From contig MHOO01000011.1 of NCBI GenBank assembly GCA_001820095.1, forward strand, positions 135,227-199,226: 64,000 nucleotides of DNA, written 5' to 3'. The notes under the pieces were generated by a model, which saw nothing but the letters and a program-made list of their open reading frames with translations, made no database searches and had not been told where the DNA came from. Source of the DNA: Candidatus Staskawiczbacteria bacterium RIFCSPHIGHO2_01_FULL_39_25. GTDB taxonomy: Bacteria > Patescibacteriota > Minisyncoccia > Minisyncoccales > Staskawiczbacteraceae. The translations under genes and the position numbers were made by a program. Positions 1 to 64,000 of this stretch are shown here, piece after piece (positions within the stretch are counted from its first letter, which is position 1; each line of letters starts with the position of its first letter).

Positions 1-1632
<1,632 letters not shown>

Positions 1633-1651
1633 AAATAATTTAGATTGCATA

Positions 1652-1684
1652 AAAATCTTTCTTGAAAACAGAAAGATTTTTTGT
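1652..1684 (+). terminator. Intrinsic terminator after groL
   Basis: AAAATCTTTC / GAAAGATTTT stem followed by T-run; it overlaps the upstream alternative start of the next ORF. Confidence 0.6.
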
Positions 1685-1745
1685 TAAAGTAAAATCCGGG
1701 TTTTGCGTGTTGCTCTTTTCCAATTCAATAAAGGAAGGCTTTAAC

Positions 1746-2213
1746 ATGGCTGATCAAACGCTTGGCGTGGACATTGGGGGAGTTATCATAAATCGCACGC
1801 TTAAGGGAGATTCTTATCCGCCCCTGCCTGATGTATTTGAAGTTTTGAAAAATTTGAGAGAGAAAAAGTTCGGAAATATTATTTTGGTTTCCCATGCTGA
1901 TTCAGATCTGCGGATGAAAATGCTTGATTGGCTTTTACGCCAGGACTTTCACCGTAAAACCGGCATTTCATTTTTGAATATCCATTTTTCCAGGAAAAGA
2001 AGCGAGAAGGTTGCCATTTGCAGAAAATATAAAGTAACCCATTTTATTGATGATAGAACTGAAGTCTTGGGGCACCTTCTTGGAAGCGGCATAAAAAGTT
2101 TGTATTTATTTCAAGGAAGGCAGGATGAAATGAAGTCCAATATGCACATTTTGCCATTTATAAAGCAAGTGGCTTCATGGCAGGAAATTGCGAAAGAACT
2201 GCTTGGCGAATAA
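1746..2213 (+). CDS. Hypothetical protein (possible HAD-like fold, no clear DxD motif)
   Basis: ORF 1662..2213; ATG at 1746 (MADQTLGVDIGG) preferred because 1662-1684 lies in the groL terminator hairpin. Confidence 0.55.
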   Translation: MADQTLGVDIGGVIINRTLKGDSYPPLPDVFEVLKNLREKKFGNIILVSHADSDLRMKMLDWLLRQDFHRKTGISFLNIHFSRKRSEKVAICRKYKVTHFIDDRTEVLGHLLGSGIKSLYLFQGRQDEMKSNMHILPFIKQVASWQEIAKELLGE

Positions 2214-2326
2214 GTTAGGTAGGTCCGGTACTTGGTATCGGACTTTTTTTATCCTTGTTTTCTGAAGGATTTTTGTTTAAGATAAAGATACTTCATACAA
2301 AATACTTTATACTGTATACTAAAAAT

Positions 2327-2860
2327 ATGCTTTGCCCTAACCGAGACCATAACTTAGAGAAAGCCTTATTCTATAATGTTGAAGTGGATTATTGTCCAGA
2401 GTGTTTAGGCGTATGGTTTGATAAAAATGAATTGCAGTGGGCAAGAGACAGTAAAGATGAACAGTTGAATTGGGTTGATGTTGACCTCTGGCGGGATAAG
2501 GGGAAATTTAAAACCCATCGCATTAACAAAAGATGTCCGGTATGCAGAATTCCTTTTTTTGAAATAAGCTACGATAGTAAAGCAAGCGTTAAGGTTGATT
2601 TTTGCAAACACTGCCAGGGAGTCTGGCTGGACCGAGGGGAATTCAAGCAAATTATGGTTTACCTAAAAAAGAAAGCAGATTATGAAATTCTGCACCGGTA
2701 TACCAAAAATCTTGCCGTGCAATTGTGGGAAGTATTTGCCGGCCCTGAAAAATTCAGGGAAGAGCTTTCTGACTTCTTTATGCTTTTAAAGCTATTTAAC
2801 TATAAATTTGTAGTCCAGCACCCCTATTTAAATAGCATGATTGAGAATTCGCAAAAATAA
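2327..2860 (+). CDS. Zinc-ribbon protein with two TFIIB-type CxxC...CxxC modules
   Basis: CPNRDH..CPECLGVWFDKNEL and CPVCR..CKHCQGVWLDRGEF repeats; ATG 2327 chosen inside ORF 2255..2860. Confidence 0.7.
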   Translation: MLCPNRDHNLEKALFYNVEVDYCPECLGVWFDKNELQWARDSKDEQLNWVDVDLWRDKGKFKTHRINKRCPVCRIPFFEISYDSKASVKVDFCKHCQGVWLDRGEFKQIMVYLKKKADYEILHRYTKNLAVQLWEVFAGPEKFREELSDFFMLLKLFNYKFVVQHPYLNSMIENSQK

Positions 2861-2861
2861 T

Positions 2862-2988
2862 TTAAAACTAGAATCTTGAATTTTGTATCTTGAAGCTTGA
2901 ATTGAATAGTGAATTTGGAATGTGAATTGACTATTCTATATTCCGTATTCTATTCTAGATTCGAGATTCCAGATTCTAGATTCATAAT
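2862..2988 (-). repeat. Family-2 quasi-palindromic intergenic element, empty copy (inverted relative to the 32.4/42.4 kb copies)
   Basis: Its reverse complement aligns with 42441..42560 and with the two arms flanking 32505..32894 (GAATCTAGAATC.., TTCAATTCAAGCT.., CAAGATTC). Confidence 0.6.
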
Positions 2989-2990
2989 TT

Positions 2991-3542
2991 ATGACGATAA
3001 CAATCATTATTTTAGCAATTGCAGCCTTGGTAGTATTGTGGCTTATCATAAGCTTCAATAGCTTGGTAACCCTAAAAAATAGGGCAAAGGAAGCTTGGTC
3101 TGATATTGATGTGCAGTTGAAAAGAAGGTATGACTTAATTCCCAATGTCGTGGAAACGGTCAAAGGGTATGCCACCCATGAACGTGAATTACTTGAAAAA
3201 GTAACCCAAGCGCGGGCAAATGCCATGGGGGCCCAAGGAGTAAAAGCAAAAGCAGATGCTGAAAATATGCTATCAGCTACCCTTAAAAGCCTCTTTGCCA
3301 TTTCAGAAAGCTACCCTGATTTAAAAGCTTCCGCAAACTTTTTAGAACTGCAGAGGGAATTGGCGGATACGGAAAATAAAATCCAGGCTGCCCGCCGATT
3401 CTATAATACCAATGTCAGAGATCTAAATATTGCAATTGAAAGTTTTCCAAGCAACCTCATTGCAGGTGTTTTCAATTTCAAGGCAATGGAATTATTCCAA
3501 GTGGCCGAAGGAGAAAAAGAACCGGTTAAAGTACAATTTTAA
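2991..3542 (+). CDS. lemA: LemA family protein
   Basis: N-terminal TM helix plus the LemA pattern (NRAKEAWSDIDVQLKRRYDLIPN..., RRFYN). Confidence 0.85.
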   Translation: MTITIIILAIAALVVLWLIISFNSLVTLKNRAKEAWSDIDVQLKRRYDLIPNVVETVKGYATHERELLEKVTQARANAMGAQGVKAKADAENMLSATLKSLFAISESYPDLKASANFLELQRELADTENKIQAARRFYNTNVRDLNIAIESFPSNLIAGVFNFKAMELFQVAEGEKEPVKVQF

Positions 3543-3593
3543 TTTTCTGATACGTCTCTGATGGTAGAGCCACGGGGTTCCGTGGCTCTAGAG

Positions 3594-4169
3594 ATGTATC
3601 ACATGACCAAAATTTACTTTATCATTGCGGTTCTCATTATTGTTGTTCAAATAGGAACGCTTTTTTGGCTGGGTAATTCTTTCATATGCCCATGCGGTTT
3701 GGTAAAATTATGGGGGCCGATAGTCAAAAGTCCCGAAAACTCCCAGCATCTTTTTGACTGGTACTCATTTTCTCACATCGTATATGGAATTGCAGGATAC
3801 TTTCTAGTATGGCCATTGCGTAAAAAATTTAAATGGGCGGTTACCATAGGTTTTCTCTTGGTGCTTGTATTATCGGTAAGTTGGGAAATTCTTGAAAATA
3901 CCGCGTATGTCGTTCATCATTACCAAACCAATACTATTTCCTTTGATTATTACGGCGACAGCGTGGTAAATTCTTTGGTGGACACCCTCTCTGTGGCAGC
4001 GGGATTCTGGCTAGCTTACTTTTTACCGGTATGGGCGGCGGTAGCTCTTGCCCTTGGTTTGGAAATTCTTACAATGGCGCTTATCCGTGACGGCCTTGTA
4101 TTGAATACCATTATGTTTGTTTACCCTTTGAAATCTATTGTCGCTTGGCAAGCGGCAATTATGCAATAA
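3594..4169 (+). CDS. DUF2585 (UPF0314) family membrane protein
   Basis: ICPCGLVKLWGPIVKSPENSQHLFDWYSFSHI signature; the ORF opens at 3561 but 3565-3590 is a hairpin, so ATG 3594 or 3603 is the likelier start. Confidence 0.7.
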   Translation: MYHMTKIYFIIAVLIIVVQIGTLFWLGNSFICPCGLVKLWGPIVKSPENSQHLFDWYSFSHIVYGIAGYFLVWPLRKKFKWAVTIGFLLVLVLSVSWEILENTAYVVHHYQTNTISFDYYGDSVVNSLVDTLSVAAGFWLAYFLPVWAAVALALGLEILTMALIRDGLVLNTIMFVYPLKSIVAWQAAIMQ

Positions 4170-4181
4170 TCCTACACCCCT

Positions 4182-5084
4182 ATGGCTTCTATTTATAAAA
4201 ACGCCGACAAAAACACCCGAAAAACATGGTTGTTTCTAACCTTGTTTTTGGTTTTTATTATCGCCGTCGGCTGGCTTTTCAGCTACCTATTAAACAGCAG
4301 TTTTATTTTATACGTCGCCGTTTTTCTAAGCGTTGCCATGAGCATCACCAGCTACTGGTTTTCAGATAAAATTGTGCTGTCTATGGCCCATGCCAAGCCC
4401 ATTGAAAAAAGTGACAACCCTGAACTGTACCGAATTGTTGAAAATTTGGCTATTACCGCAGGCCTTCCTTTGCCTAAAATTTATATTATCTACGAGCGGC
4501 AATTAAACGCTTTTGCAACGGGAAGGGATAAGAATCACGCCGTAGTTGCGGTAACACAGGGATTACTAGAGAAACTAGAAAGGTCAGAATTAGAAGGAGT
4601 CATTGCCCATGAACTGTCGCATATTGGAAACAAAGATATGCTATTAAGCACGGTCATTGTTATTTTTGCGGGGATTGTGGCATTGCTTTCAGATTTCTTT
4701 TTGCGCATCAGCTTCTGGGGCGGGGGTCGGAGAGATTCCGATAATAACAAGGCGGGGGCATTATTGATGGTTTTAGGCATTGCAGCCGCCATATTGGCTC
4801 CTTTGGCGGCTTCATTGATCAGGTTGGCCATTTCACGGAAAAGGGAATTTCTGGCTGATGCCGATGGCGCGCTGTTGACCCGTTATCCAGAGGGATTGGC
4901 CAGCGCTTTGGAAAAGATTGCAACCGATGTGACTCCCATGCGTTCTGCGCATGCGGCAACAGCCCATCTTTATATTGATTCTCCATTTAACGAAAAACAG
5001 AGCCACAATTGGTTTGTAAAGATTTTTCAGACGCATCCGCCCGTTGAAGAGAGAATAAAGGCATTGCGGGATATGAATATCTAA
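4182..5084 (+). CDS. htpX: M48-family zinc metalloprotease HtpX
   Basis: HELSH zinc motif, TM segments, C-terminal THPPVEERI. Confidence 0.9.
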   Translation: MASIYKNADKNTRKTWLFLTLFLVFIIAVGWLFSYLLNSSFILYVAVFLSVAMSITSYWFSDKIVLSMAHAKPIEKSDNPELYRIVENLAITAGLPLPKIYIIYERQLNAFATGRDKNHAVVAVTQGLLEKLERSELEGVIAHELSHIGNKDMLLSTVIVIFAGIVALLSDFFLRISFWGGGRRDSDNNKAGALLMVLGIAAAILAPLAASLIRLAISRKREFLADADGALLTRYPEGLASALEKIATDVTPMRSAHAATAHLYIDSPFNEKQSHNWFVKIFQTHPPVEERIKALRDMNI

Positions 5085-5097
5085 TTTCCAAACACTG

Positions 5098-5243
5098 TCT
5101 CTAAAAACTCTAAATCCTAAATCTTAAATCTGAAACAAATACTAAACACGAATTTTCAAAATTCTAAAAAAGTACCGTTTTAAACATTAGATTTTTGATT
5201 ATTAGGATTTGTTTAAGGTTTCGTGCTTCGTGCTTAGGATTTA
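5098..5243 (-). repeat. Family-3 quasi-palindromic intergenic element (inverted relative to the 34.6 kb copy)
   Basis: Reverse complement aligns with 34592..34727 (AATTAAATCC.AAGCACGAA ... AAACAAAT ... ATTTGTTTC ... GGATTTAG). Confidence 0.5.
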
Positions 5244-5253
5244 ATTAGATATT

Positions 5254-6021
5254 ATGACTATAGTCCAGAGTATTATTTTGGGAATTGTTGAAGGTGTGAC
5301 GGAATTTTTGCCTATTTCATCAACTGGGCATTTAATTTTAACGAGCAAATTATTAGGAGTTGGCGACTCTGATTTTTTGAAAAGCTTTGAGATAGCTATT
5401 CAATTCGGGGCTATTTTGGCGGTGGCAGCGCTTTATTGGAAAAAGTTTTTATTAGGCACAGAACATTGGAAAAAAGTTTTAATTGCTTTTTTGCCGACGG
5501 CCATCATCGGCTTTTTGCTTTATAAAACACTTAAAAATTATTTATTATCAAACAGCCTGCTGGTGGTGTGGTCATTGTTTTTGGGTGGCATTGCATTAAT
5601 TGTCTTCGAAATTTGGCATAAAAAAAGGAGCATGGTTAACGCTAGTATCATAAGCTATAAGCAATCATTTTTGACGGGAGTGTTTCAGTCGTTGGCAATT
5701 ATTCCCGGTATTTCAAGATCAGGGGCCACGATTATCGGAGGCTTGTTAATGGGAATTAGCAGAGAAGCGATTGTAGAATTTTCTTTTTTGCTAGCAGTGC
5801 CAACCATGGCGGCTGCCACGGGGTATGATTTATTGAAAAGCGCCGGAGATTTTTCTTTCGGCCAATTTTATTTGCTGGCAATAGGGTTCGTTGTCTCTTT
5901 TATTGTTGCATTATTAAGCATAAAATGGTTGTTATATTTTATTAAACATCACACATTTATTGCCTTCGGGATTTATAGAATTATTGTAGCTTTGCTTTTC
6001 TGGGTTTTTGTTATAAAGTAG
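5254..6021 (+). CDS. uppP: Undecaprenyl-diphosphate phosphatase
   Basis: BacA/UppP pattern (GVTEFLPISSTGHL, PGISRSGATI), polytopic membrane protein. Confidence 0.92.
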   Translation: MTIVQSIILGIVEGVTEFLPISSTGHLILTSKLLGVGDSDFLKSFEIAIQFGAILAVAALYWKKFLLGTEHWKKVLIAFLPTAIIGFLLYKTLKNYLLSNSLLVVWSLFLGGIALIVFEIWHKKRSMVNASIISYKQSFLTGVFQSLAIIPGISRSGATIIGGLLMGISREAIVEFSFLLAVPTMAAATGYDLLKSAGDFSFGQFYLLAIGFVVSFIVALLSIKWLLYFIKHHTFIAFGIYRIIVALLFWVFVIK

Positions 6022-6028
6022 TTCAAAA

Positions 6029-6115
6029 GGAAGGGTGGCCGAGTGGTTCAAGGCGCACGCTTGGAAAGCGTGTGGGAGCAATCCCTCGCAGGTTCGAATC
6101 CTGTCCCTTCCGCCA
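6029..6115 (+). tRNA. tRNA-Ser(GGA), CCA encoded
   Basis: GGAAGGG/CCCTTCC acceptor stem, CACGC-TTGGAAA-GCGTG anticodon arm, long variable arm, GGTTCGAATCC T-arm, GCCA 3' end. Confidence 0.93.
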
Positions 6116-6358
6116 GTTAGGAAATAAGGTCATTGGCTCGCCCGCCCCGACTTCGCTAAAGCTACGACGGGCAAGTACGCGGGCTCGCCATCTGTTTTTC
6201 GGGGAAATTTCAAGCCGTTTTGAATGAAGTCAAGGCCAAAAGCACGCTCTTTTTTTCGGATTATGAAGAGTCAAACAATAACTTTCTAGTCTCTTCGGCA
6301 AGTGATATAGTTAATCAAAGGTCGATTCATTATCAAACATTAAACAAAAGATAAAATT

Positions 6359-6541
6359 ATGACACGAAAATCTATTGACTGCCGCGAGATGCCTAGCGAA
6401 AAAGCATGCGATCTTAAAATGAGTGGTAGTGAGGAACATTTGCTCCCGGCTGCGGTAAGCCATGCCGTAACAGCGCATGGGCACCAAGATACCCCGGAGC
6501 TCAAAGAAGAAATCAAGAAAATGCTAAAGGACGAGGAGTAA
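6359..6541 (+). CDS. DUF1059 family small protein
   Basis: 60 aa; CREMPSEKACDLKMSG...HAVTAHGH pattern typical of DUF1059. Confidence 0.7.
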   Translation: MTRKSIDCREMPSEKACDLKMSGSEEHLLPAAVSHAVTAHGHQDTPELKEEIKKMLKDEE

Positions 6542-6544
6542 AAT

Positions 6545-6856
6545 ATGAATACTATTGTTAAAAAGAGTTTCGCATCTCCGGACGAGGTCTACCATCCAAA
6601 AGAAACGATGAAGCTTGAAATTCTTAATGTGGGAGAGGGTCTTAAATTGCAGAGGAATACGGCACAGCCAGGGTATCATGGGGAAGATTGTCCATATGAC
6701 CATATGCTATACGTAGTTTCAGGTAAATTCCATGTCCGTATGCCCGGAGGTGATGAAATTGAATTTGGCCCCGGCGAAGTCGGAGTAATACCCGCCGGAC
6801 ACGATTTACGGGTTACAAGCAATGAACCCGCAGTCTGGCTGGAAATCAAGCACTAA
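6545..6856 (+). CDS. Cupin domain protein
   Basis: 103 aa; cupin beta-barrel pattern (GEVGVIPAGHDLRV); starts 4 nt after the previous gene. Confidence 0.7.
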   Translation: MNTIVKKSFASPDEVYHPKETMKLEILNVGEGLKLQRNTAQPGYHGEDCPYDHMLYVVSGKFHVRMPGGDEIEFGPGEVGVIPAGHDLRVTSNEPAVWLEIKH

Positions 6857-7089
6857 AAAATTCTTTATAATTGGGTCAAGAGTCCAGAAAGTGAGCCGTC
6901 TATAAGCCGTTTTCGGTTCTAACATCGGGACATCACTACCGCATATGAGTAAATCAGTAACAGGTTGAGGCTAAAAACTGCAATTTGTTCTTAAATTTGG
7001 TGCGAATCCCGTCTCCTGTAAAAATCGCTCTTCCAATATTTTTATTTGCGTTTGTACTTGACCGTTTTATTTGGTATAGTGTAAATAAC

Positions 7090-7581
7090 ATGGCTTTTAA
7101 TAAGAAAAAGTATCAAAATGCGATTCTTTACCTCTGCCAAAAACTACAAGGAGAGGTGCGAGGTAAGAAAAAGTTAGCAAAATTACTCTATTTTGCGGAT
7201 TTTGATTTGTATGAAAAGAACCAGAAATCTATCACTGGTGATGTTTATCGTGCACTCCCCATGGGCCCATTTCCTTCTGCTTTGGAAGAAGTTACCTCGG
7301 AAATGGCTGAAAAAGAGATGTTACAGGTTCAACAAGTTGAGGAACGAGAAGGTTATATTGCCACGGAAGTTTATAAATGTATTACCGAACCCGATCTTTC
7401 AGTTTTTGATGATGAAGAAAAGAAGATGCTCGATCGAATTGTGGTAAAATATGGTCATCTTAATGGTAAACAATTAGAAGAATTATCTCACGCCGAAGCC
7501 CCTTATGTAGGTACGGAATTACGAAAAGATATTCCCTACGACTTGGCTTTCTACCGTGGTACGGATTTTAACGAACAATGA
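7090..7581 (+). CDS. Panacea/DUF4065 (SocA/PanA-type) antitoxin-domain protein
   Basis: KLAKLLYFADFDLY, PMGPFPS, ELSHAEAPY motifs; ATG 7090 inside ORF 6985..7581. Confidence 0.8.
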   Translation: MAFNKKKYQNAILYLCQKLQGEVRGKKKLAKLLYFADFDLYEKNQKSITGDVYRALPMGPFPSALEEVTSEMAEKEMLQVQQVEEREGYIATEVYKCITEPDLSVFDDEEKKMLDRIVVKYGHLNGKQLEELSHAEAPYVGTELRKDIPYDLAFYRGTDFNEQ

Positions 7582-7946
7582 TTGAATTCCTTTACCACGA
7601 CGGCATTAAGAAAGAAATCGCCGCTCTAGAGCGGCGATTTCGTACTATTCGTGATGGGCTGACTATTTTTGAAAGGTTGTGCGAAAAACAGTTTAACCCT
7701 AAAAATCCGCAACAAGTAATTGGGCCTGCTAAATTGCATCGTATTAAGCAAAGTGATCTTTGGACTATTTGGAAAATTGAATTAGTATTACCAAATTCTG
7801 GTCTGCGTCCAAATCAATGACCGAGAATGTGGTTTGCGGTAAAAGGAGGAATGATCGCATTTTTGTGTATATGTTCGCATATTGATAACTACAATGATCA
7901 AGAAATGGATCAGCTCGCTTTATCAAGAGTTTCAGATTTTTTTTAA
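7578..7946 (+). pseudogene. RelE/HigB/Gp49-fold toxin-like ORF interrupted by an in-frame TGA (7818-7820)
   Basis: ATGA overlap with the antitoxin; the frame stays open for 41 more codons after the TGA, to TAA 7944-7946; the downstream part reads PRMWFAVKGGMIAFLCICSHIDNY. Confidence 0.5.
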
Positions 7947-8033
7947 ACAAGAGACTGGATTTCCTGTTCAAAATAGGTTCTAATGTCTTCCAATCCTTTC
8001 CGCATTTTAAAAGTTAGTTAATATTTTTTATCC

Positions 8034-8429
8034 ATGGAAACAACCATTTTTTTAGCCAGGACAATAGGGCTCTTTGGAGTCATAAGCGCGTTGGCAATTA
8101 TTGCCCGTTACGAAAAATTTATTCAGATAGAAAAAAATATTGCGAAAAATGTATCAACTATATATCTATCCGGGTTTTTTATTATCATGATTGGCGCGGC
8201 GATCATAGCGAGTCACAATATCTGGCTCTGGGATTGGCCGGTCATTATTACGCTTTTGGGCTGGGCGGCCCTTATCAAAGGAACCATGCGCATTCTTTTT
8301 CCGGAAACCGTGGTATATCTTATTAATAAAAAAGTAAATAACTACTGGTTTTTGTCGGCAGAAATATCGTTTTTGATGTTGAGCGCATATCTTTTGTATC
8401 AGGGTTTTTTTGGTTTAGATGCGTTTTAA
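8034..8429 (+). CDS. Hypothetical integral membrane protein
   Basis: 131-aa ORF with about four hydrophobic helices; no recognised family. Confidence 0.55.
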   Translation: METTIFLARTIGLFGVISALAIIARYEKFIQIEKNIAKNVSTIYLSGFFIIMIGAAIIASHNIWLWDWPVIITLLGWAALIKGTMRILFPETVVYLINKKVNNYWFLSAEISFLMLSAYLLYQGFFGLDAF

Positions 8430-8445
8430 TTTTTTCATTACGTTT

Positions 8446-8961
8446 ATGAACAAATTAGAGAAAGTTCTCTACATTATATTTTTTATCGCTTTGACTATCT
8501 TTTTTATTAAATTTTTCTTGCTGGTTTTATTGATAGTGCTGCTATTGGGGTTTTTACGGACCTGGCAAATGCAACAAGAGCCAAATAACAAAGCATTTTT
8601 AAACGGAGCGCTGCCCAACCCCACGCCAGACGGATTTTACCAAGGCGATGTAGGATTTAACACCTCGTGGCTTGGCAAAAAATTTGATGCGGAAAACTCA
8701 ACTGGCATTAATGTATTTAAAAATAAAAGGGGAGTCCAAATTGAAAAGTATCCATTCAAAACATATGCAGGCAGGGGATTGGCGGACCAGCAGTTGTTTG
8801 TTTTAAAAATAGATTATAATGTAACAGGCAATCCGTTTTGGCTAAGGCCTGTTTTAGATGAAATTGTTCAGATAGCTCCCAATGAATATCTGGGGAAAAT
8901 GCATGCAAGAATTATCCCCGATTTCCCATTTTCTTTTTTGTATTTTCAATTAAAAAAATAA
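8446..8961 (+). CDS. Hypothetical membrane-anchored protein
   Basis: ORF 8419..8961; MNKLEKV start followed by a TM helix and a soluble domain; no recognised family. Confidence 0.55.
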   Translation: MNKLEKVLYIIFFIALTIFFIKFFLLVLLIVLLLGFLRTWQMQQEPNNKAFLNGALPNPTPDGFYQGDVGFNTSWLGKKFDAENSTGINVFKNKRGVQIEKYPFKTYAGRGLADQQLFVLKIDYNVTGNPFWLRPVLDEIVQIAPNEYLGKMHARIIPDFPFSFLYFQLKK

Positions 8962-8963
8962 CT

Positions 8964-10787
8964 ATGTGCGGAATTGTAGGCTACATAGGCAAAGAGGAAT
9001 CTTTGCCAATATTATTGCATGGACTAAAAACGCTTGAATACCGCGGATATGATTCTGCGGGAGTTGCGGTGCTGGCTAATGGCAGTGTAGAAATTAAAAA
9101 GAGCGTCGGGCAAGTTGCCCTTTTGGAAAAAGCGCTGGAAAAAGAAACCGGCTTTAATGGTTCTGTGGGCATCGGGCATACTAGGTGGGCAACCCACGGG
9201 GTTCCCAGCGAGCAGAACGCGCACCCGCACACAGATTGCCAAAACCGCATCTTCGTAGTCCATAACGGGATTATAGAAAATCATAAAGAGTTAAGGGAAT
9301 ATCTGCAAACCAAAGGGCATATTTTTCAATCAGAAACTGATACCGAAATAATGCCCCACCTTATAGAACATTTTTTAAAAGAAGGGAAAGATTTTACCAC
9401 AGCTCTTTTTGATGCTTTAAAAATGGTAAAGGGCGCCTATGCCCTTTTAATTATGGATGCATTGCAGCCAGAAGTATTATACGCTACACGGTTATCTAGC
9501 CCTTTAGTGATTGGAGTGGGAGATGGAGAGCATTTTTTAGCTTCAGATCCCTCTGCCCTCATAGATAAAACGAAAAATGTTATTTACCTTCAAGATGGCC
9601 AAGTTGCCAAAATATCTAGAAACAACGTTGATATTTCTAATGTAGACAATCAAAAAACTCCGTTTGAGGTAATCAGATTGGAGTGGAATTTAGAACAAGC
9701 CCAGAAAGGCGACTTTCCTCATTTTATGCTCAAAGAAATTTTTGAGGGACCGGAAGTTGTAAGGTCTGCGTCTCGCGGAAGAATGAAAAGCAAAGAAAAT
9801 TTTGTGAAACTAGGCGGTCTAACAGAAGTGGCCGATAAACTTAAGGAGATAAAAAGAATCATCATACTTGCCTGCGGGACTTCTTACTACGCCGGCCTGG
9901 TGGCAGAATATCTTTTTGAAGAAATTGCAAAAATACCAACCGAAGTCCACTTCGCTTCAGAATTCCGCTATAGAAATGAACCATTTGAAAATGGGACGGC
10001 AGTTATTGCCATTTCCCAATCGGGGGAAACGGCAGACACGCTGGCGGCGCTCCGCAAGGCAAAAGAGCATGGCCTGCTTGCCTTGGGCATGGTAAATACG
10101 GTTGGCTCTACCATTGCCAGGGAAACCGATGCAGGGGTGTATAACCATGCCGGCCCTGAAATCGGTGTTGCTTCAACCAAGGCGTTTCTCTCGCAGTTAA
10201 CCGTATTAACGTTAATGGCAGCCTATTTTGCAAAAGACAAGCATGCAAACGAACCTATACTTGCAGAACTTGAAAAAATTCCAGAAAAAATACAGCAAAT
10301 TTTGGGCCAATCAGCTATTATAGAAACGTTAGCAGAAAAATATAAAAACCATGAAAATTTTCTCTTTTTGGGCAGAAGATATAACTACCCGGTTGCGTTG
10401 GAAGGGGCATTGAAATTAAAAGAAATATCCTACATTCATGCCGAAGGCTATGGGGCAGGTGAAATGAAACATGGGCCCTTGGCAATGATCAGCCAGGATT
10501 TTCCCACGCTGGCAATTATTCCCCAAAATGGCGTTTCTGAAAAAATGCTTTCAAATTTGGAAGAAATTAAAGCGCGCAGGGGGCCTATTCTGGCAATTGC
10601 TAGCGAAGGAGATAAAAAAGTATCTTCAGTGGCAGATGATGTAATATATATCCCTAAAACCATAGAGCCTCTTGAACCGTTTTTAACCGTAGTGCCGCTT
10701 CAGCTTTTTGCTTACTATATGGGTACCAAACGAGGCTTTAATGTAGATAGGCCCAGGAATTTGGCAAAATCGGTAACCGTTGAATAG
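8964..10787 (+). CDS. glmS: Glutamine--fructose-6-phosphate aminotransferase
   Basis: MCGIVGY N-terminal nucleophile, two SIS domains, C-terminal KSVTVE. Confidence 0.97.
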   Translation: MCGIVGYIGKEESLPILLHGLKTLEYRGYDSAGVAVLANGSVEIKKSVGQVALLEKALEKETGFNGSVGIGHTRWATHGVPSEQNAHPHTDCQNRIFVVHNGIIENHKELREYLQTKGHIFQSETDTEIMPHLIEHFLKEGKDFTTALFDALKMVKGAYALLIMDALQPEVLYATRLSSPLVIGVGDGEHFLASDPSALIDKTKNVIYLQDGQVAKISRNNVDISNVDNQKTPFEVIRLEWNLEQAQKGDFPHFMLKEIFEGPEVVRSASRGRMKSKENFVKLGGLTEVADKLKEIKRIIILACGTSYYAGLVAEYLFEEIAKIPTEVHFASEFRYRNEPFENGTAVIAISQSGETADTLAALRKAKEHGLLALGMVNTVGSTIARETDAGVYNHAGPEIGVASTKAFLSQLTVLTLMAAYFAKDKHANEPILAELEKIPEKIQQILGQSAIIETLAEKYKNHENFLFLGRRYNYPVALEGALKLKEISYIHAEGYGAGEMKHGPLAMISQDFPTLAIIPQNGVSEKMLSNLEEIKARRGPILAIASEGDKKVSSVADDVIYIPKTIEPLEPFLTVVPLQLFAYYMGTKRGFNVDRPRNLAKSVTVE

Positions 10788-10813
10788 TTTTAATTCAGTA
10801 GTATAATAGCAAC

Positions 10814-11626
10814 ATGGATGCCTATAAAAAAATCGCAAATGATGCCAGAAAGAAAGTTTTGGAAATGATCCACAATGGCCAAACAAGCCATATCGGGTCA
10901 AACTTTTCCGCAATTGATATTATGGCGGTTTTATTTTCCAAACTTAATCTAGACAAAGATTTAAAGCCCAATCGCGACCGGTTCGTGCTTTCAAAAGGAT
11001 GGGTGGCAGCGGCGCTGTATTATTTTTTGTCAGAAAAAGGCATTATCCCCAAAGAAGATCTGGAAGAATTTGGCAAAGAAGGTTCAAAGTATATTGGCTT
11101 GTCAGAGCCTGCAGTCAGGGGTGTAGAAGCGGCCGGCGGGGCGATGGGCCACGGGCTTCCTATTGCCTTAGGCATGGCCTTGGCGGCAAAACGTGGCGGA
11201 GAATCTTGGAAAACGTATGTATTAATGTCTGACGGAGAATTGGACTGCGGCACTACCTGGGAATGCGCTTTGCTGGCTGCCCACCAGAAATTAAATAATT
11301 TAACGGTGATTGTTGACAGCAATGGATTCCAAGCCATGGGGACCAAGCAAGAAGTGCTAGACGTGGAACCGTTACCTGAAAAGTGGCGGGCTTTTAATTG
11401 GGATGTTGTGGAAATTGACGGCCATAATTACCGAGAAATTAGCGATGCATTAGATCGTGCGGGCACGGGGGAAAAACCTCTTATGATTATTGCGAGAACT
11501 TTGAAGGGACGCGGAGTTTCTTTTTTTGAAGGAAAATTAGAGTGGCACTACAAGACGATAGACGCGGAGAATTATCAAAAAGCGTTAATAGAACTAAATA
11601 CTTTGAATTACGAAATGCCCAATTAA
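10814..11626 (+). CDS. Transketolase, N-terminal (TPP-binding) subunit
   Basis: 270 aa; GHIGSNFSAIDI, GAMGHGLP, SDGELDCG motifs of split transketolases. Confidence 0.9.
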   Translation: MDAYKKIANDARKKVLEMIHNGQTSHIGSNFSAIDIMAVLFSKLNLDKDLKPNRDRFVLSKGWVAAALYYFLSEKGIIPKEDLEEFGKEGSKYIGLSEPAVRGVEAAGGAMGHGLPIALGMALAAKRGGESWKTYVLMSDGELDCGTTWECALLAAHQKLNNLTVIVDSNGFQAMGTKQEVLDVEPLPEKWRAFNWDVVEIDGHNYREISDALDRAGTGEKPLMIIARTLKGRGVSFFEGKLEWHYKTIDAENYQKALIELNTLNYEMPN

Positions 11627-11667
11627 AAGCAAGTTTCAGGTTCGGGAAAGCATTTCGTAATTCAAAG
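11601..11667 (+). promoter_or_regulatory. 18-bp perfect inverted repeat spanning the transketolase-N stop codon, with a conserved 17-mer in its loop
   Basis: CTTTGAATTACGAAATGC (11601-11618) / GCATTTCGTAATTCAAAG (11650-11667); loop 17-mer AAAAGCAAGTTTCAGGT recurs at 43044-43060. Confidence 0.45.
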
Positions 11668-11676
11668 TAAATAGCA

Positions 11677-12237
11677 ATGGACGATAAACAAACATCAATT
11701 CCAGGATTTACGCATGGGTTGCCTAATGAGGTTGCCAAAGAAAAAACGGCGAGATCCGCCCGCGGGGTTTTTATGGAAACGCTTGAAGAACTGGTGCAGA
11801 AAGACAGCAGAATTATTTTAGTGGTAGGGGATGTAGGATTTTCGTATATGGCCGAATTCCAGAAAAAATACCCAAACCAATATATTAATACCGGAGTAAT
11901 GGAGCAGTCATTTATGGGAATTGCCGCGGGGCTGGCCCAAAGCGGCTGGAAACCCTATGTATATTCTATGGTTCCTTTTGTGATTATGCGAAATTACGAG
12001 CAATTAAGAAACGATGTATGTTATGGCAATGCCAACGTAAAAATTGTGGGGGCGGTAGGAAATGTCCATTATCGGTTTCAGGGAATGAGCCATAACTTGC
12101 TGGGCAGTGAAAATGAAGAAGATTTGCTGAAAAATTTGCCTAATATCCAAAGGTTTTATCCAAAAACAACCGATGAGGTCAGGAATATTGTGCTAGAGTC
12201 TTACAAAAATACTGCGCCAACGTATATCCGCTTATAA
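11677..12237 (+). CDS. Transketolase C-terminal subunit, pyrimidine-binding domain only (short form)
   Basis: 186 aa ending ...APTYIRL; no sequence for the usual C-terminal domain follows. Confidence 0.8.
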   Translation: MDDKQTSIPGFTHGLPNEVAKEKTARSARGVFMETLEELVQKDSRIILVVGDVGFSYMAEFQKKYPNQYINTGVMEQSFMGIAAGLAQSGWKPYVYSMVPFVIMRNYEQLRNDVCYGNANVKIVGAVGNVHYRFQGMSHNLLGSENEEDLLKNLPNIQRFYPKTTDEVRNIVLESYKNTAPTYIRL

Positions 12238-12242
12238 CTACC

Positions 12243-12602
12243 ATGGAAATTACATCAGAAATTAAAAAAGATGCTTATGCAGTAAAGTTTACCGCAATGG
12301 AAAACGGTAAAACAGCAGGCTGGGCTTACCTGTATTTGATTTTCCAAGACCGCCACGAAGAACCCTATGGGTTGATGGAAAACGTGTATGTGGAATCTGA
12401 ATTTAGAAGCAAAGGAATCGGTACCCAGCTGGTTAAATTGGTCATTGAAGAAGCTAAAAAGAGAAACTGCTATAAATTAATTGGCAACAGTAATCTTGAT
12501 AATACGAGGGCGCAGGCGCTGTACGAACGCTTGGGTTTCAGAAAATACGGCATTGAATTGAGAATGGATATTAAAGAGTCAAAAATCAAACAAAAAGATT
12601 AA
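12243..12602 (+). CDS. GNAT family N-acetyltransferase
   Basis: FRSKGIGTQLV acetyl-CoA-binding motif, ALYERLGF. Confidence 0.85.
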   Translation: MEITSEIKKDAYAVKFTAMENGKTAGWAYLYLIFQDRHEEPYGLMENVYVESEFRSKGIGTQLVKLVIEEAKKRNCYKLIGNSNLDNTRAQALYERLGFRKYGIELRMDIKESKIKQKD

Positions 12603-12606
12603 AAAA

Positions 12607-13533
12607 ATGAAAGCAGTTCAAATTACTAGGCATGGCCATGTTGATGCGGTTAAGATTGTTGATATAGAAAAACCAAAAGCAGGCAAAGGGAATGTATTAA
12701 TAAAAGTATATGCCTCTTGCATAAACCCTATTGATATTAAAATACGGGAAGGCGCGGTACCTAATATTGCATTTCCATTTACGCTGGGTTCTGATGTGGC
12801 AGGGGTAGTAACGGAAATTGGCGAGGGGGTAGAAAGTATAGCTATAGGAAATAAGGTGTATGGACAAGCGATTGCTTTGGCGGGAGCCTCGGGGGCTTTC
12901 GCTGAATTTGCTTCTGTCCCGGCTGGCATGCTGGCCAAAATGCCAAAAAATCTTGACTTCAACCATGCTGGTGCCGCAGTTCTTACGGGGACGAGCGCCG
13001 TTCAGGCGTTGTTAGAACACATCAAGCTACAGCCTGGTCAGAAAATTCTTATCCATGGAGCCGCTGGCGGAATTGGCACCATTGCCATTCAAATTGCAAA
13101 ACATATCGGGGCTTACATTGCCACTACGGCTACGGGAGAAGGAATAGACTATGTAAAAAAGCTGGGAGCCAGCGAAGTTATTGATTATAAGCATCAGGCT
13201 TTTGATGAAATGCTTCAGGGCTATGATGCGGTTTTTGATACGGTAGGCGGCCAGACGTATGAAAAATCTTTTAAGATATTAAAAAGGGGCGGAATAATTG
13301 TTTCTATGGTGGCTGCCCAAAATCAAAAGCTTGCTGATGAGCATGGGGTTTCTGCCATAAGCCAATGGACAAAAGTTACTACAAGAAATCTTAATATGCT
13401 CACCAAATTTATTGAAGATAGTATCGTAAGGGTGCACATTGATAAAATATACTCATTTGATAGAATAAAAGAGGCATTTGAAGAGCAAGAGTCGGGAAAC
13501 GTAAACGGTAAAATTGTTATTGCTATTCATTAG
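12607..13533 (+). CDS. NADPH:quinone reductase-like medium-chain dehydrogenase/reductase
   Basis: Zeta-crystallin/Qor pattern (NPIDIKIREG, HGAAGGIGT Rossmann motif). Confidence 0.88.
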   Translation: MKAVQITRHGHVDAVKIVDIEKPKAGKGNVLIKVYASCINPIDIKIREGAVPNIAFPFTLGSDVAGVVTEIGEGVESIAIGNKVYGQAIALAGASGAFAEFASVPAGMLAKMPKNLDFNHAGAAVLTGTSAVQALLEHIKLQPGQKILIHGAAGGIGTIAIQIAKHIGAYIATTATGEGIDYVKKLGASEVIDYKHQAFDEMLQGYDAVFDTVGGQTYEKSFKILKRGGIIVSMVAAQNQKLADEHGVSAISQWTKVTTRNLNMLTKFIEDSIVRVHIDKIYSFDRIKEAFEEQESGNVNGKIVIAIH

Positions 13534-13598
13534 ACTTGTTACGTAGCATGCTACGTAACAAGCTACGTAACAAGTTCTATTAATAATTTTAAAAAATT

Positions 13599-14360
13599 AT
13601 GGAAGAAAAAACACATACCATAGAGTTTTCAGAAAAAGTATTTAAATTGGGGCTTGCCATTATTGCTGTAACCGCGCTTTTTTTAATCGGCCAAATGATT
13701 TACCAATTTAAATCATTGCCGCAAAACGCTCCCCATGAAATAACTGTAAGCGGCGAGGGCAAGGCATTGGTAAAACCCGACATCGCAACCATCAGCTTTG
13801 GAGCCAATACCCAAGGCCTAAAGAGCCAAGAGGTGGTTAACCGCAATAACGATATTATGAATGCGGTCATTAAATCAATCAAAGAGTCGGGGGTAGAAGA
13901 TAAGGATATTAAAACCACGTTCTATAACTTAACTCCTATTTATGACTACACGCCGCGGGGAGGCAGGGAATTCAAAGGGTACTCTTTAGACCAACAAATA
14001 AGCGTTAAAATAAGGAATTTTGATAAAATTTCCGAAATTTTAGATAAAGCTGCTGCCAATGGGGCAAATACTATCGGAGATTTGCAGTTTACCGTAGATG
14101 ATATGGAAAAAATACGGGCAGAAGCAAGGACAGAAGCAATTAAAAACGCAAAAGAAAAAGCCATGTCATTAATAGGTCCGGCAGGCCTGACGATAGAGAG
14201 GGTCGTCAGCATTACCGAGGGGCATGGAATTCAGCCGCCGCAGCCTTTCTACGGCCAAGCAGAAGCTTTCTCTAAAGATGCTGCAAGCATTGCTCCTCAA
14301 ATCCAACCTGGCCAAATGGAGGTTGTCAGCAATGTTACATTAACTTACCGAGTCCGGTAA
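13599..14360 (+). CDS. SIMPL (DUF541) domain protein
   Basis: N-terminal TM anchor plus the SIMPL pattern (ITVSGEG...PDIA, IRAEARTEAIKNAKEKA). Confidence 0.85.
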   Translation: MEEKTHTIEFSEKVFKLGLAIIAVTALFLIGQMIYQFKSLPQNAPHEITVSGEGKALVKPDIATISFGANTQGLKSQEVVNRNNDIMNAVIKSIKESGVEDKDIKTTFYNLTPIYDYTPRGGREFKGYSLDQQISVKIRNFDKISEILDKAAANGANTIGDLQFTVDDMEKIRAEARTEAIKNAKEKAMSLIGPAGLTIERVVSITEGHGIQPPQPFYGQAEAFSKDAASIAPQIQPGQMEVVSNVTLTYRVR

Positions 14361-14376
14361 ATTTCAAATTCGTAGT

Positions 14377-14763
14377 ATGGATTGTATATTCTGTAGCATT
14401 GTAAAAGGTGAAATTGATTCGGCTAAAATTTGGGAAGATAACCATGTATTAGCTTTTTTGGATGTTCACCCTGATACGAAGGGGCATTGTTTAGTCATTC
14501 CTAAACAGCACTGTGAAAATATTTTTGATATAGATGAAAATCTATTGCAAAAAGTTATCGTAGCAAGTAAAAAAATTGCAGAAAAAATCAAAAACTCTTT
14601 GCAGGCAGAGGGAATTAATCTGATGAGTAATAATGGCAAAATAGCAGGGCAAATAGTGCCTCATTTTCATATCCATATTATTCCAAGATATGCAGAAGAA
14701 GATCTGTTGTTCAATAAAACCCCTGATATGAATACACTGAAAGCATTAGCCCGGCAAATTTAA
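14377..14763 (+). CDS. HIT family hydrolase
   Basis: CIFC N-terminus and histidine triad HFHIHIIP. Confidence 0.9.
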   Translation: MDCIFCSIVKGEIDSAKIWEDNHVLAFLDVHPDTKGHCLVIPKQHCENIFDIDENLLQKVIVASKKIAEKIKNSLQAEGINLMSNNGKIAGQIVPHFHIHIIPRYAEEDLLFNKTPDMNTLKALARQI

Positions 14764-14779
14764 AAAATTCGTGAGTTAG

Positions 14780-14845
14780 TGAGTTAGGCTAAGCCTAACT
14801 CCAGGCAATAGGCTTGTGAGTTAGGCTAAGCCTAACTCCAGGCAA
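14780..14845 (+). repeat. Two tandem copies (period 37) of a hairpin repeat TGAGTTAGGCTAAGCCTAACTCCAGGCAA
   Basis: Identical 29-mers at 14780-14808 and 14817-14845; a related hairpin GTGGAGTTAGGCTTAGCCTAGCTCCAC lies at 25502-25528. Confidence 0.6.
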
Positions 14846-14846
14846 G

Positions 14847-14882
14847 CCAAAAATCGGCAGCAAGAACTGCCGATTTTTGGTT
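14847..14882 (+). terminator. Intrinsic terminator after the HIT gene
   Basis: CCAAAAATCGGCAG / CTGCCGATTTTTGG stem followed by TT. Confidence 0.7.
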
Positions 14883-14947
14883 ATGCAGGATGTTGATTTC
14901 TATTAATTTTGTGTTAATATGAATTCAGTTTAAAAATTCTCATTTGC

Positions 14948-16777
14948 ATGGACTCCCAAATAGAAGAAATCAAAAGCAAATTAAGCGTTGTGGACGTCGT
15001 GGGGAGTTATATGAAATTGGCCAAAACGGGGGCTAATTTTAGGGGAGTCTGCCCTTTCCATTCAGAAAAAAAACCCTCTTTTTTTGTGTCTCCGGCACGA
15101 GACCTCTGGCATTGCTTTGGATGCGGCGCCGGGTCCAGTATTTTTGACTTTGTCATGAAAATTGAAGGGGTGGAATTTGGAGATGCCCTAAGGATTTTAG
15201 CTAACAAGGCAGGGGTTGAATTGAAAAGGGAAAATGTGCAGTTGAGGACCGAACGCCAGCGCCTCTATGAAATTTGCGAATTAGCTTGTAAGTTTTTTGA
15301 AAAGCAGTTAGAGGGCGGAGTAGGCAAAGAGGCAGAAGAGTATTTGCTAAAAAGGGGAATTGCCAAAGAGAGTATAAAAAAGTGGAGGCTGGGGTATTCT
15401 CCCGATACGTGGAACGGCCTGTCAGATTTTTTAATAGGCAAAGGATATAAAAGGGAAGAAGTTGTAAAAGCTGGATTGGCAATTCAAAAAGAGCAGAGGA
15501 ATGATTCTTATGATAGATTCCGCGGCAGGATTATGTTTCCCGTGTTTGACTTGAACTCCCAGCCGGTGGGTTTTGGGGGAAGGGTATTTAAGCAGGGTTC
15601 AGACAAAGAAATTGCAAAATATATCAATACTCCGCAAACCTTGCTGTATGACAAATCAGGAATTCTCTACGGATTGAATAACGCCAAACTGGCCATTAGA
15701 AAGCAAAACCAATGCGTGGTGACGGAAGGATACACCGATGTCATTATGTGCCACCAGGCCGGCTATGAAAATACGGTAGGTGCGTCGGGAACCGCTTTAA
15801 CTTCCCAGCACATGGTCATTTTAAAAAGGTATTCTGAAAAATTAATCCTGGCGTTTGATATGGATATTGCTGGGGATTCGGCCACCAAACGGGGGATTAA
15901 CGGAGCCCAAGAACAGGGTTTTGACATTAAAATTATAGAAACATACCTCAAGAATGCCGATCCCGCAGACATTATTGTAAAAGATCCTGCGGCATGGGAA
16001 CAAGCGGTAGCCCAAGCCAGGGGCATTATGGATTATTACTTTGACTCGGCTTTTGCAGCATTTAATAAGAATGCTCCGGAAGGCAAAAGGGATATCGGTA
16101 AAATACTGTTGCCTGTTATTAAGCGCTTGCCTAATAAGATAGAGCAGTCATACTGGATCCAAAAATTATCTGAAATGCTGGGCGTAAAAGAAGAAGCGGT
16201 CATGGAAGAGCTGGTGAAAACTCAGGTTGCAGAACGTTCTAGTTTTGCCCGCAAGGATGCAAAAATGGCCGATAGCGCGCAAGATGAGGTATTGGGCACC
16301 GAAGGCAGAAAGAAGCTTATAGAAGAAAAAGTTATTTCGTTAATTTTAAAAAACCCTGATTATGTTAAATTAATAGACGAGGCGCACTACGCTTTTTTTT
16401 CCGAAAAAACAAGGAATTTCCTGCAAAAACTTAGCAAGATTATAGAAGAGCAAAAGCCTCTAGCAGAAGGGGAATTAGTAAAAGATTTCAGGGCAATTTT
16501 TGACAGCCTTCTTTCTTCAAAAGGAGAAGGAGTAGAGGCAGAATTTAATTCCGAGGTTAAAAATTTTTTGGCGGCGCTCGCTTTGCGGGCCGATGCCGAC
16601 TACCAAGAGGATGGCCAGGAGGAGATGTCGCTTTGCTTATTGCAGCTAAAAAATATAGAATTAAAAAATAAATTAAATAAAATTTCAGAGGATATTAAAA
16701 AAGCAGAACAGGAAAATGACCACCAAAAAGTGAATGCCTTGATTGCAGAATTTAATGCGCTAACAAAAGAATTATAA
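14948..16777 (+). CDS. dnaG: DNA primase
   Basis: [11 protein letters not shown] zinc finger, TOPRIM ([15 protein letters not shown]). Confidence 0.95.
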
Positions 16778-16779
16778 TA

Positions 16780-17964
16780 ATGGCAAAAAAGAAAAAACCA
16801 AGAAAATTAAAAAAACCGAAGCCCTTAAAGAAGAAAAAAGTTTCCAGAAAACTTTCTAAGACAAGGAAGCGTAAACCGGCAAAAAGGGTTAAAAAGGAAA
16901 AAATTACCCAAGAGCAGATAGATGCCCTTTTACGCAAAGGTGAAGAGCGGGGTTTTTTGACGAACTCTGAAATACTGTATTTTTTCCCCAACATAGAAAG
17001 CAACGTGGACGAACTGGAAAGAATATACGATCTCTTAAAAGAGCGGGGGGTTGCGATACGGGAGGTAAGGGAATTCTTGGAAATAAAATCCAAGAAAGAA
17101 AAAAAAGCAAAGAAAGCGGTTTTAGGCAAAATTGACCCCATCCAAATGTACTTAAAAGAAATCGGCAGGTCGGGGTTTTTGTCGGCCAAGGAAGAAAAAG
17201 AGTTGGCCAAGCGCATTGAACATGGAGAAGAGGACGCAAAAAATAAATTGGCATTGGCAAACTTGAGGCTCGTGGTTTCTATTGCCAAAAAATACATCGG
17301 CAGGTCGCCAAACCTCACGTTATTGGACTTGATCCAAGAGGGAAACCTGGGGCTTTTTAAGGCCGTGAAAAAATTTGACTGGAGGAAGGGGTATAAATTT
17401 TCCACCTATGCAACCTGGTGGATCCGCCAGTCAATTACCCGCGCCTTAGCTGACCAGGCAAGAACCATCAGGATTCCCGTGCACATGATTGAAACTATTT
17501 CAAAGTACACTAAAATCAGGAGGAGCCTTTTGCAAGAACTGGGCCGGGAGCCTTTGGCAGAAGAAATTGCCGCTGAAATGGGGCTGGAAGTTGATAAAGT
17601 CCACCACATCAGGAAAATTGCCCAAAAAGCGGTTTCATTGGAGACTCCGATTGGAGAAGATAAAGACAAGCAAGACAGCGTATTGGCAGAATTCATTAAA
17701 GACGACAAGTCAATTGCGCCAAACACCGAGGCCTCCAGAAAACTGTTGAAAGAACGGTTAAAAGAAATTTCCAGCGAGCTTACCCAGCGGGAATTAAAAA
17801 TTTTGGGTATGCGGTTCGGTTTGGAAGACGGCGTTATGCATACCCTTGAAGAAACTGGTGAAGAATTCGGGGTTACCCGCGAAAGAATCAGGCAGATCCA
17901 GGCAAAAGCTTTAGAGAAACTGCGAAGGCATTCAGACCTGAAAAAAGTACGAGACTATTATTAA
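16780..17964 (+). CDS. rpoD: RNA polymerase primary sigma factor with a Lys-rich N-terminal extension
   Basis: Regions 2-4 ([29 protein letters not shown]); starts 3 nt after dnaG. Confidence 0.95.
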
Positions 17965-18100
17965 ATTTGAAATTTGAAATTTACAATTTGAAATCAATTT
18001 TAAATAACTAAATTTGAAATGATTAAAACCGACGTCGCCTTTTCAAATTAATATATTGTAGTATTGAATTCAAATTTCAAATTTCGAATTTCAAATTCAA
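17965..18100 (+). repeat. Family-1 (TTTGAAAT-type) quasi-palindromic intergenic element, copy 1
   Basis: Fills the rpoD-pyk gap; core GAAATGATTAAAACCGACGTCGCCTTTTCAAATT flanked by complementary TTTGAAAT/ATTTCAAA arms. Confidence 0.65.
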
Positions 18101-18106
18101 AACGCT

Positions 18107-19183
18107 ATGAATCCACGAATTATTGCAACGATAGGGCCTAAATCTGAAGAATATGACATCTTAAGCCAAATGGCTGCTGAAGGAATGAATATCATGCGGG
18201 TTAATTTTTCCCATGCCACAGAATCTCAATGGCATAAAATAAAAGATAATCTTGCAAGGATAAAAAAAGAAACCGGCGCCGATATAAAAATGATGGCAGA
18301 CCTCCAGGGCCCAAGGATACGCTTGGGAGTGTTGCAAAAAGATGTAGAAATTGTGAAGGGCGCTACGTATATATTTTTTTCAGGGAAAGCGAACGTTGCA
18401 AAAAATGAACTGCCTATAGATTACCCTGACCTCCATAAATTCATTAAACAGGGGCAACCGATGTATCTTTCAAACCGTTTGGTTGAGTTGCGGGTTGAAA
18501 AAGTATCGGGAAAGAAAATTTTTGCAAAAGCTGTTACGGGCGGAGTGGCCTCAAGCAGAAAAGGCATTAATGTTCCAGAGACCATTATTGCGGGCAGTGC
18601 CTTAACCAAGAAAGATATCAAAGACGCAAAATTTGTGGCAAAAAACGGCGCGGATTATGTGTGCCTTTCGTTTGTGCAAACCAGCAAAGATGTTGAGCAG
18701 CTAAGAAAAGCGCTGGCAGATGATGCTATAGATATTATTGCAAAAATAGAAAGGGCGTCGGCGTTAGACCACATTGACAGCATTATAAAAGCTTCCAATG
18801 GAATTATGATTGCCAGGGGGGATTTGGGGATTGAAATGCCCATAGAAGAGCTTACTATTATACAAAAAAACCTCATCCGCCATGCGCATCAATACAAAAG
18901 GCCTGCCATTGTGGCAACCCAGATGCTAGATTCCATGGCAAAAAATCCGTATCCTACGCGGGCAGAGGCCGCTGATGTAGCCAACGCCATTTTTGACGGG
19001 GCTGACGCCGTCATGCTTTCCGATGAAACGGCTTCCGGAAATTATCCGGTCATGGCGGTGTCTACCATGAAAAAAATTGCCAAGAAAGTAGATGAATACT
19101 TCAATAGCACTAACTATTTTGAGCAGGCCCATGGGGGTGTGGGACTTGAACAGAACCAGCTTGAGAAGCGAAAACAGAGATGA
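18107..19183 (+). CDS. pyk: Pyruvate kinase, short form lacking the C-terminal domain
   Basis: Barrel-domain motifs (MRVNFSHA, MIARGDLGIE, MLSDETASG); 358 aa; last ~17 codons lie in the 5' arm of the element at 19133..19399. Confidence 0.85.
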   Translation: MNPRIIATIGPKSEEYDILSQMAAEGMNIMRVNFSHATESQWHKIKDNLARIKKETGADIKMMADLQGPRIRLGVLQKDVEIVKGATYIFFSGKANVAKNELPIDYPDLHKFIKQGQPMYLSNRLVELRVEKVSGKKIFAKAVTGGVASSRKGINVPETIIAGSALTKKDIKDAKFVAKNGADYVCLSFVQTSKDVEQLRKALADDAIDIIAKIERASALDHIDSIIKASNGIMIARGDLGIEMPIEELTIIQKNLIRHAHQYKRPAIVATQMLDSMAKNPYPTRAEAADVANAIFDGADAVMLSDETASGNYPVMAVSTMKKIAKKVDEYFNSTNYFEQAHGGVGLEQNQLEKRKQR

Positions 19184-19399
19184 GGTCAAGGCGCGACGAG
19201 GAAACATAGCCTTGCGCTATGTTTCCGAAGTCGCAACGCAGACATCATCTCTGTTTTCGCTTCCCTTCGGGCTCTGTCACTTGCTTGTCTTCTTCGTATT
19301 CAGAATGAAACGATGCGCAAGGCATCGTTTCATTCCTCAATCCTTGAATACAAGCAATATACGAGAGCTCAATTGGTTCTGTTCGAGTCCCACACCCCT
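19133..19399. ncRNA. Candidate structured RNA or structured element, copy A (267 nt; homologous to 62892..63160)
   Basis: 25-32-bp closing helix and two long internal hairpin domains; motifs TCAAGGCGCGA, GCAACG, GCGCAAGGC (GCAAG pentaloop) and CCTTGAA at the same relative offsets as in copy C. Confidence 0.5.
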
Positions 19400-19443
19400 A
19401 GCATCAAGATTGATTTTAGAAACTTATAAAAGATAAATTTTGC

Positions 19444-19480
19444 AAAAAAAATTGGGATGTCGGACATCCCAATTTTTTTG
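19444..19480. terminator. Bidirectional intrinsic terminator
   Basis: A-run, AATTGGGATGT-CGG-ACATCCCAATT stem, T-run; lies between convergent units. Confidence 0.7.
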
Positions 19481-19497
19481 TTGCAACGTTGCAATAC

Positions 19498-19893
19498 TTA
19501 GCGGTTTATCTGTTCTTTTACCAGTTCAACTAATTGCATAGGGGAAATATTTGCTTTCACCAAAAATTTATCTGGTTTTATATAGCTTATGTTATGCAGG
19601 GCATCGCTGGTGTAATTACTTAAAATAAAAATAGCAATATCTTTGGTCGCCTCATTCTTTCGTAGGGCATACAGGATCTCTAACCCGTTGATGTCGGGCA
19701 ATACCAAGTCAAGCAAAACCAATGCTGGTTTTTCCCGTTTGCCTGCCTGCATTTCTTTTATTTTTTCCATAGCTTCTCTGCCCGTGGTGATCCCCTCCAC
19801 GTTAATATGAGCTGCTTTCAGGGCGGTGGTGTAAATAGCCATGATTTCCAGCTCATCCTCAATAAGAAAAACGTTATTTTTTGATGGTGTCAT
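19498..19893 (-). CDS. Single-domain response regulator (receiver domain only)
   Basis: 131 aa; CheY-like pattern (LIEDE, LVLLDLVLPDINGLE, K near the C-terminus). Confidence 0.85.
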   Translation of the reverse strand: MTPSKNNVFLIEDELEIMAIYTTALKAAHINVEGITTGREAMEKIKEMQAGKREKPALVLLDLVLPDINGLEILYALRKNEATKDIAIFILSNYTSDALHNISYIKPDKFLVKANISPMQLVELVKEQINR

Positions 19894-19981
19894 AGTGAAT
19901 ATTTTTACTATATTTCATTACATCAATTATATCATTTTTTGAAAAATCAAACAAAAACCGAGATCTAATCTCGGCAAATGT

Positions 19982-20256
19982 TGGCTCCGCAGGTAGGATT
20001 CGAACCTACGACCCGCTCCTTACACGTTGCCCCAAATTTTCAAATGGGAGTGGACTATATCTTTACCCTTGTGGGTATTTCGGTATCTAGTCTCTACGGA
20101 GCCCACGCGGCACAAAGTGCTTTGCGTGGTTCCCTCGGTATTGGCTTAGTCTTTCGACATTAGCGTTCACCGATATCCCGAAAAGTTCATTTCAAGATTT
20201 CTCTTGAAAGCTGCCTTAATCGACAGGGAGCCGCTCTACCGCTGAGCTACTGCGGA
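19982..20256 (-). tRNA. tRNA-Asn(GUU) interrupted by a group I intron in the anticodon loop
   Basis: Exons 20256-20223 and 20022-19982 join into a 75-nt cloverleaf (UCCGCAG/CUGCGGA acceptor, G73, CCA, loop CUGUUAA). Confidence 0.85.
20023..20222 (-). ncRNA. Group I intron (200 nt, no ORF)
   Basis: Exact S-element AAGATATAGTCC (complement of 20052-20063), R-like GTAGAGACTAGA (complement of 20086-20097), 5' exon ends in U opposite a GCAG guide, intron ends in G. Confidence 0.85.
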
Positions 20257-20414
20257 ATGTACTTATATATTACTAAATTATAAGAATTTTTCAATACAGG
20301 GGATAGAGAGCATTTTGGCATTCAAGCATAATCTAAAAAATCGTCAGTGTTTGCTGGTTATTTTTTTATTTAAGACTTATACTGAAAAAACAATCATCCA
20401 AAACACTTTCTCTT

Positions 20415-21515
20415 ATGGAAAATTTTTTTAACGTTGTCTCTCACTACCAAAAAATAAAATCCCTTTATTTCCGCTATGAACGGTGGCTGATGCCGGCAAC
20501 GCTGGTTATCGGTTTTTTGGTTGACTATATTACCTTCACCAACATCCAGCTCAAAATAACCCTTTCCCTGCTTTTATTCTACTGGGTAATTACGGGAGCA
20601 ACCATTGCTTTTACCAATTTCTACGATACTGGAAAACTATCGTTAAAATTCAGATACTTGCGCCTGTTTGCGCCGTTATTAATTCAGTTTACGTTTGGAG
20701 CGCTACTCGGCAGTTCAATGGTTTTTTACTGGTTTAGCGGAGCCTTTTCCATTAGCTGGCCGTTTATGGCAATCATTGCGATGCTCATGGTTTCCAACGA
20801 TGTCCTCCGGCATTATTTTTTAAAGCCCATCGTACAGATCAGCGTATATTTTTTTACCACCATATCCCTTTTTTCTATTATTCTGCCCATTCTTTTCCAC
20901 TCATTAAGCGCTTGGCTTTTTATGGCAGCGGGCGCGGCAAGCCTTGCAGTATTTTATTTTTATATCCGTTTTTTATCTTCCAGCAGAGATTATATGCGCC
21001 AGCAAAAAAAGTATTTTCTTGCTTCCATTGCTACCATATTTTTTACCATGAACGTTCTGTATTTTGCCAATATTATTCCGCCAATACCGTTAGCCTTGCG
21101 GGAAGCCGGAATGTACCATAACATCCGCGTATCTAACAGATCTTACGTGATGGCTGGCGAAGCCGAAGGGTTTTGGCAAACCTTAATCCATGGGCAAACC
21201 CTGCGCTTAAAACCAGGCGAGCGCGCGTATGTCTACACCTCTATTTTCGCTCCTGCTGAATTGCGCGCCGCCATTTTTCATCATTGGCAGCATTACGATG
21301 AAGAAAAAAAGGATTGGGTGGAGAAAGATGCACTGTCGTTTACTATTACGGGCGGCCGGAAAGAAGGCTATAAAGGATATTCTTGGGAATCTAATTTAGC
21401 GCCTGGCAGGTGGCGCATCTATGTGAAAAATTACCGAGGCCAGGTGCTTGGGATTATAAGATTCAATGTTGAAAGAACCCAAGAAGAAGTAAAGCTCCAA
21501 GAAACCATCCGGTAA
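20415..21515 (+). CDS. Polytopic membrane protein with a DUF2914-like C-terminal domain
   Basis: About eight hydrophobic helices, then a soluble beta-rich domain (GRWRIYVKNYRGQVLGIIRFNV). Confidence 0.65.
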   Translation: MENFFNVVSHYQKIKSLYFRYERWLMPATLVIGFLVDYITFTNIQLKITLSLLLFYWVITGATIAFTNFYDTGKLSLKFRYLRLFAPLLIQFTFGALLGSSMVFYWFSGAFSISWPFMAIIAMLMVSNDVLRHYFLKPIVQISVYFFTTISLFSIILPILFHSLSAWLFMAAGAASLAVFYFYIRFLSSSRDYMRQQKKYFLASIATIFFTMNVLYFANIIPPIPLALREAGMYHNIRVSNRSYVMAGEAEGFWQTLIHGQTLRLKPGERAYVYTSIFAPAELRAAIFHHWQHYDEEKKDWVEKDALSFTITGGRKEGYKGYSWESNLAPGRWRIYVKNYRGQVLGIIRFNVERTQEEVKLQETIR

Positions 21516-21681
21516 GATATTTGCGTTTTACAGACACCCGGAGTCTGAACTTTAGCAAGGACAGTCCTTGCTAGGGGTGTTCGCAGAAAATCCGCTATAG
21601 CGGATTTTCTGCGAACGAACCAACATTCATTGCGAACGAACCAACATTCATTTACATTTTTTAATTTTCAGTGCATACTAT

Positions 21682-21704
21682 AAAAACCCGCTGCGGGTTT
21701 TTTA
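21682..21704. terminator. Intrinsic terminator hairpin
   Basis: AAAAACCCGCTGCGGGTTTTTT. Confidence 0.6.
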
Positions 21705-21729
21705 ATTTCCTATAAAACGGTCCCATACC

Positions 21730-23211
21730 ATGGCTAACGAAACAATACTGCGGTTTAATAATGTTTCATTTGAATACACCGCCTCAAAAAAAATACTTGA
21801 TGAGGTTGATTTTTCGGTACGCAAAGGCGCAAAAATTACCATTATGGGGCAGAATGGGGCGGGCAAAAGCACCATATTCCAGTTGATGGCGGGCGGCTTG
21901 TCTCCGGAATCAGGCAGCGTTAATGTGGGGCAGAATATAACCATTGCCTTGGCGCGCCAGGCAGTTTTGGCTGACCAAATGGATTTAACCTTGCGCGAAT
22001 TTTTCCAGAAATCTCTTAATGAAGCCGCCTCCGCCAAGGCTTCGGCGAGCCAAAGAAAAATCTATGACATTGACCCGAAAATTGATGCTGTACTGGAGGC
22101 CGTAAATTTAACAGCTGACCACGAGAAAAAAATAAAAAGTTTTTCGGGCGGGCAGCAGGCTAGGATTCTCTTGGCTTCAGCATTAATACAAGACAGTGAC
22201 TTGCTGCTGCTAGACGAACCAACCAATAATTTAGACAAAGAGGGCATTGCCCATTTAACCAAATTTTTAGTGCAGTATAAGAAAACGGTGGTGGTCATTT
22301 CCCATGATTCTGATTTTTTAAATGCCTTTACTGACGGGGTTCTCTATTTAGACGTGCACACTAAAAAAGTGCAATGGTACCAGGGAAATTATTATGATGT
22401 GTTAGACCAAGTTGCCGCCCAAATTGAAAAAGAGGCCAGCCAAAATGCCAGGCTTTCGAAAAGCATTACTGATAAAAAAGAAAAAGCAAATTATTTTGCC
22501 AACAAAGGCGGCCGGCTTCGTCTGCTGGCCGCCAGAATGCGCGAAGCCGCCGAAGAAATGGAAGACAATAAAGTAGAAAGCAGGAAAGATGATAAAACCA
22601 TACGCCAGTTCACCATTCCGGCGCAAGAAGGTACGGGCGGGGAACTGTTGAAAATTACCAGTTTGACAGTGATAAAAAACCACCAGCCCAAAAATATAAA
22701 AGCCAATATTTCTTTATATAAGAACCAGCATTTATTAATTTCTGGCCCAAATGGAATTGGCAAAAGCACACTGCTGGAATCTTTGGTAACGGGAAACGCC
22801 AAGGGCGCCAGCATTGCGCCTGGAGTGGTGGTGGGGTACTACAAACAAGATTTTTCAACCCTTAATGTTGATGAAACAGTATACCGGGCATTTTCAAAAG
22901 TGGCGGGCGGATTAGACGAGCAGAGTTTGCGGGCTATGGCCGCGGGATTTTTAATTTCAAACGACGTATTATTTTCTAAGATCGGAAGTTTGTCAGAAGG
23001 CCAGAAAGGGCTGGTAATGTTGATGAAATTGACATTGCTAAAACCCGGCCTGCTGATTTTAGACGAACCCACCAACCACATCAACTTCAGGCATTTGCCT
23101 GTCATTGCCAAGGCCTTAGACGAGTATAAGGGGGCCATGGTATTGGTGAGCCACGTTCCTGAATTTGTGGCAAAAATCCGTATCGATGAAACGCTGGAGT
23201 TAAAAGCTTGA
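21730..23211 (+). CDS. ABC-F family ATPase (two ABC domains, no TM domain)
   Basis: Two Walker A motifs (GQNGAGKST, GPNGIGKST), two signature motifs (SGGQ, SEGQ), charged linker. Confidence 0.9.
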   Translation: MANETILRFNNVSFEYTASKKILDEVDFSVRKGAKITIMGQNGAGKSTIFQLMAGGLSPESGSVNVGQNITIALARQAVLADQMDLTLREFFQKSLNEAASAKASASQRKIYDIDPKIDAVLEAVNLTADHEKKIKSFSGGQQARILLASALIQDSDLLLLDEPTNNLDKEGIAHLTKFLVQYKKTVVVISHDSDFLNAFTDGVLYLDVHTKKVQWYQGNYYDVLDQVAAQIEKEASQNARLSKSITDKKEKANYFANKGGRLRLLAARMREAAEEMEDNKVESRKDDKTIRQFTIPAQEGTGGELLKITSLTVIKNHQPKNIKANISLYKNQHLLISGPNGIGKSTLLESLVTGNAKGASIAPGVVVGYYKQDFSTLNVDETVYRAFSKVAGGLDEQSLRAMAAGFLISNDVLFSKIGSLSEGQKGLVMLMKLTLLKPGLLILDEPTNHINFRHLPVIAKALDEYKGAMVLVSHVPEFVAKIRIDETLELKA

Positions 23212-23236
23212 CACGGCTTCTTTTATATAGTATAAT
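23208..23236 (+). promoter_or_regulatory. Sigma-70-type promoter for the helicase gene
   Basis: TTGACA (23208-13), 17-nt spacer, TATAAT (23231-36). Confidence 0.5.
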
Positions 23237-23309
23237 TAAAGTATAGCTTATTTATCACAAATTTTGAAGCCAAAAGAGTGATTCAGCGAATCACTCTTTT
23301 TTCGCGCTT

Positions 23310-24596
23310 ATGAAAAAAAATATGCAAAAAAATACGAAAATAAACGACAACAACCAGCCGCAAGAACCTGTCCTGAGCCACGATAAAGGGTTCGGCGATC
23401 TTGGCATTGATCAAAAAATTATGCAGGTTTTGGATGCCCTGCATTTTAAGGTGCCAACCCCTATCCAGCATAAGGCAATTCCCGCAGCCATTGAGGGCAA
23501 AGACATTATTGGCATTGCCCAAACAGGAACCGGAAAAACGCTGGCGTTTGGCTTGCCCATGATTCAGCTTTTAGCTCAAATGGCTGGCAAACAGGGAATT
23601 GTTATTTTGCCCACGCGCGAACTGGCGCTGCAGGTTGATGAAACGCTGCAAAAAATCGGACGCAGTTTTGGATTAAAAACCGCTGTGCTTATTGGGGGGA
23701 CGGGAATGGGGTTGCAAGTAAGCCAGCTGCAGAGATGCCCCCACATTATTATTGGAACTCCCGGCAGGATTAATGACCATCTTGAACGCAGAACATTGCA
23801 ATTTGGCAACATGGCAATTTTGGTGCTGGACGAAGCCGATCATATGTTTGATATGGGGTTTGCTCCGCAGATCCAAAAAATTATTGCATTACTGCCCAAA
23901 GAGCGCCAAACGATGCTGTTTTCGGCCACCATGCCATCAGCTATTTTAAAGATTGCCGCTGCCCATATGAGGCTTCCCGTACGCGTGGAAATTGCGCCTC
24001 AGGGAACTGCTGCCGAGCGCGTAGAGCATGAATTATTTTTTGTATCCCGAGAGCAGCGCTTGCCATTGTTGCAAAAATTATTGGCAGAATACAAAGGCAG
24101 TGTGCTGGTATTTTTGCGCACCAAACATAGCGCCCAAAAAATATGCAGGCAGCTGACAGCGGTGAATATTGGCGCGTCAGAAATCCATTCTAATAGATCG
24201 CTTAACCAGCGGCGCGCCGCATTGGATGGATTTAAGTCTGGGAGATACCGGGTGCTAGTGGCAACCGATATTGCTTCCCGCGGCATTGATGTAAAGGGAA
24301 TTGAGCTGGTGATCAACTATGATTTGCCGGAAAGCGCCTCAGATTATGTCCATAGAATTGGCAGAACGGGGCGGGCCGGTTTGACCGGAAAAGCTATTTC
24401 TTTTGCCATGCATGACCAACGCCACAAGATTAAAGAAATTGAACGGTTGATCAGATATGTCATTCCGGTTTCGCAAATGCCGGGGTTTGTGCGGGTTCCA
24501 GCACAGCCCTCCCAGCCTTATTTGCAAAAATACCGCCACGGAAATTATCATCCGCACAAAAGTAAATTCCCCAGAAAATTTTCCAAAAGGTACTAG
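23310..24596 (+). CDS. DEAD-box ATP-dependent RNA helicase
   Basis: Q motif, AQTGTGKT, DEAD, SAT, HRIGRTGR. Confidence 0.92.
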   Translation: MKKNMQKNTKINDNNQPQEPVLSHDKGFGDLGIDQKIMQVLDALHFKVPTPIQHKAIPAAIEGKDIIGIAQTGTGKTLAFGLPMIQLLAQMAGKQGIVILPTRELALQVDETLQKIGRSFGLKTAVLIGGTGMGLQVSQLQRCPHIIIGTPGRINDHLERRTLQFGNMAILVLDEADHMFDMGFAPQIQKIIALLPKERQTMLFSATMPSAILKIAAAHMRLPVRVEIAPQGTAAERVEHELFFVSREQRLPLLQKLLAEYKGSVLVFLRTKHSAQKICRQLTAVNIGASEIHSNRSLNQRRAALDGFKSGRYRVLVATDIASRGIDVKGIELVINYDLPESASDYVHRIGRTGRAGLTGKAISFAMHDQRHKIKEIERLIRYVIPVSQMPGFVRVPAQPSQPYLQKYRHGNYHPHKSKFPRKFSKRY

Positions 24597-24624
24597 TACT
24601 TTTCTGTCAGTCTGAGACCACTAA

Positions 24625-24648
24625 AAAACCGATTTTCAATCGGTTTTT
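24625..24648 (+). terminator. Intrinsic terminator after the helicase gene
   Basis: AAAACCGATT-TTCA-AATCGGTTTT followed by a T-rich run. Confidence 0.65.
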
Positions 24649-24709
24649 AATTTTTATGCTACAATAAATAATGTCCGATGTTGCGCATACTTAATCATAA
24701 AATAAATTT

Positions 24710-25351
24710 ATGGCGTATATTTTTTTAGATGAAAGTGGAGATTTAGGCTTTAATTTTGATAAAAAGGGAACCTCTAAATTTTTTATTGTAACGTTTCTTT
24801 TTATTTCTGGAAGTAAAAAACCCTTCGAAAAAATTATTAAAAAAACTCATTCAGAATTAAAGAAAAAAATAAAAAAACGGATAGGTATTTTACATGCTGT
24901 TAATGAAAAACCTACTACTCGTCAAAGATTATTGAAGAGGCTATCTGAGAAAGATTGCACAATAATGACCATTTACCTTAATAAAAGCAAAGTATTTACA
25001 AAGCTACAAGATGAAAAACAGGTGCTCTATAATTATGTAACCAATATCTTGCTGGATAGAATTTATACAAAGAGGGCAGTTAGCAACGATAAGGAAATTG
25101 AACTGATTGCTTCAAGGCACGAAACGAACAAATTTCTTAATGAGAATTTTAAAGATTACCTTCATCGAAAAGTTCGCGATAATCATAAAGGAATTATGAT
25201 GATATCCATTCGTACTCCGGCAGAAGAAAAAGTCTTACAAGCAGTCGATTTTATTAGTTGGGCGATATTTAGAAAGCATGAGAAACATGATGACAGATAC
25301 TACAATATTATTAAGAATAAAATTGTTGAAGAAAATCCTTTATATCCATAA
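24710..25351 (+). CDS. DUF3800 family protein
   Basis: N-terminal YIFLDESGD motif characteristic of DUF3800. Confidence 0.8.
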   Translation: MAYIFLDESGDLGFNFDKKGTSKFFIVTFLFISGSKKPFEKIIKKTHSELKKKIKKRIGILHAVNEKPTTRQRLLKRLSEKDCTIMTIYLNKSKVFTKLQDEKQVLYNYVTNILLDRIYTKRAVSNDKEIELIASRHETNKFLNENFKDYLHRKVRDNHKGIMMISIRTPAEEKVLQAVDFISWAIFRKHEKHDDRYYNIIKNKIVEENPLYP

Positions 25352-25715
25352 AAAAACAAAACCCCGTACGTTATTTGCGAGCAACCATCCGGAAGCCCAC
25401 GTACGAGGATTTACTTGTTACGACTTTAGTGTAGTCTATTAGATATTCTTTGTCAATAGTTTAATATAAACAGGTTAAACCTGTTTTTTTTGTTTCTGCT
25501 CGTGGAGTTAGGCTTAGCCTAGCTCCACTGGGTGTTTGTAAAAGTGTGAGTAAGGTGTGGGTAAGCGTATTAATAACTGTGTTTATAAAAACGGTAAAAA
25601 GATTGTAAAAACAATTAACGCCCCCTTAAAACTGCTGTAAAGTTATCCACATACTCTACATATATTGACAAGTTTTTTTATAGTATAATGAAAGAATTTA
25701 TATTCAAATGAAATA

Positions 25716-25792
25716 GATGCGTATCGGATAGACGATACGATTTGCATCGGGTAGGCAATGGTAATCATATCGGATAGACGATTATCATCGCC
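25716..25792 (+). promoter_or_regulatory. Two tandem hairpins that both present the 15-mer TATCGGATAGACGAT, in the leader of the giant gene
   Basis: Identical 15-mers at 25722-25736 and 25768-25782; hairpins 25716-25748 and 25754-25792; a TATAAT lies at 25684-25689. Confidence 0.4.
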
Positions 25793-25817
25793 ATAAAAAA
25801 TTTTCAAATAAAAAAAC

Positions 25818-28800
25818 GTGAAAATTAACGAAGAAAAAGCCGAAATATTTTTAGACCCTGAAGATTCTAAGAAAAAGCTGTGGGCGGCTTCAGCAGATTT
25901 AATTTCCCTGTCAGAGGCTGCCAAGTTTACGCCCTACAGCGCAGAGTACTTAAGCTATCTCGCCCGCAAAGGAAAAATTGAAGCGGTAAAACTTTCGCGC
26001 GATTGGATGACCACCAAAGAAATTGTGGTTGAGTATGTTAAAGAACAGGAAGATCGGCAAAAAAAATTATCTGAAAGATTCCAGCAAGCCGAACAGTTCC
26101 GCCACCACGCCCAAGCCGGTTTTATTGGCATGAAAATATTAGCGGTAGCCAGCGCGGCTATGATGACGGTTTCCAGCGTACTGTCTCCAACGGTTACCGA
26201 ATATAAAAATCTGGCAGAAAAAGTTTCTGAACTACCAACAAAAGTTTCTGAAATTAAAATGCCGCAGATGCCAGAGATTCCCGAAATTACCCCCGCTGGC
26301 GTAAGCCAATCAACAGTAAATTACCTTACCACCATTAGCAACGCCGCAAACAACCATGCTGAAAATTTGGCGCGATCAGCAGGCAATAATCTAGCGAACT
26401 TAAGCATCTCTGTAAATAACAAAGCTGACAACTTAGCCAGGTCAGCGGGCAACGGCCTTGCCAATTTAAACCAATCAGTAAATGACGGCCTCATTAATTT
26501 AACCAAGCCGTTAACAGCTACGTTGCAAAGTTACAACGTGGGCAACATCAGCGGACGTTACAAAGTTGAAATTCCCGCGTCCGGCACCGCTAAAAAAAAT
26601 CAACTGGCCGTAGTACCAGCAACGCCAACAGCTCCAGCCGTCAAAGATTCTGCTACCACTGCTGCCACGGCTCCCGTAGTAACTTCTAAAGCGCCAAGCG
26701 TTGATGATATTATTGCTCAAAAATTACAGCTCATGCTGGCCCAGGGCCTTCTCACCGGCCCCGCAGGGCCTATTGGCCCAACCGGTCCAGCCGGGCTTCA
26801 AGGCCCTCTGGGTCCGGCAGGCCCGCAAGGGCCGGCGGGGTCTGGCATTGTTAGCAATGGCGGCGGCAGAACGAGCGCCGTAGTTGGAACCACTTCTATT
26901 GTAACGTACATACCCGCCAATCCGCCGGTAAACAATGGAGGCTCATCAATAGCAGGTTTTACCACTCTATCAGCAGACACCTTCAACACCAAAGATGCTA
27001 CGCTTAGCGGTTCATTAGCGGTTACAGGTACTTCCACGCTGGCAAGCATAACCGCTTCAGGCGCTGTAAACCTTACGGGAACTACCACCATTGCCGCGCT
27101 TACCACGACCACCTTAAACCCGGGCTTTACGGCCGGGTCCATTGTATTCCAAGGGGCTTCTAACTTGGCTCAAGACAACGCTAACTTCTTCTGGGATGAT
27201 ACCAACAATCGGCTAGGAATTGGCACGGCTAGCCCAGGCGCATTGCTGGACGTTCGCGGCGCGGCCATTTTCAACGAAGATGGCGCTGACGCGGATTTCC
27301 GCGTTGAAGGAGATACGGATGCCAACCTTTTGTTTATAGACGCTTCCACTGATCGCGTTGGCATTGGCACGGCCACGCCTTCAGCCCTATTCAGCGTTGG
27401 TAGTGGCAGCCCCTTCCAGGTTGATTCTTCCGGCAACATTGCTTCTTCCGGAACCACCGGCGTTACACTTTCCGGGGTTGGCGCCGACCTCACGTTCACA
27501 GGTACCGGCAACCATGATGTTTCGGCTTCGTCTGGAACACTGCGGGTTGGAGCCTCAACCATCATAGGCAATGTCCAAGCCGTAGATGATACTATAGACA
27601 TTGGTACGGCAGGTGTCCGGTTTGATAAAATCTACGCCAATGAAGTCAATGCCTCCATATTGGTGGGCACCATTAGCGGCGGCAATGTTCAGGCAGAAAC
27701 GTTAAGCATTAATTCTGACAACGCCACCGCTGATACCGAGGATGCCTTTTTAGCTTTTGAGCGCGGCACGGTTACCCCCAACGCCCTCTTGCAGTGGGAT
27801 GCTACCAGCGACCTGTTTGACTTCAACTCCCGCCTAAGGCTGACTGGCACCATCCTTGGCGACCCATCAATTATCTTTAACTCTGCTACCGCCAGCGATA
27901 CTGATTATTGGATTTCCCTGCAGGAAGACGGCGCCGGAGACGATGATGACACCTTTCAAATTGGCAAGGGTACAATACCGGGGACCAGCTCTTTTGTCAC
28001 TATCAACAAAGACGGCAACGTCGGGATTGGCACCTCAACGCCGATGTCAGCAGCAGGATTTCGCAAGGGACTAGAAATTGCTGCAGAGCCGAATACGTTT
28101 ACCCCATCACTAGTACTTCGAAGCACTGCCTCCACAAGTAATAATGCACAAATCATGTTTACGGGCCCCTCAGGAAATAACTGGGCAATTGGCACCGACG
28201 TAGCAAGCGGTTCTGGATCACGGGACTTCCATTTTTATGATCTGAACTCCTTAACGCTGAAGATGGTTGTACAGAGTAGTACTGGAAACGTCGGGATCGC
28301 TGACTCCTCTCCCGACGACCTCCTGAACATCCACTCCGCCTCCGCCGCCGCAGGGATGGCGATCACCAGCCTCGGCACCGACACCGACCCGTATATCAAG
28401 TTCGAGCTTGCAGATGGCACTCCCACCTTCACCATGGGCGTGGACGACTCGGACAGCGACAAATTCAAGATCAGCACGACGGCGCTGGGGACGAGTGATC
28501 GGTTGGTGATTGATTCGAGTGGAAATGTGGGCATCGGAGACACCTCCCCCGACGACCTCTTAAACATCCACTCCGCCACTGCCGCCGCAGGATTAGCGAT
28601 CACGAGCCTCGGCACCGACACCGACCCGTATATCAAGTTTGAACTCGCGGACGGCACCCCCACCTTCACCATGGGCGTGGACGATAGCGATTCTGACATG
28701 TTCAAGATTAGCACCACCGCCTTAGGAACAAGCGACCGGTTGGTCATTGATTCGAGCGGGAATGTAGGCATTGGCGATACCTCACCCGACGACCTATTAA

Positions 28801-31800
28801 ACATCCACTCCGCAAGCGCAGCCGCAGGCTTGGCGATCACGAGCCTCGGCACCGACACCGACCCCTATATCAAATTCGAACTTGCGGATGGTACATCCAC
28901 TTTCATTATGGGGGTAGATGATTCAGATTCCGACAAGTTCAAAATCAGCACAACGGCGTTGGGGACGAGTGATAGGTTCGTGATTGATAGCAGTGGGAAT
29001 GTGGGCGTCGGTAACACCGACCCGTATGCCCAATTCCATCTGGGTGCTCGCTACGCTGTAACGCCGACCAACATTACCAGTGCCAAGGCTGCCATCACCA
29101 ACGGTGCTCTGTACATTGGCACGACGGCCCAAGGCTCAAACAACACCAACGTCGATCTGCTTGAGTTAGGACACATTAAGACGGGCGCTTTCGGCGGCGG
29201 TTCGGTCAACATCAACTTCCGGGGCTTCGACGCCGGCAACGGTACGAACAGAGGTGTGCTTGCGCAAATCAATGGCGGTCAGAAAAATGACGATTTGGTC
29301 GGTTCTGGGTTCCTTGCATTTGGCGTAGCTGCTGATGAAGCTACGACTCCTACCGAGGCGATGCGGATTGTCGAAACTGGATTGATCGGAATCCAAAATA
29401 CCGATCCTTACGCAAGGCTTCATGTCGGAGCCAAGTACCCTTTTACTCCCACCGGAGCCACGAGTGGGAAAGCGGCGATCACTGGAGGAAGTTTGTTCAT
29501 AGGTACGTCAGCTCAAGCGGACCACAACCTCAACATCGACCTTTTGGACTTGACCCAAACGCAGAATGGAACAGTCAATGGTGGATCGGTCAATATTAAC
29601 TTCCGGGTCTATGATACCGGTAACAATAGCAACAAAGGTGTCTTAGCGCAGGTCGTTGGTGGGCGCAAAGATGGCATCTCAGCCGCTGGTTCGGGTTTCC
29701 TAGCATTCAAGACAGCGGCAGCTGCCGCAACAACATCAACCGAGAGGATGCGAATCGATGAAAACGGAAACGTCGGGATTGGTGACACTTCTCCCGATGA
29801 CCTTCTAAATATCTCCTCCGCTGCTGCGGAAGCCGGCATTGCGATCACCTCCCTTGGCACCGACACCGACCCGTATATCAAGTTTGAACTCGCGGACGGC
29901 ACCCCCACCTTCACCATGGGCGTGGACGATAGCGATTCTGACATGTTCAAGATTAGCACCACCGCCTTAGGAACAAGCGACCGGTTGGTCATTGATTCGA
30001 GCGGGAATGTAGGCATTGGGACGGCAAGCCCAACGGCATCCTTACACATTAAAGCAGGTACAGCCACCGCCAACACTGCTCCGCTTAAATTTAATTCAGG
30101 GACACTGCTTACCACTGCAGAAGCGGGAGCCGTAGAATTCTTAACCGACGCTTATTACGGAACCATCACCACGGGAGCCGCAAGAAAAACATTCGCATTT
30201 TTAGAAAGTCCAATCTTCACCGGCACCGTTACCATCCCAACTCCATTTACCCTTGGGGCTACTTCGGTAACTACTACCGGCACACAATTGAATTATCTCA
30301 ATGCGGCAACTGGAACCACGGGAACCGCCAGCACTAATCTGGTATTTTCAACTTCGCCAACTATTACAACTCCTATATTTACCACAAATATTACAACTCC
30401 ACTGGTGATTGGAGGCACGTCAACCACCGCTAACCTCACCTTGCAGACCACGACAGGCGTCGGCACGACAGGTGCGGATATGCACTTCCTTGTTGGGAAC
30501 GCTGGGGCGACGGAGGCGATGACGATTTTAAATAACGGAAACGTCGGGATTGGCGATACAGATCCTGGTTCTCTCCTCCAGGTGGCAGGAAGAATTATTG
30601 GTGGTGCGAACACAGCGCCATCATCAAATAATACTACGACTCCATTGTACTTATTCACGAGTGCTAACGGAGGCATTCGTTTGCATCCTTCTGCTGCAAC
30701 AAATAGCACTACTATTATAGACGTAAGCGATGCATCTACTCGATATGCCCAAATTCAATACGATGGCACTAATAGCATATTGAATATTTCAAGCCAACAA
30801 TCAACAACAGGACAAATTAAATTATCAACTGGTTCTGGAACCGAAGCAGTAAGGATTGATGCTTCTCAAAGAGTTGGCATCGGCACCACCGCCCCACAAT
30901 CATTGCTCGATGTTCAAGGACCAACAGGCACCGGAGCAGCAACTGCAGGTATCCTTACGTTAGCCACCAAAGAGCTTACTATTGTTGATGATGACCAATT
31001 AGGAAGAATTAATTTTAACGCCCCTCTTGAATCTGACGGCTCTGACGCTATCTTGGCGGGCGCAGCTATTTGGGCGGAAGCGGAAGCAACTTTTAGCTCC
31101 ACCGTCAACAACACAGCTTTGGTATTTGGAACCGCAACCACATCAGCGGCAGTTGAAAGAATGAGGATAGATGCGAGCGGGAATGTGGGGATCGGCGACA
31201 CTACGCCAAGTTATAAATTAGATGTTACTGGCGATGCTCACTTTACTGCTAATATGACGCTTGATGCTGGTCTTACGGTTGCTAGTACCGCCAGTATTGG
31301 AAGCACGGTGACTCCGTCAAATTCAACGTTATTTGTAAATGGAACACTGGCAATAGGATCAGACGCCCTAAATAACCGGTTTAGCACTACCACCAGCGGT
31401 ACCGGCTCCACCCAGATGTTTATTGGAAATTCTACCATTGATGTAACTGCCCCTTCTGACGTTATTACCAAGGAAAATATTGTTTCTACCCAGTATGGGC
31501 TCAATGACTTAATGAAGCTTTCTGTAAAAGAATTTAATTATAAAAAAGAGTATGTAGATGAAGGCGAAATGCAAAAGCTGCACACGGGAATGATTGCTCA
31601 AGAAGTAGAGCAAATTTTCCCCGAAGCTACTATATATAGGTCAGACGGATTAAAGTCTATTGATTACTCAAAAATGGTGCCGTTGCTTATTAAGTCTATC
31701 CAAGACTTGCGGCTGGAGTTTACTGCTGCTTTGGGAGATTACCTTGCAGCAAACCCAAATGCGCTTACGGGTAGTTCGGGGTCATTGTCTGAAATGAAGA

Positions 31801-32429
31801 GCCTGACATTGAGCGAGGATTTGACAGTAAAAGGAAAAGCGACGTTTGAGGGCGATGTTGACACCCAGGGAACGCTGACCTTAAGCAAGCAGCAGGGAGG
31901 GCTGGCTACTATTGGGGCTGGGGCAAAAGAGGTAAGCATTAACTTTAGCAAGCCGTTTGCCGCAAAACCAATTGTTACGGTAACGCCGGAGGGGGAGTCG
32001 GTGGTGTTCAGCACGTCTGACGTAAGCGCCACGAGCTTTACCATTAAGCTGGCGGTTCCGGCAACGTCTAACATCACCTTTGCCTGGATAGCGCTGGCGG
32101 TACAAGATGCAACTTCTATTAGTACGGGAGGTACGGGCAGTGTTGGCGGAATTTCTGGGTCTTCGGGTGGTTCTGGCTCTTCTACAACAGAGCCTGCGGA
32201 CTCTCCGGCGGCTGAAACTGATTCAACAGCAACAGAGACGCCTGCTGGTTCAGAAGCAGAAGAAACCTCTACTTCTGAAACTGAAACTGCGCCTTCTTCA
32301 GAAACTCCGGTTGCCGAAACTCCAGCCTCTGAACCTGCTTCTGAACCAGAACCAGCTCCAGAACCAGAGCCTGCTCCGGCTCCTGCACCAGAACCGACTC
32401 CCGAGCCAGCTCCAGAGCCAACACCGTAA
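25818..32429 (+). CDS. Giant (2203-aa) membrane-anchored fibre protein: HTH-like N-terminus, TM helix, collagen-like run, tail-fibre-type repeats, peptidase-S74-like chaperone module, lectin-like module, Pro/Glu/Ala-rich tail
   Basis: Uninterrupted 6.6-kb ORF (GTG start); 10 G-X-Y triplets at 26757-26846; 79-aa repeats; SDVITKENIV...MVPLLIKSIQDL module; PEPAPEP tail. Confidence 0.85.
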   Translation: MKINEEKAEIFLDPEDSKKKLWAASADLISLSEAAKFTPYSAEYLSYLARKGKIEAVKLSRDWMTTKEIVVEYVKEQEDRQKKLSERFQQAEQFRHHAQAGFIGMKILAVASAAMMTVSSVLSPTVTEYKNLAEKVSELPTKVSEIKMPQMPEIPEITPAGVSQSTVNYLTTISNAANNHAENLARSAGNNLANLSISVNNKADNLARSAGNGLANLNQSVNDGLINLTKPLTATLQSYNVGNISGRYKVEIPASGTAKKNQLAVVPATPTAPAVKDSATTAATAPVVTSKAPSVDDIIAQKLQLMLAQGLLTGPAGPIGPTGPAGLQGPLGPAGPQGPAGSGIVSNGGGRTSAVVGTTSIVTYIPANPPVNNGGSSIAGFTTLSADTFNTKDATLSGSLAVTGTSTLASITASGAVNLTGTTTIAALTTTTLNPGFTAGSIVFQGASNLAQDNANFFWDDTNNRLGIGTASPGALLDVRGAAIFNEDGADADFRVEGDTDANLLFIDASTDRVGIGTATPSALFSVGSGSPFQVDSSGNIASSGTTGVTLSGVGADLTFTGTGNHDVSASSGTLRVGASTIIGNVQAVDDTIDIGTAGVRFDKIYANEVNASILVGTISGGNVQAETLSINSDNATADTEDAFLAFERGTVTPNALLQWDATSDLFDFNSRLRLTGTILGDPSIIFNSATASDTDYWISLQEDGAGDDDDTFQIGKGTIPGTSSFVTINKDGNVGIGTSTPMSAAGFRKGLEIAAEPNTFTPSLVLRSTASTSNNAQIMFTGPSGNNWAIGTDVASGSGSRDFHFYDLNSLTLKMVVQSSTGNVGIADSSPDDLLNIHSASAAAGMAITSLGTDTDPYIKFELADGTPTFTMGVDDSDSDKFKISTTALGTSDRLVIDSSGNVGIGDTSPDDLLNIHSATAAAGLAITSLGTDTDPYIKFELADGTPTFTMGVDDSDSDMFKISTTALGTSDRLVIDSSGNVGIGDTSPDDLLNIHSASAAAGLAITSLGTDTDPYIKFELADGTSTFIMGVDDSDSDKFKISTTALGTSDRFVIDSSGNVGVGNTDPYAQFHLGARYAVTPTNITSAKAAITNGALYIGTTAQGSNNTNVDLLELGHIKTGAFGGGSVNINFRGFDAGNGTNRGVLAQINGGQKNDDLVGSGFLAFGVAADEATTPTEAMRIVETGLIGIQNTDPYARLHVGAKYPFTPTGATSGKAAITGGSLFIGTSAQADHNLNIDLLDLTQTQNGTVNGGSVNINFRVYDTGNNSNKGVLAQVVGGRKDGISAAGSGFLAFKTAAAAATTSTERMRIDENGNVGIGDTSPDDLLNISSAAAEAGIAITSLGTDTDPYIKFELADGTPTFTMGVDDSDSDMFKISTTALGTSDRLVIDSSGNVGIGTASPTASLHIKAGTATANTAPLKFNSGTLLTTAEAGAVEFLTDAYYGTITTGAARKTFAFLESPIFTGTVTIPTPFTLGATSVTTTGTQLNYLNAATGTTGTASTNLVFSTSPTITTPIFTTNITTPLVIGGTSTTANLTLQTTTGVGTTGADMHFLVGNAGATEAMTILNNGNVGIGDTDPGSLLQVAGRIIGGANTAPSSNNTTTPLYLFTSANGGIRLHPSAATNSTTIIDVSDASTRYAQIQYDGTNSILNISSQQSTTGQIKLSTGSGTEAVRIDASQRVGIGTTAPQSLLDVQGPTGTGAATAGILTLATKELTIVDDDQLGRINFNAPLESDGSDAILAGAAIWAEAEATFSSTVNNTALVFGTATTSAAVERMRIDASGNVGIGDTTPSYKLDVTGDAHFTANMTLDAGLTVASTASIGSTVTPSNSTLFVNGTLAIGSDALNNRFSTTTSGTGSTQMFIGNSTIDVTAPSDVITKENIVSTQYGLNDLMKLSVKEFNYKKEYVDEGEMQKLHTGMIAQEVEQIFPEATIYRSDGLKSIDYSKMVPLLIKSIQDLRLEFTAALGDYLAANPNALTGSSGSLSEMKSLTLSEDLTVKGKATFEGDVDTQGTLTLSKQQGGLATIGAGAKEVSINFSKPFAAKPIVTVTPEGESVVFSTSDVSATSFTIKLAVPATSNITFAWIALAVQDATSISTGGTGSVGGISGSSGGSGSSTTEPADSPAAETDSTATETPAGSEAEETSTSETETAPSSETPVAETPASEPASEPEPAPEPEPAPAPAPEPTPEPAPEPTP

Positions 32430-32448
32430 TAAATTTGAAATTTACAAT

Positions 32449-32948
32449 GAATCTTAGTCGAATCTAGAATCTTGTATCTTGTAGCTTGAATAGAATACGG
32501 AATTATGAATAACGATGAAAATAAAATTAAAAAATTCACTGACCTTCATGCTTGGCAGGAGGGGCATAAATTAGTCTTGATGGTATATAAAAATACTGAA
32601 AAATTTCCTGATAAAGAGCGGTTTGGAATTACAGATCAAATGAGAAGGGCGGTAGTTTCACTAACTTCTAATATAGCAGAAGGATTTTCAAGAAGATCGT
32701 CAAAAGAAAAGAACAGATTTTACTGCATGGCCCAAGCATCCTTAGTAGAACTGCAAAACCAACTTATTATATCCCGCGATATTGGTTACTTACCAAATGA
32801 TGATTTTAAAATTATTGCAGATCAGTCAATTGTAGCCAATAAACTTTTAAACGGGCTTTTAAAAGCCACAAAAGATAAAAAATTTGAGTTTTAAATTCTA
32901 GATTCCACATTCAATTCAAGCTTCTAAATACAAGATTCAAGATTCTTA
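32449..32948 (+). mobile_element. Family-2 quasi-palindromic element carrying a four-helix-bundle gene between its arms
   Basis: Left arm 32449-32504 and right arm 32895-32948 match the contiguous empty copies at 42441..42560 and 2862..2988 (inverted). Confidence 0.5.
32505..32894 (+). CDS. Four-helix-bundle protein (23S rRNA intervening-sequence protein family)
   Basis: 129 aa; FTDLHAWQEGHKL, ITDQMRRAVVSLTSNIAEGF and ASLVELQNQL motifs typical of the family. Confidence 0.85.
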   Translation: MNNDENKIKKFTDLHAWQEGHKLVLMVYKNTEKFPDKERFGITDQMRRAVVSLTSNIAEGFSRRSSKEKNRFYCMAQASLVELQNQLIISRDIGYLPNDDFKIIADQSIVANKLLNGLLKATKDKKFEF

Positions 32949-33001
32949 AGTTTAAATTATGGTATAATATAAGTAAGTAATATTATTAACTTAATATATG
33001 T

Positions 33002-33475
33002 ATGGATAAAAAAATTATCAAATGGGGCAGTTTGGGCGCTACGTTAGTTGTCTTAGCGGTTTTTTATGGAGTTTATCAATACTATATAACTAAGACACCA
33101 ACCTATAACGAGCAAAATAACACCGCTACTACCCAAAATGAAAGCAATGAGGCGGATATAGGCAATAATGCTGGCGGCGGTACGACGAATCTTACATATA
33201 CCCAAGCGGTAAAATTATATGTTGATAAAAGAATTCAATTCAATGACACCTGCGTGGCCTCTCCCAATTATGTGGTTTTCAAAAAAGGAACCACCATTAT
33301 GCTGGATAACCGGTCAAATAAACAGAGGGTTATCTCATTAGATGGCGTGAAATATAATTTGAAACCGTATGGTTTTGTGCTGGTTACCTTAACCACTACT
33401 GCTAAGCTACCTCATACCATTATGATTGATTGCGGTACGGGCCAAAATAACGCCAGAATACTTTTGCAAAGCTAG
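33002..33475 (+). CDS. Hypothetical membrane-anchored or secreted protein
   Basis: 157 aa; N-terminal TM helix, low-complexity linker, beta-rich C-terminal domain. Confidence 0.6.
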   Translation: MDKKIIKWGSLGATLVVLAVFYGVYQYYITKTPTYNEQNNTATTQNESNEADIGNNAGGGTTNLTYTQAVKLYVDKRIQFNDTCVASPNYVVFKKGTTIMLDNRSNKQRVISLDGVKYNLKPYGFVLVTLTTTAKLPHTIMIDCGTGQNNARILLQS

Positions 33476-33498
33476 TTTTAAATAGTTTTAAATAAAAA

Positions 33499-33560
33499 GG
33501 CAACGTCCGACGTTGCCGCATTTGGTGAAAAATGAGGACGTCCGACGTCCTCATTTTTTT
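33499..33560 (+). terminator. Two tandem terminator hairpins with a shared ACGTCCGACGT apex
   Basis: GGCAACGTCCGACGTTGCC, then AAAAATGAGGACGTCCGACGTCCTCATTTTTTT. Confidence 0.7.
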
Positions 33561-33651
33561 GTAAGTAACACATTAAAGTGGGACGTGTGACTCCCAATTT
33601 TTTTTGTAAGTAATAGTAGGTGTAAGCGTCATATATCGTAGAACGAAACCT

Positions 33652-33794
33652 AATTTGAAATTTTCAATTTGAAATTTGAAATCAATTTGAAATTATTGAA
33701 TTTGAAATGATTTAAACCCGGCGTCGTGTTTTCAAATTTAAATATTCAATCATTGAAATATTGAATTCAAATTTCAAATTTCAAATTGAAAATT
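33652..33794 (+). repeat. Family-1 quasi-palindromic intergenic element, copy 2
   Basis: Core GAAATGATTTAAACCCGGCGTCGTGTTTTCAAATT with TTTGAAAT/ATTTCAAA arms; ends about 10 nt before ATG 33804. Confidence 0.65.
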
Positions 33795-33803
33795 CGCAAA
33801 GAT

Positions 33804-34556
33804 ATGGACAACAATACTAAAGCGCTCATTATTGGCGGTATCGTAGCGGTGCTCTTGGTGGGAGGATTGTGGGTATTATCAAATACGGAGCTGTTTAGCG
33901 GGACGGAAAATCCATCCCAGAATAATGGGACCATATTGCAAAATAATAAAGAGAAGGGCACGCTGGTGCTTTCTATTACCGATGCCGCCGTTGACATGGG
34001 CACCATAAGCGCCGTAAGCATGACCATAGATAAGGTCTACGTACATAGCAAAGCGCAAGGATGGGTTACGGTGTTAAAGGCTCCGCAAAGCTTCAGCCTG
34101 CTTACCTTAAAGTCAAGCGGACGGGCGGCATTGCTTGCAAAAATTGATATTGCCGCAGATACGTATGACCAGGCCTGGCTGCACATTAGCAATGTAACTA
34201 TTACGGAAGCAGGGAAAGTGAAGGAAGCATTGTTGCCATCCAATGATTTTAAAATGGAAGGCTCAATTAAGGTTGAGAATAATACCAATTCCATTGCTAA
34301 GTTTGATATTCTTGCCGACCAATCTATTCATAAGACCAGCAAAGGGGAATTTGTGTTTGCTCCGGTCATAAAATTTGAAAGCAGGATTAATGCTACCATT
34401 AGTTTTGATTCAAACAATTTTGTGACGATATCGGACGGAAATTTAGTTTCCAGCACTACGGCGGGGATGAATGTTGACGGGCAGGTAAAAACAAATTTCC
34501 AGCTTGACCCTAAAAAAGAGCTTGAGATTAAAAACGGGGTAATTGAAATTAAGTAA
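33804..34556 (+). CDS. DUF4382 domain protein (membrane-anchored)
   Basis: LSITDAAVDMGTISAVSMTIDKVYVH... pattern; ATG 33804 inside ORF 33786..34556. Confidence 0.7.
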   Translation: MDNNTKALIIGGIVAVLLVGGLWVLSNTELFSGTENPSQNNGTILQNNKEKGTLVLSITDAAVDMGTISAVSMTIDKVYVHSKAQGWVTVLKAPQSFSLLTLKSSGRAALLAKIDIAADTYDQAWLHISNVTITEAGKVKEALLPSNDFKMEGSIKVENNTNSIAKFDILADQSIHKTSKGEFVFAPVIKFESRINATISFDSNNFVTISDGNLVSSTTAGMNVDGQVKTNFQLDPKKELEIKNGVIEIK

Positions 34557-34591
34557 TACTAATACTTGAATTTGAAATTGTAAATTTCAAA

Positions 34592-34727
34592 TTAAATCCG
34601 AAGCACGAAATCCGAAATCCGAAACAAATTCAAAATACCAAAATTAAAAATCAAAAAACACGTTTAGAATTTCCCGTCTTTAGAATTTAGATATTGTTTC
34701 GAATTTCGAGATTCGGATTTAGGGTTT
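34592..34727 (+). repeat. Family-3 quasi-palindromic intergenic element
   Basis: AAATCCGAAGCACGAAATCCGAAATCCGAAACAAAT ... ATTGTTTCGAATTTCGAGATTCGGATTT; homologous to 5098..5243 (inverted). Confidence 0.5.
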
Positions 34728-34756
34728 AAAACAGAGGTTGGGCCTCTGTTTTTTAC
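34728..34756 (+). terminator. Intrinsic terminator
   Basis: AAAACAGAGG-TTGG-GCCTCTGTTTT followed by TT. Confidence 0.65.
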
Positions 34757-34803
34757 GTACAAATAGGACTAAGTTATACACAGCCCGCTTGACGGGTCTT
34801 TTG

Positions 34804-34812
34804 TGATATAAT
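34804..34812 (+). promoter_or_regulatory. Extended -10 promoter element (TGaTATAAT) 8 nt upstream of the giant-gene ATG
   Basis: TGATATAAT at 34804-34812; ATG at 34821; implies a leaderless or near-leaderless mRNA. Confidence 0.4.
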
Positions 34813-34820
34813 TGATAAAC

Positions 34821-37800
34821 ATGGTTCTGGGAATCCATATTTTGAAGTTGAAAAAAATACGTAAAAATACGCAGAAATTTTTTGGTATTTTTATATTGAT
34901 ATTCAGCATTTTTAATGTATTTTTAGCATTTCCCGCTAATAATGTCCTTGCCGTTACGGGAGCTCCTAAAATTTTATCCCAGCAGGGCAGATTGCTGAAC
35001 TCAAGCGGGGACTTGCTGGGCGGGTCATCGGGAACAGATTACTGCTTTAAGTTTTCCATTTACGACGCTTCAAGCAGTGGCACCAAACTGTGGCCTTCCG
35101 GATCTCCGTCCAGCATGACTTTTAATGTCAAAAATGGAGTATTTAACGCCTTAGTTGGCGATACGTCGGCTGGGGGAGATGTGCTGGATTACAATTTCCA
35201 AGATAATGATACGGTATATCTTAATGTGGAAGTTGCAACCAAGTCAGGATCCACCTGCGGCACGTTTGAAACATTAACACCACGCCAGCGCGTGGCGTCT
35301 TCTGGGTATTCATTAAATGCCAATACGGTAGGCGGGTTTACTCCCGCGCAATCGGCAACCGGAAATCAAATACCTGTTCTTACCTCCGGCAATCTTATTT
35401 TGGGATCGGGCGGCGGACTTGTCATTACCGGAGGAGCCGGCAATCCGACTGCTACCAATGGCACCGTTTGGTACGATACCACGGCCAATAAATACAAAAT
35501 TGTTGAAAATGGCACCGTAAAAACGCTTTGCAACACGACTGATGCGGGCTGTGGCGCGGGTGGCAGTGGCTCAACCCTTCAGGCCGCGTATGACGCTACC
35601 GGTGGCAATATCATCACAACTACGACCGCGAGGGATATAGACTTTGTGCTTGATAATACTGCCACTGATTCTAATTTTGATATTGATATTAACGCCGGCT
35701 CAACCTCTACAGTTTCAATTTCGCGGCTTGACGGGGCGGACACGGGATTTCCCGCCCAGCTTTTGCTTCTTGAAAATCTGGATACGACCGATGGGCCGGG
35801 GATGGGGCTCCTGATAACTTCGGTAGGAGCGCTTGATACCGCAATAGACCTTTCATCTGCTGCTATAGATACTGCCTTGAATGTAGGAGGCAATAACATC
35901 ATCGGCGGAACCGCCGGAATAACTTTTACGGACTTTATCTTAAGCACTGACGGAAAGATAACTTTTGCATCCGATACGACGGGCGACCAGATGTTCATTA
36001 CAGCTCCGTCGGTTAATTTTCAGGCGTTGGTGGTAGACGCAACCACGAATGATTCCACGCAAACGGAAGGAATGATTGATTTGAATGTTGACACGGCGAC
36101 CAATACCGCGATCGGCGGTCTCGCGCTTGATTTTGCCGTTAAAGACGCGGGGGGAAATTTAACCGTCTACGGAAACAGAACGAATGTGACGGTGGACACG
36201 GACACTGGGCAATCACACACCGTTGCTGGAGAATATATTGGCATCACCGCAAACGACGCGAGCTCAACTACTTACGGTTTGCAAATTGTCGCTGAAGATG
36301 CGGGCGAGCAAGTTGCGACCGCTGGGCTTTTGATTGAAAACTTGCAGGCGACAGACATTGATTTGACGGATGCCGTGCTCGTTCGCGCGACGACGGCGGA
36401 CTCCATCGTTGACGCTTTTGACGCGTCCGATACTGAAATCACCAACGCATTGAATGTCGGGGATAATATCGTAACGGGAGGAGACTGGACTGTCATCAAC
36501 GCCACTGATATTGCCGAAGGCCTCACCTTTACTCTCGCCGGCGGAATAGGCTTTGACATCACCGGTACTGCCGGCCAGGATTTCAGGGTTACCAACACCG
36601 GCGGATCAATCGCGCTTAATGCATCGGAGGCAATCGCGAACGCAATTGCTATTAATGCCTCTAACGCCGCCGGCGGAATTGATATTGATTACGGCACCGG
36701 CGATATCGTTATTTTGGGGACCGGCGTCGGCGCCGACTTCACCCTAGATGCTGATTTAATTTCAATAGACGGAACAGGAACTTCCAACTTTACCATCACC
36801 GGAGCGGTAGATGAAGATTTTACTATTGCTCAAGTTGGTAGCGCGGATAATTCTCTTATTATTTCTTCAACAGGTACAACGGGAGACGCTCTCCAAATTA
36901 AAACCACCGCGGGAGGAATTGATATTACTTCAACGGGTGCGGCCGCCGGGGAAGATATTGATATTACGACTAATGCGTCCGTTAATATTTTTTCCTCTGA
37001 AGCGGCGGTGTCGGACGCGATTAAACTTACTGCCTCGGATGCGGCGGGACAAATTTTCATTGACGCGGGTACGACGGACAAAACTGCGGATGCGATACGA
37101 TTTGATGTGGATATAAATTCGGCAAGCGTTGACGGACTGTTTATGGATTTGGATGTCGGCACGGCGCTCTCATCGGGCGAAATAGGAAATGGCTTAAATA
37201 TTGATGTGGCGGGCCTTGCCGGAGATAATGCGGCATCCGCGATAAATGCGATTTCGCTCACGGGAGATGTAACATCCGCAGGAACCGTAACCGCGATTGA
37301 ACTAAACGGCTCGTTTGACGACAGCATTGATTTATCGGGCGCTTCTACCACGATTGATATTCGTCTTGACGACGGACTTACTATTTCTCAAACATCAGAC
37401 GATGATTTGGATATTGTTGAAGGAAGCCAAACGCTTAATGTTGATTTTGCTGAAACGACTGCCAGCACCATCACGTTTGGAACAGCATCTAATTTAGAAT
37501 TTGAATCAACAGCAAATTCGGCCGCCTCGTTAAAACTTGAGTCAACTTTGGGCGGCATAGACATCTTTGCATCGGGAGCCGGAGCGGGAGAGGATATTGA
37601 TATTATGGCAACGGGGTCTTCTATAAATATTCAATCATCCGAAGCGATTTCTGACGCGATATTGATTGAAGCGACCGGCGCGGGCGGCTCAATGAGATTA
37701 ACTGCGGGAACGGGAGAGCCATCGGCGCTCACTGACGGAAGCGATATTGAATTTTTGACGACTGATGATATTCTTTTTACTCCCGCTGACGATGTATCTA

Positions 37801-40800
37801 CTCGGCTTGCCGCGGGCGATAAGCAATTTTTAATTGATGCGCTGACTAATGCAAATACTTCTACTGGCGGAGTTATTGATTTAAATGTAAGCTCAATAAC
37901 CACCGGTAATATCGGACTCAATATTGATTACACTTCGGCGGACGGCGTGGCGAATGACGCGGATATGTTTGGTGCCAAATTTAATATCACGCAAAGCGAT
38001 ATTAGCGGGGATTTGTTCGGACTTGTGATTTCAAATCTTGCGACTAGCGCGGCTGTCGGCGCCGACGCCGTTGAATGTTTACTCTGTCTGGACAATGTTG
38101 AAAATACTGCCAATGTTTTAAGTGACGCGATACGGATAACAAACTCCGGCGGAACGGATAACGCCATTACCACCGGTCTTGATTTTGATACGGTAAATAT
38201 CGTAACAGATATAGAATTGCAAAATGGCGAGACGATAGATAATAATACCAACGGCACCATTCTTTTCACTGCGCCCACAACGCAAACATCCGGCATAATG
38301 CTCGTTGGCGATGGCTCGGGCGATTATCTGTCATTTTCCGAAGAATCCGGAGATCCTACTGGTTGCGCAGCGGGAGAATTTAGAATTTGGGCGACAACTA
38401 CGGGGAACATTTTACGAAAATGCGAGAACGGAGCGGTCTCAAATCTTGACGCGGCCGGATCGTGGAGTGAAATTACTGCGCCGTCCGGGAATCTTACTCT
38501 TGACCACAAAGAAAACATTACCACTTTTACGTGGGATAATTTTGACGGAATCGCAAACGCCCTTGATTATTTCAAACTCGCTTCAACAAATGATGCGGAT
38601 ACGGACGGTGCCACACAGAGAATCATGGTCATTACCAATAATGACGCGGCCGGCGCGGGAGTCGGAACGACCGAAACGCTTCTTGCCCTTACCAATGCTG
38701 ACGCAAACGAAGCGATTACCAACGGCATTCTTTTTGACGCAACCGGAGCGGGAGGGGCTACCAACGCATTGCAGATAGCAAATTCAGGAGGGGGTACCAT
38801 TACGACTGGCATTAATTTTGCTTCCGGCACCATTACCACGGGCATTGATCTCTCGGGGGCGGCTTCTACAACCGATATCATTTTGGATGATGGACTGACG
38901 ATTGCCCAGACTTCAGACAATGATTTGGATATTGTTGAAGGAAGCCAAACGCTCAATATTGATTTCGCCGAAACAACAGCAAGCACCATCACGTTTGGAA
39001 CAGTATCTAATTTAGAGTTTGAATCAACGGCAAATTCGGCCGCCTCGTTAAAACTTGAGTCAACTTTGGGCGGCATAGACATCTTTGCATCGGGAGCCGG
39101 AGCGGGAGAAGACATTGATATTGTAGCTACGGGGTCAAGCGTGAACATTACTTCAACTGAAGGAGTTGCAGACGGGCTCGTATTCACTTCAACGAATGGC
39201 GGCATTGACATAACAACTACGGGAGCCGCCGCCGGAGAAGATATTGATGTAACCTCAAGCGCATCCTTGAATCTCGTCGGCCAGGAAGCGGTAACCGACG
39301 CGGTCTTGATTGACGCCTCCAACGCTTCCGGCGGAATAACCATGAGTTTTGCCGCCGGCGGGCTGACAATGGCAAACGATGCGGCCAGCTCAGGCACGCC
39401 CACAGGACTTGTATTCACTGGCGCGCTGCACACGGCTTTAGCCAATGCCGAAGCGACGGATGTAAATTTTAATTTGGGACGCACGGTGCAGTTTACCGGA
39501 ACAGCTACGCTACCAACACAAAGAGCATTCAGAATTCAAAATCCGACTTATTCTTCAGACACAGCCACCAAAACAATCAACAATGCGATAACATTGTCTA
39601 TTGGAGGGCCGCCCATTCAAGGAACAAATGTTACCTTAGGCAGCACCTATGGATTAAAAATAGACACCGCCGCCGTTAGCACCGCCACCAATGCCTATGG
39701 CTTGTATGTTGAAGTCCCAACTGGGGCGACCAACAATTGGTCTGCCTGGCTGACCGGCTCAATGGGCGGTCGGCAGGGGACTTGCGTAAGGACTGATACG
39801 GGGAACCTAACAGTAAACTGGTCAACTGTTACCGGCGGTGCCGGAAATAATTGCAATTCTTCAAGCTCAAACCTCGGCGTAAATAATTTAACTTATTACG
39901 TTGAACAAAATGCCGCCGCGACCGCAACGGTTTTTACCGTTAACATTGATACTATACCCAATATAGACGGAACTATAGCGTTTGTAGTCACAAGAGCTCT
40001 TACGTGCGGTGCTGTAAGCAACAGATCAGTTGTTATCCAAGTTCAGGGGACTACGGTGATGACCAACACTTGTTCGGCAACTGTAACTGATACGGAGTTG
40101 AGCGGCGTTGTCATTAGGGGCAATGGCACGTGGCGCCATATCGGTTATTTTCCGGGTTCCACAAATGACTTGGAAGCGTCAGACTTGGCCGAGTGGATTT
40201 CTTATACTGGCCAAAAACCTGTAGCAGGAGAATTATTATCGGCGGCAAATGCATCTCAGACGGTAGAAAAATCAAATGGTGCCTATCAAAGAGGGCTTTT
40301 AAGCTTTGTTTCCACCAAGCCGCATACTACTATGGGCAAGCAAACGGAAAATTCCGTGCCAATAGTCTTAGCGGGAAGAGCGCCGGTGATTGTAACGACC
40401 AGAAACGGCAATATAAAAAACGGAGATCCCATTACTTCATCTTCAATGCCCGGAGTTGGGATGCGCGCGTGGAAAGCCGGCATTACGGTGGGGAAAGCCC
40501 TTGAAAATACGGATGATTGGAACGACGCAAATTGTCCGGCGGTTTCTTCTTATGAAAACATTTCATGGCCGGAAGATGACGGGACAAATCCCGCGCGCCC
40601 GTGCTTTAATGTCAATGGCGTGTATATCGGAAAAATTATGATGATGATGGAATACGGGTACACAGAGGGCGATGCGGAAGGATTTGTTGACGCAGCGATT
40701 AACAACGCGCCCGAGGGAATGGAAGCGGCGCAGGCGATACTTACCGCGCTTTCAAGTAATAAGCAAACTGATGTAGAGGAAAAAGACCTTTCTCAAATAT

Positions 40801-42089
40801 ATACTGACAGAATCATTGCCGGCCTTGAAGTTATTGCTCCCGAAATCACAACTAAAAAATTGAGTGTTGACGAAATTATTGCTGGGAAAGTTAACGCCAA
40901 GCAAATTTTAGGGCTTGAGATATTTACCGATAAAATTTCCGTTTTGGACGCGGCGGTTGCCGCGCTTGAGTCGTCGCAGGAAAGCGCATCAGAGGATATT
41001 TCAGAAAGCATTGCAGAAAATTCAATAAGCGTCCAAAATCTTATCGCGGCAGTTTCTGGCATACAGCCGCAGATTGATGCGAACGGGGAGACGATCGCGA
41101 ATTTGCAAATTACATTTGATAAATTAAACGAGAACTTCACCGTGCTTTCAGCCGCGGTTTCCGGCATACAGCCGCAGGTTGATGCAAACGGGCAGACACT
41201 TGCGAATTTGCAAGCTACCTTTGACGAATTAAGCAAGAACTTCACGGTCTTCTCAAATTATTTTGCTTTTGATGTTGCCGATGTTTTGCAGATAACCAAG
41301 GGGCTTAAAGTAAATGCGCTTGCAACTTTTTCGGGGGGATTGCAAGTTGATTCCATTGATTCTATTTCCGGCATGTTGTCATTTGTTTCCGATGTTTCTT
41401 TCTTTGGCACGCCGTACTTTAATACCGATACCGCTGGATTTGCGGTTATACATTCCGGTGATCGTTTTGTAGATATAGTATTTGAAAAAGAATACCTAGA
41501 AAAACCGATAGTTAACGCAACTATTTCTCTTGAATCAGATAATCAGTTGGCAGATGAATTGGTATTTACCAGCGATATCAGGTTTATTGTCACCAAGAAA
41601 AGCGTTAAAGGATTTACCATTGTTTTAAATAAACCAGCTCCTGCTGATATTATATTTAGCTGGACTGCGTTTGCCGTAAAAAATCCAAGAACATTCTTTT
41701 CATTAAAACCGGAAGTTGTGGCGCCTGCAGCTTCAGAACCGGCGCCTAGTTTGGCGCCTGCATCGGAGCCTGTTGTTGAACCTGCTATTGAACCTGTCTT
41801 AGAGCCTGCTTCTGAACCACAGCCTGCTTCGGATTCAGAGCCAGCGCCAGAATCTGTTCCGGAATCTGAATCTACTTTGACTCCAGCTTCTGAACCAGTT
41901 CCTGAACCTTCACCAGAACCAGCTCCGGCTGAATCTGACCCACCTGCAACCACAGAGCCGGTTACAGAGCCAGCTCCAGAACCTGCCCTCGAACCAGTGC
42001 CAGAATCAATTTCTGAACCAACTCCGGAGTCAGCCCCCGAGCCTGCCCCAGCCCCCGAACCAACTCCTTCTCCTGAACCAGCCCAGTGA
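34821..42089 (+). CDS. Giant (~2422-aa) secreted or anchored fibre protein with internal duplications, coiled-coil segment, lectin-like module and Pro/Glu/Ala-rich tail
   Basis: Uninterrupted 7.3-kb ORF; hydrophobic signal/anchor FFGIFILIFSIFNVFLAFPA; its C-terminal module is collinear with that of 25818..32429. Confidence 0.85.
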   Translation: MVLGIHILKLKKIRKNTQKFFGIFILIFSIFNVFLAFPANNVLAVTGAPKILSQQGRLLNSSGDLLGGSSGTDYCFKFSIYDASSSGTKLWPSGSPSSMTFNVKNGVFNALVGDTSAGGDVLDYNFQDNDTVYLNVEVATKSGSTCGTFETLTPRQRVASSGYSLNANTVGGFTPAQSATGNQIPVLTSGNLILGSGGGLVITGGAGNPTATNGTVWYDTTANKYKIVENGTVKTLCNTTDAGCGAGGSGSTLQAAYDATGGNIITTTTARDIDFVLDNTATDSNFDIDINAGSTSTVSISRLDGADTGFPAQLLLLENLDTTDGPGMGLLITSVGALDTAIDLSSAAIDTALNVGGNNIIGGTAGITFTDFILSTDGKITFASDTTGDQMFITAPSVNFQALVVDATTNDSTQTEGMIDLNVDTATNTAIGGLALDFAVKDAGGNLTVYGNRTNVTVDTDTGQSHTVAGEYIGITANDASSTTYGLQIVAEDAGEQVATAGLLIENLQATDIDLTDAVLVRATTADSIVDAFDASDTEITNALNVGDNIVTGGDWTVINATDIAEGLTFTLAGGIGFDITGTAGQDFRVTNTGGSIALNASEAIANAIAINASNAAGGIDIDYGTGDIVILGTGVGADFTLDADLISIDGTGTSNFTITGAVDEDFTIAQVGSADNSLIISSTGTTGDALQIKTTAGGIDITSTGAAAGEDIDITTNASVNIFSSEAAVSDAIKLTASDAAGQIFIDAGTTDKTADAIRFDVDINSASVDGLFMDLDVGTALSSGEIGNGLNIDVAGLAGDNAASAINAISLTGDVTSAGTVTAIELNGSFDDSIDLSGASTTIDIRLDDGLTISQTSDDDLDIVEGSQTLNVDFAETTASTITFGTASNLEFESTANSAASLKLESTLGGIDIFASGAGAGEDIDIMATGSSINIQSSEAISDAILIEATGAGGSMRLTAGTGEPSALTDGSDIEFLTTDDILFTPADDVSTRLAAGDKQFLIDALTNANTSTGGVIDLNVSSITTGNIGLNIDYTSADGVANDADMFGAKFNITQSDISGDLFGLVISNLATSAAVGADAVECLLCLDNVENTANVLSDAIRITNSGGTDNAITTGLDFDTVNIVTDIELQNGETIDNNTNGTILFTAPTTQTSGIMLVGDGSGDYLSFSEESGDPTGCAAGEFRIWATTTGNILRKCENGAVSNLDAAGSWSEITAPSGNLTLDHKENITTFTWDNFDGIANALDYFKLASTNDADTDGATQRIMVITNNDAAGAGVGTTETLLALTNADANEAITNGILFDATGAGGATNALQIANSGGGTITTGINFASGTITTGIDLSGAASTTDIILDDGLTIAQTSDNDLDIVEGSQTLNIDFAETTASTITFGTVSNLEFESTANSAASLKLESTLGGIDIFASGAGAGEDIDIVATGSSVNITSTEGVADGLVFTSTNGGIDITTTGAAAGEDIDVTSSASLNLVGQEAVTDAVLIDASNASGGITMSFAAGGLTMANDAASSGTPTGLVFTGALHTALANAEATDVNFNLGRTVQFTGTATLPTQRAFRIQNPTYSSDTATKTINNAITLSIGGPPIQGTNVTLGSTYGLKIDTAAVSTATNAYGLYVEVPTGATNNWSAWLTGSMGGRQGTCVRTDTGNLTVNWSTVTGGAGNNCNSSSSNLGVNNLTYYVEQNAAATATVFTVNIDTIPNIDGTIAFVVTRALTCGAVSNRSVVIQVQGTTVMTNTCSATVTDTELSGVVIRGNGTWRHIGYFPGSTNDLEASDLAEWISYTGQKPVAGELLSAANASQTVEKSNGAYQRGLLSFVSTKPHTTMGKQTENSVPIVLAGRAPVIVTTRNGNIKNGDPITSSSMPGVGMRAWKAGITVGKALENTDDWNDANCPAVSSYENISWPEDDGTNPARPCFNVNGVYIGKIMMMMEYGYTEGDAEGFVDAAINNAPEGMEAAQAILTALSSNKQTDVEEKDLSQIYTDRIIAGLEVIAPEITTKKLSVDEIIAGKVNAKQILGLEIFTDKISVLDAAVAALESSQESASEDISESIAENSISVQNLIAAVSGIQPQIDANGETIANLQITFDKLNENFTVLSAAVSGIQPQVDANGQTLANLQATFDELSKNFTVFSNYFAFDVADVLQITKGLKVNALATFSGGLQVDSIDSISGMLSFVSDVSFFGTPYFNTDTAGFAVIHSGDRFVDIVFEKEYLEKPIVNATISLESDNQLADELVFTSDIRFIVTKKSVKGFTIVLNKPAPADIIFSWTAFAVKNPRTFFSLKPEVVAPAASEPAPSLAPASEPVVEPAIEPVLEPASEPQPASDSEPAPESVPESESTLTPASEPVPEPSPEPAPAESDPPATTEPVTEPAPEPALEPVPESISEPTPESAPEPAPAPEPTPSPEPAQ

Positions 42090-42117
42090 AATACTTTAAA
42101 TTTTTTAATATAGATTC

Positions 42118-42381
42118 ATGTACTATACATATGTAATGCGCAGTTCGAAAGATAATAAATTATACATTGGTTATACGAAAAATTTAAAGTTGAGATTTGA
42201 GCAACATAGCAAAGGTTTGGTAGACTCAACAAAGTACAGAAAACCATTTGTCGTAATTTATTATGAGGCATGTCAATATCAGAAGGATGCTTTAAGAAGG
42301 GAAAAATTTCTTAAAACATACCGTGGTACCCAGTTTTTACATAAGAGACTCAAATCTCATTTCACGGGGGCAAGCACATAA
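42118..42381 (+). CDS. Stand-alone GIY-YIG nuclease-domain protein (87 aa)
   Basis: YYTYVMRS...KLYIGYTKNLKLRFEQH...R.EK.LK pattern (GIY-YIG core). Confidence 0.85.
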   Translation: MYYTYVMRSSKDNKLYIGYTKNLKLRFEQHSKGLVDSTKYRKPFVVIYYEACQYQKDALRREKFLKTYRGTQFLHKRLKSHFTGAST

Positions 42382-42440
42382 CGTTTGTTGTTTATAAAAA
42401 ATATGATAAAATTTATCCGGTTAGTAAAATAATTTTAAAT

Positions 42441-42560
42441 TAGAATCTAGAATCTCGTATCTTGAATCTGGAATAGAATAAAGGAATGCTGAATTCAAAA
42501 AACTTCATATTCCAAATTCAAAATTCAATTCAAGCTACCAGATACTAAATTCAAGATTCA
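42441..42560 (+). repeat. Family-2 quasi-palindromic intergenic element, empty copy
   Basis: AGAATCTAGAATCTCGTATCTTGAATCTGGAATAGAATAAAGGAAT ... TTCCAAATTCAAAATTCAATTCAAGCT...CAAGATTC. Confidence 0.6.
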
Positions 42561-42566
42561 TCGTTT

Positions 42567-43004
42567 ATGGTTCAAAAAGAAACAATTTTAGCCCCAATCC
42601 AAAAAGTAACTCATAATAAAATGGCAATCATTTTGCTTTCAGCCGGATGCATTGCCGCAATGACGATCGCAGGCTATTTTTATTGGCAGCTTGCCGAATT
42701 AAGGAAGAATCTGCAGAATGTTGAACAGCAAGAATTGCAGGAAGTGATCGCTAAAGTTTCCAAGTTAATTGTCTTGCCGGAAGGAGAAACCCCCACAATG
42801 GCTACGGTTACCGACCCCGCTCTTTTAAAAGACCAGCCGTTTTTTGCCAAAGCCCAGAAAGGAGACAAGGTATTAATTTATACTAATGCCAAGAAAGCAA
42901 TCCTGTATAATCCGTCTACTAATAAAATTGTAGAAGTTGCTCCGCTTAATATTGGTAATAACCAACCAGCTGCAGAAAAAACAACTACGCCAGAAACGAA
43001 GTAA
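42567..43004 (+). CDS. Hypothetical membrane-anchored protein
   Basis: 145 aa; one TM helix then a small soluble domain; no recognised family. Confidence 0.55.
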   Translation: MVQKETILAPIQKVTHNKMAIILLSAGCIAAMTIAGYFYWQLAELRKNLQNVEQQELQEVIAKVSKLIVLPEGETPTMATVTDPALLKDQPFFAKAQKGDKVLIYTNAKKAILYNPSTNKIVEVAPLNIGNNQPAAEKTTTPETK

Positions 43005-43012
43005 GCAAAGAG

Positions 43013-43197
43013 CATTAGACGTGAATCTTGAAACCCCTTATTAAAAAGCAAGTTTCAGGTCTTTTTCCTAAATTCCAGCTGCAAATGTGCAATAATTCTA
43101 AAACGTAGCTTGCTACGTTTTAGAATTCTATCACATTTTCGCTCTGGAATTTAGAAAAAATCCCAAGAAAGGGTTTCAAGGTTCACGTCATTAGATG
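43013..43197 (+). ncRNA. Candidate structured element B: 20-bp closing helix, conserved 17-mer, ~100-nt nested hairpin
   Basis: GACGTGAATCTTGAAACCC pairs with GGGTTTCAAGGTTCACGTC (one U-G wobble, + strand only); AAAAGCAAGTTTCAGGT at 43044-43060. Confidence 0.4.
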
Positions 43198-43205
43198 TTA
43201 AAGCG

Positions 43206-44555
43206 ATGCTTAAACGCCAAGGAACACGAAGATCAACACAAAAAAACACAAAAATATTAGTGTTAGTTAGTTTTGTATTAGTGTTAGCATTGGCGTCTTT
43301 TGGCGTATGGCCTGTTAAGGCCGAAGATTATTCCAGCAGCAGTTTTATTGTGCGCGATCCGGTTATCAATATCGCGGCCACGCAAGCCAGTTCTTCATCT
43401 TTTCAATTTTATTCAAGCGCCGGACAGCTGGCTCCCGGTGAGAGCTCAAGCGCTAACTTTAGCTACAAAGCTGGTTTTCTTTATTTTGCTACTGCCACTA
43501 CTCCCGTGATAAGCGCTACAGCTGGAAATGGGCAAGTAAGCTTTACGTGGACTGCTTCCACGGGGACATTTGGGAATGTTACCAATTACCAGCTAGGAAC
43601 CGCTACCTCTTCTGGAGGGTCTTTTACGTATGAGTCAGTGGGAAACGTCGTTTCTTATACCAAAACGGGGCTTACAAACGGCACCACCTATTATTTTAAG
43701 GTTAAGGCGGAAGCAGGGGGGCGTACGGTTGCCGAATCAGCTGAAGTTTCATCAACTCCTGTTGCGCCGGCAGATACTGGCGGGGGAGGCGGAGGGGGCG
43801 GCGGATATAGTTCTCCGACCACCCAGACCATTGTTAATTTTTATGGCAGGGCATACCCCAGAAGCGTCATCACGCTCCTTAAAGATGCCCAAGTTGCAGC
43901 TACCACCGTTGCCGGATCAGATGCCAACTTTCAAATAAGCCTTTCTAACCTTTCTGCGGGAAACTATATTTTTAGCATTTATTCAGAAGACAGCAAGGGC
44001 AATAGGTCTTCTTTGCTGACTTTCCCTATTAGTGTTACGGCGGGAGCCACGACCAATGTGAGCGGCATATTTATTGCGCCTACTATTGCCGTTGATAAGA
44101 GCCAAGTAAAACGGGGAGATAATATAGCTATTTTTGGCCAAAGCGTCTCTGAAGCTGAAATCACTATTTCGGTTAACTCTGACGAGGAATTCTTTGTAAA
44201 AACAAAAGCGGATAAAAACGGAGTCTACTTGAATAATTTTGATACCTCGGTGCTGGAAATGGGAAGCCACCTTGCCAAATCAAAGGCCGCGCTTGCCGAA
44301 AGCATCAGCGCCTACGGCAAGACCGTGGGATTCTTGGTAGGAACTAAAACAGTGTTAAGTGAACCTAGCAAATGCGGGAAGGCTGATTTAAACTGCGACG
44401 GCCGGGTCAATCTGGTGGATTTTTCCATCGCCGCATTTTGGTATAAAAGATCATTAAGTGAAAGTTTCAAGATAATTGAGCAAGAACGCTTAAACGCAGA
44501 CGGCAAGGTTAATTTAACCGACTTTTCAATCATGGCGTACTACTGGACCGGATAA
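43206..44555 (+). CDS. Secreted FN3/Ig-like protein with a C-terminal dockerin
   Basis: Signal/anchor, FN3 (YYFKVKA), poly-Gly linker, two dockerin repeats DLNCDGRVNLVDFS and LNADGKVNLTDFS. Confidence 0.8.
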   Translation: MLKRQGTRRSTQKNTKILVLVSFVLVLALASFGVWPVKAEDYSSSSFIVRDPVINIAATQASSSSFQFYSSAGQLAPGESSSANFSYKAGFLYFATATTPVISATAGNGQVSFTWTASTGTFGNVTNYQLGTATSSGGSFTYESVGNVVSYTKTGLTNGTTYYFKVKAEAGGRTVAESAEVSSTPVAPADTGGGGGGGGGYSSPTTQTIVNFYGRAYPRSVITLLKDAQVAATTVAGSDANFQISLSNLSAGNYIFSIYSEDSKGNRSSLLTFPISVTAGATTNVSGIFIAPTIAVDKSQVKRGDNIAIFGQSVSEAEITISVNSDEEFFVKTKADKNGVYLNNFDTSVLEMGSHLAKSKAALAESISAYGKTVGFLVGTKTVLSEPSKCGKADLNCDGRVNLVDFSIAAFWYKRSLSESFKIIEQERLNADGKVNLTDFSIMAYYWTG

Positions 44556-44591
44556 ATTAATTTTCAATTTTCAATTTTCAATCAATTTTCA

Positions 44592-45503
44592 ATGACACAA
44601 TTTACAAAGAAAAATTTATCTTTTTTCCTTCTGGTTGCTGGTTGCTGGTTGCTGGTTGCTACCCCTGCTCAAGCAGCCGAGGTTTTTTTTGGCGCTAACA
44701 GTAAAGAAGTGCAAGTAGACACCAAATTTGAAGTGGGGGTTTTTCTCAATGCCCAGGATCAATCGGTTAACGCCGTGGAAGCCCAGATTATTTTTCCCGC
44801 AGATTCCTTTGTATTTGAAGGCTTTCTTAGCGGGAACTCTGTTATTACCCTGTGGATTCAGCAGCCAAAATTAATTTCACCGGGAGTTATTTCATTTTCC
44901 GGTATTATGCCAGGAGGGTTCATGAGCCAGAAAGGATATCTGTTTTCCCTGATATTTAGAGCTGTTGAAACTGGCAATGCAACCATTGCTGCTGACCAAG
45001 AGAAGGTGCTTTTAGATGATGGAGAAGGTTCTGAAACCAGCATTTCCAAAGCTCCTTTGGCAATTAATATTGTAGAAAAAAGTTCTTCCCCTTTATTTAC
45101 TCCGCTTTATGATCCGGTGTTGCCGGAAGCATTTGAACCCCAAATCAGCAAAGATCCAAATGTATATGAAGAAAAATATTTTTTGACATTTGCCACTCAA
45201 GACAAAGACTCCGGAGTAGATTATTATGAGGTAATGGAGAGCGGCCAGTTCGGTTCATTTGCAAGCTTGTTGAAAAAGAGGCAATGGGTTCGGGCAGAAA
45301 GCCCTTATCTTTTGCAAGATCAATCATTAAAGAGCGTAATATCGGTGAAAGCCGTTGATAGAGCAGGGAATGAAAGGCTGGCAACTGTTAATGCGTCCAA
45401 TGGCTTTCCATGGTATGAGAATTATATTATTTGGATTATAATATTAATAATAATCGGGTCTTTGATGGTGATTTTTAAAAAGTTTCTATGGAAAAAGAAA
45501 TAA
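44592..45503 (+). CDS. Cohesin-domain protein with a C-terminal TM anchor
   Basis: Signal peptide, cohesin-like beta-sandwich pattern (FEVGVFLNA..VNAVEAQIIFP...GYLFSLIFRAVETGNATI), C-terminal TM IIWIIILIIIGSLMVIF. Confidence 0.72.
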   Translation: MTQFTKKNLSFFLLVAGCWLLVATPAQAAEVFFGANSKEVQVDTKFEVGVFLNAQDQSVNAVEAQIIFPADSFVFEGFLSGNSVITLWIQQPKLISPGVISFSGIMPGGFMSQKGYLFSLIFRAVETGNATIAADQEKVLLDDGEGSETSISKAPLAINIVEKSSSPLFTPLYDPVLPEAFEPQISKDPNVYEEKYFLTFATQDKDSGVDYYEVMESGQFGSFASLLKKRQWVRAESPYLLQDQSLKSVISVKAVDRAGNERLATVNASNGFPWYENYIIWIIILIIIGSLMVIFKKFLWKKK

Positions 45504-46519
45504 TTTATCGCAAAACGGACGCGAAACATAACGCAAAACGGACGCGAAATTTTTGCGTCTTTTTAGCGTTTTTGTTTTGCGTTAGTTTGGCGATGCCTGC
45601 CGCAGCAGAAGCGGCGAATTTATACTTTTCTCCGGTTTCAGGAAACTATGCCCAAGGAGAAAATTTTACGGTGAGTATCTTAGTAAATGCGGAAAAGCCG
45701 GTGAATGCGGTAAGCGGAACCATATCTTTTAACACCAAATATTTAGAAGTGCTTTCACTAAGTTATGCCAGCAGTATCATTAACCTTTGGGTGGTAAATC
45801 CCACCTTTTCTAACAAAGGAAGCACGGGAAATGTGAATTTTGAGGGAGTCATTTTTAACCCCGGCTATACGGGGTTTCAAGGAAGAGTCATTGACGTTGT
45901 ATTCCGCGCAAAGAGTATTGGGTCTACCAACTTGGTCTATAGCAATTCTGCGATACTAGCGAACGATGGAGAAGGCACGAATGTGGCTTCATCAAGCGGA
46001 TCAGCTACGTTTAACATTATTAAGTCGCAAGCGCCGCCGCAGGAAGTTTTGGAAAAAATAAAAAAAATTGAGGAAGATATAAAGACGATTACTGAAAAGC
46101 CTGCTCCCAAACCGGTGGTAATCGTGCAAACGTCAGAAGCGCCCCCTATATTAAAATTTTGGAATAGCCTGCCAGCCTGGCTAAGGGGAAGTGTTATTGC
46201 GGCGGTAAGCATACTTACCTTGATTTTCTTATTTATTATCGGCAGCTTGCTCTTAATTGTCATGGTATGGCTTTGGGGCCACGTATGGCGCAGAAGGCAA
46301 ATTTGGGCGTATAACGTCAAGCGTTTTTTCCTTACGCTTCTGCTCTTGCTTGGGTTGGCCAGGCGGGAGCTAAAGGGAGATATCCTTTACGGCGTCCATG
46401 AATTTAAAGAAGAGTTTAGCCATGCGGGCGATATTCCATCATTCAGGATGGTTTTGATTAATTATTGTTTGTTGATTGGAAGAGTAACAAAACGATTCTT
46501 CACCAAGAACGAAGGCTAG
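45488..46519 (+). CDS. Cohesin-domain protein with C-terminal TM segments
   Basis: 16-nt overlap with the previous gene; NFTVSILVNAEKPVNAVSGTISFNTKYLEV...VIDVVFRAKSIGSTNL; hydrophobic C-terminal helices. Confidence 0.72.
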   Translation: MEKEIIYRKTDAKHNAKRTRNFCVFLAFLFCVSLAMPAAAEAANLYFSPVSGNYAQGENFTVSILVNAEKPVNAVSGTISFNTKYLEVLSLSYASSIINLWVVNPTFSNKGSTGNVNFEGVIFNPGYTGFQGRVIDVVFRAKSIGSTNLVYSNSAILANDGEGTNVASSSGSATFNIIKSQAPPQEVLEKIKKIEEDIKTITEKPAPKPVVIVQTSEAPPILKFWNSLPAWLRGSVIAAVSILTLIFLFIIGSLLLIVMVWLWGHVWRRRQIWAYNVKRFFLTLLLLLGLARRELKGDILYGVHEFKEEFSHAGDIPSFRMVLINYCLLIGRVTKRFFTKNEG

Positions 46520-46520
46520 C

Positions 46521-46668
46521 CTTGAATTTGAAATTCGAAATTTGAAATTTGAATTCAATATTTTAATATTTAAATGTTCCAATTTGAAAACACGACGTCC
46601 GGTTTAAATCATTTCAAATTTGATAATTTCAAATTGACTTCAAATTGTAAATTGTAAATTTCAAATTT
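46521..46668 (-). repeat. Family-1 quasi-palindromic intergenic element, copy 3 (inverted)
   Basis: Reverse complement contains GAAATGATTTAAACCGGACGTCGTGTTTTCAAATT with the same arms. Confidence 0.65.
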
Positions 46669-46672
46669 TTTC

Positions 46673-48127
46673 ATGTTGACCAAAACTGATTTCATGAATT
46701 ACTTGGAATGCCCTATGTATCTGTGGCTTTCCAAACATCGGCCCGAGTTGCTCCCAAAAGATACGCCTGAAAAAGAGCGTATTTTTGCAATGGGCCGGCA
46801 GGTGGATGAACTTGCTAAAAAGTTATTTTCAGCCGGCATTGAAGCGCAAGGATATAACGAACAAGGCTGGGAAAATACCAAAAAAGCAATAGCGGGGGGA
46901 GCTGAAATTATATTCCAGCCGACAGCGGTTTCAGGAAACATTGGGTGCCGGGCCGATATTCTGGTTAAAAATAAAAAAGATAATACCTGGGATATTCACG
47001 AGGTAAAAATGGCCACCAAGGTAAAGAAAGAATATATTTTTGATGTCGGTTTCCAGCGCATCTGTTTTGAAAATGCTGGCATAACCATTTCAAGCACCCA
47101 TCTTGTTCATATTAATAGTGATTATGTTCGGAAAGGTGAAATTAACCCCCGTGAATTATTTGCCATCAGCGATATTACTGATGAGGTAAATAGAAAACTG
47201 CCTGAAATCCAAGATGAAATTGAAAGAGCGCTAGTGGTAGCAGATTGGAAAGAAGATCATTATGCAAACCTTGTTAACGGATGCCATAACGCAAAAAACT
47301 GCGAATATATAGAATATTTCTGCAAAGAGAATCCAAAAGTATATTCATTTTCCAGTGTCCTTTTGCCCCAAACGCTGCTAGCGTTATTGGATAGAAATAT
47401 TTTGGATTATCGTAACGTGCCAGCTGACATATTACAGGCTGTTGGGTACGAACTAGAACAAGAATTCACCGAAATAAATGCGCTGGCTATTAAAAAAGAG
47501 TTTGAAAAATTGCAGTATCCGTTATATTTCTTTGATTACGAAACGTACAATTCTCCAATACCCCCCTTTGACGGAGTAAAGCCCTACCAGCAGATTCCGT
47601 TCCAGTATTCGCTGATGATACAAGATAACCCAACAGCTTCCGTACGCCATACTGATTTTTTGATGAAGAAATTTGAAAATCCGATGCGCGACCTTCTTTC
47701 AAAACTTGAGAAAGACATTGGGCCGACGGGAAGCATTATTGTATGGTTTGCGCTGTTTGAATCCAAGCGCAACGAGGAAATGGCGGAACAAGAACCCGAA
47801 TTCATAGATTTTTTGAAATCAGTAAATGAACGGATGTTTGACCTTATGCTGATATTCAAATTTAAAAATAAAATGTACATTAAAAGCGAGTTTAAAAAGT
47901 TAGCTTCGTTAAAAATAGTGCTTCCTGTTCTATGTCCTGAACTTTCCTACAGTTCTTTAGCGATTCAAGAAGGGGGAACTGCTTCTGCCAGCTGGCCGAT
48001 TCTTACCAATGGCGTACTTACTCCGCATGAGAAAATAAAATTGGAAAACGACATGCTTGAATATTGCAAACGGGACACCCAGGCTATGGTAAGCATTTTG
48101 CATCGCGTTTATAAAGATATAGAATAA
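46673..48127 (+). CDS. DUF2779 protein: N-terminal Cas4-like PD-(D/E)xK nuclease plus C-terminal DEDD-type exonuclease-like domain
   Basis: YLECPMYLWL, ADILV..DIHEVK; C-terminal FFDYET and YCKRDTQAM motifs. Confidence 0.8.
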   Translation: MLTKTDFMNYLECPMYLWLSKHRPELLPKDTPEKERIFAMGRQVDELAKKLFSAGIEAQGYNEQGWENTKKAIAGGAEIIFQPTAVSGNIGCRADILVKNKKDNTWDIHEVKMATKVKKEYIFDVGFQRICFENAGITISSTHLVHINSDYVRKGEINPRELFAISDITDEVNRKLPEIQDEIERALVVADWKEDHYANLVNGCHNAKNCEYIEYFCKENPKVYSFSSVLLPQTLLALLDRNILDYRNVPADILQAVGYELEQEFTEINALAIKKEFEKLQYPLYFFDYETYNSPIPPFDGVKPYQQIPFQYSLMIQDNPTASVRHTDFLMKKFENPMRDLLSKLEKDIGPTGSIIVWFALFESKRNEEMAEQEPEFIDFLKSVNERMFDLMLIFKFKNKMYIKSEFKKLASLKIVLPVLCPELSYSSLAIQEGGTASASWPILTNGVLTPHEKIKLENDMLEYCKRDTQAMVSILHRVYKDIE

Positions 48128-48205
48128 CCTGGATAATTAATTATTTCTTAAGGTGAAGAATGATATTATATCAAAGATAATCGTAAATTATTAAGAACTA
48201 AAAAT

Positions 48206-49096
48206 ATGGGACAAAAAATTACTACTCATTTATGGTTTGATAAAGAAGCTAAAGAAGCGGCTGATTTTTATGTATCTGTTTTCGGAGGCGATTCAAAAAT
48301 CATAAGCTCAACAGTGCTTGAGAATACTCCCTCTGGTTCAGTAGATGTGGTCAACTTCCAGCTTTTGGATCACGAATTTACGGCTATCAGCGCCGGGCCG
48401 CTTTTTAAATTTAACCCATCAATATCATTTAGCGTCTCATGTAAAACAAATGAAGAAGTGGATGTATTATGGGGAAAGTTGGCAGAAGGAGGAAAAGTTC
48501 TTATGGAGCTCGATAAATATCCGTTTAGTGAACGATATGGCTGGCTGCAAGATAAGTACGGCCTTTCCTGGCAAATCATATCAATGGGAGGAGCAAAAGT
48601 TAAGCAGCAAATAACTTCGGTCATTATGTTTACCCAAGACAAGTGCGGCAAGGCGGAAGAAGCCATTAACTTTTACGCCTCCGTGTTTAAGAATGCGAAA
48701 GTCGGCGATATATTCCGATATCCCAAAGGCCAAGAGCCGGAAAAAGAAGGCACTATAGCTCATGCCTTTTTCACGCTGGAGGGCCAGGGTTTTGCGGCCA
48801 TGGAAAGTGCTAGGGAACACAACTTTATTTTCAACGAAGCCATTTCCTTTATGGTGCATTGCGAAGACCAAAAAGAAATTGATTACTATTGGGAAAAGCT
48901 TTCGGCGGTCCCCGAATCAGAACAGTGCGGCTGGCTCAAAGACAAGTATGGGGTTTCCTGGCAAATTGTGCCTGCGGCTATGGAAGAAATGATGGCAAAA
49001 GGCACCAAAGAGCAAATGGCGCGGGTAACCGAAGCGTTTTTGAAAATGAAAAAGTTTGACATTGCCAAACTCCAAGAAGCTTATAGAGGAAAATAA
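48206..49096 (+). CDS. VOC/PhnB-like (3-demethylubiquinone-9 3-methyltransferase domain) protein, tandem duplication
   Basis: Two homologous halves, each ending in DKYG(L/V)SWQI. Confidence 0.85.
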   Translation: MGQKITTHLWFDKEAKEAADFYVSVFGGDSKIISSTVLENTPSGSVDVVNFQLLDHEFTAISAGPLFKFNPSISFSVSCKTNEEVDVLWGKLAEGGKVLMELDKYPFSERYGWLQDKYGLSWQIISMGGAKVKQQITSVIMFTQDKCGKAEEAINFYASVFKNAKVGDIFRYPKGQEPEKEGTIAHAFFTLEGQGFAAMESAREHNFIFNEAISFMVHCEDQKEIDYYWEKLSAVPESEQCGWLKDKYGVSWQIVPAAMEEMMAKGTKEQMARVTEAFLKMKKFDIAKLQEAYRGK

Positions 49097-49117
49097 AAAA
49101 ATTTTACTACTAGATGA

Positions 49118-49807
49118 ATGAAAACTAGAAAATTAGCGATTTTTGATATTGACGGGACGATTTTCAGATCTAGTTTGCTTATAGAGGTTACCGAAGCCCT
49201 TATCCAAGAGGGCATTTTTCCTGTTTCAGCGCGCAAGGTATATGCCACGTCTTATGCAAACTGGCTGAACCGCAAAGATTCGTACGGAAAATATATTATG
49301 GATGTAGTGGGTGCCTTTGAAAAACATATCAAAGGAGTTTCGCAGGCTGACTTTGCCCGTGTTGCCAAGCGCGTGGTTGATTTCCACAAAAGCCGGGTGT
49401 ATCGCTATACGCGAGACCTTGTCGGTGATTTAAAAAAGAAAAATTACTATATTCTGGCCATTTCGCATTCGCCGCGGGAACTTGTCTATCAATTCTGCAA
49501 AACGATGGGCTTTACCAAAGTATACGGCCGCATCTATGAAGTTGATGATTCTGGACATTTTACCGGTAAAACTTCTTATGAAGATATAATCAATAATAAA
49601 GCAAACATTTTACGCCGGTTTATTGAAAAAGAAAACTTAAACCTTTCGAAGTCCTTTGGGGTAGGGGATTCAGAAAGTGACATTAACTTCCTCACGTTTG
49701 TTGAAAATCCAATTTGCTTTAATCCAAATTCAAAACTTTATTCTCATGCCAAAAAACACGGCTGGAAAGTGGTAGTGGAAAGGAAAGACGTAATTTACTT
49801 CCTCTAA
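49118..49807 (+). CDS. HAD-IB family hydrolase
   Basis: FDIDGT motif I, ISHSP, GVGDSESD motif IV. Confidence 0.85.
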   Translation: MKTRKLAIFDIDGTIFRSSLLIEVTEALIQEGIFPVSARKVYATSYANWLNRKDSYGKYIMDVVGAFEKHIKGVSQADFARVAKRVVDFHKSRVYRYTRDLVGDLKKKNYYILAISHSPRELVYQFCKTMGFTKVYGRIYEVDDSGHFTGKTSYEDIINNKANILRRFIEKENLNLSKSFGVGDSESDINFLTFVENPICFNPNSKLYSHAKKHGWKVVVERKDVIYFL

Positions 49808-49833
49808 AAATCCGCCTAATGGCGGATTTTTTT
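49806..49833 (+). terminator. Intrinsic terminator after the HAD gene
   Basis: AAAAATCCGCC-TAAT-GGCGGATTTTTTT. Confidence 0.7.
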
Positions 49834-49837
49834 ACCC

Positions 49838-49866
49838 TTGAAAATATCTCTTTTTAGGAATAAAAT
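49838..49866 (+). promoter_or_regulatory. Sigma-70-type promoter of the R-M/ATPase/AbiV operon
   Basis: TTGAAA (49838-43), 17-nt spacer, TAAAAT (49861-66); ATG 49875 is 8 nt downstream, so the mRNA is near-leaderless. Confidence 0.5.
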
Positions 49867-49874
49867 AAGTCAAT

Positions 49875-50741
49875 ATGACAATTAATACAATAGAAAAAAT
49901 TAATCTATTTAGTTCTAAGGCGGAGAATAAAATAAAAGCAAACATTATTCTGGGAGATTGTTTAGATGTATTAAAAAATATACCTGATAACTCAGTTGAT
50001 TTAATTGTAACTTCACCACCCTATGCTGATCAAAGAAAAAGTACATATGGAGGAATTAGTCCAGACAAATATGTAGAATGGTTTTTACCTATTTCAAAAG
50101 AATTACTGCGCGTATTAAGTAAAAAGGGAACGTTTATTTTAAACATAAAAGAAAAGGTAGTTAATGGAGAAAGACATATTTATGTTATGGAATTAATAAC
50201 TGCTATGAGGAAACAGGGTTGGCTTTGGACAGAAGAATTTATTTGGCACAAAAAAAATTGTTTCCCAGGAAAGTGGCCTAATCGTTTTCGTGATTCTTGG
50301 GAACGACTTTTGCAATTCAATAAACAAAAAGATTTTAATATGTATCAGGATGAGGTAAGAGTGCCCATGGGTGATTGGGCTAAGGTTCGCTTAAAAAACC
50401 TTAGTGAAACTGATAAAAAAAGAGACAATTCAAAAGTAGGGAGTGGTTTTGGAAAAAATGTGTCTAATTGGTTAGGGCGTGAGTTAGCTTATCCAACCAA
50501 TGTACTTATGATGGCAACTGAAAGTTCTAATAAAAATCATAGTGCAGTTTTTCCCAAAGAATTACCAATATGGTTTACAAAACTTTTTACTAAGAGTGGA
50601 GATACTGTTTTAGATCCATTTTTAGGTTCCGGGACAACTTCAATTGCAGCATTTCAACTTGATCGTAACTCTATTGGCATTGAAATACAGGAAGAATATT
50701 ATAAATTAGCTATTGAGAATATTAATCGTGAAATAGGTTAG
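49875..50741 (+). CDS. Beta-class N4-cytosine/N6-adenine DNA methyltransferase (SPPY type)
   Basis: Motif IV TSPPY near the N-terminus and motif I DPFLGSGTT near the C-terminus. Confidence 0.9.
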   Translation: MTINTIEKINLFSSKAENKIKANIILGDCLDVLKNIPDNSVDLIVTSPPYADQRKSTYGGISPDKYVEWFLPISKELLRVLSKKGTFILNIKEKVVNGERHIYVMELITAMRKQGWLWTEEFIWHKKNCFPGKWPNRFRDSWERLLQFNKQKDFNMYQDEVRVPMGDWAKVRLKNLSETDKKRDNSKVGSGFGKNVSNWLGRELAYPTNVLMMATESSNKNHSAVFPKELPIWFTKLFTKSGDTVLDPFLGSGTTSIAAFQLDRNSIGIEIQEEYYKLAIENINREIG

Positions 50742-50748
50742 TAAAAAT

Positions 50749-51507
50749 ATGAAAGGAATAGATTACAAAAAATTGAACACCTTCATAGCTTCTGATGTTA
50801 TAAAACCTTTTTATGAAATTAGGTTAGCCCGTCTTGGATTTGCTAAGATATCTAATATTGCAAAACGAAAGAACCCCTATTTATTTAAAGCAAAAAATAT
50901 TGAGACAGCGGGTGATTTAGCAAAAAGCATTCTCGATGCTTTTTTATCTTCACAAGAAGAAACAATCTTTGGTGATCTTATGGAAAATCTTGCAATTCAT
51001 ATTTGTAAACAAGTTTTTAATGGTAAAAAGGCTGAGGAGGGGAAGTATAAAAGTGTTGATTTAATATTTAACAGAGATAAAAAACTTTACATTGTTGGCA
51101 TTAAATCTGGGCCGAATTGGGGCAATTCTGACCAGATTAATATAATGAGAAAGAATCTAAAAAGTGCGAAAAGAATTATTCGTGCAGGATTAAACAAAGC
51201 TAATATTATTTCAGTGAATGGTTGTATTTATGGTAAAGACAATAAACCCCATAAGGTAAGTAAAAATCCGGATCTAAGTTACTATAAAATATGCGGTCAG
51301 GCATTTTGGGAATTAATTTCTGGGGATAATCAGCTATACAAAAAAATAATTCAGCCACTTGATCAAGAGGCTAAGAAAAGGGATGATGTTTTTAAAAAAT
51401 TATACATAAAAAAGATAAATGAAATGACAAAGGACATTGTGAATCTTTTTTATACTGAAGATAACTTAGATTGGGATAAAATTATAGACTATGTTTCCAA
51501 AAAGTAA
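50749..51507 (+). CDS. Probable type II restriction endonuclease
   Basis: Position directly after the MTase; candidate PD-(D/E)xK core (FGD ... VDLIF ... VGIKSGPNWGNSD); family assignment from memory only. Confidence 0.6.
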   Translation: MKGIDYKKLNTFIASDVIKPFYEIRLARLGFAKISNIAKRKNPYLFKAKNIETAGDLAKSILDAFLSSQEETIFGDLMENLAIHICKQVFNGKKAEEGKYKSVDLIFNRDKKLYIVGIKSGPNWGNSDQINIMRKNLKSAKRIIRAGLNKANIISVNGCIYGKDNKPHKVSKNPDLSYYKICGQAFWELISGDNQLYKKIIQPLDQEAKKRDDVFKKLYIKKINEMTKDIVNLFYTEDNLDWDKIIDYVSKK

Positions 51508-51509
51508 TT

Positions 51510-52685
51510 ATGGAAAAGATTGAAAAGATAATAATAAAAAAAGGCGACAATAAGACTATTAGTGATAATTTCATAATGGGTTTAAAACCATATACTGTTT
51601 TAGTTGGAGAAAATAACTCTGGAAAAACAAATTTCGTAAACGCTTTTTATGAACAAGAAAAGAAAAAATATAATATTATATTTTTCCGGGCAACTAATAT
51701 TGAACTTGAAAAAGCAGAGGAGGCAAATACTAGTAAAAAGACATCTCCTTTTTATGAACTTCTAGCTGAAATACTTAAAAAAGAAAATTTAAATCTAGCT
51801 GAGAATATAGTAAAACCAATAAATTCTAAATTATCTGCTATTACAGAAAAAATCAACGAGGGTATTGATTTTATTAAAAATAAAAAAATTATTTTGAAAA
51901 TGGTTGAAACACTAACAGAAGAGGCTGTTATTAAAAATTTAATTCCACTTAAAATTTTAGATAAACATTGGAGAAATGAGAAAGAAGTAGATCCTGATCA
52001 AATCGGACAAGGCACTCAAAGAATGATAATTTTTTCTCTGCTAAAATATTATTCAGAACAAAATGAAGGTAACGAGAAGCTTAATTTTTTTATTATTGAA
52101 GAACCAGAAGTTTATTTGCACCCCAAATACAAGAAAGAGTTCAATCAAATTCTATACAAGATATCGGAGAAAGAAAATAACCAGGTTTTAATTGCTACTC
52201 ATGATCCATATTTTATAGAAATGAATGCCAATGATGAAAGTAAGAAGGCTATACAAGCTCTTCAGAGAAATGAAAATACAGGGTTTACAGAGGGTAAGAA
52301 AATCACTAAACAAATCTTACAAGAGGTTTCTCATGGGGAAATTAATTATAGAGTTTTTGAGGTTTGCACAGATTCTTTCCATAACGAATTATACGGGCAC
52401 CTACAGGAAATAACACAAAAATATTATGAAAAAGATATAGAAGAATTTTTTGGCAAAAATGGTTTAATAAAAGATATGAAATGGACTCGAGAAAAGGCGG
52501 GGGAGCCCGATCCGGATTGGACAAATTATGATGTGACTCTGCAAACTTTTATTAGGAATAAAATTCATCATCCAGAGAACAAAGCAAAGAAAAATGAGAA
52601 GTTTTCTTCAGAGGATTTAAAGCAATCCATCGAAGAAATGATTAGTTTCATAGAAAGAATAAAATCTGGATCTATTGCAGTTTAA
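51510..52685 (+). CDS. OLD/ABC-type ATPase lacking a TOPRIM domain, with an unassigned C-terminal domain containing RNKIHH
   Basis: Walker A GENNSGKT, GQGTQR signature-like loop, Walker B FFIIEEPEVYLHP, ATHDP. Confidence 0.8.
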   Translation: MEKIEKIIIKKGDNKTISDNFIMGLKPYTVLVGENNSGKTNFVNAFYEQEKKKYNIIFFRATNIELEKAEEANTSKKTSPFYELLAEILKKENLNLAENIVKPINSKLSAITEKINEGIDFIKNKKIILKMVETLTEEAVIKNLIPLKILDKHWRNEKEVDPDQIGQGTQRMIIFSLLKYYSEQNEGNEKLNFFIIEEPEVYLHPKYKKEFNQILYKISEKENNQVLIATHDPYFIEMNANDESKKAIQALQRNENTGFTEGKKITKQILQEVSHGEINYRVFEVCTDSFHNELYGHLQEITQKYYEKDIEEFFGKNGLIKDMKWTREKAGEPDPDWTNYDVTLQTFIRNKIHHPENKAKKNEKFSSEDLKQSIEEMISFIERIKSGSIAV

Positions 52686-53235
52686 CTACTTCATGTCTTG
52701 GCCAACCCAAAGTGACTTCTTAGAGATTTACAGAATTGCTCACAATAATGCCACTAATCTACTAGAAGAAGCAGAGTTACTTTATGATAATGAATATTTT
52801 GCACGAGCCTATACATTAGCATTTACTGCTATTGAAGAAATATCCAAATCACAATTTGCAGCAGATGTGTTTACTGGTCTAAAAAGAGAAGAAGATTTCA
52901 AAAAGTTTTATAGGAACCATAGCGAGAAGATTGGTAGAATGACTTGGGCTCATATCGATGCTAATTCCTGTTCACATAATTTAAAATGGGTCGGTCCCGA
53001 TATCTACGACCTAGAAAAAATAAATCCTAAAGAACCTCAGTTTGAGAAAAGGCAAGATAGTTTGTATGTAGGAATCGATTTCCGAAACCAAAAAATTAAG
53101 AAACCAAAGGAACAAGTTTCGGAAGCAGATGCAAAGGAAATGATTAGGATTGTAGAAGTCACTCTTGAAAGGATTTGGGAGGTTTCTGGAGAATTTGGTG
53201 GCAATCAAGTTGGGACGAAAGGTTTTATGAAATAA
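52675..53235 (+). CDS. AbiV-family (HEPN-type) abortive-infection protein
   Basis: NNATNLLEEAELLYDNEYFARAYTLAFTAIEEISK pattern; candidate Rx4H (GRMTWAH); start is ATG 52675 (11-nt overlap) or ATG 52693. Confidence 0.7.
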   Translation: MQFNYFMSWPTQSDFLEIYRIAHNNATNLLEEAELLYDNEYFARAYTLAFTAIEEISKSQFAADVFTGLKREEDFKKFYRNHSEKIGRMTWAHIDANSCSHNLKWVGPDIYDLEKINPKEPQFEKRQDSLYVGIDFRNQKIKKPKEQVSEADAKEMIRIVEVTLERIWEVSGEFGGNQVGTKGFMK

Positions 53236-53327
53236 GTAAAAAATAAATTTATGCCAGCTTACTGAACCAGGGAAAAAACTTTTAAAGAGCTTCAAAAGTG
53301 AAAAAAGGAAGTGAATAATAAAAAACA

Positions 53328-53654
53328 ATGAATTCTTTTATAATATTTGTAGTCGGGTTGGTGATTGGAGCCATTGTAGTATTTTTAGTTTTTAGAAATT
53401 TTCGGAACGATAAAACTAACGAAAAAAATACTTTGGATTTGTTGAATCAGAATAAGGCGAAAATCGTAGAAGAAAACGAAAAGAAAATTTTGGATTTGAT
53501 TGCTCAAAAAGGTGAAGTTTCAAATGATGATGTTCAAAAACTACTTAGCATTTCAGATGCCGGAGCAACCAAGTACATGCAACGATTAGAAAGCAAAGGG
53601 AAAGTAGTCCAAGTGGGGAGCGAAGGTCACGCAGTGCGGTATAAGCTAAAGTAA
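53328..53654 (+). CDS. Membrane-anchored winged-helix protein
   Basis: N-terminal TM helix; C-terminal wHTH-like VSNDDVQKLLSISDAGATKYMQRLESKGKV. Confidence 0.6.
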   Translation: MNSFIIFVVGLVIGAIVVFLVFRNFRNDKTNEKNTLDLLNQNKAKIVEENEKKILDLIAQKGEVSNDDVQKLLSISDAGATKYMQRLESKGKVVQVGSEGHAVRYKLK

Positions 53655-53708
53655 AAGCCAAAACCAACGGCTACCACGCCGTGGTAGCCGTTGGAGCTTA
53701 AGGGAAAC

Positions 53709-54092
53709 ATGAAAAAGCAATTACATTTCATCTTGCTAAACGGAGCCATGGGTTCAGGTAAATCGACCGTCGCTGAATTATTAGGGAAGAAGCTAGAAAG
53801 AACAGCAATACTTGAAATTGAAGAAAAAAGCAATATGCATTTTTTGCATATTGCAAATTCTGATAAACCCGTAGCTATGTATTCACTAGACGTTATTTTA
53901 AGTGTCGGTTATAGAACTAATTCCATAATTGCCATAGAATTTAGAAAATGGGCTACTAAAACCCTTCGCGAGCGTATTACCAAGGGTTACACCATTAATA
54001 AAAAACAAATTGCCAAAAACTACGATGCGTTTATGAAATCAGTCGGCGATATTCAAGCGCTGTTGCCAGAGCATGTGGCAATAGTAAACTGA
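53709..54092 (+). pseudogene. Chimeric remnant: P-loop kinase N-terminus fused to an internal RhuM-family fragment
   Basis: LNGAMGSGKST Walker A for ~40 aa, then YSLDVILSVGYRTNSIIAIEFRKWATKTLRERITKGY (RhuM core); both parts are far shorter than their families. Confidence 0.55.
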
Positions 54093-54096
54093 TATC

Positions 54097-54369
54097 ATGA
54101 ACAAAAATAATTTTTTACAACATATTAAAGTTAGAATTTGTTATGATAAGGAATTAAAAATGATTACTAAGAAAGACTTTGAAAATGCTATAGTTTCAGA
54201 AGGAATAAACTTTGTAACTTTTTTGCATTTTATCTTTAGCTCGTATCCTGATATTACTAAAAAGTTTCCCCCGGGCACATTAGGATTTAAGTTGAACGGT
54301 AAAGCTCCTGGAGGATACGATATTTTACAGGATGGAGATATATTAGAACTTGTTACATCGCTTACTTAA
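54097..54369 (+). CDS. Small hypothetical protein, possibly beta-grasp (ThiS/MoaD-like) without a terminal GG
   Basis: 90 aa; IKVRI...FKLNGK...LQDGDILELV pattern; weak. Confidence 0.4.
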   Translation: MNKNNFLQHIKVRICYDKELKMITKKDFENAIVSEGINFVTFLHFIFSSYPDITKKFPPGTLGFKLNGKAPGGYDILQDGDILELVTSLT

Positions 54370-54378
54370 AAATATACT

Positions 54379-55218
54379 ATGATTCAAGACAAATATAGCG
54401 CATTATGGGTGTCGCATTCCTCAATTGGAGACTTTATTAAGTGTCCGAGGGCGTACTACTTGCATAATATTTACCGGACGAAGGATAATCGGAAGATAAA
54501 TACCGTAAGTCCTGCTTTGTCGCTAGGGATTGCGGTGCATGATACGCTAGAAAATTTGGCGAATTTTAAGACAGAAATTCGGTTTAATGTGCCTTTGGAA
54601 GTGGCGTTTGAAGAAAATTGGAAAAAGGTTTCAGGGAAGCTGGGTGGGTTTAAAAGCGAGACAGAAGAAGCGGAAGCCAAAGAGCGCGCCCGGAATATGG
54701 TGCTGCGGGTGCAAAAAAATCCGGGGCCTTTAGCCAAATTAACGGTTAAGTTACGGCCGCATGCCAATGACATGCCCCCTAATTTTTATTTATCGGAGGC
54801 TGACAACATTATTTTAAACGGAAAGATTGACTGGCTGGAATATGTGCCAGAAAATGACAGTATACGGGTAATTGATTTTAAAACAGGGAAAAATGAGGAA
54901 AGCCCGGATTCGCTACAGCTGCCTATTTATGCCTTATTGCTGCATAATTTGCAAAAACGGAAAGTGTCGGGAGCGGCGTATTGGTATTTAGATAAGGACG
55001 ACAAACCAAAAGATGTTGCGTTGCCAGAGATTGACCCGGCCAAAGAGCGGGTGCTTGCTATTGCTAAGAAAATAAAAGAAGCAAAAGAACGGGGCGTATT
55101 TGAATGTTCGCGCAAAACATACGGTTGCTTTGCATGTACGCCTTTTGAAAAAATTATAAAAGGCGAAGCCGAATTTGTGGGAATAGGAGGATATAATCAA
55201 GAACTTTATCTAATTTGA
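54379..55218 (+). CDS. Cas4/RecB-like PD-(D/E)xK nuclease with a Cys cluster
   Basis: N-terminal FIKCPRAYYL, IDFKTGK, C-terminal CSRKTYGCFAC. Confidence 0.8.
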   Translation: MIQDKYSALWVSHSSIGDFIKCPRAYYLHNIYRTKDNRKINTVSPALSLGIAVHDTLENLANFKTEIRFNVPLEVAFEENWKKVSGKLGGFKSETEEAEAKERARNMVLRVQKNPGPLAKLTVKLRPHANDMPPNFYLSEADNIILNGKIDWLEYVPENDSIRVIDFKTGKNEESPDSLQLPIYALLLHNLQKRKVSGAAYWYLDKDDKPKDVALPEIDPAKERVLAIAKKIKEAKERGVFECSRKTYGCFACTPFEKIIKGEAEFVGIGGYNQELYLI

Positions 55219-55344
55219 AATTTGAAATCAATTTGAAAATATCAAATTTGAAATGATTCAAACCCGACGTCACGTTTTCAAATTAAAATATTGTAACATT
55301 GAAATATTGAATTCAAATTGTAAATTTCAAATTTCGAATTTAAA
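55212..55344 (+). repeat. Family-1 quasi-palindromic intergenic element, copy 4
   Basis: Core GAAATGATTCAAACCCGACGTCACGTTTTCAAATT; overlaps stop codon 55216-18 and ends 3 nt before ATG 55348. Confidence 0.65.
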
Positions 55345-55347
55345 ATT

Positions 55348-56055
55348 ATGAACTTACAAAATAAGGTAATAATTTTGACGGGGGCGGCCAGAATTGGACA
55401 GCATGTGGCGGAGGAACTAAAAAAACGAGGGGCAAATTTAGTGATAGCATATTTTAAAGACCCAAAAGAAGCTGCGCTTGGTTTTGGTATGCAGGCTGAT
55501 GTTTCAAAAAAAGAAGATGTGCAAAGAGTAGTAGAATTTACAAAAGAAAAATTTGGCCAGATTGACGCGGTGGTGCATATGGCGGCTATTTATGAAAAAA
55601 GCATATGGGGAGAATTAAATGAAGGCCACTTTGAGAAGAATATGAATGTGATTGCCAAAAGCGCTTTTTTGTTTGGTAAAATAGCGGGGGATGAAATGCT
55701 TAAAAATCAAGGTGAAATCAAAGGCAAGATGATTTTCTTTTCCGACTGGTCAGTGCTGGCAAGGCCGTATAAAGATTATCTGGCGTATAACGCCGCAAAA
55801 TCAGCTGTGGTAGGTCTTACAAAATCATTTGCAAAAGAACTGGCGCCATCTATTTTGGTGAATGCCATAGCTCCTGGCCCCATGCTTCGTCCACCGGATT
55901 TAACCGATGAAGAAAATAGAGAAGTGCTTGCCGGCACGCTGTTAAAACGGTGGGGCGGACCAGAAGAAATTGTAAAAGGGGTTTGCTATCTTTTGGAGTC
56001 TGATTTTATTACCGGTCACATATTAACTATTGATGGGGGAAGGACCATTGCTTGA
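55348..56055 (+). CDS. Short-chain dehydrogenase/reductase
   Basis: TGAARIG cofactor motif, YNAAK catalytic motif. Confidence 0.9.
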   Translation: MNLQNKVIILTGAARIGQHVAEELKKRGANLVIAYFKDPKEAALGFGMQADVSKKEDVQRVVEFTKEKFGQIDAVVHMAAIYEKSIWGELNEGHFEKNMNVIAKSAFLFGKIAGDEMLKNQGEIKGKMIFFSDWSVLARPYKDYLAYNAAKSAVVGLTKSFAKELAPSILVNAIAPGPMLRPPDLTDEENREVLAGTLLKRWGGPEEIVKGVCYLLESDFITGHILTIDGGRTIA

Positions 56056-56073
56056 GTTATCCACACCCCACCC

Positions 56074-56102
56074 TTGACACGGTTTCTTGGCAGGAGTAAG
56101 AT
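56074..56102 (+). promoter_or_regulatory. Sigma-70-type promoter in front of the G-free tract
   Basis: TTGACA (56074-79), 17-nt spacer, TAAGAT (56097-102). Confidence 0.45.
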
Positions 56103-56114
56103 ACAGGTAGAAAG

Positions 56115-56256
56115 ATCATTCACAACTCAATCCTCCAACCCAACCCAAAAAATAACAAAATCCAACCCTTACCTTAAACCCACCCACCTATCCAACTCCT
56201 CCCCCTCCCTCCCAAAAACCCCAACTAACCACTCCACATCCCAAAACCAAAACCAC
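56115..56256 (+). other. 142-nt tract with no guanine on the + strand (C/A-rich), including four C-runs
   Basis: Direct reading: no G between G56114 and G56257; CCCCCTCCCTCCCAAAAACCCC at 56201-56222. Confidence 0.9.
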
Positions 56257-56337
56257 GAAGGCGCCTCTCATATGATTGGTGCTTTTATTTTGGATTTTTT
56301 TGCCCTGTGGGCAGTACGGACTTTAATGCTAAAATCA

Positions 56338-56366
56338 TTGACATAAGGGATGTTAGATGTTAGGAT
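56338..56366 (+). promoter_or_regulatory. Second sigma-70-type promoter upstream of csp
   Basis: TTGACA (56338-43), 17-nt spacer, TAGGAT (56361-66). Confidence 0.45.
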
Positions 56367-56480
56367 GACTTTACTTGTATAGGAGACTGGGTCGGGTTTC
56401 AAATAGCAGGTAATAAAATCAAATTCTAGCTTATAGGTTCTAGTGTTTAGACGCTAAAAGTTCTATAGCTAAAGCAAAAA

Positions 56481-56678
56481 ATGACAGGAACTATCAAAAC
56501 TCTTACCGAGAAAAACTTTGGATTCATTGCTCGCGAAGGCGAAGCAAAGGATCTCTTTTTCCACGCTAATGATTTGAATGGAGTATCATTCAGTGAGTTA
56601 AAAGTGGGAGATGCTGTTACCTTTGATGTTGTTGAGGGCGAAAAAGGCCCAAGCGCAAAGAATGTAACCAAGGCCTAA
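56481..56678 (+). CDS. csp: Cold-shock protein (CSD)
   Basis: 65 aa; RNP1-like NFGFI and RNP2-like DLFFH motifs. Confidence 0.92.
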   Translation: MTGTIKTLTEKNFGFIAREGEAKDLFFHANDLNGVSFSELKVGDAVTFDVVEGEKGPSAKNVTKA

Positions 56679-56691
56679 TACTTAGGTAACT

Positions 56692-56721
56692 AAAAACCAC
56701 CGCCTCAAAGCGGTGGTTTTT
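56692..56721 (+). terminator. Intrinsic terminator after csp
   Basis: AAAAACCACCGC-CTCAAA-GCGGTGGTTTTT. Confidence 0.75.
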
Positions 56722-56782
56722 AGTTATACGATATCAGAGCGGGTTCATTGAATTTTAACAGGTATTATTCTATGATTATGTT

Positions 56783-56926
56783 ATGGAAAAAGATTTTGAA
56801 AAAAAACTTCAAAAAGCCAAGTTGCATGTAGATAATTTCAGGTCAAAAGTTATAAGGTTATGGGGTTTGGCCAAGAGGCTAGATCAAAGCCACAGCAAGG
56901 GTGAAAAAAGAAAGAAAAAACAGTGA
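56783..56926 (+). CDS. Possible small basic protein (47 aa), absent from the ORF track
   Basis: ATG 56783 to TGA 56924-26 (MEKDFEKKLQKAKLHVDNFRSKVIRLWGLAKRLDQSHSKGEKRKKKQ); no homology evidence. Confidence 0.25.
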   Translation: MEKDFEKKLQKAKLHVDNFRSKVIRLWGLAKRLDQSHSKGEKRKKKQ

Positions 56927-56941
56927 AGTGTTCTGTTGCCC

Positions 56942-58984
56942 ATGAACTCCTTAAAATCTATCATTGCCCATACCTTAAAACTTCTTGTTCTTACTGGCAT
57001 ATATTTTGCCGCTGGATATTTTGGGTTGAAGTTTGATCCGACGAGCGGTTTTGCCACATTAGTATGGCCTTCTACCGGCATTGCTTTTGCGGCACTATTT
57101 ATTTTTGGATTAGAACTCTGGCCAGCTATATTGGTTGGAGCTTTTCTGGTTAATCTCAATACCGGAGCTCCTATTCTGGTAGCTTTGGGCATGGGAATAG
57201 GCAATACGGCAGAAGCCCTTATAGGGGTTTACTTTTTTAAGAAAGTGAGCGTCCAGGATAAACCATTCCAAACTCTCCGGAGCGTAATTTTATTTATTAT
57301 TTTCGTTGCTTTAGGCAGTACTTTTGTGAGCGCTACGGTGGGGGTAGCCAGCCTCTGGTTTGGTAATATTGTCTCGCTTTCCTCATTTGCCGCCACATTC
57401 AGATCTTGGTGGATAGGGGACATTTTAGGGGACCTTATCGTTGGATCATTTCTTGTGGTCTGGTTTATAAAAAAGCCAAGTTTACGCATTCCTCTTGCCA
57501 GCTTCATAGAGTTGTCTGTTATGGTGCTTTTGGTCTTTTTTACGGGGATAGCTGTTTTTGGCAATATTGCAACATCCAACATTGGCAAAAATGCCCCTAT
57601 AGAATATTTCGTATTTCTTCCATTAATATGGGCTGCATTAAGATTTCAACAGCGCGGCGCTTCAATGGCTACCATCCTGCTTGCTGTTATTGCTATTTGG
57701 GGCACTACCAAGGGATTTGGACCATTTGCGCATGGAAGGTTAAGCGATAACCTTCTTTTACTACAATTATTCATGGCAGTAGTAGCGGCGACAGGAATGA
57801 TATTAGCTTCTATTGTTGAAACAAGGGAGCGCCTTACTCTGGAGCTGAAAGAAAAAATTAAAGAAATTGAAGAAGAAAAAGTAATTGATGACGCCATTTT
57901 AGTGTCCATAGGCAATGGCTTGGTGGTAGTTGATAAAAAAAGCAAGATTGTTATGGTCAACAAAGCTTTTGAAGACCTGTTGCAATGGAAAAAAGAAGAA
58001 GTGATGGGGAAAGATATTGCCGATATTATTGTTGTGGAGGATGAATCTGGCAATAAAATTTCTTTCAGTGAAAAAGTGCTGACGCGCATATTTTCAAAAG
58101 AAGAAGCTTCTATTGGATCAACGGTTAAGCTAGCATGGTATTTTTTCAGAAAAGACAAAACAAAGTTCCCCGCTTCTTTTGTGGCAACTCCTATTATGCT
58201 AAGAGGCAAGATTATTGGCGGAGTAGAGGTGTTTTATGATATTACTAAGGAAAAAGAGCTGGAAAAAGCTAAAAATGAATTTGTATTTTTAACAAGCCAT
58301 CAGCTTCGCACGCCACTTTCTTCCATTAAGTGGCACCTGGAAGTACTTTTAAAGAAAAAAACGGGAACTCTTAATAAAAAACAGCAGGAATACCTTAAGG
58401 TTGTTGACGCGCGCAATGAGCATATGATTAAGCTCGTTAATGCGTTGTTGAATGTTTCTAGAATTGACCTTGGGCAGTTGTCGGTAAATCCAGAAGTAAT
58501 TGACTTAGAGCAATTGATAATGGCAACCATAAAAGAGCAAGAATTTATTATAAAAGAAAAAAAACAGAAAGTATTATTGCGTGTTGTTAATAAAATTCCC
58601 CATATTGTTACTGATTTTAAGTTATTAAAAATTGCTCTTCAAAATATTCTTGAAAATGCCATACAATATACAAGGCCGGGGGGAGAAATTGCGTTTACGG
58701 TGACATTCACTGCGGGAAATATCCAAATAGCATTGAAAGATACGGGTATAGGTATTCCCAAGGAACAGCAGGCTAGAATTTTTCAAAAGTTTTTCAGGGC
58801 CGATAATGCAATTTTGGAACATGCCCATGGCACTGGCCTTGGATTGTATATTGTTAAGGCGGCGGTTGAGATTTTGGGAGGTACAATCAAATTCCAATCA
58901 GAATATAGCCAAGGAACGGTATTTACATTATTATTACCCGTTGAAAGCATGAGAAAAAAGGTCGGATCTGAAGTTTATTTATAG
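56942..58984 (+). CDS. Sensor histidine kinase (MASE1-PAS-HisKA-HATPase)
   Basis: Polytopic MASE1-like N-terminus, PAS region, H-box SHQLRTPL, G-boxes DTGIGI and GTGLGL. Confidence 0.88.
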   Translation: MNSLKSIIAHTLKLLVLTGIYFAAGYFGLKFDPTSGFATLVWPSTGIAFAALFIFGLELWPAILVGAFLVNLNTGAPILVALGMGIGNTAEALIGVYFFKKVSVQDKPFQTLRSVILFIIFVALGSTFVSATVGVASLWFGNIVSLSSFAATFRSWWIGDILGDLIVGSFLVVWFIKKPSLRIPLASFIELSVMVLLVFFTGIAVFGNIATSNIGKNAPIEYFVFLPLIWAALRFQQRGASMATILLAVIAIWGTTKGFGPFAHGRLSDNLLLLQLFMAVVAATGMILASIVETRERLTLELKEKIKEIEEEKVIDDAILVSIGNGLVVVDKKSKIVMVNKAFEDLLQWKKEEVMGKDIADIIVVEDESGNKISFSEKVLTRIFSKEEASIGSTVKLAWYFFRKDKTKFPASFVATPIMLRGKIIGGVEVFYDITKEKELEKAKNEFVFLTSHQLRTPLSSIKWHLEVLLKKKTGTLNKKQQEYLKVVDARNEHMIKLVNALLNVSRIDLGQLSVNPEVIDLEQLIMATIKEQEFIIKEKKQKVLLRVVNKIPHIVTDFKLLKIALQNILENAIQYTRPGGEIAFTVTFTAGNIQIALKDTGIGIPKEQQARIFQKFFRADNAILEHAHGTGLGLYIVKAAVEILGGTIKFQSEYSQGTVFTLLLPVESMRKKVGSEVYL

Positions 58985-59014
58985 TAATACAAAATATTTT
59001 TATTAGTTTTTTAT

Positions 59015-59422
59015 ATGGAAAGTGCAAATAAACCTTCTGGGCGAAAAACTGCAGAAGGCCAAAAAAAAGTTTTAATTGTAGAAGATGAAAAGTCTCTTCT
59101 TGCAGTGCTCAAAGAAGAATTTGAAAGCGAAGGTTTTCTAGTAGTTACTGCGCTAGATGGCCAAGAAGGGCTCCAAGCAGTTGATAAAGAAAACCCGGAT
59201 CTGGTACTCTTAGATATTGCTATGCCAAAGATGGATGGATTAACTATGATAGAAGCGCTTAAATCTAAAGGAAAAGACATACCTACTATCATTTTGACTA
59301 ATTTAGATGATCTCAACCATATTAGCAAGTCGGTGGCCCTTGGTCCGTTTGATTATTTAATAAAATCTGATTGGAAGCTTCAAGAGATTGTAAAAAGGGC
59401 AAAAATGAAGCTTGGCATCTGA
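59015..59422 (+). CDS. Single-domain response regulator
   Basis: VLIVEDE, LVLLDIAMPKMDG, receiver domain only. Confidence 0.88.
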   Translation: MESANKPSGRKTAEGQKKVLIVEDEKSLLAVLKEEFESEGFLVVTALDGQEGLQAVDKENPDLVLLDIAMPKMDGLTMIEALKSKGKDIPTIILTNLDDLNHISKSVALGPFDYLIKSDWKLQEIVKRAKMKLGI

Positions 59423-59545
59423 TGTTAAAATTGTAGTTGCTTTTAGTTAGTAGTATACTATAGAAAAGGTCATATATGCCTTACATTACCGATGCTTTAT
59501 GGAAAAACCATGAAAGTACGCAGTAATTTAAGGTAAAAATATTTT

Positions 59546-59746
59546 ATGGAAAACATGCAAAATGTATGCAAGTGCCCTCACCATAAAGTTGTACCAGTAT
59601 TAGTGATATTATTTGGTCTAACTTTTCTTTTGGGGGCTTGGGGCACATTTACCGCTAGCACGGTGAATACCATTTGGCCGGTATTGGTGATATTGGCGGG
59701 CGCGATGAAGTTAATAGACAGGTCTGGCATGTGCAAGTGCTGCTAA
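59546..59746 (+). CDS. Small two-TM protein with terminal Cys/His clusters
   Basis: 66 aa; CKCPHH at the N-terminus, CKCC at the C-terminus, two hydrophobic helices; followed by a terminator at 59758-59788. Confidence 0.5.
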   Translation: MENMQNVCKCPHHKVVPVLVILFGLTFLLGAWGTFTASTVNTIWPVLVILAGAMKLIDRSGMCKCC

Positions 59747-59925
59747 GAAGTCTCTTTTGAAAAAACCCATTACCATGGGTTTTTTCTTTGCATTTGATGG
59801 TGGTTCTAGTATAATGAGAGTATTAAAAATTAATTAAATAGAAAAACTATAGCCGAGGATAGCGAAGGAAGTAAATGTGCCGCAGTATATTTACTTCCGA
59901 GCGTCGCAGGCTATATGCTTTGCAT

Positions 59926-60321
59926 ATGGAGGGTTATATATCTAACATTGAAAAAGACACGGTTGAAAATAACAATTTTCGCAAAGTTATTTATACTGCT
60001 AAGTATAGCCAATTGGTGGTAATGAGCCTAAAGCCTGGAGAGGATATAGGGGAGGAAATTCACCAAGGAGACCAATTTATTAGGATTGAAAAGGGAAAAG
60101 GCCAAGCAGTGTTAGACGGCGTAATACATGATGTGCAAGATGATTTTGCGGTTATAGTGCCAGCGGGCGCCAAACATAATGTCATTAATAACATGGACGG
60201 ATATATGAAGCTTTATACTATTTATTCTCCACCAGAACATCTAAAAGATACGGTTCATGTTACCAAACAGGATGCGATGGCCGATACCAAAGACCATTTT
60301 GATGGAAAAACCAGCGAATAA
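59926..60321 (+). CDS. Cupin domain protein
   Basis: PGEDIGEEIH...VIVPAGAKHNVIN; ATG 59926 chosen because 59848-59915 is a hairpin. Confidence 0.75.
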   Translation: MEGYISNIEKDTVENNNFRKVIYTAKYSQLVVMSLKPGEDIGEEIHQGDQFIRIEKGKGQAVLDGVIHDVQDDFAVIVPAGAKHNVINNMDGYMKLYTIYSPPEHLKDTVHVTKQDAMADTKDHFDGKTSE

Positions 60322-60365
60322 GCGAATTTATTAGAAATTAGGAATTATAAATTAGAAATTAAGCC

Positions 60366-60926
60366 ATGATTTTATCTGACGTTACATTAAAAAAAATGAT
60401 TGATAGCGGGGAATTGATAGTGAAACCAATTAAAAAAGAATCAATTCAACCTGCTTCCATTGATTGCCATTTGGGCAAGCACTATCTTACCATTGAAGAC
60501 AGGAAAATGAGCGTGATTACGTTAGATTCCCCGATACAATATCGGGAAATTTCGTCTAACAGCATCACGATTCCCGCTCATTCTTTTTTGCTGGCTACTA
60601 CCGAAGAGTATATCAAGCTTCCCGCTGATGTAACGGCATTCGTTGAGGGCAGGAGTTCCATTGGCCGCATAGGCTTGTTTATCCAAAACGCGGGGTGGGT
60701 AGACCCCGGTTTTGAAGGCCGGATTACCCTAGAGCTTTATAATGCAAATTCCCTGCCAATTAAGCTGCAGTCAGGGAGAAGAATCTGCCAGCTGGTATTT
60801 TGCAAAATGGACCAATCAGCTAAAAACCCTTATGCCGGCAAATACCAAGGGCAGGTTAAATCTATTGGCAGCAGGATATACCAGGATAAAGAATTAAAAC
60901 TATTAAAGATTCATCCGGTAAAGTAA
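60366..60926 (+). CDS. dcd: dCTP deaminase
   Basis: QPASIDCHLG, GRSSIGRIGL and GWVDPGFEG motifs. Confidence 0.92.
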   Translation: MILSDVTLKKMIDSGELIVKPIKKESIQPASIDCHLGKHYLTIEDRKMSVITLDSPIQYREISSNSITIPAHSFLLATTEEYIKLPADVTAFVEGRSSIGRIGLFIQNAGWVDPGFEGRITLELYNANSLPIKLQSGRRICQLVFCKMDQSAKNPYAGKYQGQVKSIGSRIYQDKELKLLKIHPVK

Positions 60927-61696
60927 TGCAAAAAAGGAGGACAAATTTATATAAGCCGGGGTTGGAAACGCCGTTTAACGTCAGCAGGTCAAAGATCGCG
61001 CTGTTTTTAGAGTGTCCCCAGTGTTTTTACCTAGACAGAAGGTTGGGGATATCAAGGCCGGATATGCCAGGGTGGTCGTTAAACAGCGCAGTAGATTATT
61101 TATTAAAAAATGAATTTGATCTATTGCGGGAAGCGCAGCAGCCCCATAGGCTTATGCTGTTTCATAGGATAGATGCGGTTCCGTTTTCTCATCCCGATTT
61201 GCACATCTGGCGCGACGACCATAATAAAAAAATCGGGGCTTCGGTTTTGCATAAAGAAACGCAGCTAAACATCTGCGGCATCATTGATGATATTTGGCTG
61301 AATACCAAGAACCAGGAACTTCACATTGTTGACTATAAATCTACCAGCACGGACTATAAAATATCGCTGGATAGCAAGTACAAAGAGGGTTATAAACGGC
61401 AAATGGAAGTGTACCAATGGATTTTTAAAAAAATGGGGTTTAACGTTTCTAAAACAGGGTATTTTTTATTTGCCAATGCCACAAAAAACCGCTCGGGCTT
61501 CCACGGAAAACTGGAATTTGAAAATTCAATTATTCCTTATGAAGGAGATGATGCTTGGGTAGAATCTACCATTGTAAAAATCAAAAAGTGCCTTGATGCC
61601 AACGAGGTTCCCGAATCCAGCCCTGTATGCCAGTATTGCGCATACCGGAATCTTATCAATAATGAAACCTTGCGAACCCAGCTGAATTTGATTTAG
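60926..61696 (+). CDS. Cas4-like PD-(D/E)xK nuclease with Cys motifs
   Basis: FLECPQCFYL, IVDYKST, C-terminal CQYCAY; 1-nt overlap (TAATG) with dcd. Confidence 0.75.
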   Translation: MQKRRTNLYKPGLETPFNVSRSKIALFLECPQCFYLDRRLGISRPDMPGWSLNSAVDYLLKNEFDLLREAQQPHRLMLFHRIDAVPFSHPDLHIWRDDHNKKIGASVLHKETQLNICGIIDDIWLNTKNQELHIVDYKSTSTDYKISLDSKYKEGYKRQMEVYQWIFKKMGFNVSKTGYFLFANATKNRSGFHGKLEFENSIIPYEGDDAWVESTIVKIKKCLDANEVPESSPVCQYCAYRNLINNETLRTQLNLI

Positions 61697-61713
61697 AAAA
61701 TTTTAAGCTTGCT

Positions 61714-61749
61714 AAAAACCGTCCCGAGCATAGTCGAAGGACGGTTTTT
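61714..61749. terminator. Bidirectional terminator hairpin
   Basis: AAAACCGTCC ... GGACGGTTTT between convergent genes. Confidence 0.65.
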
Positions 61750-61765
61750 ATTTGCATCAGTGTTT

Positions 61766-62425
61766 CTAGGGGTTGGTAATAAAGCTTGACTGGTTGGTTA
61801 CACTTACATTACCGGGGTTATCGGCGGCCACAATCATATAGTAGTAAAGTTTATTAGGCATAAGCCCCGGGATAGTAACGCTTTGGCTGGACTGTATGTT
61901 GGTTGCCAGCGCGACAGATCCTCCCGAGATCATCGGTTCACTGAAACTGCCGGTTGCCTCTGCTAACAAGAATGGGGAAGCGCTATAAAACACTTTCCCT
62001 CTGGCAGATTCGGTGGTATTCCAGCTTATCTGGGCGCTGTTACTGGTTTTTTGGACAGATGTATTATAAATAGTAGGAGCATACACATCTATTCCATAGC
62101 CTGCTGCTATGACACTGTTTATCTTGGCCATTGTCATAGGTCCCACGCGGCCTACCGGAGGCAATCCATAATGCAGCTGGAATTGGGTCACTGCCCTTTT
62201 TGTAAGAGTGCCATAGTATCCGGAAATTATTCCTTCGGGGTAAATATTGCTGTTTGAAGCAAGAAATGTCTGCAAGCTAATTACATCATTTCCCCGTGAT
62301 CCAAATTCCAATTGGCTATTTATTTGGGCAAAGGTAGCGCCATGCGCCAACCCGGCAAATAAAGAAAACGCCAATACTATACTACTCGTTAAAGCAATTT
62401 TTTTATGTATATTTGTAGTGTTCAT
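61766..62425 (-). CDS. Secreted peptidoglycan-binding (PG_binding_1) protein with an FN3-like domain
   Basis: Signal peptide, GNDVISLQTFL...YGTLTKRAVTQFQ, C-terminal FN3-like KLYYYMIVA. Confidence 0.8.
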   Translation of the reverse strand: MNTTNIHKKIALTSSIVLAFSLFAGLAHGATFAQINSQLEFGSRGNDVISLQTFLASNSNIYPEGIISGYYGTLTKRAVTQFQLHYGLPPVGRVGPMTMAKINSVIAAGYGIDVYAPTIYNTSVQKTSNSAQISWNTTESARGKVFYSASPFLLAEATGSFSEPMISGGSVALATNIQSSQSVTIPGLMPNKLYYYMIVAADNPGNVSVTNQSSFITNP

Positions 62426-62623
62426 ATTTTTTTACCCGATCAAATAATTTTGCCTTTGGTAAAATTAGAAATCCTTTGGATTTCTATTTGATCGGGTGAA
62501 TTTTAGTTTCTTTTTTACGTTTGTCGACCCTGGATTTAATTGTCGCCTTGTAACCTATATGACGAATTAGGCTATAAATTTTTACATTTGTAAGACTTTG
62601 CTATATATTGCGTCCCATAATAT

Positions 62624-62884
62624 ATGTTCAAGTATATACATATATTATTAGCACTTCTTATTGCAGGATTCGGAGGCACTTGCGTGGCCCTAGAGCACAG
62701 TTCTTTTCAGTACCCCAAAAATTTGGCATATATGGCCTTGCCAGCATATGCTGCAGAGGGTGATATTACAGAAGCCAAAGAAATCACTGAATCTTCTGAT
62801 GAAGCTTTTGAACTTCGGAATCGTATCAATATGCTGGAGATAAAATTAAAAGGATATAGTGAAAGCGATTATTTGATAAATTAG
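62624..62884 (+). CDS. Hypothetical small secreted protein
   Basis: 86 aa with an N-terminal hydrophobic segment; no family. Confidence 0.4.
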   Translation: MFKYIHILLALLIAGFGGTCVALEHSSFQYPKNLAYMALPAYAAEGDITEAKEITESSDEAFELRNRINMLEIKLKGYSESDYLIN

Positions 62885-62891
62885 AAAATTT

Positions 62892-63160
62892 AGAGCCACG
62901 GAACACATTATAACTAGTTTTAGCGGAGCGAATTAAGCCAAGATTCAAGGCGCGAGGAAGAGATACGTACCCTCTGCGGTACGTTCTCGACGAGCAACGA
63001 AGAAGCTTGGCTTAATTCGCCCGCCCAAGGGGAAGCCAAAAAATGAATAATTTCTGCGTTATGCCTCCGAGGCGTAGCGCAAGGCTACGCCTCGTTCGGC
63101 AAGCCTTGAAATTATTTCATTTTTTGGGTTCTAAAACTAGTTATAATGTGTTCCGTGACT
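62892..63160. ncRNA. Candidate structured RNA or structured element, copy C (269 nt; homologous to 19133..19399)
   Basis: 31-bp closing helix (one mismatch), 13-bp and 19-bp internal helices; TCAAGGCGCGA 62944, GCAACG 62993, GCGCAAGGC 63076, CCTTGAA 63103. Confidence 0.5.
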
Positions 63161-63375
63161 CCAGGTTCGTAAAGAACAGTCTCACTTAATGTGGGAAGGT
63201 CGTACAAATTTCTAATTTGTATGACAGGAAAAATATAGCTCATTCAAGAGCAAAAGAGCCGCTTAAAGCGGCTCTTTTGCTCTAAACTCAATACAGAGTT
63301 TAACACCCTTTATGATAATTTGATTAAATTTTGTAAGTAATAACCAAGTCGTCCGTCATATAGTAAGAAAAATAT

Positions 63376-64000
63376 ATGACAAAACAAAAAATATCTTTAA
63401 ACCATAAAGAACGTGAGGGCCTGCGTGATTCAATGATTCATTTCATTAAAACAAACCCTCCTATAACCTTAAAGTCAACGAGGCAAAAAAGTAAATTACT
63501 TTTGAAATATGCATCAATAACATCTGTAATAGTCATGTTATTTGGATTTGCAGGCATTTCTTTTGCAGCCCAAAATTCTTTGCCTGGGGACTTTATGTAT
63601 CCTTTAAAAATCAGGCTTAATGAGAAAATTTTAGCATTCATGCCATTTTTGGATGAGCCTAAGCCTAGCTATTATCTTTACCTTGCCCACCTAAGGCTAG
63701 AGGAAGCAGAGCAGTTGGCGGTTCAAGGAAAATTAAATAAAAAATTGAGCAAGAAGATTGTTTCCCTTTTAAACGAACATATCACTGATGCTAAAAACTC
63801 TTCTAAAGCCACGGAGAATAAGAGTAAGGCAAACCTTTTAGTAGAAACCAGTTCTTCATTAGAAGCATCGTTAAGCGCCCACGGTAAAATTTTAAGCAAG
63901 TTAGCGGATAATAGGGGCAAAACTTCAGAAGGGGTAAAGAATATGGTTCGTGAGATTCAAAACAAAACCGAGGAAACAAAGCAAATGCGGCAAGATAGCG
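63376..64000 (+). CDS. DUF5667 domain protein (5' part; runs off the window)
   Basis: Open frame from ATG 63376 to the window end; TM helix followed by the PGDFMYPLK motif and a helical repeat region. Confidence 0.75.
   Translation, partial: MTKQKISLNHKEREGLRDSMIHFIKTNPPITLKSTRQKSKLLLKYASITSVIVMLFGFAGISFAAQNSLPGDFMYPLKIRLNEKILAFMPFLDEPKPSYYLYLAHLRLEEAEQLAVQGKLNKKLSKKIVSLLNEHITDAKNSSKATENKSKANLLVETSSSLEASLSAHGKILSKLADNRGKTSEGVKNMVREIQNKTEETKQMRQDS

Follow-up and report, generated by a model that had tools for sequence, protein, structure and literature searches.

A four-helix-bundle gene between inverted heptad arrays at a protein-gene junction of a Staskawiczbacteria genome

The cassette and its ORF-less copies in the window

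We analyzed a 64,000-nucleotide stretch (the window) of contig MHOO01000011.1 from Candidatus Staskawiczbacteria bacterium RIFCSPHIGHO2_01_FULL_39_25. The feature under study is built around a 390-nt ORF on the forward strand that encodes a 129-residue protein of the PF05635/TIGR02436 four-helix-bundle (4HB) family. In a profile search, PF05635 (23S_rRNA_IVP) matches the protein with E=1.8e-32 (112.2 bits against a cutoff of 33.8), the alignment spanning protein residues 13–117 and profile positions 2–106 of 106, and TIGR02436 matches with E=7.7e-30 (103.3 bits against a cutoff of 24). Both scores lie far above their cutoffs and bear out the assignment to the 23S-IVS-protein family made in a preliminary description of the sequence. 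Residues 2–121 are similar to PDB entry 2GSC_A (XCC0516; E=4.5e-24), which contains five chains. The dN/dS ratio against relatives is 0.03–0.12, with dS above 1, and by sequence comparison the protein is under strong purifying selection; one related copy (L017) is a pseudogene with an in-frame TAA. The family is very large, a single query returning 2067 relatives, and includes solved structures; to our knowledge, a function is known only for Avd of diversity-generating retroelements (DGRs).

The cassette does not interrupt an rRNA helix (23S helix 25 or 45) but sits between two protein ORFs, an upstream neighbor (25818–32429) that encodes a presumed surface protein of 2203 residues and a downstream neighbor at 33002–33475. 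The only Rfam match in the window is a tRNA, in keeping with the preliminary description, which placed this hairpin-with-ORF outside rRNA and directly after a giant gene. On either side, the ORF is bordered by arms made of degenerate heptads (Table 1). The left arm reads, unit by unit, GAATCTA GAATCTT GTATCTT GTAGCTT GAATA GAATACG GAATTAT GAAT, and the start codon falls within the last of these units; the right arm reads ATTCTAG ATTCCAC ATTCA ATTCAAG CTTCTAA ATACAAG ATTCAAG ATTC. The heptad consensus of the arms is G[A/T]AT-C/x-T-N, with positions 1–4 and 6 forming a conserved core and position 7 free. Autocorrelation at lag 7 is 0.55 for the left arm and 0.58 for the right, against ~0.2–0.3 at other lags (given for the left arm).

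The two arms, each 51 nt long and 384 nt apart, are 80% complementary and would pair in a pattern of ~6 bp followed by one mismatch in every 7-nt period. The inverted-repeat score of the flanks is 55 at the 4HB gene, compared with 32 for the next best of 51 window genes and a maximum of 30 in 1000 shuffles. The predicted RNA fold of positions 32430–32960 pairs the arms around the ORF at -116.6 kcal/mol (z=-4.0), and none of 100 shuffles folded as well. By score and predicted fold, the ORF occupies the loop of a long imperfect hairpin, as had been proposed. Terminal inverted repeats give a stem that encloses the ORF, as in an intervening sequence (IVS); tandem heptamers adjoin the start codon, as in Coxiella-type IVSs; and 7-nt units run head to tail in intergenic DNA, as in STRR-like SSRs, though here the units are degenerate. 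The spacer between the giant-gene stop and the left arm carries heptads of a different type and holds the -35-like half of a promoter-like match (TTTACA-18-TAGAAT, 32441–32470), which is a consensus match only. A AATTTAAAATTTACAAT stretch similar to this spacer precedes the cassette at locus L119.

Table 1 Coordinates of the cassette and of heptad arrays in the window
Feature	Position	Strand	Remarks
Spacer, giant-gene stop to left arm	32430..32459	+	different heptad type: AAATTTG AAATTTA CAAT
Left arm	32460-32504	+	~7 degenerate heptads; runs into ATGAAT up to 32510
4HB gene (129 aa)	32505..32894	+	PF05635, TIGR02436, 2GSC similarity, dN/dS
Right arm	32895-32945	+	inverted heptad array; begins directly after the TAA stop
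ORF-less copy, family 2	42441..42560	+	same orientation as cassette; ends 6-7 nt before ATG of gene 42567
ORF-less copy, family 2	2862..2988	-	inverted; fills spacer between 2255-2860 and 2991-3542 (LemA)
ORF-less heptad hairpin, other family	17955..18107		AATTTGA units; between rpoD-like 16780-17964 and pyruvate kinase 18107
Sister copies of 17955-18107	33652-33801, 46518-46670, 55205-55349		heptad arrays of AATTTGA units
ORF-less heptad hairpin, third family	34575..34724		AAATCCG units; fold z=-2.1, weak
Array related to 34575-34724	5100-5253		heptad array of AAATCCG units
Short heptad array	60326..60364		ATTAGAA units

Two further elements of the window have both arms and no ORF. By blastn, the copy at 42441–42560 matches left-arm positions 32460–32510 at 84.6% (E=1.4e-10) and the right arm at 82.4% (E=1.7e-9). 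The copy at 2862–2988 matches both arms (E-values of 1e-10 to 1e-12); it lies in the opposite orientation to the cassette and the first copy, scoring 138 in inverted and 96 in direct orientation. The arms had been described as matching the halves of these two elements, and the similarity survives blastn statistics; the halves are joined by roughly 10–20 nt, in agreement with the joint of only ~20 nt that had been given. A chance palindrome in AT-rich DNA is ruled out by the shuffles, the within-window gene controls, and the blastn E-values. Long hairpins are predicted for both copies (z -4.4 to -5.8) and for those with AATTTGA units (z -2.9 to -6.5). The unit of the short array at 60326–60364 is also the downstream-arm unit of a 4HB gene of a different subfamily (3614–3976 of L011, a related Staskawiczbacteria contig). 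Heptad arrays occupy ~10 spacers altogether, which identifies in CPR genomes a repeat class that fills about one in five to six spacers of this window.

Arm-ORF-arm cassettes in relatives, other phyla, and rRNA genes

The same arm-ORF-arm cassette is found at unrelated operon junctions in relatives. In L011, it lies between PrgI-like and TraC-like genes, has a 52-nt inverted repeat, and encodes a protein 91–92% identical to that of the window; this operon contains three 4HB genes, whose arms belong to three different families. At L014, the cassette is flanked by YqeY on one side and, on the other, by a 72-aa ORF that follows HisRS. An orthologous empty site of the window cassette was sought and not found: synteny comparison was feasible only against distant relatives, and among the fetched loci outside the same strain, the flanking 157-aa gene has no homologue and the giant-gene C-terminus a single weak match (L025). 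Repeat number, considered with phase variation in mind, did not vary in ten contigs from different samples, which are identical over 600 nt.

We surveyed 89 4HB genes from ~80 CPR species against 307 control ORFs, the genome scan using a narrower 4HB alignment because all three 4HB subfamilies together are too divergent. The median inverted-repeat score of the flanks is 29–31 for 4HB genes and 16 for controls (p=3e-24). Lag-7 autocorrelation reaches 0.475 upstream (p=1e-20) and 0.465 downstream (p=2e-16), compared with 0.32 in controls. The spacers around these genes measure ~40 nt and are taken up by the arms. In 82 of 85 cases the upstream neighbor points the same way as the 4HB gene, as does the downstream neighbor in 72 of 78. 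The upstream flank is richer in purines than the downstream flank at 64 of 89 CPR and 19 of 20 non-CPR loci. On the sense strand the polarity is fixed: the upstream arm is rich in purines and the downstream arm in pyrimidines.

The design extends to 4HB genes of at least five other bacterial phyla. Arrays of 7–8-nt units flank cyanobacterial, Bacteroidota, Gemmatimonadota, and alphaproteobacterial 4HB genes, one of which is within a genuine 23S IVS, and the period around 4HB genes is mostly 7 nt, sometimes 8–9 nt. About 18 of 20 non-CPR loci have such flanking arms, and arrays are rare elsewhere in these replicons; of seven in 97 kb, six lie within ~350 nt of the 4HB gene. Arm similarity withstands alignment statistics and the arms accompany other 4HB genes, the two points on which the preliminary description had staked its reading. 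The hairpin is not universal, because the arrays are direct rather than inverted at no fewer than two loci, in Pseudanabaena (L147) and Gemmatirosa (L165). In hosts that use Shine-Dalgarno motifs, upstream units contain GGAG and downstream units CTCC. Avd-type negative controls sought in a phage collection gave no match, and a paper on T4SS of Patescibacteria makes no mention of interspersed 4HB genes.

Instances within rRNA genes make the parallel with 23S IVSs, drawn in the preliminary description, a direct one. An Azospirillum 4HB ORF is located inside an LSU rRNA gene between inverted heptad arms of GACAGAG/GACGGAG units. The Coxiella IVS has a stem and heptamers (GACAGAT) by the S23p start codon, and its cleavage by RNase III has been demonstrated (PMC4990558). 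A CPR 23S gene (L105) carries an ORF-less GACAATT/TGTCAAA heptad hairpin in the ~100-nt interval where the Azospirillum IVS site is located.

A metagenome scan queried with the right arm only returned, for this one family, 42 distinct contexts, 4 ORF-bearing and 38 ORF-less, all with sharp ends and unrelated flanks. Together with the ~10 spacers of the window, they substantiate the proposal that such hairpins are a general, dispersed element class. ORF-less copies are 74 to 129 nt long, shortened by loss of inner units, and split roughly 24 to 9 between the two orientations relative to transcription; some copies contain a nested small GC-rich palindrome. In ~30 of 37 contexts, 4–12 nt separate the end of the element from the downstream ATG; at the other end, its distance to the upstream stop is -3 to +11 nt. 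The 38 ORF-less contexts with conserved ends are, as with MITEs, short multi-copy elements with terminal inverted repeats and no transposase; the only longer form in the scan (inner gap 413–417 nt) encodes the 4HB protein, and an autonomous, transposase-encoding parent that shares these ends was not found there. No consistent direct repeat that could mark a target-site duplication is present in the flanks of the 42 contexts, and no transposase was observed beside any of ~130 element copies. We infer movement only from dispersal, because target-site duplication, an empty-site allele, and population polymorphism were not found.

The arms are 84–91% identical to those of relatives, against only 36–66% identity at 4-fold sites, and core positions are nearly invariant in ORF-less copies too; on these alignments, the arms are under strong purifying selection. 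Across 32 copies, pairing holds for 78.9% of cells in register and for 23–47% when the arms are slid, and compensatory changes are not above shuffles. Variable heptad positions (7 and partly 5) are systematically mismatched in the stem alignment. Given the lack of covariation and the mismatched variable positions, pairing may simply follow from the conservation of two site arrays. Mismatches compatible with G-U pairing, sought as a sign of RNA-level selection, show no sense-strand bias (27 versus 33).

Interpretation and alternative explanations

On balance, and with moderate confidence, we interpret the feature as an IVS-type heptad-hairpin cassette outside rRNA, intercistronic and co-oriented with its neighbors, which belongs to a dispersed and mostly ORF-less family and works by the mechanism outlined below. 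The arms, the ORF-less copies, and the cross-phylum and rRNA IVS instances all point to this reading. ORF-less members look like internal-deletion, MITE-like derivatives. The protein had been called the cargo of such hairpins: it does travel with the arms, but cargo may understate its role, since protein and arms are both under strong purifying selection, and a cognate partner fits this joint conservation better than a passenger.

In the proposed mechanism, the cassette would be co-transcribed with its operon, and the arms would form a stem of roughly 45 bp with a mismatch at each seventh position, enclosing the ORF and partly burying its start codon. By analogy with rRNA IVSs, the stem would be an RNase III substrate, and the cassette would be cut out of the host transcript; such excision would make the element tolerable between essential genes and inside rRNA. 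The protein, a putative pentameric, Avd-like barrel, may then bind the repeats of its own arms, each protomer interface taking up one unit or one flipped-out mismatch, and may also bind ORF-less copies in trans. Such contacts could regulate how the RNA is processed or translated, or favor persistence and spread of the element. In the Avd pentamer, an RNA stem-loop is bound by all five protomers, with flipped-out bases between protomers (bioRxiv 10.1101/2023.10.23.563531). The surveyed arms hold 3 to 15 units and do not fit a simple 'five units per pentamer' rule.

An unlikely but serious alternative is a domesticated regulon, in which heptad hairpins are intercistronic regulatory or stability elements before start codons and the 4HB protein, a ring-shaped, trans-acting RNA regulator (TRAP-like) encoded by one 'master' copy, controls translation or decay of every gene that follows a cognate array. 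Structure near start codons should matter in this genome because it lacks Shine-Dalgarno motifs (found in only 5 of 51 genes), and the elements do end close to the downstream ATG; such spacing is expected anyway, however, when a ~100-nt element lies in the 10–50-nt spacers of a compact genome. The GGAG and CTCC units of SD-using hosts also agree with a regulon, as does a post-transcriptional role proposed by MacGregor for TAACTGA heptamers before Beggiatoaceae start codons (PMC4679880). A single ORF-bearing copy against many ORF-less ones, with purifying selection on the arms of both, is what a master regulator and its targets would leave, yet no functional theme unites the genes that follow the copies (LemA, a hypothetical protein, TraC-like, YqeY), and copies are found in either orientation. 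Regulation also gives no obvious reason for such an architecture inside rRNA genes, and the L017 copy is a pseudogene.

We regard as improbable a DNA-level foldback or MITE transposon, in which an unlinked transposase recognizes the units of the terminal arrays, the 4HB gene travels as a passenger, and folding of the RNA plays no part. The absence of both covariation and G-U strand bias speaks for it, and so do the sharp ends, the unrelated flanks, the many ORF-less copies in both orientations, the nested GC-rich palindrome, and the resemblance of the arms to multi-site transposon ends, which are arrays of conserved units. Against these stand the missing target-site duplications and transposases described above and an arm conservation that far exceeds that of decaying MITEs. 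A passenger gene also leaves unexplained the strong purifying selection on the protein and the recurrence of one protein family and one polarity within differing arm families in six phyla. An analogy with integron attC sites, which are hairpins with extrahelical bases, was rejected: no integrase is present, and the arms lie on both sides of the ORF.

DGRs are common in CPR, and the giant, presumed surface gene immediately upstream invites a reading of the 4HB gene as the Avd accessory protein of a DGR that targets it. The bAvd (PF22296) and DivGenRetAVD (NF033474) models do match, but weakly, at 23.7 bits against a cutoff of 40 and 24 bits against 80, whereas PF05635 and TIGR02436 score far above theirs. 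No reverse transcriptase was found within +/-10 kb (Pfam) or in 20 other window ORFs scanned. The only repeats that involve the giant gene lie within it, namely in-frame internal repeats and a P/E-rich tail; a TR/VR pair was not found, and elsewhere the same cassette is found between T4SS or housekeeping genes. We reject this extremely improbable reading as effectively refuted at the locus by the scanned ORFs without reverse transcriptase, the lack of TR/VR, and the sub-cutoff Avd models.

The IVS-type cassette has wider implications. For 30 years, intervening sequences in rRNA have been described as selfish elements whose origin is unknown, and we know of no accepted explanation for the excess of intergenic heptamer repeats in bacteria. 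This locus and ~110 related loci display one architecture common to rRNA IVSs, the PF05635 family, and bacterial heptamer repeats; therefore, each gains a testable partner, a protein for the repeats and repeats for the protein. New here are arms that are degenerate heptad arrays and an arm-ORF-arm cassette with ORF-less derivatives outside rRNA. The architecture also explains 4HB genes 'associated' with cas, T4SS, and ribonucleotide reductase operons as intercistronic inserts rather than functional partners. Among the cas cases, the gene order is cas6|4HB|cas4 in Anabaena sp. 90 and cas10|4HB|cmr3 in Picosynechococcus PCC 7003. More tentatively, and with less confidence than in the cassette itself, we suggest that PF05635 pentamers may be the cognate binders of 7–9-nt arrays and that cassettes and ORF-less derivatives may form one ancient cross-phylum system, selfish or co-opted, of which 23S/16S IVSs, STRR heptamers, and the bacterial heptamer excess would be manifestations; the distance between protomer interfaces on the barrel, as in Avd-RNA, would dictate the 7-nt period. 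Overall, the observation in the preliminary description is confirmed and its interpretation supported, each checkable part having held, with RNase III processing and mobility as its putative components.

Comparison with known systems

REP/BIME elements with RAYT are GC-rich palindromes of 20–40 nt associated with TnpA(REP), whereas the present elements are 74–150 nt long, AT-rich, and built of heptads; no HUH transposase occurs among annotated neighbors. Neisseria Correia elements (RNase III) and enterobacterial ERIC/IRU (RNase E) are closer, being likewise dispersed imperfect palindromes of 100–150 nt within transcription units, found in both orientations and with internal-segment length variants. 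Correia elements, however, have TA target duplications and IS-like ends, in contrast to the 7-nt-unit arms of heptad hairpins, which show no target-site duplication, and the 'full-length' heptad form encodes a 4HB protein, not a transposase. Eukaryotic Foldback (FB) transposons have long terminal inverted repeats of short tandem units, and most copies consist of two arms, few with a coding loop. This is an analogy only, across different domains of life and different proteins, and FB makes target duplications.

Heptanucleotide repeats include cyanobacterial STRR, Xanthomonas GGGAATC, Nostoc GGGGA(T/C)T, and Beggiatoaceae TAACTGA (PMC4692102, PMC4679880). As here, they are intergenic 7-nt arrays, often by start codons, sometimes paired as inverted arrays, and unexplained in function. 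Neither report mentions 4HB/S23p genes beside the repeats (PMC4692102, PMC4679880), whereas arrays at the loci examined here flank 4HB genes specifically; units in CPR are also more degenerate than classical SSRs. DGR Avd (bAvd, PDB 4DWL) shares a homologous four-helix-bundle fold in a basic pentameric barrel, but differs in its setting, as no RT, TR, or VR was found here and Avd-specific models fall below cutoff.

The closest relatives are rRNA IVSs. CPR rRNA genes contain 'uncharacterized short insertions' (PMC11270868). ORF-less IVSs of the Salmonella, Yersinia, and Campylobacter type are likewise extended hairpins of ~100 nt, the copies in the window differing in that they lie in mRNA spacers. 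ORF-bearing 23S IVSs (Leptospira, Coxiella burnetii, Xanthomonas, Brucella; S23p), for which alone RNase III excision has been shown experimentally (PMC4990558), encode the same protein family from an ORF at the stem apex and share with the cassette a poor or absent ribosome-binding context and, in Coxiella and Azospirillum, tandem heptamers by the start codon. The cassette departs from them in its position between protein genes and in its many ORF-less paralogues within the same genome.

Inverted heptad arms around a four-helix-bundle gene

Profile searches identify the window ORF as encoding a clear four-helix-bundle (4HB) protein of PF05635/TIGR02436. Among solved structures, Xanthomonas XCC0516 (2GSC, five chains; E=4.5e-24) is its nearest relative. 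This 129-aa protein occurs in the same form on 21 contigs from several samples. The preliminary description had placed the gene between inverted arms with empty copies elsewhere, and this observation is confirmed. The arms measure 51 nt and are 80% complementary, giving a flank inverted-repeat (IR) score of 55, versus 32 for the runner-up among 51 window genes and at most 30 in 1000 shuffles. They match the two halves of an ORF-less hairpin at E=1.4e-10 and 1.7e-9, a similarity that survives alignment statistics, and a second ORF-less copy is the same element, inverted. In a predicted RNA fold of 531 nt, the arms pair around the ORF (z=-4.0), and both ORF-less copies are predicted to form long hairpins.

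The arms consist of degenerate 7-nt units (left GAATCTA, GAATCTT, GTATCTT, GTAGCTT, etc.; right, their complements), with a lag-7 autocorrelation of 0.55–0.69 in 6/6 arms of the three window copies and about 0.2–0.3 at neighbouring lags. Across 32 distinct copies of this repeat family (family-2), heptad positions 1–4 and 6 hardly vary and form Watson-Crick pairs, while position 7 is nearly always mismatched (A.A, G.A, U.U) and position 5 often so, giving a potential stem in which each 7-nt period comprises about 6 bp and a single mismatch. When the arms of these copies are aligned in register, 78.9% of cells are paired, falling to 23–47% when one arm is slid. The 32 copies show no covariation above shuffles, and G-U-compatible mismatches have no sense-strand bias (27 vs 33). 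The arms are thus conserved as sequences, and the hairpin is real as a potential structure, without independent evolutionary support.

Window genes lie nearly all on the + strand and are chiefly housekeeping (GroEL, LemA, M48 peptidase, BacA, DnaG, RpoD-like, pyruvate kinase), plus two giant ORFs. A Shine-Dalgarno (SD)-like motif precedes only 5/51 genes; the organism seems to use SD-independent initiation, so structure near start codons is potentially important. The giant ORFs, each followed by a heptad element, have zero Pfam matches on record and end in P/E/A/T-rich tails; the first includes a stretch of collagen-like GPxGPx sequence as well as in-frame repeats of 237 nt, and a GIY-YIG ORF lies downstream of the second. 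Directly past the right arm, an extended -10-like TGGTATAAT ~30 nt 5' of the next gene may provide that gene with its own promoter. The window also contains a 31-nt IR (97% complementary, 207 nt between arms) unrelated to the heptad families, and GTGAGTTAGGCTAAGCCTAACTCCAGGCAA, present as two identical 30-nt copies 37 nt apart, each a small hairpin, with a 70%-identical copy upstream of the first giant gene.

Positions of the features discussed, in the window and in related contigs
Feature	Sequence	Position	Strand	Remark
Left arm	Window	32460-32510		Runs into the ATG of the ORF
4HB ORF	Window	32505-32894		
Right arm	Window	32895-32945		Begins directly past the TAA stop
ORF-less family-2 hairpin	Window	42441-42560		
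ORF-less family-2 hairpin	Window	2862-2988		Inverted
Further heptad arrays/hairpins	Window	17955-18107, 33652-33801, 46518-46670, 55205-55349; 34575-34724, 5100-5253; 44557-44594; 60326-60364		Last entry: ATTAGAA
First giant ORF	Window	25818-32429		2203 aa
Second giant ORF	Window	34812-42089		About 2420 aa
GIY-YIG ORF	Window	About 42118-42381		87 aa
-10-like TGGTATAAT	Window	32962-32970		
Gene past the -10-like motif	Window	33002-33475		
31-nt IR	Window	62893-62923 / 63131-63161		
GTGAGTTAGGCTAAGCCTAACTCCAGGCAA, identical pair	Window	Within 14779-14845		
GTGAGTTAGGCTAAGCCTAACTCCAGGCAA, diverged copy	Window	25503-25532		
4HB pseudogene	L017	3001-3390		
Nested GC-rich palindrome	L102	About 2470-2670	-	
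Nested GC-rich palindrome	L137	About 4670-4801		
Nested GC-rich palindrome	L129	1-113		
23S rRNA gene	L105	9559-14178	-	
ORF-less hairpin in 23S gene	L105	About 13735-13800		

ORF-less copies and related cassettes

A metagenome scan with a pattern from the right arm alone, hence blind to the ORF, returned 49 matches; together with the three window copies these represent 42 distinct contexts, of which 4 contain the ORF (inner gap 413–417 nt) and 38 lack it (74–129 nt). The copies have sharp ends (GAAT[C/A]T.GAAT... and ...ATTCAAGATTC), unrelated flanks and a common order of variant units, with 2–3 copies per 40–75 kb on several contigs and no target-site duplication visible in the 42 contexts. 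Their length variation consists of lost inner units, and the ORF-less copies would fit internal deletion from ORF-bearing forms. Copies lie in both orientations (forward to reverse roughly 24 : 9) and fill entire spacers, with the downstream ATG 4–12 nt from one end in about 30/37 contexts and, at the opposite end, an upstream stop at -3 to +11 nt, a fit that requires no special targeting because the genome is compact. A GC-rich palindrome of 35–51 nt (CCGCCC...GGGCGGG) is nested in family-2 hairpins of different contigs, in each at the identical point GTATCTTG^AAGCTGG, and has the look of another mobile hairpin, smaller than family-2 and targeting it.

About 10 window spacers are occupied by heptad arrays, which belong to at least four or five families. 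For at least four further families, with AATTTGA, AAATCCG, AATTTTC and ATTAGAA units in intercistronic spacers, the window has no cognate 4HB gene; in the related Staskawiczbacteria contig L011, a 120-aa 4HB gene of a different subfamily has an arm whose unit matches ATTAGAA.

L011 also carries the window cassette, here flanked by a PrgI-like and a TraC-like gene in a T4SS-like operon, with a protein 91–92% identical to the window's and nearly identical arms (52-nt IR). This operon contains three 4HB genes of three subfamilies (12–21% identity to the window protein), each at its own intercistronic junction and with its own arm family. In another relative, L014 (80–84% identical), the neighbours of the cassette are YqeY and a 72-aa ORF that lies downstream of HisRS. 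Between cassette copies, synonymous sites are saturated (dS above 1) with dN/dS of 0.03–0.12, and arms are 84–91% identical versus 36–66% at 4-fold sites, so that protein and arms are both under purifying selection. A further relative, L017, holds a gene copy (87% identical) with an in-frame TAA at codon 84, a pseudogene in a decaying cassette whose arms can still be recognised (IR score 41).

Short-period arrays beside 4HB genes of CPR and other bacteria

Such arms also flank other 4HB genes. Scanning one CPR genome per species yielded 80 loci from many lineages and, with 4HB genes found by HMM, 89 scored genes. Their median flank IR score is 29–31, against 16 for 307 control ORFs, several of which are 4HB genes themselves (MWU p=3e-24); scores of at least 30 occur in 45/89 (38 of the first 80, 47.5%) versus 7% of controls. 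Flank lag-7 autocorrelation is likewise raised (0.475 and 0.465 vs 0.32; p=1e-20, 2e-16). At about half of the strong-arm loci, inner arm ends overlap or lie within a few nt of start/stop codons, and the units vary with lineage (GAATxxx, GTATxxx, AATTATC, 9-nt CTAATTxxx). CPR 4HB genes are embedded in operons, co-oriented with the upstream neighbour in 82/85 cases and the downstream one in 72/78; because the surrounding spacers measure merely about 40 nt, the arms are the spacers.

A plasmid tblastn with the 4HB protein gave 33 records. Among 20 non-CPR loci examined by eye, about 18 have tandem 7-nt (sometimes 8-nt) arrays adjoining the ORF, mostly inverted, and two (L143, L162) have no flanking array. 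Units include TAGGGAG x9 / CCCTACT x4 in Nostoc edaphicum (between nrdB and nrdA), TAGGGTG / CTACACC in Calothrix, ACAGGTG / TGTCACC in Anabaena 90 (between cas6 and cas4), GGGAAAA / TTTTCCC in Geminocystis, CAGGAGT in Nostoc, Aulosira and Scytonema, and AAGGTTx in Riemerella; Leptolyngbya and Gemmatirosa have period 8. The hairpin is not obligatory for this association, since arrays are direct in Pseudanabaena (L147, AAAAGCT x15 / AAAAGCC x10) and Gemmatirosa (L165, CTCCTGCC units). Nor are such arrays common background: of the 7 present in 97 kb surrounding three non-CPR genes, 6 are no more than about 350 nt away from the 4HB gene. Sense-strand polarity, with a purine-rich upstream and a pyrimidine-rich downstream arm, holds at 64/89 CPR and 19/20 non-CPR loci; in SD-using hosts, GGAG falls in upstream units and CTCC in downstream units.

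Cassettes also lie among cas genes on cyanobacterial plasmids, between cas10 and cmr3 (L144) or cas6 and cas4 (L147, L152). This may account for the listing of '23S rRNA IVP' among CRISPR-linked genes (PMC10910872), which would then reflect an insertion habit and not a functional link.

Proposed excision and relation to rRNA intervening sequences

We propose that the cassette would be co-transcribed with its operon, that its arms would fold into a periodically mismatched stem around the ORF, and that RNase III would excise it from the transcript, as in rRNA. The encoded protein may bind the repeat arrays, because it is homologous to Avd, an RNA stem-loop binder. All five protomers of the Avd pentamer contact the RNA stem-loop, with flipped-out bases between protomers (bioRxiv 10.1101/2023.10.23.563531), and by analogy the regularly spaced arm mismatches would supply bases to flip out. 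A DGR/Avd role for the window gene itself was rejected: Avd-specific models score below their cutoffs, the window shows no TR/VR-like repeat, and no reverse transcriptase lies within 10 kb on either side or among the 20 other window ORFs scanned. The proposed mechanism as a whole is plausible but unproven.

A view of the arms as RNA elements only sits poorly with the absence of covariation and of G-U bias, with ORF-less copies in both orientations and with direct arrays at some loci. The main rivals to the proposed mechanism are a domesticated regulon, in which arrays placed directly before start codons would act as operators in a genome without SD motifs, and a foldback/MITE that works at the DNA level and carries the 4HB protein as a passenger. 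A passenger accounts poorly for the same protein family, in the same polarity, inside different arm families of six phyla.

The preliminary description had also read the cassette as an intervening sequence (IVS)-like design outside rRNA and its hairpins as a general class of element in the genome, an interpretation supported in all testable respects. In Azospirillum, a 4HB ORF lies inside an LSU rRNA gene (Rfam RF02541), so the locus is a true IVS; its flanks are inverted GACAGAG/GACGGAG heptads, resembling the GACAGAT heptamers beside the S23p start codon of the Coxiella IVS, which is excised by RNase III (PMC4990558). On L105, a CPR contig with an ORF-less family-2 copy, the 23S gene holds an ORF-less GACAATT x5 / TGTCAAA x4 hairpin within a roughly 100-nt interval containing the Azospirillum insertion point. 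This 23S gene also has another insertion, about 1.3 kb long and apart from the hairpin, that contains an ORF.

Earlier work describes S23p ORFs in 23S IVSs whose stems are inverted repeats and which RNase III excises (PMC4990558), 23S_rRNA_IVP ORFs in CPR 16S/23S insertions (PMC11270868) and the Avd homology of the family (PMC10053308). Cyanobacteria, Xanthomonas and Beggiatoaceae are also known to contain heptamer repeats, which those papers do not tie to the 4HB family (PMC4692102, PMC4679880). In the open-access literature we found no account of non-rRNA 4HB genes systematically within inverted short-period arrays of ORF-less derivatives, or of a link from heptamer repeats to the family. 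The finding reaches well past this window, and the window cassette and rRNA IVSs have an identical design, with arms enclosing a 4HB ORF.

Follow-up and report, generated by a model that had tools for sequence, protein, structure and literature searches.

Between the gene for an SDR-family oxidoreductase and the cold-shock gene csp, a member of Candidatus Staskawiczbacteria carries a tract of 142 consecutive nucleotides that does not include a single G on the + strand. We asked what this tract is: whether it belongs to csp, encodes a protein, acts as DNA or as RNA, or serves no purpose at all. To our knowledge, no sRNA biology is known from Parcubacteria. Should the tract act as RNA, it would provide the cleanest natural case of a transcript built without structure or translation, an extreme loading site for Rho or landing site for another protein, and a first view of non-coding regulation in the Parcubacteria. 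The analysis covered a contiguous stretch of 64,000 nt (64 kb; in the following called the window, to which all positions refer) and a set of related loci. We found that the tract is best described as a putative orphan non-coding unit of promoter and terminator, the body of which would yield an extreme, rut-like naked C/A RNA.

The features of the locus are compiled in Table 1. By direct count, the tract consists of 66 C, 55 A and 21 T, which bears out the G-free stretch described in an earlier note on this DNA and lies far beyond chance. The second-longest G-free run in the window measures 47 nt; for runs without A, C or T, the maxima are 42, 52 and 44 nt, respectively. With a G frequency of 0.224 in the window, the probability of a 142-nt G-free run amounts to 0.776^142, or ~2e-16, per position. 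At the intergenic G frequency of 0.177, the intergenic DNA of the window is expected to contain 7e-9 such runs in total; this DNA shows no general bias of C over G. Neither flanking repeats nor a mobile-element structure were found around the tract. The short G-free stub directly 3' of the SDR stop codon resembles the main tract (TCCACACCCCA compared to TCCACATCCCA at 56233).

Table 1. Features of the SDR-csp region, with positions given in the window.
Feature	Position	Strand	Evidence or remark
SDR-family oxidoreductase gene, 235 aa	55348..56055	+	PF00106/PF13561
G-free C/A-rich stub TTATCCACACCCCACCC, directly 3' of the SDR stop codon	56057..56073 (17 nt)	+	
Promoter P1, TTGACA-17-TAAGAT, predicted start ~56109	56074..56102	+	10/12 match
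P1-proximal segment ACAGGTAGAAAGATCA, predicted to be transcribed	56103..56118	+	
G-free C/A-rich tract, 142 nt	56115..56256	+	direct count
Four-C-run core; i-motif pattern on the + strand, G4 pattern on the - strand (template)	56201..56222		
T1, terminator-like hairpin (56257-56286) followed by the U-tract UUUUAUUUUGGAUUUUUUU	56257..56301	+	
Promoter P2, TTGACA-17-TAGGAT, extended -10 TG	56338..56366	+	10/12 match
csp 5' leader	56367..56480	+	conserved box GAGACTGGGTCGGGTTTC at 56383-56400, hairpin ~56427-56471
csp, 65 aa, cold-shock domain	56481..56678	+	PF00313
Strong intrinsic terminator of csp	56690..56723	+	-22.1 kcal/mol
MASE1-PAS histidine kinase, then response regulator	3' of the csp terminator	+	

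Two promoters had been proposed for this region, P1 and P2, and both were verified as matches to 10 of the 12 consensus positions. Sites of this quality are rare, with only 10 instances on the + strand of the window. Three of these 10 possess a perfect TTGACA element at 17-nt spacing, and two of the three flank the tract. At another place in the window, a perfect consensus promoter (TTGACA-17-TATAAT, 23208-23236) is located ~75 nt 5' of the ORF at 23310-24596.

Directly 3' of the tract we identified T1, which was absent from the feature list of the earlier note. Its stem comprises 9 bp, including 3 G-U pairs, and closes a 12-nt loop; the predicted folding energy is -14.1 kcal/mol (z = -3.1 compared to shuffled sequences). 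The hairpin is followed directly by the U-tract, as is characteristic for intrinsic terminators, and it is weaker than the terminator of csp. A consensus terminator scan missed T1 because the 12-nt loop exceeds the 8-nt rule. P1, the tract and T1 line up as promoter, body and terminator within an intergenic region, which is the layout of a small-RNA gene. The conservation looked for in such genes was not found, as the tract is absent from relatives and belongs to no Rfam family.

More than 20 contigs that were assembled independently (NCBI, ENA, JGI) show the identical tract sequence, and therefore an assembly artefact is ruled out. One contig (L013, ENA scaffold_103646) starts at the position corresponding to 56262 of the window. 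The break hence lies inside the T1 hairpin, just 3' of the tract, as would fit a low-complexity sequence that is difficult to assemble when coverage is low.

In an RNA that lacks G, neither G-C nor G-U pairs are possible, and AUG, GUG and UUG codons as well as a Shine-Dalgarno (SD) sequence are excluded. Inspection of the tract confirmed that these start codons and SD sequences are all missing, and RNA folding returned a minimum free energy of 0 kcal/mol, in line with the proposal that such an RNA would be obligately unstructured. The RNA copy of the tract is therefore predicted to be naked, single-stranded and free of ribosomes. From a practical point of view, the locus offers a natural "G-less cassette" equipped with a bacterial promoter and terminator.

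Could the region nevertheless code for a protein? A 90-codon frame (56074-56346) is open across the tract, a 24-aa hydrophobic peptide could start from an AUG at 56272, and small ORFs occupy the same slot in relatives. However, long open frames are expected in G-free DNA because only TAA can occur as a stop codon there. The codon log-likelihood of the 90-codon ORF is 3.9 bits, compared to 28 +/- 10 bits for 90-codon pieces of real genes, and the probability that 47 tract codons are all G-free given the encoded amino acids is 10^-6.3. Moreover, this ORF would begin with a TTG that belongs to the P1 -35 hexamer and precedes the start site predicted for this promoter, and its hydrophobic C-terminus results from translating the T1 U-tract into Phe, Ile and Leu. 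No gene is called across the tract in any assembly. We regard the chance that the region is protein-coding as close to negligible, and the codon score as well as the avoidance of G agree with the earlier judgement that the ORF is an artefact of composition.

Short colinear matches, such as CAAAAAATAACA compared to CAAAAAATGACA, also led us to test a csp copy in which G was lost or replaced. The local comparison with controls gave p = 0.02-0.06 and the global comparison p = 0.6-0.7, and this origin was rejected.

The tract had initially been viewed as a leader of csp or as an element otherwise linked to this gene. That view could not be upheld, since T1 separates the tract from csp and the conserved csp promoter and leader start only at P2, downstream of the tract. 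In relatives, the conserved csp unit consists of TTGACA-17-(TG)TAnnAT, TACTTG, the box GAGACnGGGTCGGGTTTC, AGCAAGGTAAAA and the start codon. Judged by this conservation, P2 and the leader following it are the csp promoter and leader shared with relatives, and therefore P1 is not needed by csp. At locus L021 the conserved csp promoter directly overlaps the SDR stop codon. The upstream promoter is itself of the csp-promoter type: TTGACACGG is common to P1 and the csp promoters of loci L068, L069, L075 and L086, and its -10 element TAAGAT recurs in the csp promoters of L021 and L086. In addition, the P1-proximal segment ACAGGTAGAAAGATCA resembles pieces of csp leaders, namely CAGGTAATAAAATCA at 56407-56421 and GTAGAAAGA in L068. 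Based on these likenesses we infer, weakly and from short matches, that P1 is probably a partial duplicate of the csp promoter and leader.

Closest to the view of the earlier note is a long csp leader, for which transcripts from P1 would read through T1 and the tract would participate in antitermination by Csp or act as a translation enhancer. P1 is indeed oriented toward csp and lies 400 nt upstream of it, and T1 is only moderately strong, with -14 compared to -22 kcal/mol for the csp terminator. The E. coli proteins CspA, CspC and CspE are antiterminators. Furthermore, G-free CA-rich leaders raise translation; the TMV omega leader and the CA-repeat enhancers of E. coli are essentially G-free, C/A-rich and unstructured translational enhancers. 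The tract shares with these enhancers the lack of G and of structure, and its host is predicted to initiate translation largely without SD sequences. In contrast to them, it is not followed by a plausible ORF; T1, P2 and a structured leader come before csp, which places the tract >220 nt away from the AUG. With T1 and the independent, conserved P2 intervening, and with the tract missing at every orthologous csp locus examined, we consider a long csp leader quite unlikely.

The position upstream of a cold-shock gene is a trait that the tract has in common with the cspA-type 5' UTR thermoregulator (RF01766) and with cold-box leaders. However, none of the Rfam families matches the tract; the sole match is weak, sub-threshold and located at 56450-56723. 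The tract also lies outside the conserved csp leader of the clade, which starts at P2. Whether functional or not, the tract changes nothing in how the regulation of csp is viewed.

Relatives were gathered by scanning genomes with the SDR protein and metagenomes with Csp, and by looking up contigs that carry homologues of SDR. The resulting comparison set comprised 5 syntenic SDR-csp loci, 77 related csp loci and 615 kb of related DNA, with the nearest relatives sharing ~81% identity for SDR and 91% for Csp. None of the 5 syntenic loci possesses a comparable tract or a G-free run of >46 nt. Within the 450 nt upstream of csp at the 77 related loci, the longest G-free run had a median length of 22.5 nt and reached 51 nt at most, and none was C-rich. 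Sliding-window scans, nhmmer and blastn-short yielded no match to the tract in the 615 kb of related DNA, and no similarity to phages, plasmids or viral contigs was found. Likewise, Rfam returned no match to the tract, neither at gathering thresholds nor at permissive E-values. The search for a G-free tract upstream of csp in relatives, which the earlier note had suggested, was thus negative at all 5 syntenic and 77 related loci. Absence from orthologous csp loci is one half of what that note had named as speaking against its reading.

Contigs from the same species proved to be clonal: they differ by 0-3 SNPs over 3.4-6.7 kb, and the spacer has none. With the tract missing in relatives and a clonal population, evolutionary comparison yields no evidence of selection. 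As far as the compared sequences indicate, the tract is a species-specific insert in a variable spacer of this Candidatus Staskawiczbacteria (Parcubacteria, CPR) from groundwater. Compared to the related loci, ~290 extra nt, comprising P1, the tract and T1, are placed ahead of the ancestral csp promoter.

The SDR-csp spacer appears as a variable slot with different cargo in different relatives. Its length is 84, 165, 178, 580 and 696 nt in the 5 syntenic loci. In L064 (3100-3780) the spacer contains a promoter and a 93-aa ORF, in L074 (918-1500) a promoter and an unrelated ORF of ~76 aa, and in L078 (1320-1500) two tandem promoters.

These comparisons are relevant for the possibility that an insertion hotspot has recently taken up the tract as neutral, low-complexity filler, derived from slippage or another source and placed with or beside a duplicated piece of the csp promoter. 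The restriction to one species, the lack of homologs in relatives, phages and plasmids, and the spacer of 84-696 nt with differing cargo all fit such an origin, as do the G-free heptad-type runs of A, T and C with lengths of 30-87 nt that are common in intergenic DNA of the clade. Yet, drift cannot produce 142 nt that lack one base at a C content of 46%. The heptads are AT-rich and in this respect unlike the tract, in which TRF found no tandem unit. Moreover, the tract is neatly framed by a strong promoter of a rare kind on one side and a terminator-like hairpin on the other, and CPR genomes are compact. Therefore, filler is in our view rather doubtful, although it has to be taken seriously. 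If the tract is filler only, it would mean that compact CPR genomes tolerate inserts of extreme composition in a recombination-prone spacer.

The heptad repeats deserve a separate mention. The G-free repeats (AAATTTC)n, AAATCCN and TCTAAAT occur directly 5' of start codons or in intergenic DNA, at 18073-18106, 33770-33800, 46625-46680 and 55310-55347 of the window as well as in L014 (3890-3990) and L077 (471-557). They appear to be a leader or low-complexity motif typical of the clade.

The composition of the tract drew our attention to rut sites, the loading sites of Rho. Rut sites have been described as a C-rich, G-poor bubble of C over G, extending over 70-80 nt or more, with regularly spaced C or YC residues and a pause hairpin within 150 nt downstream (PMC6144790, PMC6407284). 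In the tract, 78-nt windows reach 43 C and 0 G, and the bubble of C over G covers positions 56040-56318. YC dimers occupy 32% of the tract positions compared to 8.5% in the window. The pattern [(YC)N9-13]6 has 9 start positions in 148 nt, corresponding to 61 per kb compared to 1.7 per kb in the window. The T1 hairpin (56257-56286) immediately 3' of the tract falls within the ~150 nt in which a pause site is expected. Every sequence descriptor of a rut site is thus present in extreme form in this candidate, at 46% C.

Characterized rut sites, such as lambda tR1 and trp t', are untranslated, unstructured, C-rich and G-poor over at least 70-80 nt. They contain spaced YC or C residues, are placed after a stop codon and are followed by a pause hairpin, and the tract resembles them in all these traits. 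It differs from them in that the C/G ratio is infinite over 142 nt, compared to typical values of >1-3, in that a promoter of its own is located directly 5', and in that the hairpin with its U-tract could terminate transcription without Rho.

Between the SDR stop codon and 56257, neither the terminator scan nor folding detected a terminator-like site, and therefore SDR transcripts would have to traverse the tract. By contrast, L064 and L078 possess a canonical intrinsic terminator directly 3' of SDR, where the source species has none. This difference led us to consider the tract and T1 as the termination region for SDR and P1 transcripts. The tract would then be transcribed as the 3' UTR of the SDR mRNA and, from P1, as part of a second transcript of ~190 nt, with both transcripts ending mostly at T1. 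The naked, C-rich RNA of the tract would bind Rho in the manner of a rut site and T1 would serve as the pause or termination hairpin. The net effect would be to halt transcription coming from SDR and P1 before it reaches P2, and thereby to shield the csp promoter. We tentatively prefer this reading, in which the tract and T1 constitute a composite terminator and insulator within a species-specific non-coding unit, and put it at somewhat less than an even chance.

Several observations caution against the composite terminator. A hairpin terminator alone would be sufficient, so that a rut site before T1 looks redundant, and a promoter such as P1 ahead of a terminator is odd and looks redundant as well. 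Rho sites need to be G-poor but not wholly G-free. The intergenic DNA of the window lacks a general bias of C over G, the tract is missing from all relatives, and the same-species contigs are clonal. Neither rho nor hfq was found in the window or in the collected loci, which together represent just part of the genome, and no literature on Rho or Hfq in this organism was found.

The gene-like succession of promoter, body and terminator would also suit a trans-acting sRNA of ~190 nt from P1 to T1 that acts on a C/A-binding protein (Csp, Rho or one of KH type) as its platform or sponge. Its RNA is predicted to be wholly accessible, and as P1 is of the csp-promoter type, co-regulation with csp is conceivable. 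With regard to the possible partner, the eukaryotic cold-shock-domain protein YB-1 binds the A/C-rich elements CAUC and CACC, which can be counted in favour of such an sRNA, whereas bacterial Csps favour U-rich single strands. Against a sponge further stand the lack of conservation and of any repeated binding motif in the tract beyond chance. The pairing of the tract with the G-rich box in the csp leader (-24.7 kcal/mol) is no better than that of shuffled sequences (p = 0.35). Complementary targets are not enriched in the window, and a nearly SD-free genome offers few such targets for CCUCC motifs. In sum, a sponge or platform sRNA seems unlikely to us.

Known sRNAs provide only partial parallels. 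RsaE/RoxS, with their C-rich loops, and CrcZ, a sponge for Hfq/Crc, are structured sRNAs that span genera and target SD sequences or Hfq. Like these, the P1-T1 unit has a stand-alone promoter and terminator and exposes C-rich or CA-type motifs. It is set apart from them by the absence of structure, conservation and an Rfam match and by its SD-poor genome. Type I 3'-UTR-derived sRNAs, such as DapZ and MicL, have their own promoter near the end of the upstream gene and share the terminator of the mRNA. This arrangement is mirrored here, where 19 nt separate P1 from the SDR stop codon and the SDR mRNA would have T1 in common with the short transcript. However, the P1-T1 unit has no known seed, target or chaperone and is not conserved.

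Two sequence observations belong to this context. First, in the 25 nt that precede 60 long ORFs, GGAG or GAGG was detected in ~5/62 start regions, and A and T prevail in the leaders; the source genome is hence predicted to initiate translation in a largely SD-independent manner. The idea that the tract mimics an anti-Shine-Dalgarno sequence, suggested by four instances of CCUCC, was weakened by start regions almost devoid of SD motifs. Second, the 13-nt sequence TGGGTGGGTTTAA within the neighbouring PD-(D/E)XK gene (54641-54653) is perfectly complementary to the tract at 56175-56187. About 0.1 complements of 13 nt are expected by chance in the window, and this one is probably due to chance.

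We also considered a dedicated naked RNA, transcribed from P1 to T1, that would titrate a protein binding single-stranded C/A sequences, either Rho, for which it would be a decoy, or the adjacent Csp. To this idea we assign only little probability. If true, it would define a new class of protein-sponging RNA by a missing base rather than by a fold, and this in an organism from the little-studied CPR.

At the DNA level, attention had been called to four C-runs at 56201-56222 and to a G4-type pattern on the complementary strand, and a motif scan confirmed both. This core, CCCCCTCCCTCCCAAAAACCCC, conforms to the four-run rule (at least 3 G or C per run, loops of 1-7 nt), is the sole motif of four C-runs of three or more in the window and has, at -2.32, the most extreme G4Hunter score of the window. 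Conceivably, a G-quadruplex on the template strand or an i-motif on the C-rich strand might modulate transcription or replication at csp. However, one canonical motif of 22 nt cannot account for 142 nt without G, the motif is not conserved, and another motif of four G-runs occurs by chance at 35007 in the window. A DNA element is hence highly improbable as the explanation of the tract.

In the course of the comparison, the csp leader box itself emerged as the more general result for the clade than the tract. The strongly conserved box GAGACnGGGTCGGGTTTC, located at 56383-56400 in the window, was detected at 30 of the 78 csp loci from Parcubacteria (L021, L064, L068-L143), where it sits 16-58 nt 3' of a TTGACA-17-TAnnAT promoter. 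It is flanked by the mutually pairable sequences TACTTG and CAAGGTA. Being invariant, the box offers no covariation, and it matched no Rfam family. Hence, it may represent an undescribed element of cold-shock leaders. Just 5' of the csp start codon, the leader in the window additionally contains a species-specific hairpin of ~45 nt (56427-56471) that is missing in L021 and L068.

As regards the surroundings of the locus, nearly all genes of the window are carried on the + strand, including two giant ORFs, one of 2203 aa at 25818-32429 and one of 2425 aa at 34812-42089. Just 5' of SDR, at ~51510-55218, Pfam domains mark a cluster reminiscent of a defence island. Its members are an AAA_15/AAA_21 ATPase, HEPN_AbiV, HTH_24 and RhuM-like proteins, a 90-aa protein without assignment and a PD-(D/E)XK/Cas4-like nuclease.

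Follow-up and report, generated by a model that had tools for sequence, protein, structure and literature searches.

[quoted passage not shown] Bacterial MITEs related to the IS630/Tc1-mariner elements include Nezha from cyanobacteria and RUP from Streptococcus pneumoniae. To our knowledge, the known MITE families are confined to a genus or a phylum, and their interiors are not conserved. The Correia elements (NEMIS) of Neisseria and the ERIC/IRU sequences of enterobacteria are TA-flanked palindromes of 100-160 bp, which are co-transcribed and whose hairpins affect mRNA processing.

The window, the whole stretch of 64 kb of DNA analysed here, contains two copies, A and C, of an element that resembles the IS630/Tc1-mariner-related MITEs: it is small and non-coding, has inverted repeats, TA flanks and a CTAG-like target, forms a long hairpin and occurs in multiple copies. 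Of the repeat classes of the family, one, although not that of copy C, matches both ends of an annotated IS630-family IS. Unlike in the IS630-related MITEs, however, the same interior also occurs with IS5-family repeats, and unlike in known MITEs the interior is the conserved part, in about eight phylum-level groups. The IS5-family ISs (~860 bp) and their MITE derivatives share the terminal bases of the gammaproteobacterial members and the CTAG/TA boundaries, but the conserved module is confined to the MITE and is absent from the IS. Correia and ERIC/IRU elements are likewise palindromic, TA-flanked and hairpin-forming. No sequence similarity to them was seen (a search of E. coli gave no match), and they are single hairpins of one lineage, whereas the family described here spans several phyla, and its two covarying modules are arranged in a four-way junction.

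The REP/BIME/REPIN sequences, which RAYT transposases mobilise, and the PATEs derived from IS200/IS605 are also short intergenic palindromes, and their enzyme recognises a folded single strand; the strand-specific modules of our family suggest a similar mechanism. Unlike REP/REPIN, however, the elements have no GTAG/CTAC, no RAYT or TnpA nearby, true inverted repeats with TA flanks and a length of ~270 nt, and their two modules lie on opposite strands and not on the same one. A stable centre with swapped ends has a parallel in animal SINEs (V, CORE, Deu) containing a "highly conserved domain", in which, according to one study (PMC6887750), the central domain is near-constant and the ends that recruit the mobilising machinery are exchanged. 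The likeness, which includes being non-autonomous, is an analogy only, since SINEs are eukaryotic retroelements of unrelated mechanism and sequence.

Taken as a whole, the observations are best explained, with good though not complete confidence, by copy C being a decayed copy of a MITE with a persistent core and by a small hairpin at position 3565 being a centre-deleted remnant of such an element. The usual MITE pattern is reversed in this family: the interior (its architecture, its length of ~270 bp and its loop motif) is kept, and the repeats match two transposase families. Copy C itself would be ordinary transposon debris, and the point of interest is the wider family. If the core is functional, it would represent either a new cis-acting transposition element or a new structured nucleic-acid motif.

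Fold, orientation and condition of copies C and A

Features of copy C, copy A and the hairpin at 3565-3590 in the window
Feature	Position	Strand	Basis
TA dinucleotide, 5' flank of copy C (likely half of a target duplication)	62891..62892		sequence; family-wide TAG...CTA ends and Y-TA..TA-R flanks
Left terminal inverted repeat of copy C, 5' arm of the closing helix (GAGCCACGGAACAC...)	62893..62923		inverted repeat I6, 31 nt, 97% complementary
Domain 1: stem S1 and M_a-type module (TCAAGGCGCGAGGA...CGACGAGCAACGAAGAA), sense on +	62928..63020	+	covariance model R1, fold
Central mini-hairpin CCC-AAG-GGG at the copy C junction	63024..63032		sequence; CCC-NNN-GGG is central in two-domain members
Domain 2: stem S2 and degraded M_b-type module, sense on -	63036..63127	-	covariance model R1
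Right terminal inverted repeat of copy C, 3' arm of the closing helix	63131..63161		inverted repeat I6
CA in place of the family TA (likely degenerate 3' target duplication)	63162..63163		sequence; TGGAGTCACGG has 2 mismatches to the 5' end
86-aa ORF upstream, stop codon 6 nt before copy C	62624..62884	+	ORF list; gene called there in public contigs
Terminator-like hairpin outside the element, bidirectional, with a perfect stem of 18 bp, 83 nt beyond copy C	63247..63283		inverted repeat I21
Copy A, same family, inverted relative to copy C	19134..19398		flanks TG (19132-19133) and TA (19399-19400)
First module of copy A	19169-19259	+	covariance model
Second module of copy A	19277-19364	-	covariance model
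Mini-hairpin TA-GAGCCACGG-GGTT-CCGTGGCTC-TA, most likely the two tips of a copy-C-type element with the interior absent	3565..3590		sequence, 11-mer search

Copy C (62891-63163) folds into a four-way junction with a z of about -15 on both strands when compared with shuffled sequences. The + strand gave -151 kcal/mol against -76 +/- 5 in the shuffles (z -14.8), and the - strand a z of -17.7. The helices named in a preliminary description of the locus were found again: the 31-nt arms of the closing helix with a single C-A mismatch on the + strand, both internal helices, the second with a one-base bulge (5' arm 19 nt, 3' arm 20 nt), and the hairpin CGAGGCGTAGC-GCAAG-GCTACGCCTCG, whose GCAAG loop also occurs in copy A. 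Using the covariance model R1, which was built from 28 domains, exactly four modules were detected in the window, two in copy C and two in copy A. Domain 1 of copy C, itself a sequence of the training set, scored 83.1 bits. Domain 2, from outside the training set, scored 56.4 bits (E 1.2e-11) on the - strand versus 13.7 bits on the + strand.

Copy A folds like copy C, as judged by the fold energy against shuffles on both strands. Its second module, also outside the training set, reached 36 bits on the - strand and stayed below the listing threshold on the + strand. The description of copies A and C as having the same motif order holds only by virtue of pseudo-symmetry, because the alignment of copy A with copy C (166 identities, score 29) was improved by taking the reverse complement of copy C (174 identities, score 49.5). 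Since the element is pseudo-symmetric, copy A is homologous to the reverse complement of copy C. The neighbours of copy A are pyruvate kinase and a response regulator, and those of copy C are the 86-aa ORF and a PG-binding protein. The pyruvate kinase ORF is short (358 aa, 18107-19183) and enters copy A by 50 nt (19134-19183), so that its last ~16 residues are encoded by copy A.

Copy C is decayed: its 3' TA is now CA, one position of the arms is mismatched and the second module is degraded. With one TA lost, a mismatched arm and a degraded second module, it is probably immobile, and it probably now resides passively in the 3' untranslated region of the 86-aa gene. We saw no sign of selection on it. 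A variant of copy C in another strain (L015 2250-2541, contig ERZ28563660) is identical over the first ~117 nt and then has 10 uncompensated differences, another 3' inverted repeat (..GTGTTCAAATCCCGCACTCCTA) and another downstream context, apparently after recombination of two copies. A strain variant of copy A (L002 3484-3811, contig ERZ27254767) lies behind a different gene and has a perfect outer helix (C for T), with an extra 45-nt hairpin between GAGAAG and CGAAAAC and a junction without TA. Because both variants are rearranged at the element borders, copies A and C are recombination breakpoints between strains.

Elsewhere in the window, two solitary 14-mers (4169-4182 and 2813-2826; ATCCTACACCCCTA and GTCCAGCACCCCTA) are similar to the 3' end of copy A, each with 2 mismatches. 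The former is in the gap that separates a stop codon from the following start codon. From their sequence, they may be end fragments of lost copies.

Distribution, terminal repeats and insertion sequences

A scan of one genome per species with the blocks common to copies A and C (TCAAGGCGCGA..GCAACG..CCTTGA) gave at least 116 loci, and all 116 listed loci were fetched. Among these listed matches, about 50 of the 116 were true members, in which the module is flanked by a stem, and the rest were chance matches in GC-rich genes. The record labels of the true members span about eight phyla: Patescibacteria (several candidate phyla), Gammaproteobacteria, Actinomycetota, Acidobacteriota, Elusimicrobia, Verrucomicrobiota, Ignavibacteria/Bacteroidota and deltaproteobacterial lineages. 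Blast searches added further copies on plasmids of Azotobacter, Halomonas and Pseudomonas aeruginosa, and the culturable carriers include Marinicella meishanensis, Azotobacter chroococcum and a P. aeruginosa plasmid. Scanning viral contigs with the module pattern gave 120 loci, none with flanking stems and thus all chance matches, and the phage and E. coli collections contained no match to the element. Literature searches by sequence and by keyword returned no description of this element family.

The copies are dispersed and multiple within genomes, two of them in this window. The gammaproteobacterial class with TAGGGCCTGTTAACAC has eight copies with a median identity of 97%, four of them on one Sedimenticolaceae chromosome. 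Actinocrinis has 10 or more copies, ten of which were compared and are 95.5-98.5% identical. In all copies compared from these two groups the flanks are unrelated. Copy C measures 269-273 bp and the two-domain members 262-285 bp across lineages; one-domain members of ~160-178 bp and a 200-bp form in Actinocrinis coexist with the two-domain form. When the ORFs of 50 member loci were clustered in search of an associated protein, none recurred inside or beside the elements, and an ORF running through one candidate-phyla-radiation copy is lost in a gammaproteobacterial copy, as compared by eye. A search for large repeat pairs enclosing a gene, as expected of an autonomous form, found none. Near members in Actinocrinis and other genomes, we also noted TAG...CTA-bounded palindromes with other interiors (L133 4228-4608, L109 6418-6524, L081 6487-6648).

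Well-preserved members start with TAG, finish with CTA and have perfect arms of 20-33 nt. Their flanks are TA..TA within YTAR, with C/T before and G/A after the TA in 20 of the 23 well-bounded copies; C..G was the flank pair in 10 of the 23, C..A in 6 and T..G in 3. Beyond TA..TA, the flanks of the 23 copies do not pair. The TA..TA, which is itself palindromic, is found family-wide, with TA..CA in copy C and TG..TA in copy A, and its pattern makes a target duplication of TA likely. For IS630 elements, insertion takes place at TA, which is duplicated in the process (PMC2170065). Empty sites were found neither in population contigs nor, in the plasmid collection, around the P. aeruginosa plasmid copy. 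As no copy has an empty counterpart, we infer transposition from structure and dispersal.

The repeats led to two families of insertion sequences. The first 22 nt of the Halomonas copy, CTAGGGCCTGTTGACGTTTCAC, occur with 95-100% identity in features annotated as IS5-family transposases, which lie on Azotobacter, Aeromonas and Halomonas plasmids, and the gammaproteobacterial members have 21-22 of 22 terminal bases in common with IS5-family ISs. One such IS in Azotobacter (L266) is complete, with ~860 bp, the same repeats, CTAG boundaries and a protein with DUF4096 and DDE_Tnp_1. The CTAGTGTCCTGTCCCGCAAATA ends of two Ignavibacteria copies and one Verrucomicrobiota copy (L031, L063, L090) match both ends of an IS630-family IS on the Methylibium plasmid RPME01. 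An initial assignment of all members to the IS630 type, based on the CTAG/TA ends, was overturned by the match of the gammaproteobacterial repeat to IS5-family elements.

With the terminal 17-24 bp of two repeat classes matching the ends of IS5- and IS630-family ISs, the members of the family are MITEs, as they also are by size, inverted repeats and copy number. The module is absent from both the IS5-family and the IS630-family insertion sequences, so the interior of the MITE did not arise from either IS by deletion. Judged by sequence, one interior is thus combined with ends from two different transposase families. For the repeat classes of Acidobacteria and Actinocrinis no matching insertion sequence was found, and no transposase gene was seen within the window. 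Copy C has the end type GAGCCACGGAACA, which compares with the homologous end GGGTCACGGAACA of another member (L114); GGGTCACGGAACA and TAGGGRTGTGGGAYTCGAAC are both repeats of the candidate phyla radiation.

We propose that DDE transposases acting in trans would excise the elements of this family and paste them at TA sites; for the candidate-phyla-radiation repeat class of copy C, the link to a transposase would follow from the rest of the family. The core may be the persistent unit of selection, which would have picked up whatever TA-targeting repeats were at hand.

Several further observations concern the ends. An IS630-like IS whose transposase frame is disrupted (L135 1262-2716) has inserted exactly at the CTAG border of a member on plasmid pAcX50f of Azotobacter chroococcum, so the ends of the element attract further TA-targeting insertions. 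In the primer table of one study (PMC12457610), Legionella pneumophila primers beside lpg2920-21 contain TTAGGGTCTGTTGAC, an IS5-type end, which suggests an IS or a family member near lpg2920-21 in this model organism. The repeats of members from the candidate phyla radiation and Saccharibacteria read as the reverse complement of a tRNA 3' end (..GGATTCGAAC..), as in L021, L052, L054, L077, L111, L115 and the window (19374-19398), extending in L054 even to ..TGGTAGCCCGACAGGACTCGAAC, and two copies (L052, L057) directly adjoin tRNA genes. The likeness was discounted, as it yields no foldable T-arm and the other repeat classes lack it.

The conserved core as a possible folded DNA or RNA structure

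Between the repeats lies a core of ~210 nt, whose architecture and length are conserved across phyla. In two-domain members the outer helix is followed by hairpin 1, CCC-NNN-GGG and hairpin 2. Each hairpin comprises a stem of ~18 bp and a module reaching from TCAAGG to ACG-AGA, and within the module the helix is broken by tandem G-A pairs, after which comes an apical hairpin. The internal-loop motif reads 5'-YTCAAGG(C/A) / 5'-RACG(M)AGAR. Hairpin 2 is a reverse-complement module, so each strand reads a sense module and then an antisense module. Among the second modules, for which the search imposed TCAAGG only, RACG(M)AGAR is kept in nearly all 55.

The candidate structured family of the preliminary description is therefore real and conserved, with compensatory double changes at 24 of the 29 pairs of the domain helix and with 90.9% of the helix cells paired, compared with 59.8% in shuffles and 33-43% when the partners were slid; its reading as primarily an RNA gene was not supported. 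Watson-Crick pairs account for 697 of the 742 stem cells, G-U for 13 and A-C for 14, and a strand test counted 10 independent G-U events versus 9 for A-C, that is, no strand bias. Helices that are nearly purely Watson-Crick, with G-U as rare as A-C, have the look of a DNA palindrome and are untypical of a selected RNA helix. Such a palindrome could be under selection as folded DNA, or part of the covariation could be due not to selection but to template-switch correction of quasi-palindromes. Strand-specific features are, on the other hand, the conserved loop motif and the purine-rich region of tandem G-A pairs, the latter with G-C to C-G swaps between the module types, and for these a purely double-stranded DNA role is insufficient. 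We lean towards a role of the core as folded DNA, single-stranded or cruciform, over one as RNA. As folded DNA acting in cis, either single-stranded or extruded, or with less likelihood as RNA, the core might aid the propagation or the tolerance of the element.

Alternatively, copy C could be a structured non-coding RNA that belongs to a 3' UTR or comes from a small-RNA gene, with the transposon-like ends being incidental or a mere vehicle. The strong covariation and the conserved internal loops would fit such an RNA, as would the location of both window copies between a stop codon and an intrinsic terminator, where they would be co-transcribed. Since each strand has one sense module, an RNA read from either strand would include it, and one strand is favoured by the tandem G-A helix and by G-U/U-G substitutions at the base of the module. 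We nevertheless consider this alternative unlikely. Besides the rarity of G-U, copies A and C are in opposite orientations relative to their upstream genes, copies with 96-97% identity sit at unrelated loci, the strain variant of copy C has uncompensated changes, and there is no conserved promoter, because stems and repeats vary between lineages. With Rfam 15, at gathering and permissive thresholds, nothing overlapped copy A or C at E<=10, the only family in the window was tRNA, and six diverse members gave no match at E<=0.1. A retron non-coding RNA was rejected because no reverse-transcriptase gene is adjacent to copy A or C. A k-turn, a hairpin-ribozyme-like docking, a sigma-70 or single-strand promoter, attC, dif and an oriT nick site were dropped, as no matching consensus or context was found.

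Beyond the preferred reading of a MITE with a persistent core, the ~210-nt core might be an ancient self-propagating module that parasitises unrelated TA-targeting transposase families through repeat swaps. Its loops and non-canonical helix would then form an undescribed functional ssDNA or RNA structure, for example an aid to synapsis or extrusion or a ligand of a universal host factor. We put this forward tentatively, as a conjecture with the balance against it.

The hairpin at 3565-3590 and the window

The preliminary description had pointed out that the terminal 11-mer of copy C, TAGAGCCACGG, also forms both arms of a short hairpin at 3565-3590. The match was reproduced with the coordinates shifted by one base: TAGAGCCACGG occurs in the window at 62891-62901, 3565-3575 (+) and 3580-3590 (-) and at no other exact site. 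The hairpin is enclosed by an outer palindrome, GATACGTCTC..(TGATGG)..GAGATGTATC, of 10 bp with a 6-nt bulge.

The match might be a coincidence between unrelated hairpins, since by our estimate about one chance 11-mer match of some arm is expected somewhere in the window. A metagenome scan also found the same 11-bp stem in 24 unrelated contigs with other loops, flanks and GC content. One of the 24 has the ATGG flank too, with no homologous gene downstream, and given how common hairpins are, these contigs were rejected as a family and regarded as chance matches. For the hairpin at 3565 we find coincidence very improbable. Of the 21 perfect hairpins in the window with a stem of at least 11, it is the only one of normal sequence complexity with an arm found again at another site. 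That other site is in register with the terminus of copy C, with GTT matching additionally on the 3' side, the hairpin has the derived state GAGCC of the copy C 5' arm, and its boundaries are TA..TA. We estimate p at ~4e-5 if the match has to be terminal and in register, and at <=0.01 if it may lie anywhere in either element. Given this unique in-register match, we take the hairpin to be genuinely related to the termini of copy C.

The relation had been interpreted as insertion of a mobile core of ~245 nt into the loops of existing hairpins, with the hairpin at 3565 as an unoccupied target. The identity of its arms with the copy C termini speaks for such a mechanism, as do the nesting of the hairpin in an outer palindrome and the additional 45-nt hairpin within the strain variant of copy A. 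Nevertheless, the supposed basal stem proved to be the terminal inverted repeat of the element itself, bounded by TA, with unpaired flanks. Its arms run from TA-G to C-TA like the repeats of the family, of which two other classes match IS ends, and beyond the TA the flanks of the 23 well-bounded copies are unpaired. That the helix is part of the element also follows from the conserved lengths of the outer helix (~30 bp) and of the element as a whole. The predicted polymorphism of filled and empty hairpins was not observed: the 3565 site is identical in eight population contigs from different samples, and copy C is present in every contig that reaches its site. Insertion into loops thus has a very small probability in our assessment.

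The other possibility that had been raised, loss of the interior, is our preferred reading: the hairpin at 3565 is most likely the remnant of a centrally deleted element rather than a vacant insertion site. Long palindromes are known to lose their centres (palindrome instability, SbcCD). An element of the copy C type would have lost its centre in this manner, so that the tips alone remain. The GGTT loop has no simple derivation from copy C, and the origin by deletion is what we infer. Having ends of only 9-11 bp, compared with the 17-24 bp of IS ends, the hairpin is too short to be a transposase substrate.

For the annotation of the window, the two "RNA candidates" and the hairpin at 3565 would accordingly be labelled as transposon copies and debris. 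On its - strand, at 19981-20258, the window also contains a tRNA gene whose anticodon region is interrupted by an insertion of ~200 nt. This insertion matches the group I intron model with 46.5 bits, slightly short of the gathering score of 50, and the tRNA is not called by ARAGORN. A second, AT-rich family of palindromic repeats (AATTTGAAATTTGAAAT.., GAATCTAGAATCTTG..), the "family 2" of the preliminary description, is found at 2860-2990, 17961-18100, 32431-32945, 33652-33794, 34566-34596 and 46525-46667, and one of its repeat pairs encloses a 129-aa ORF (32505-32894).
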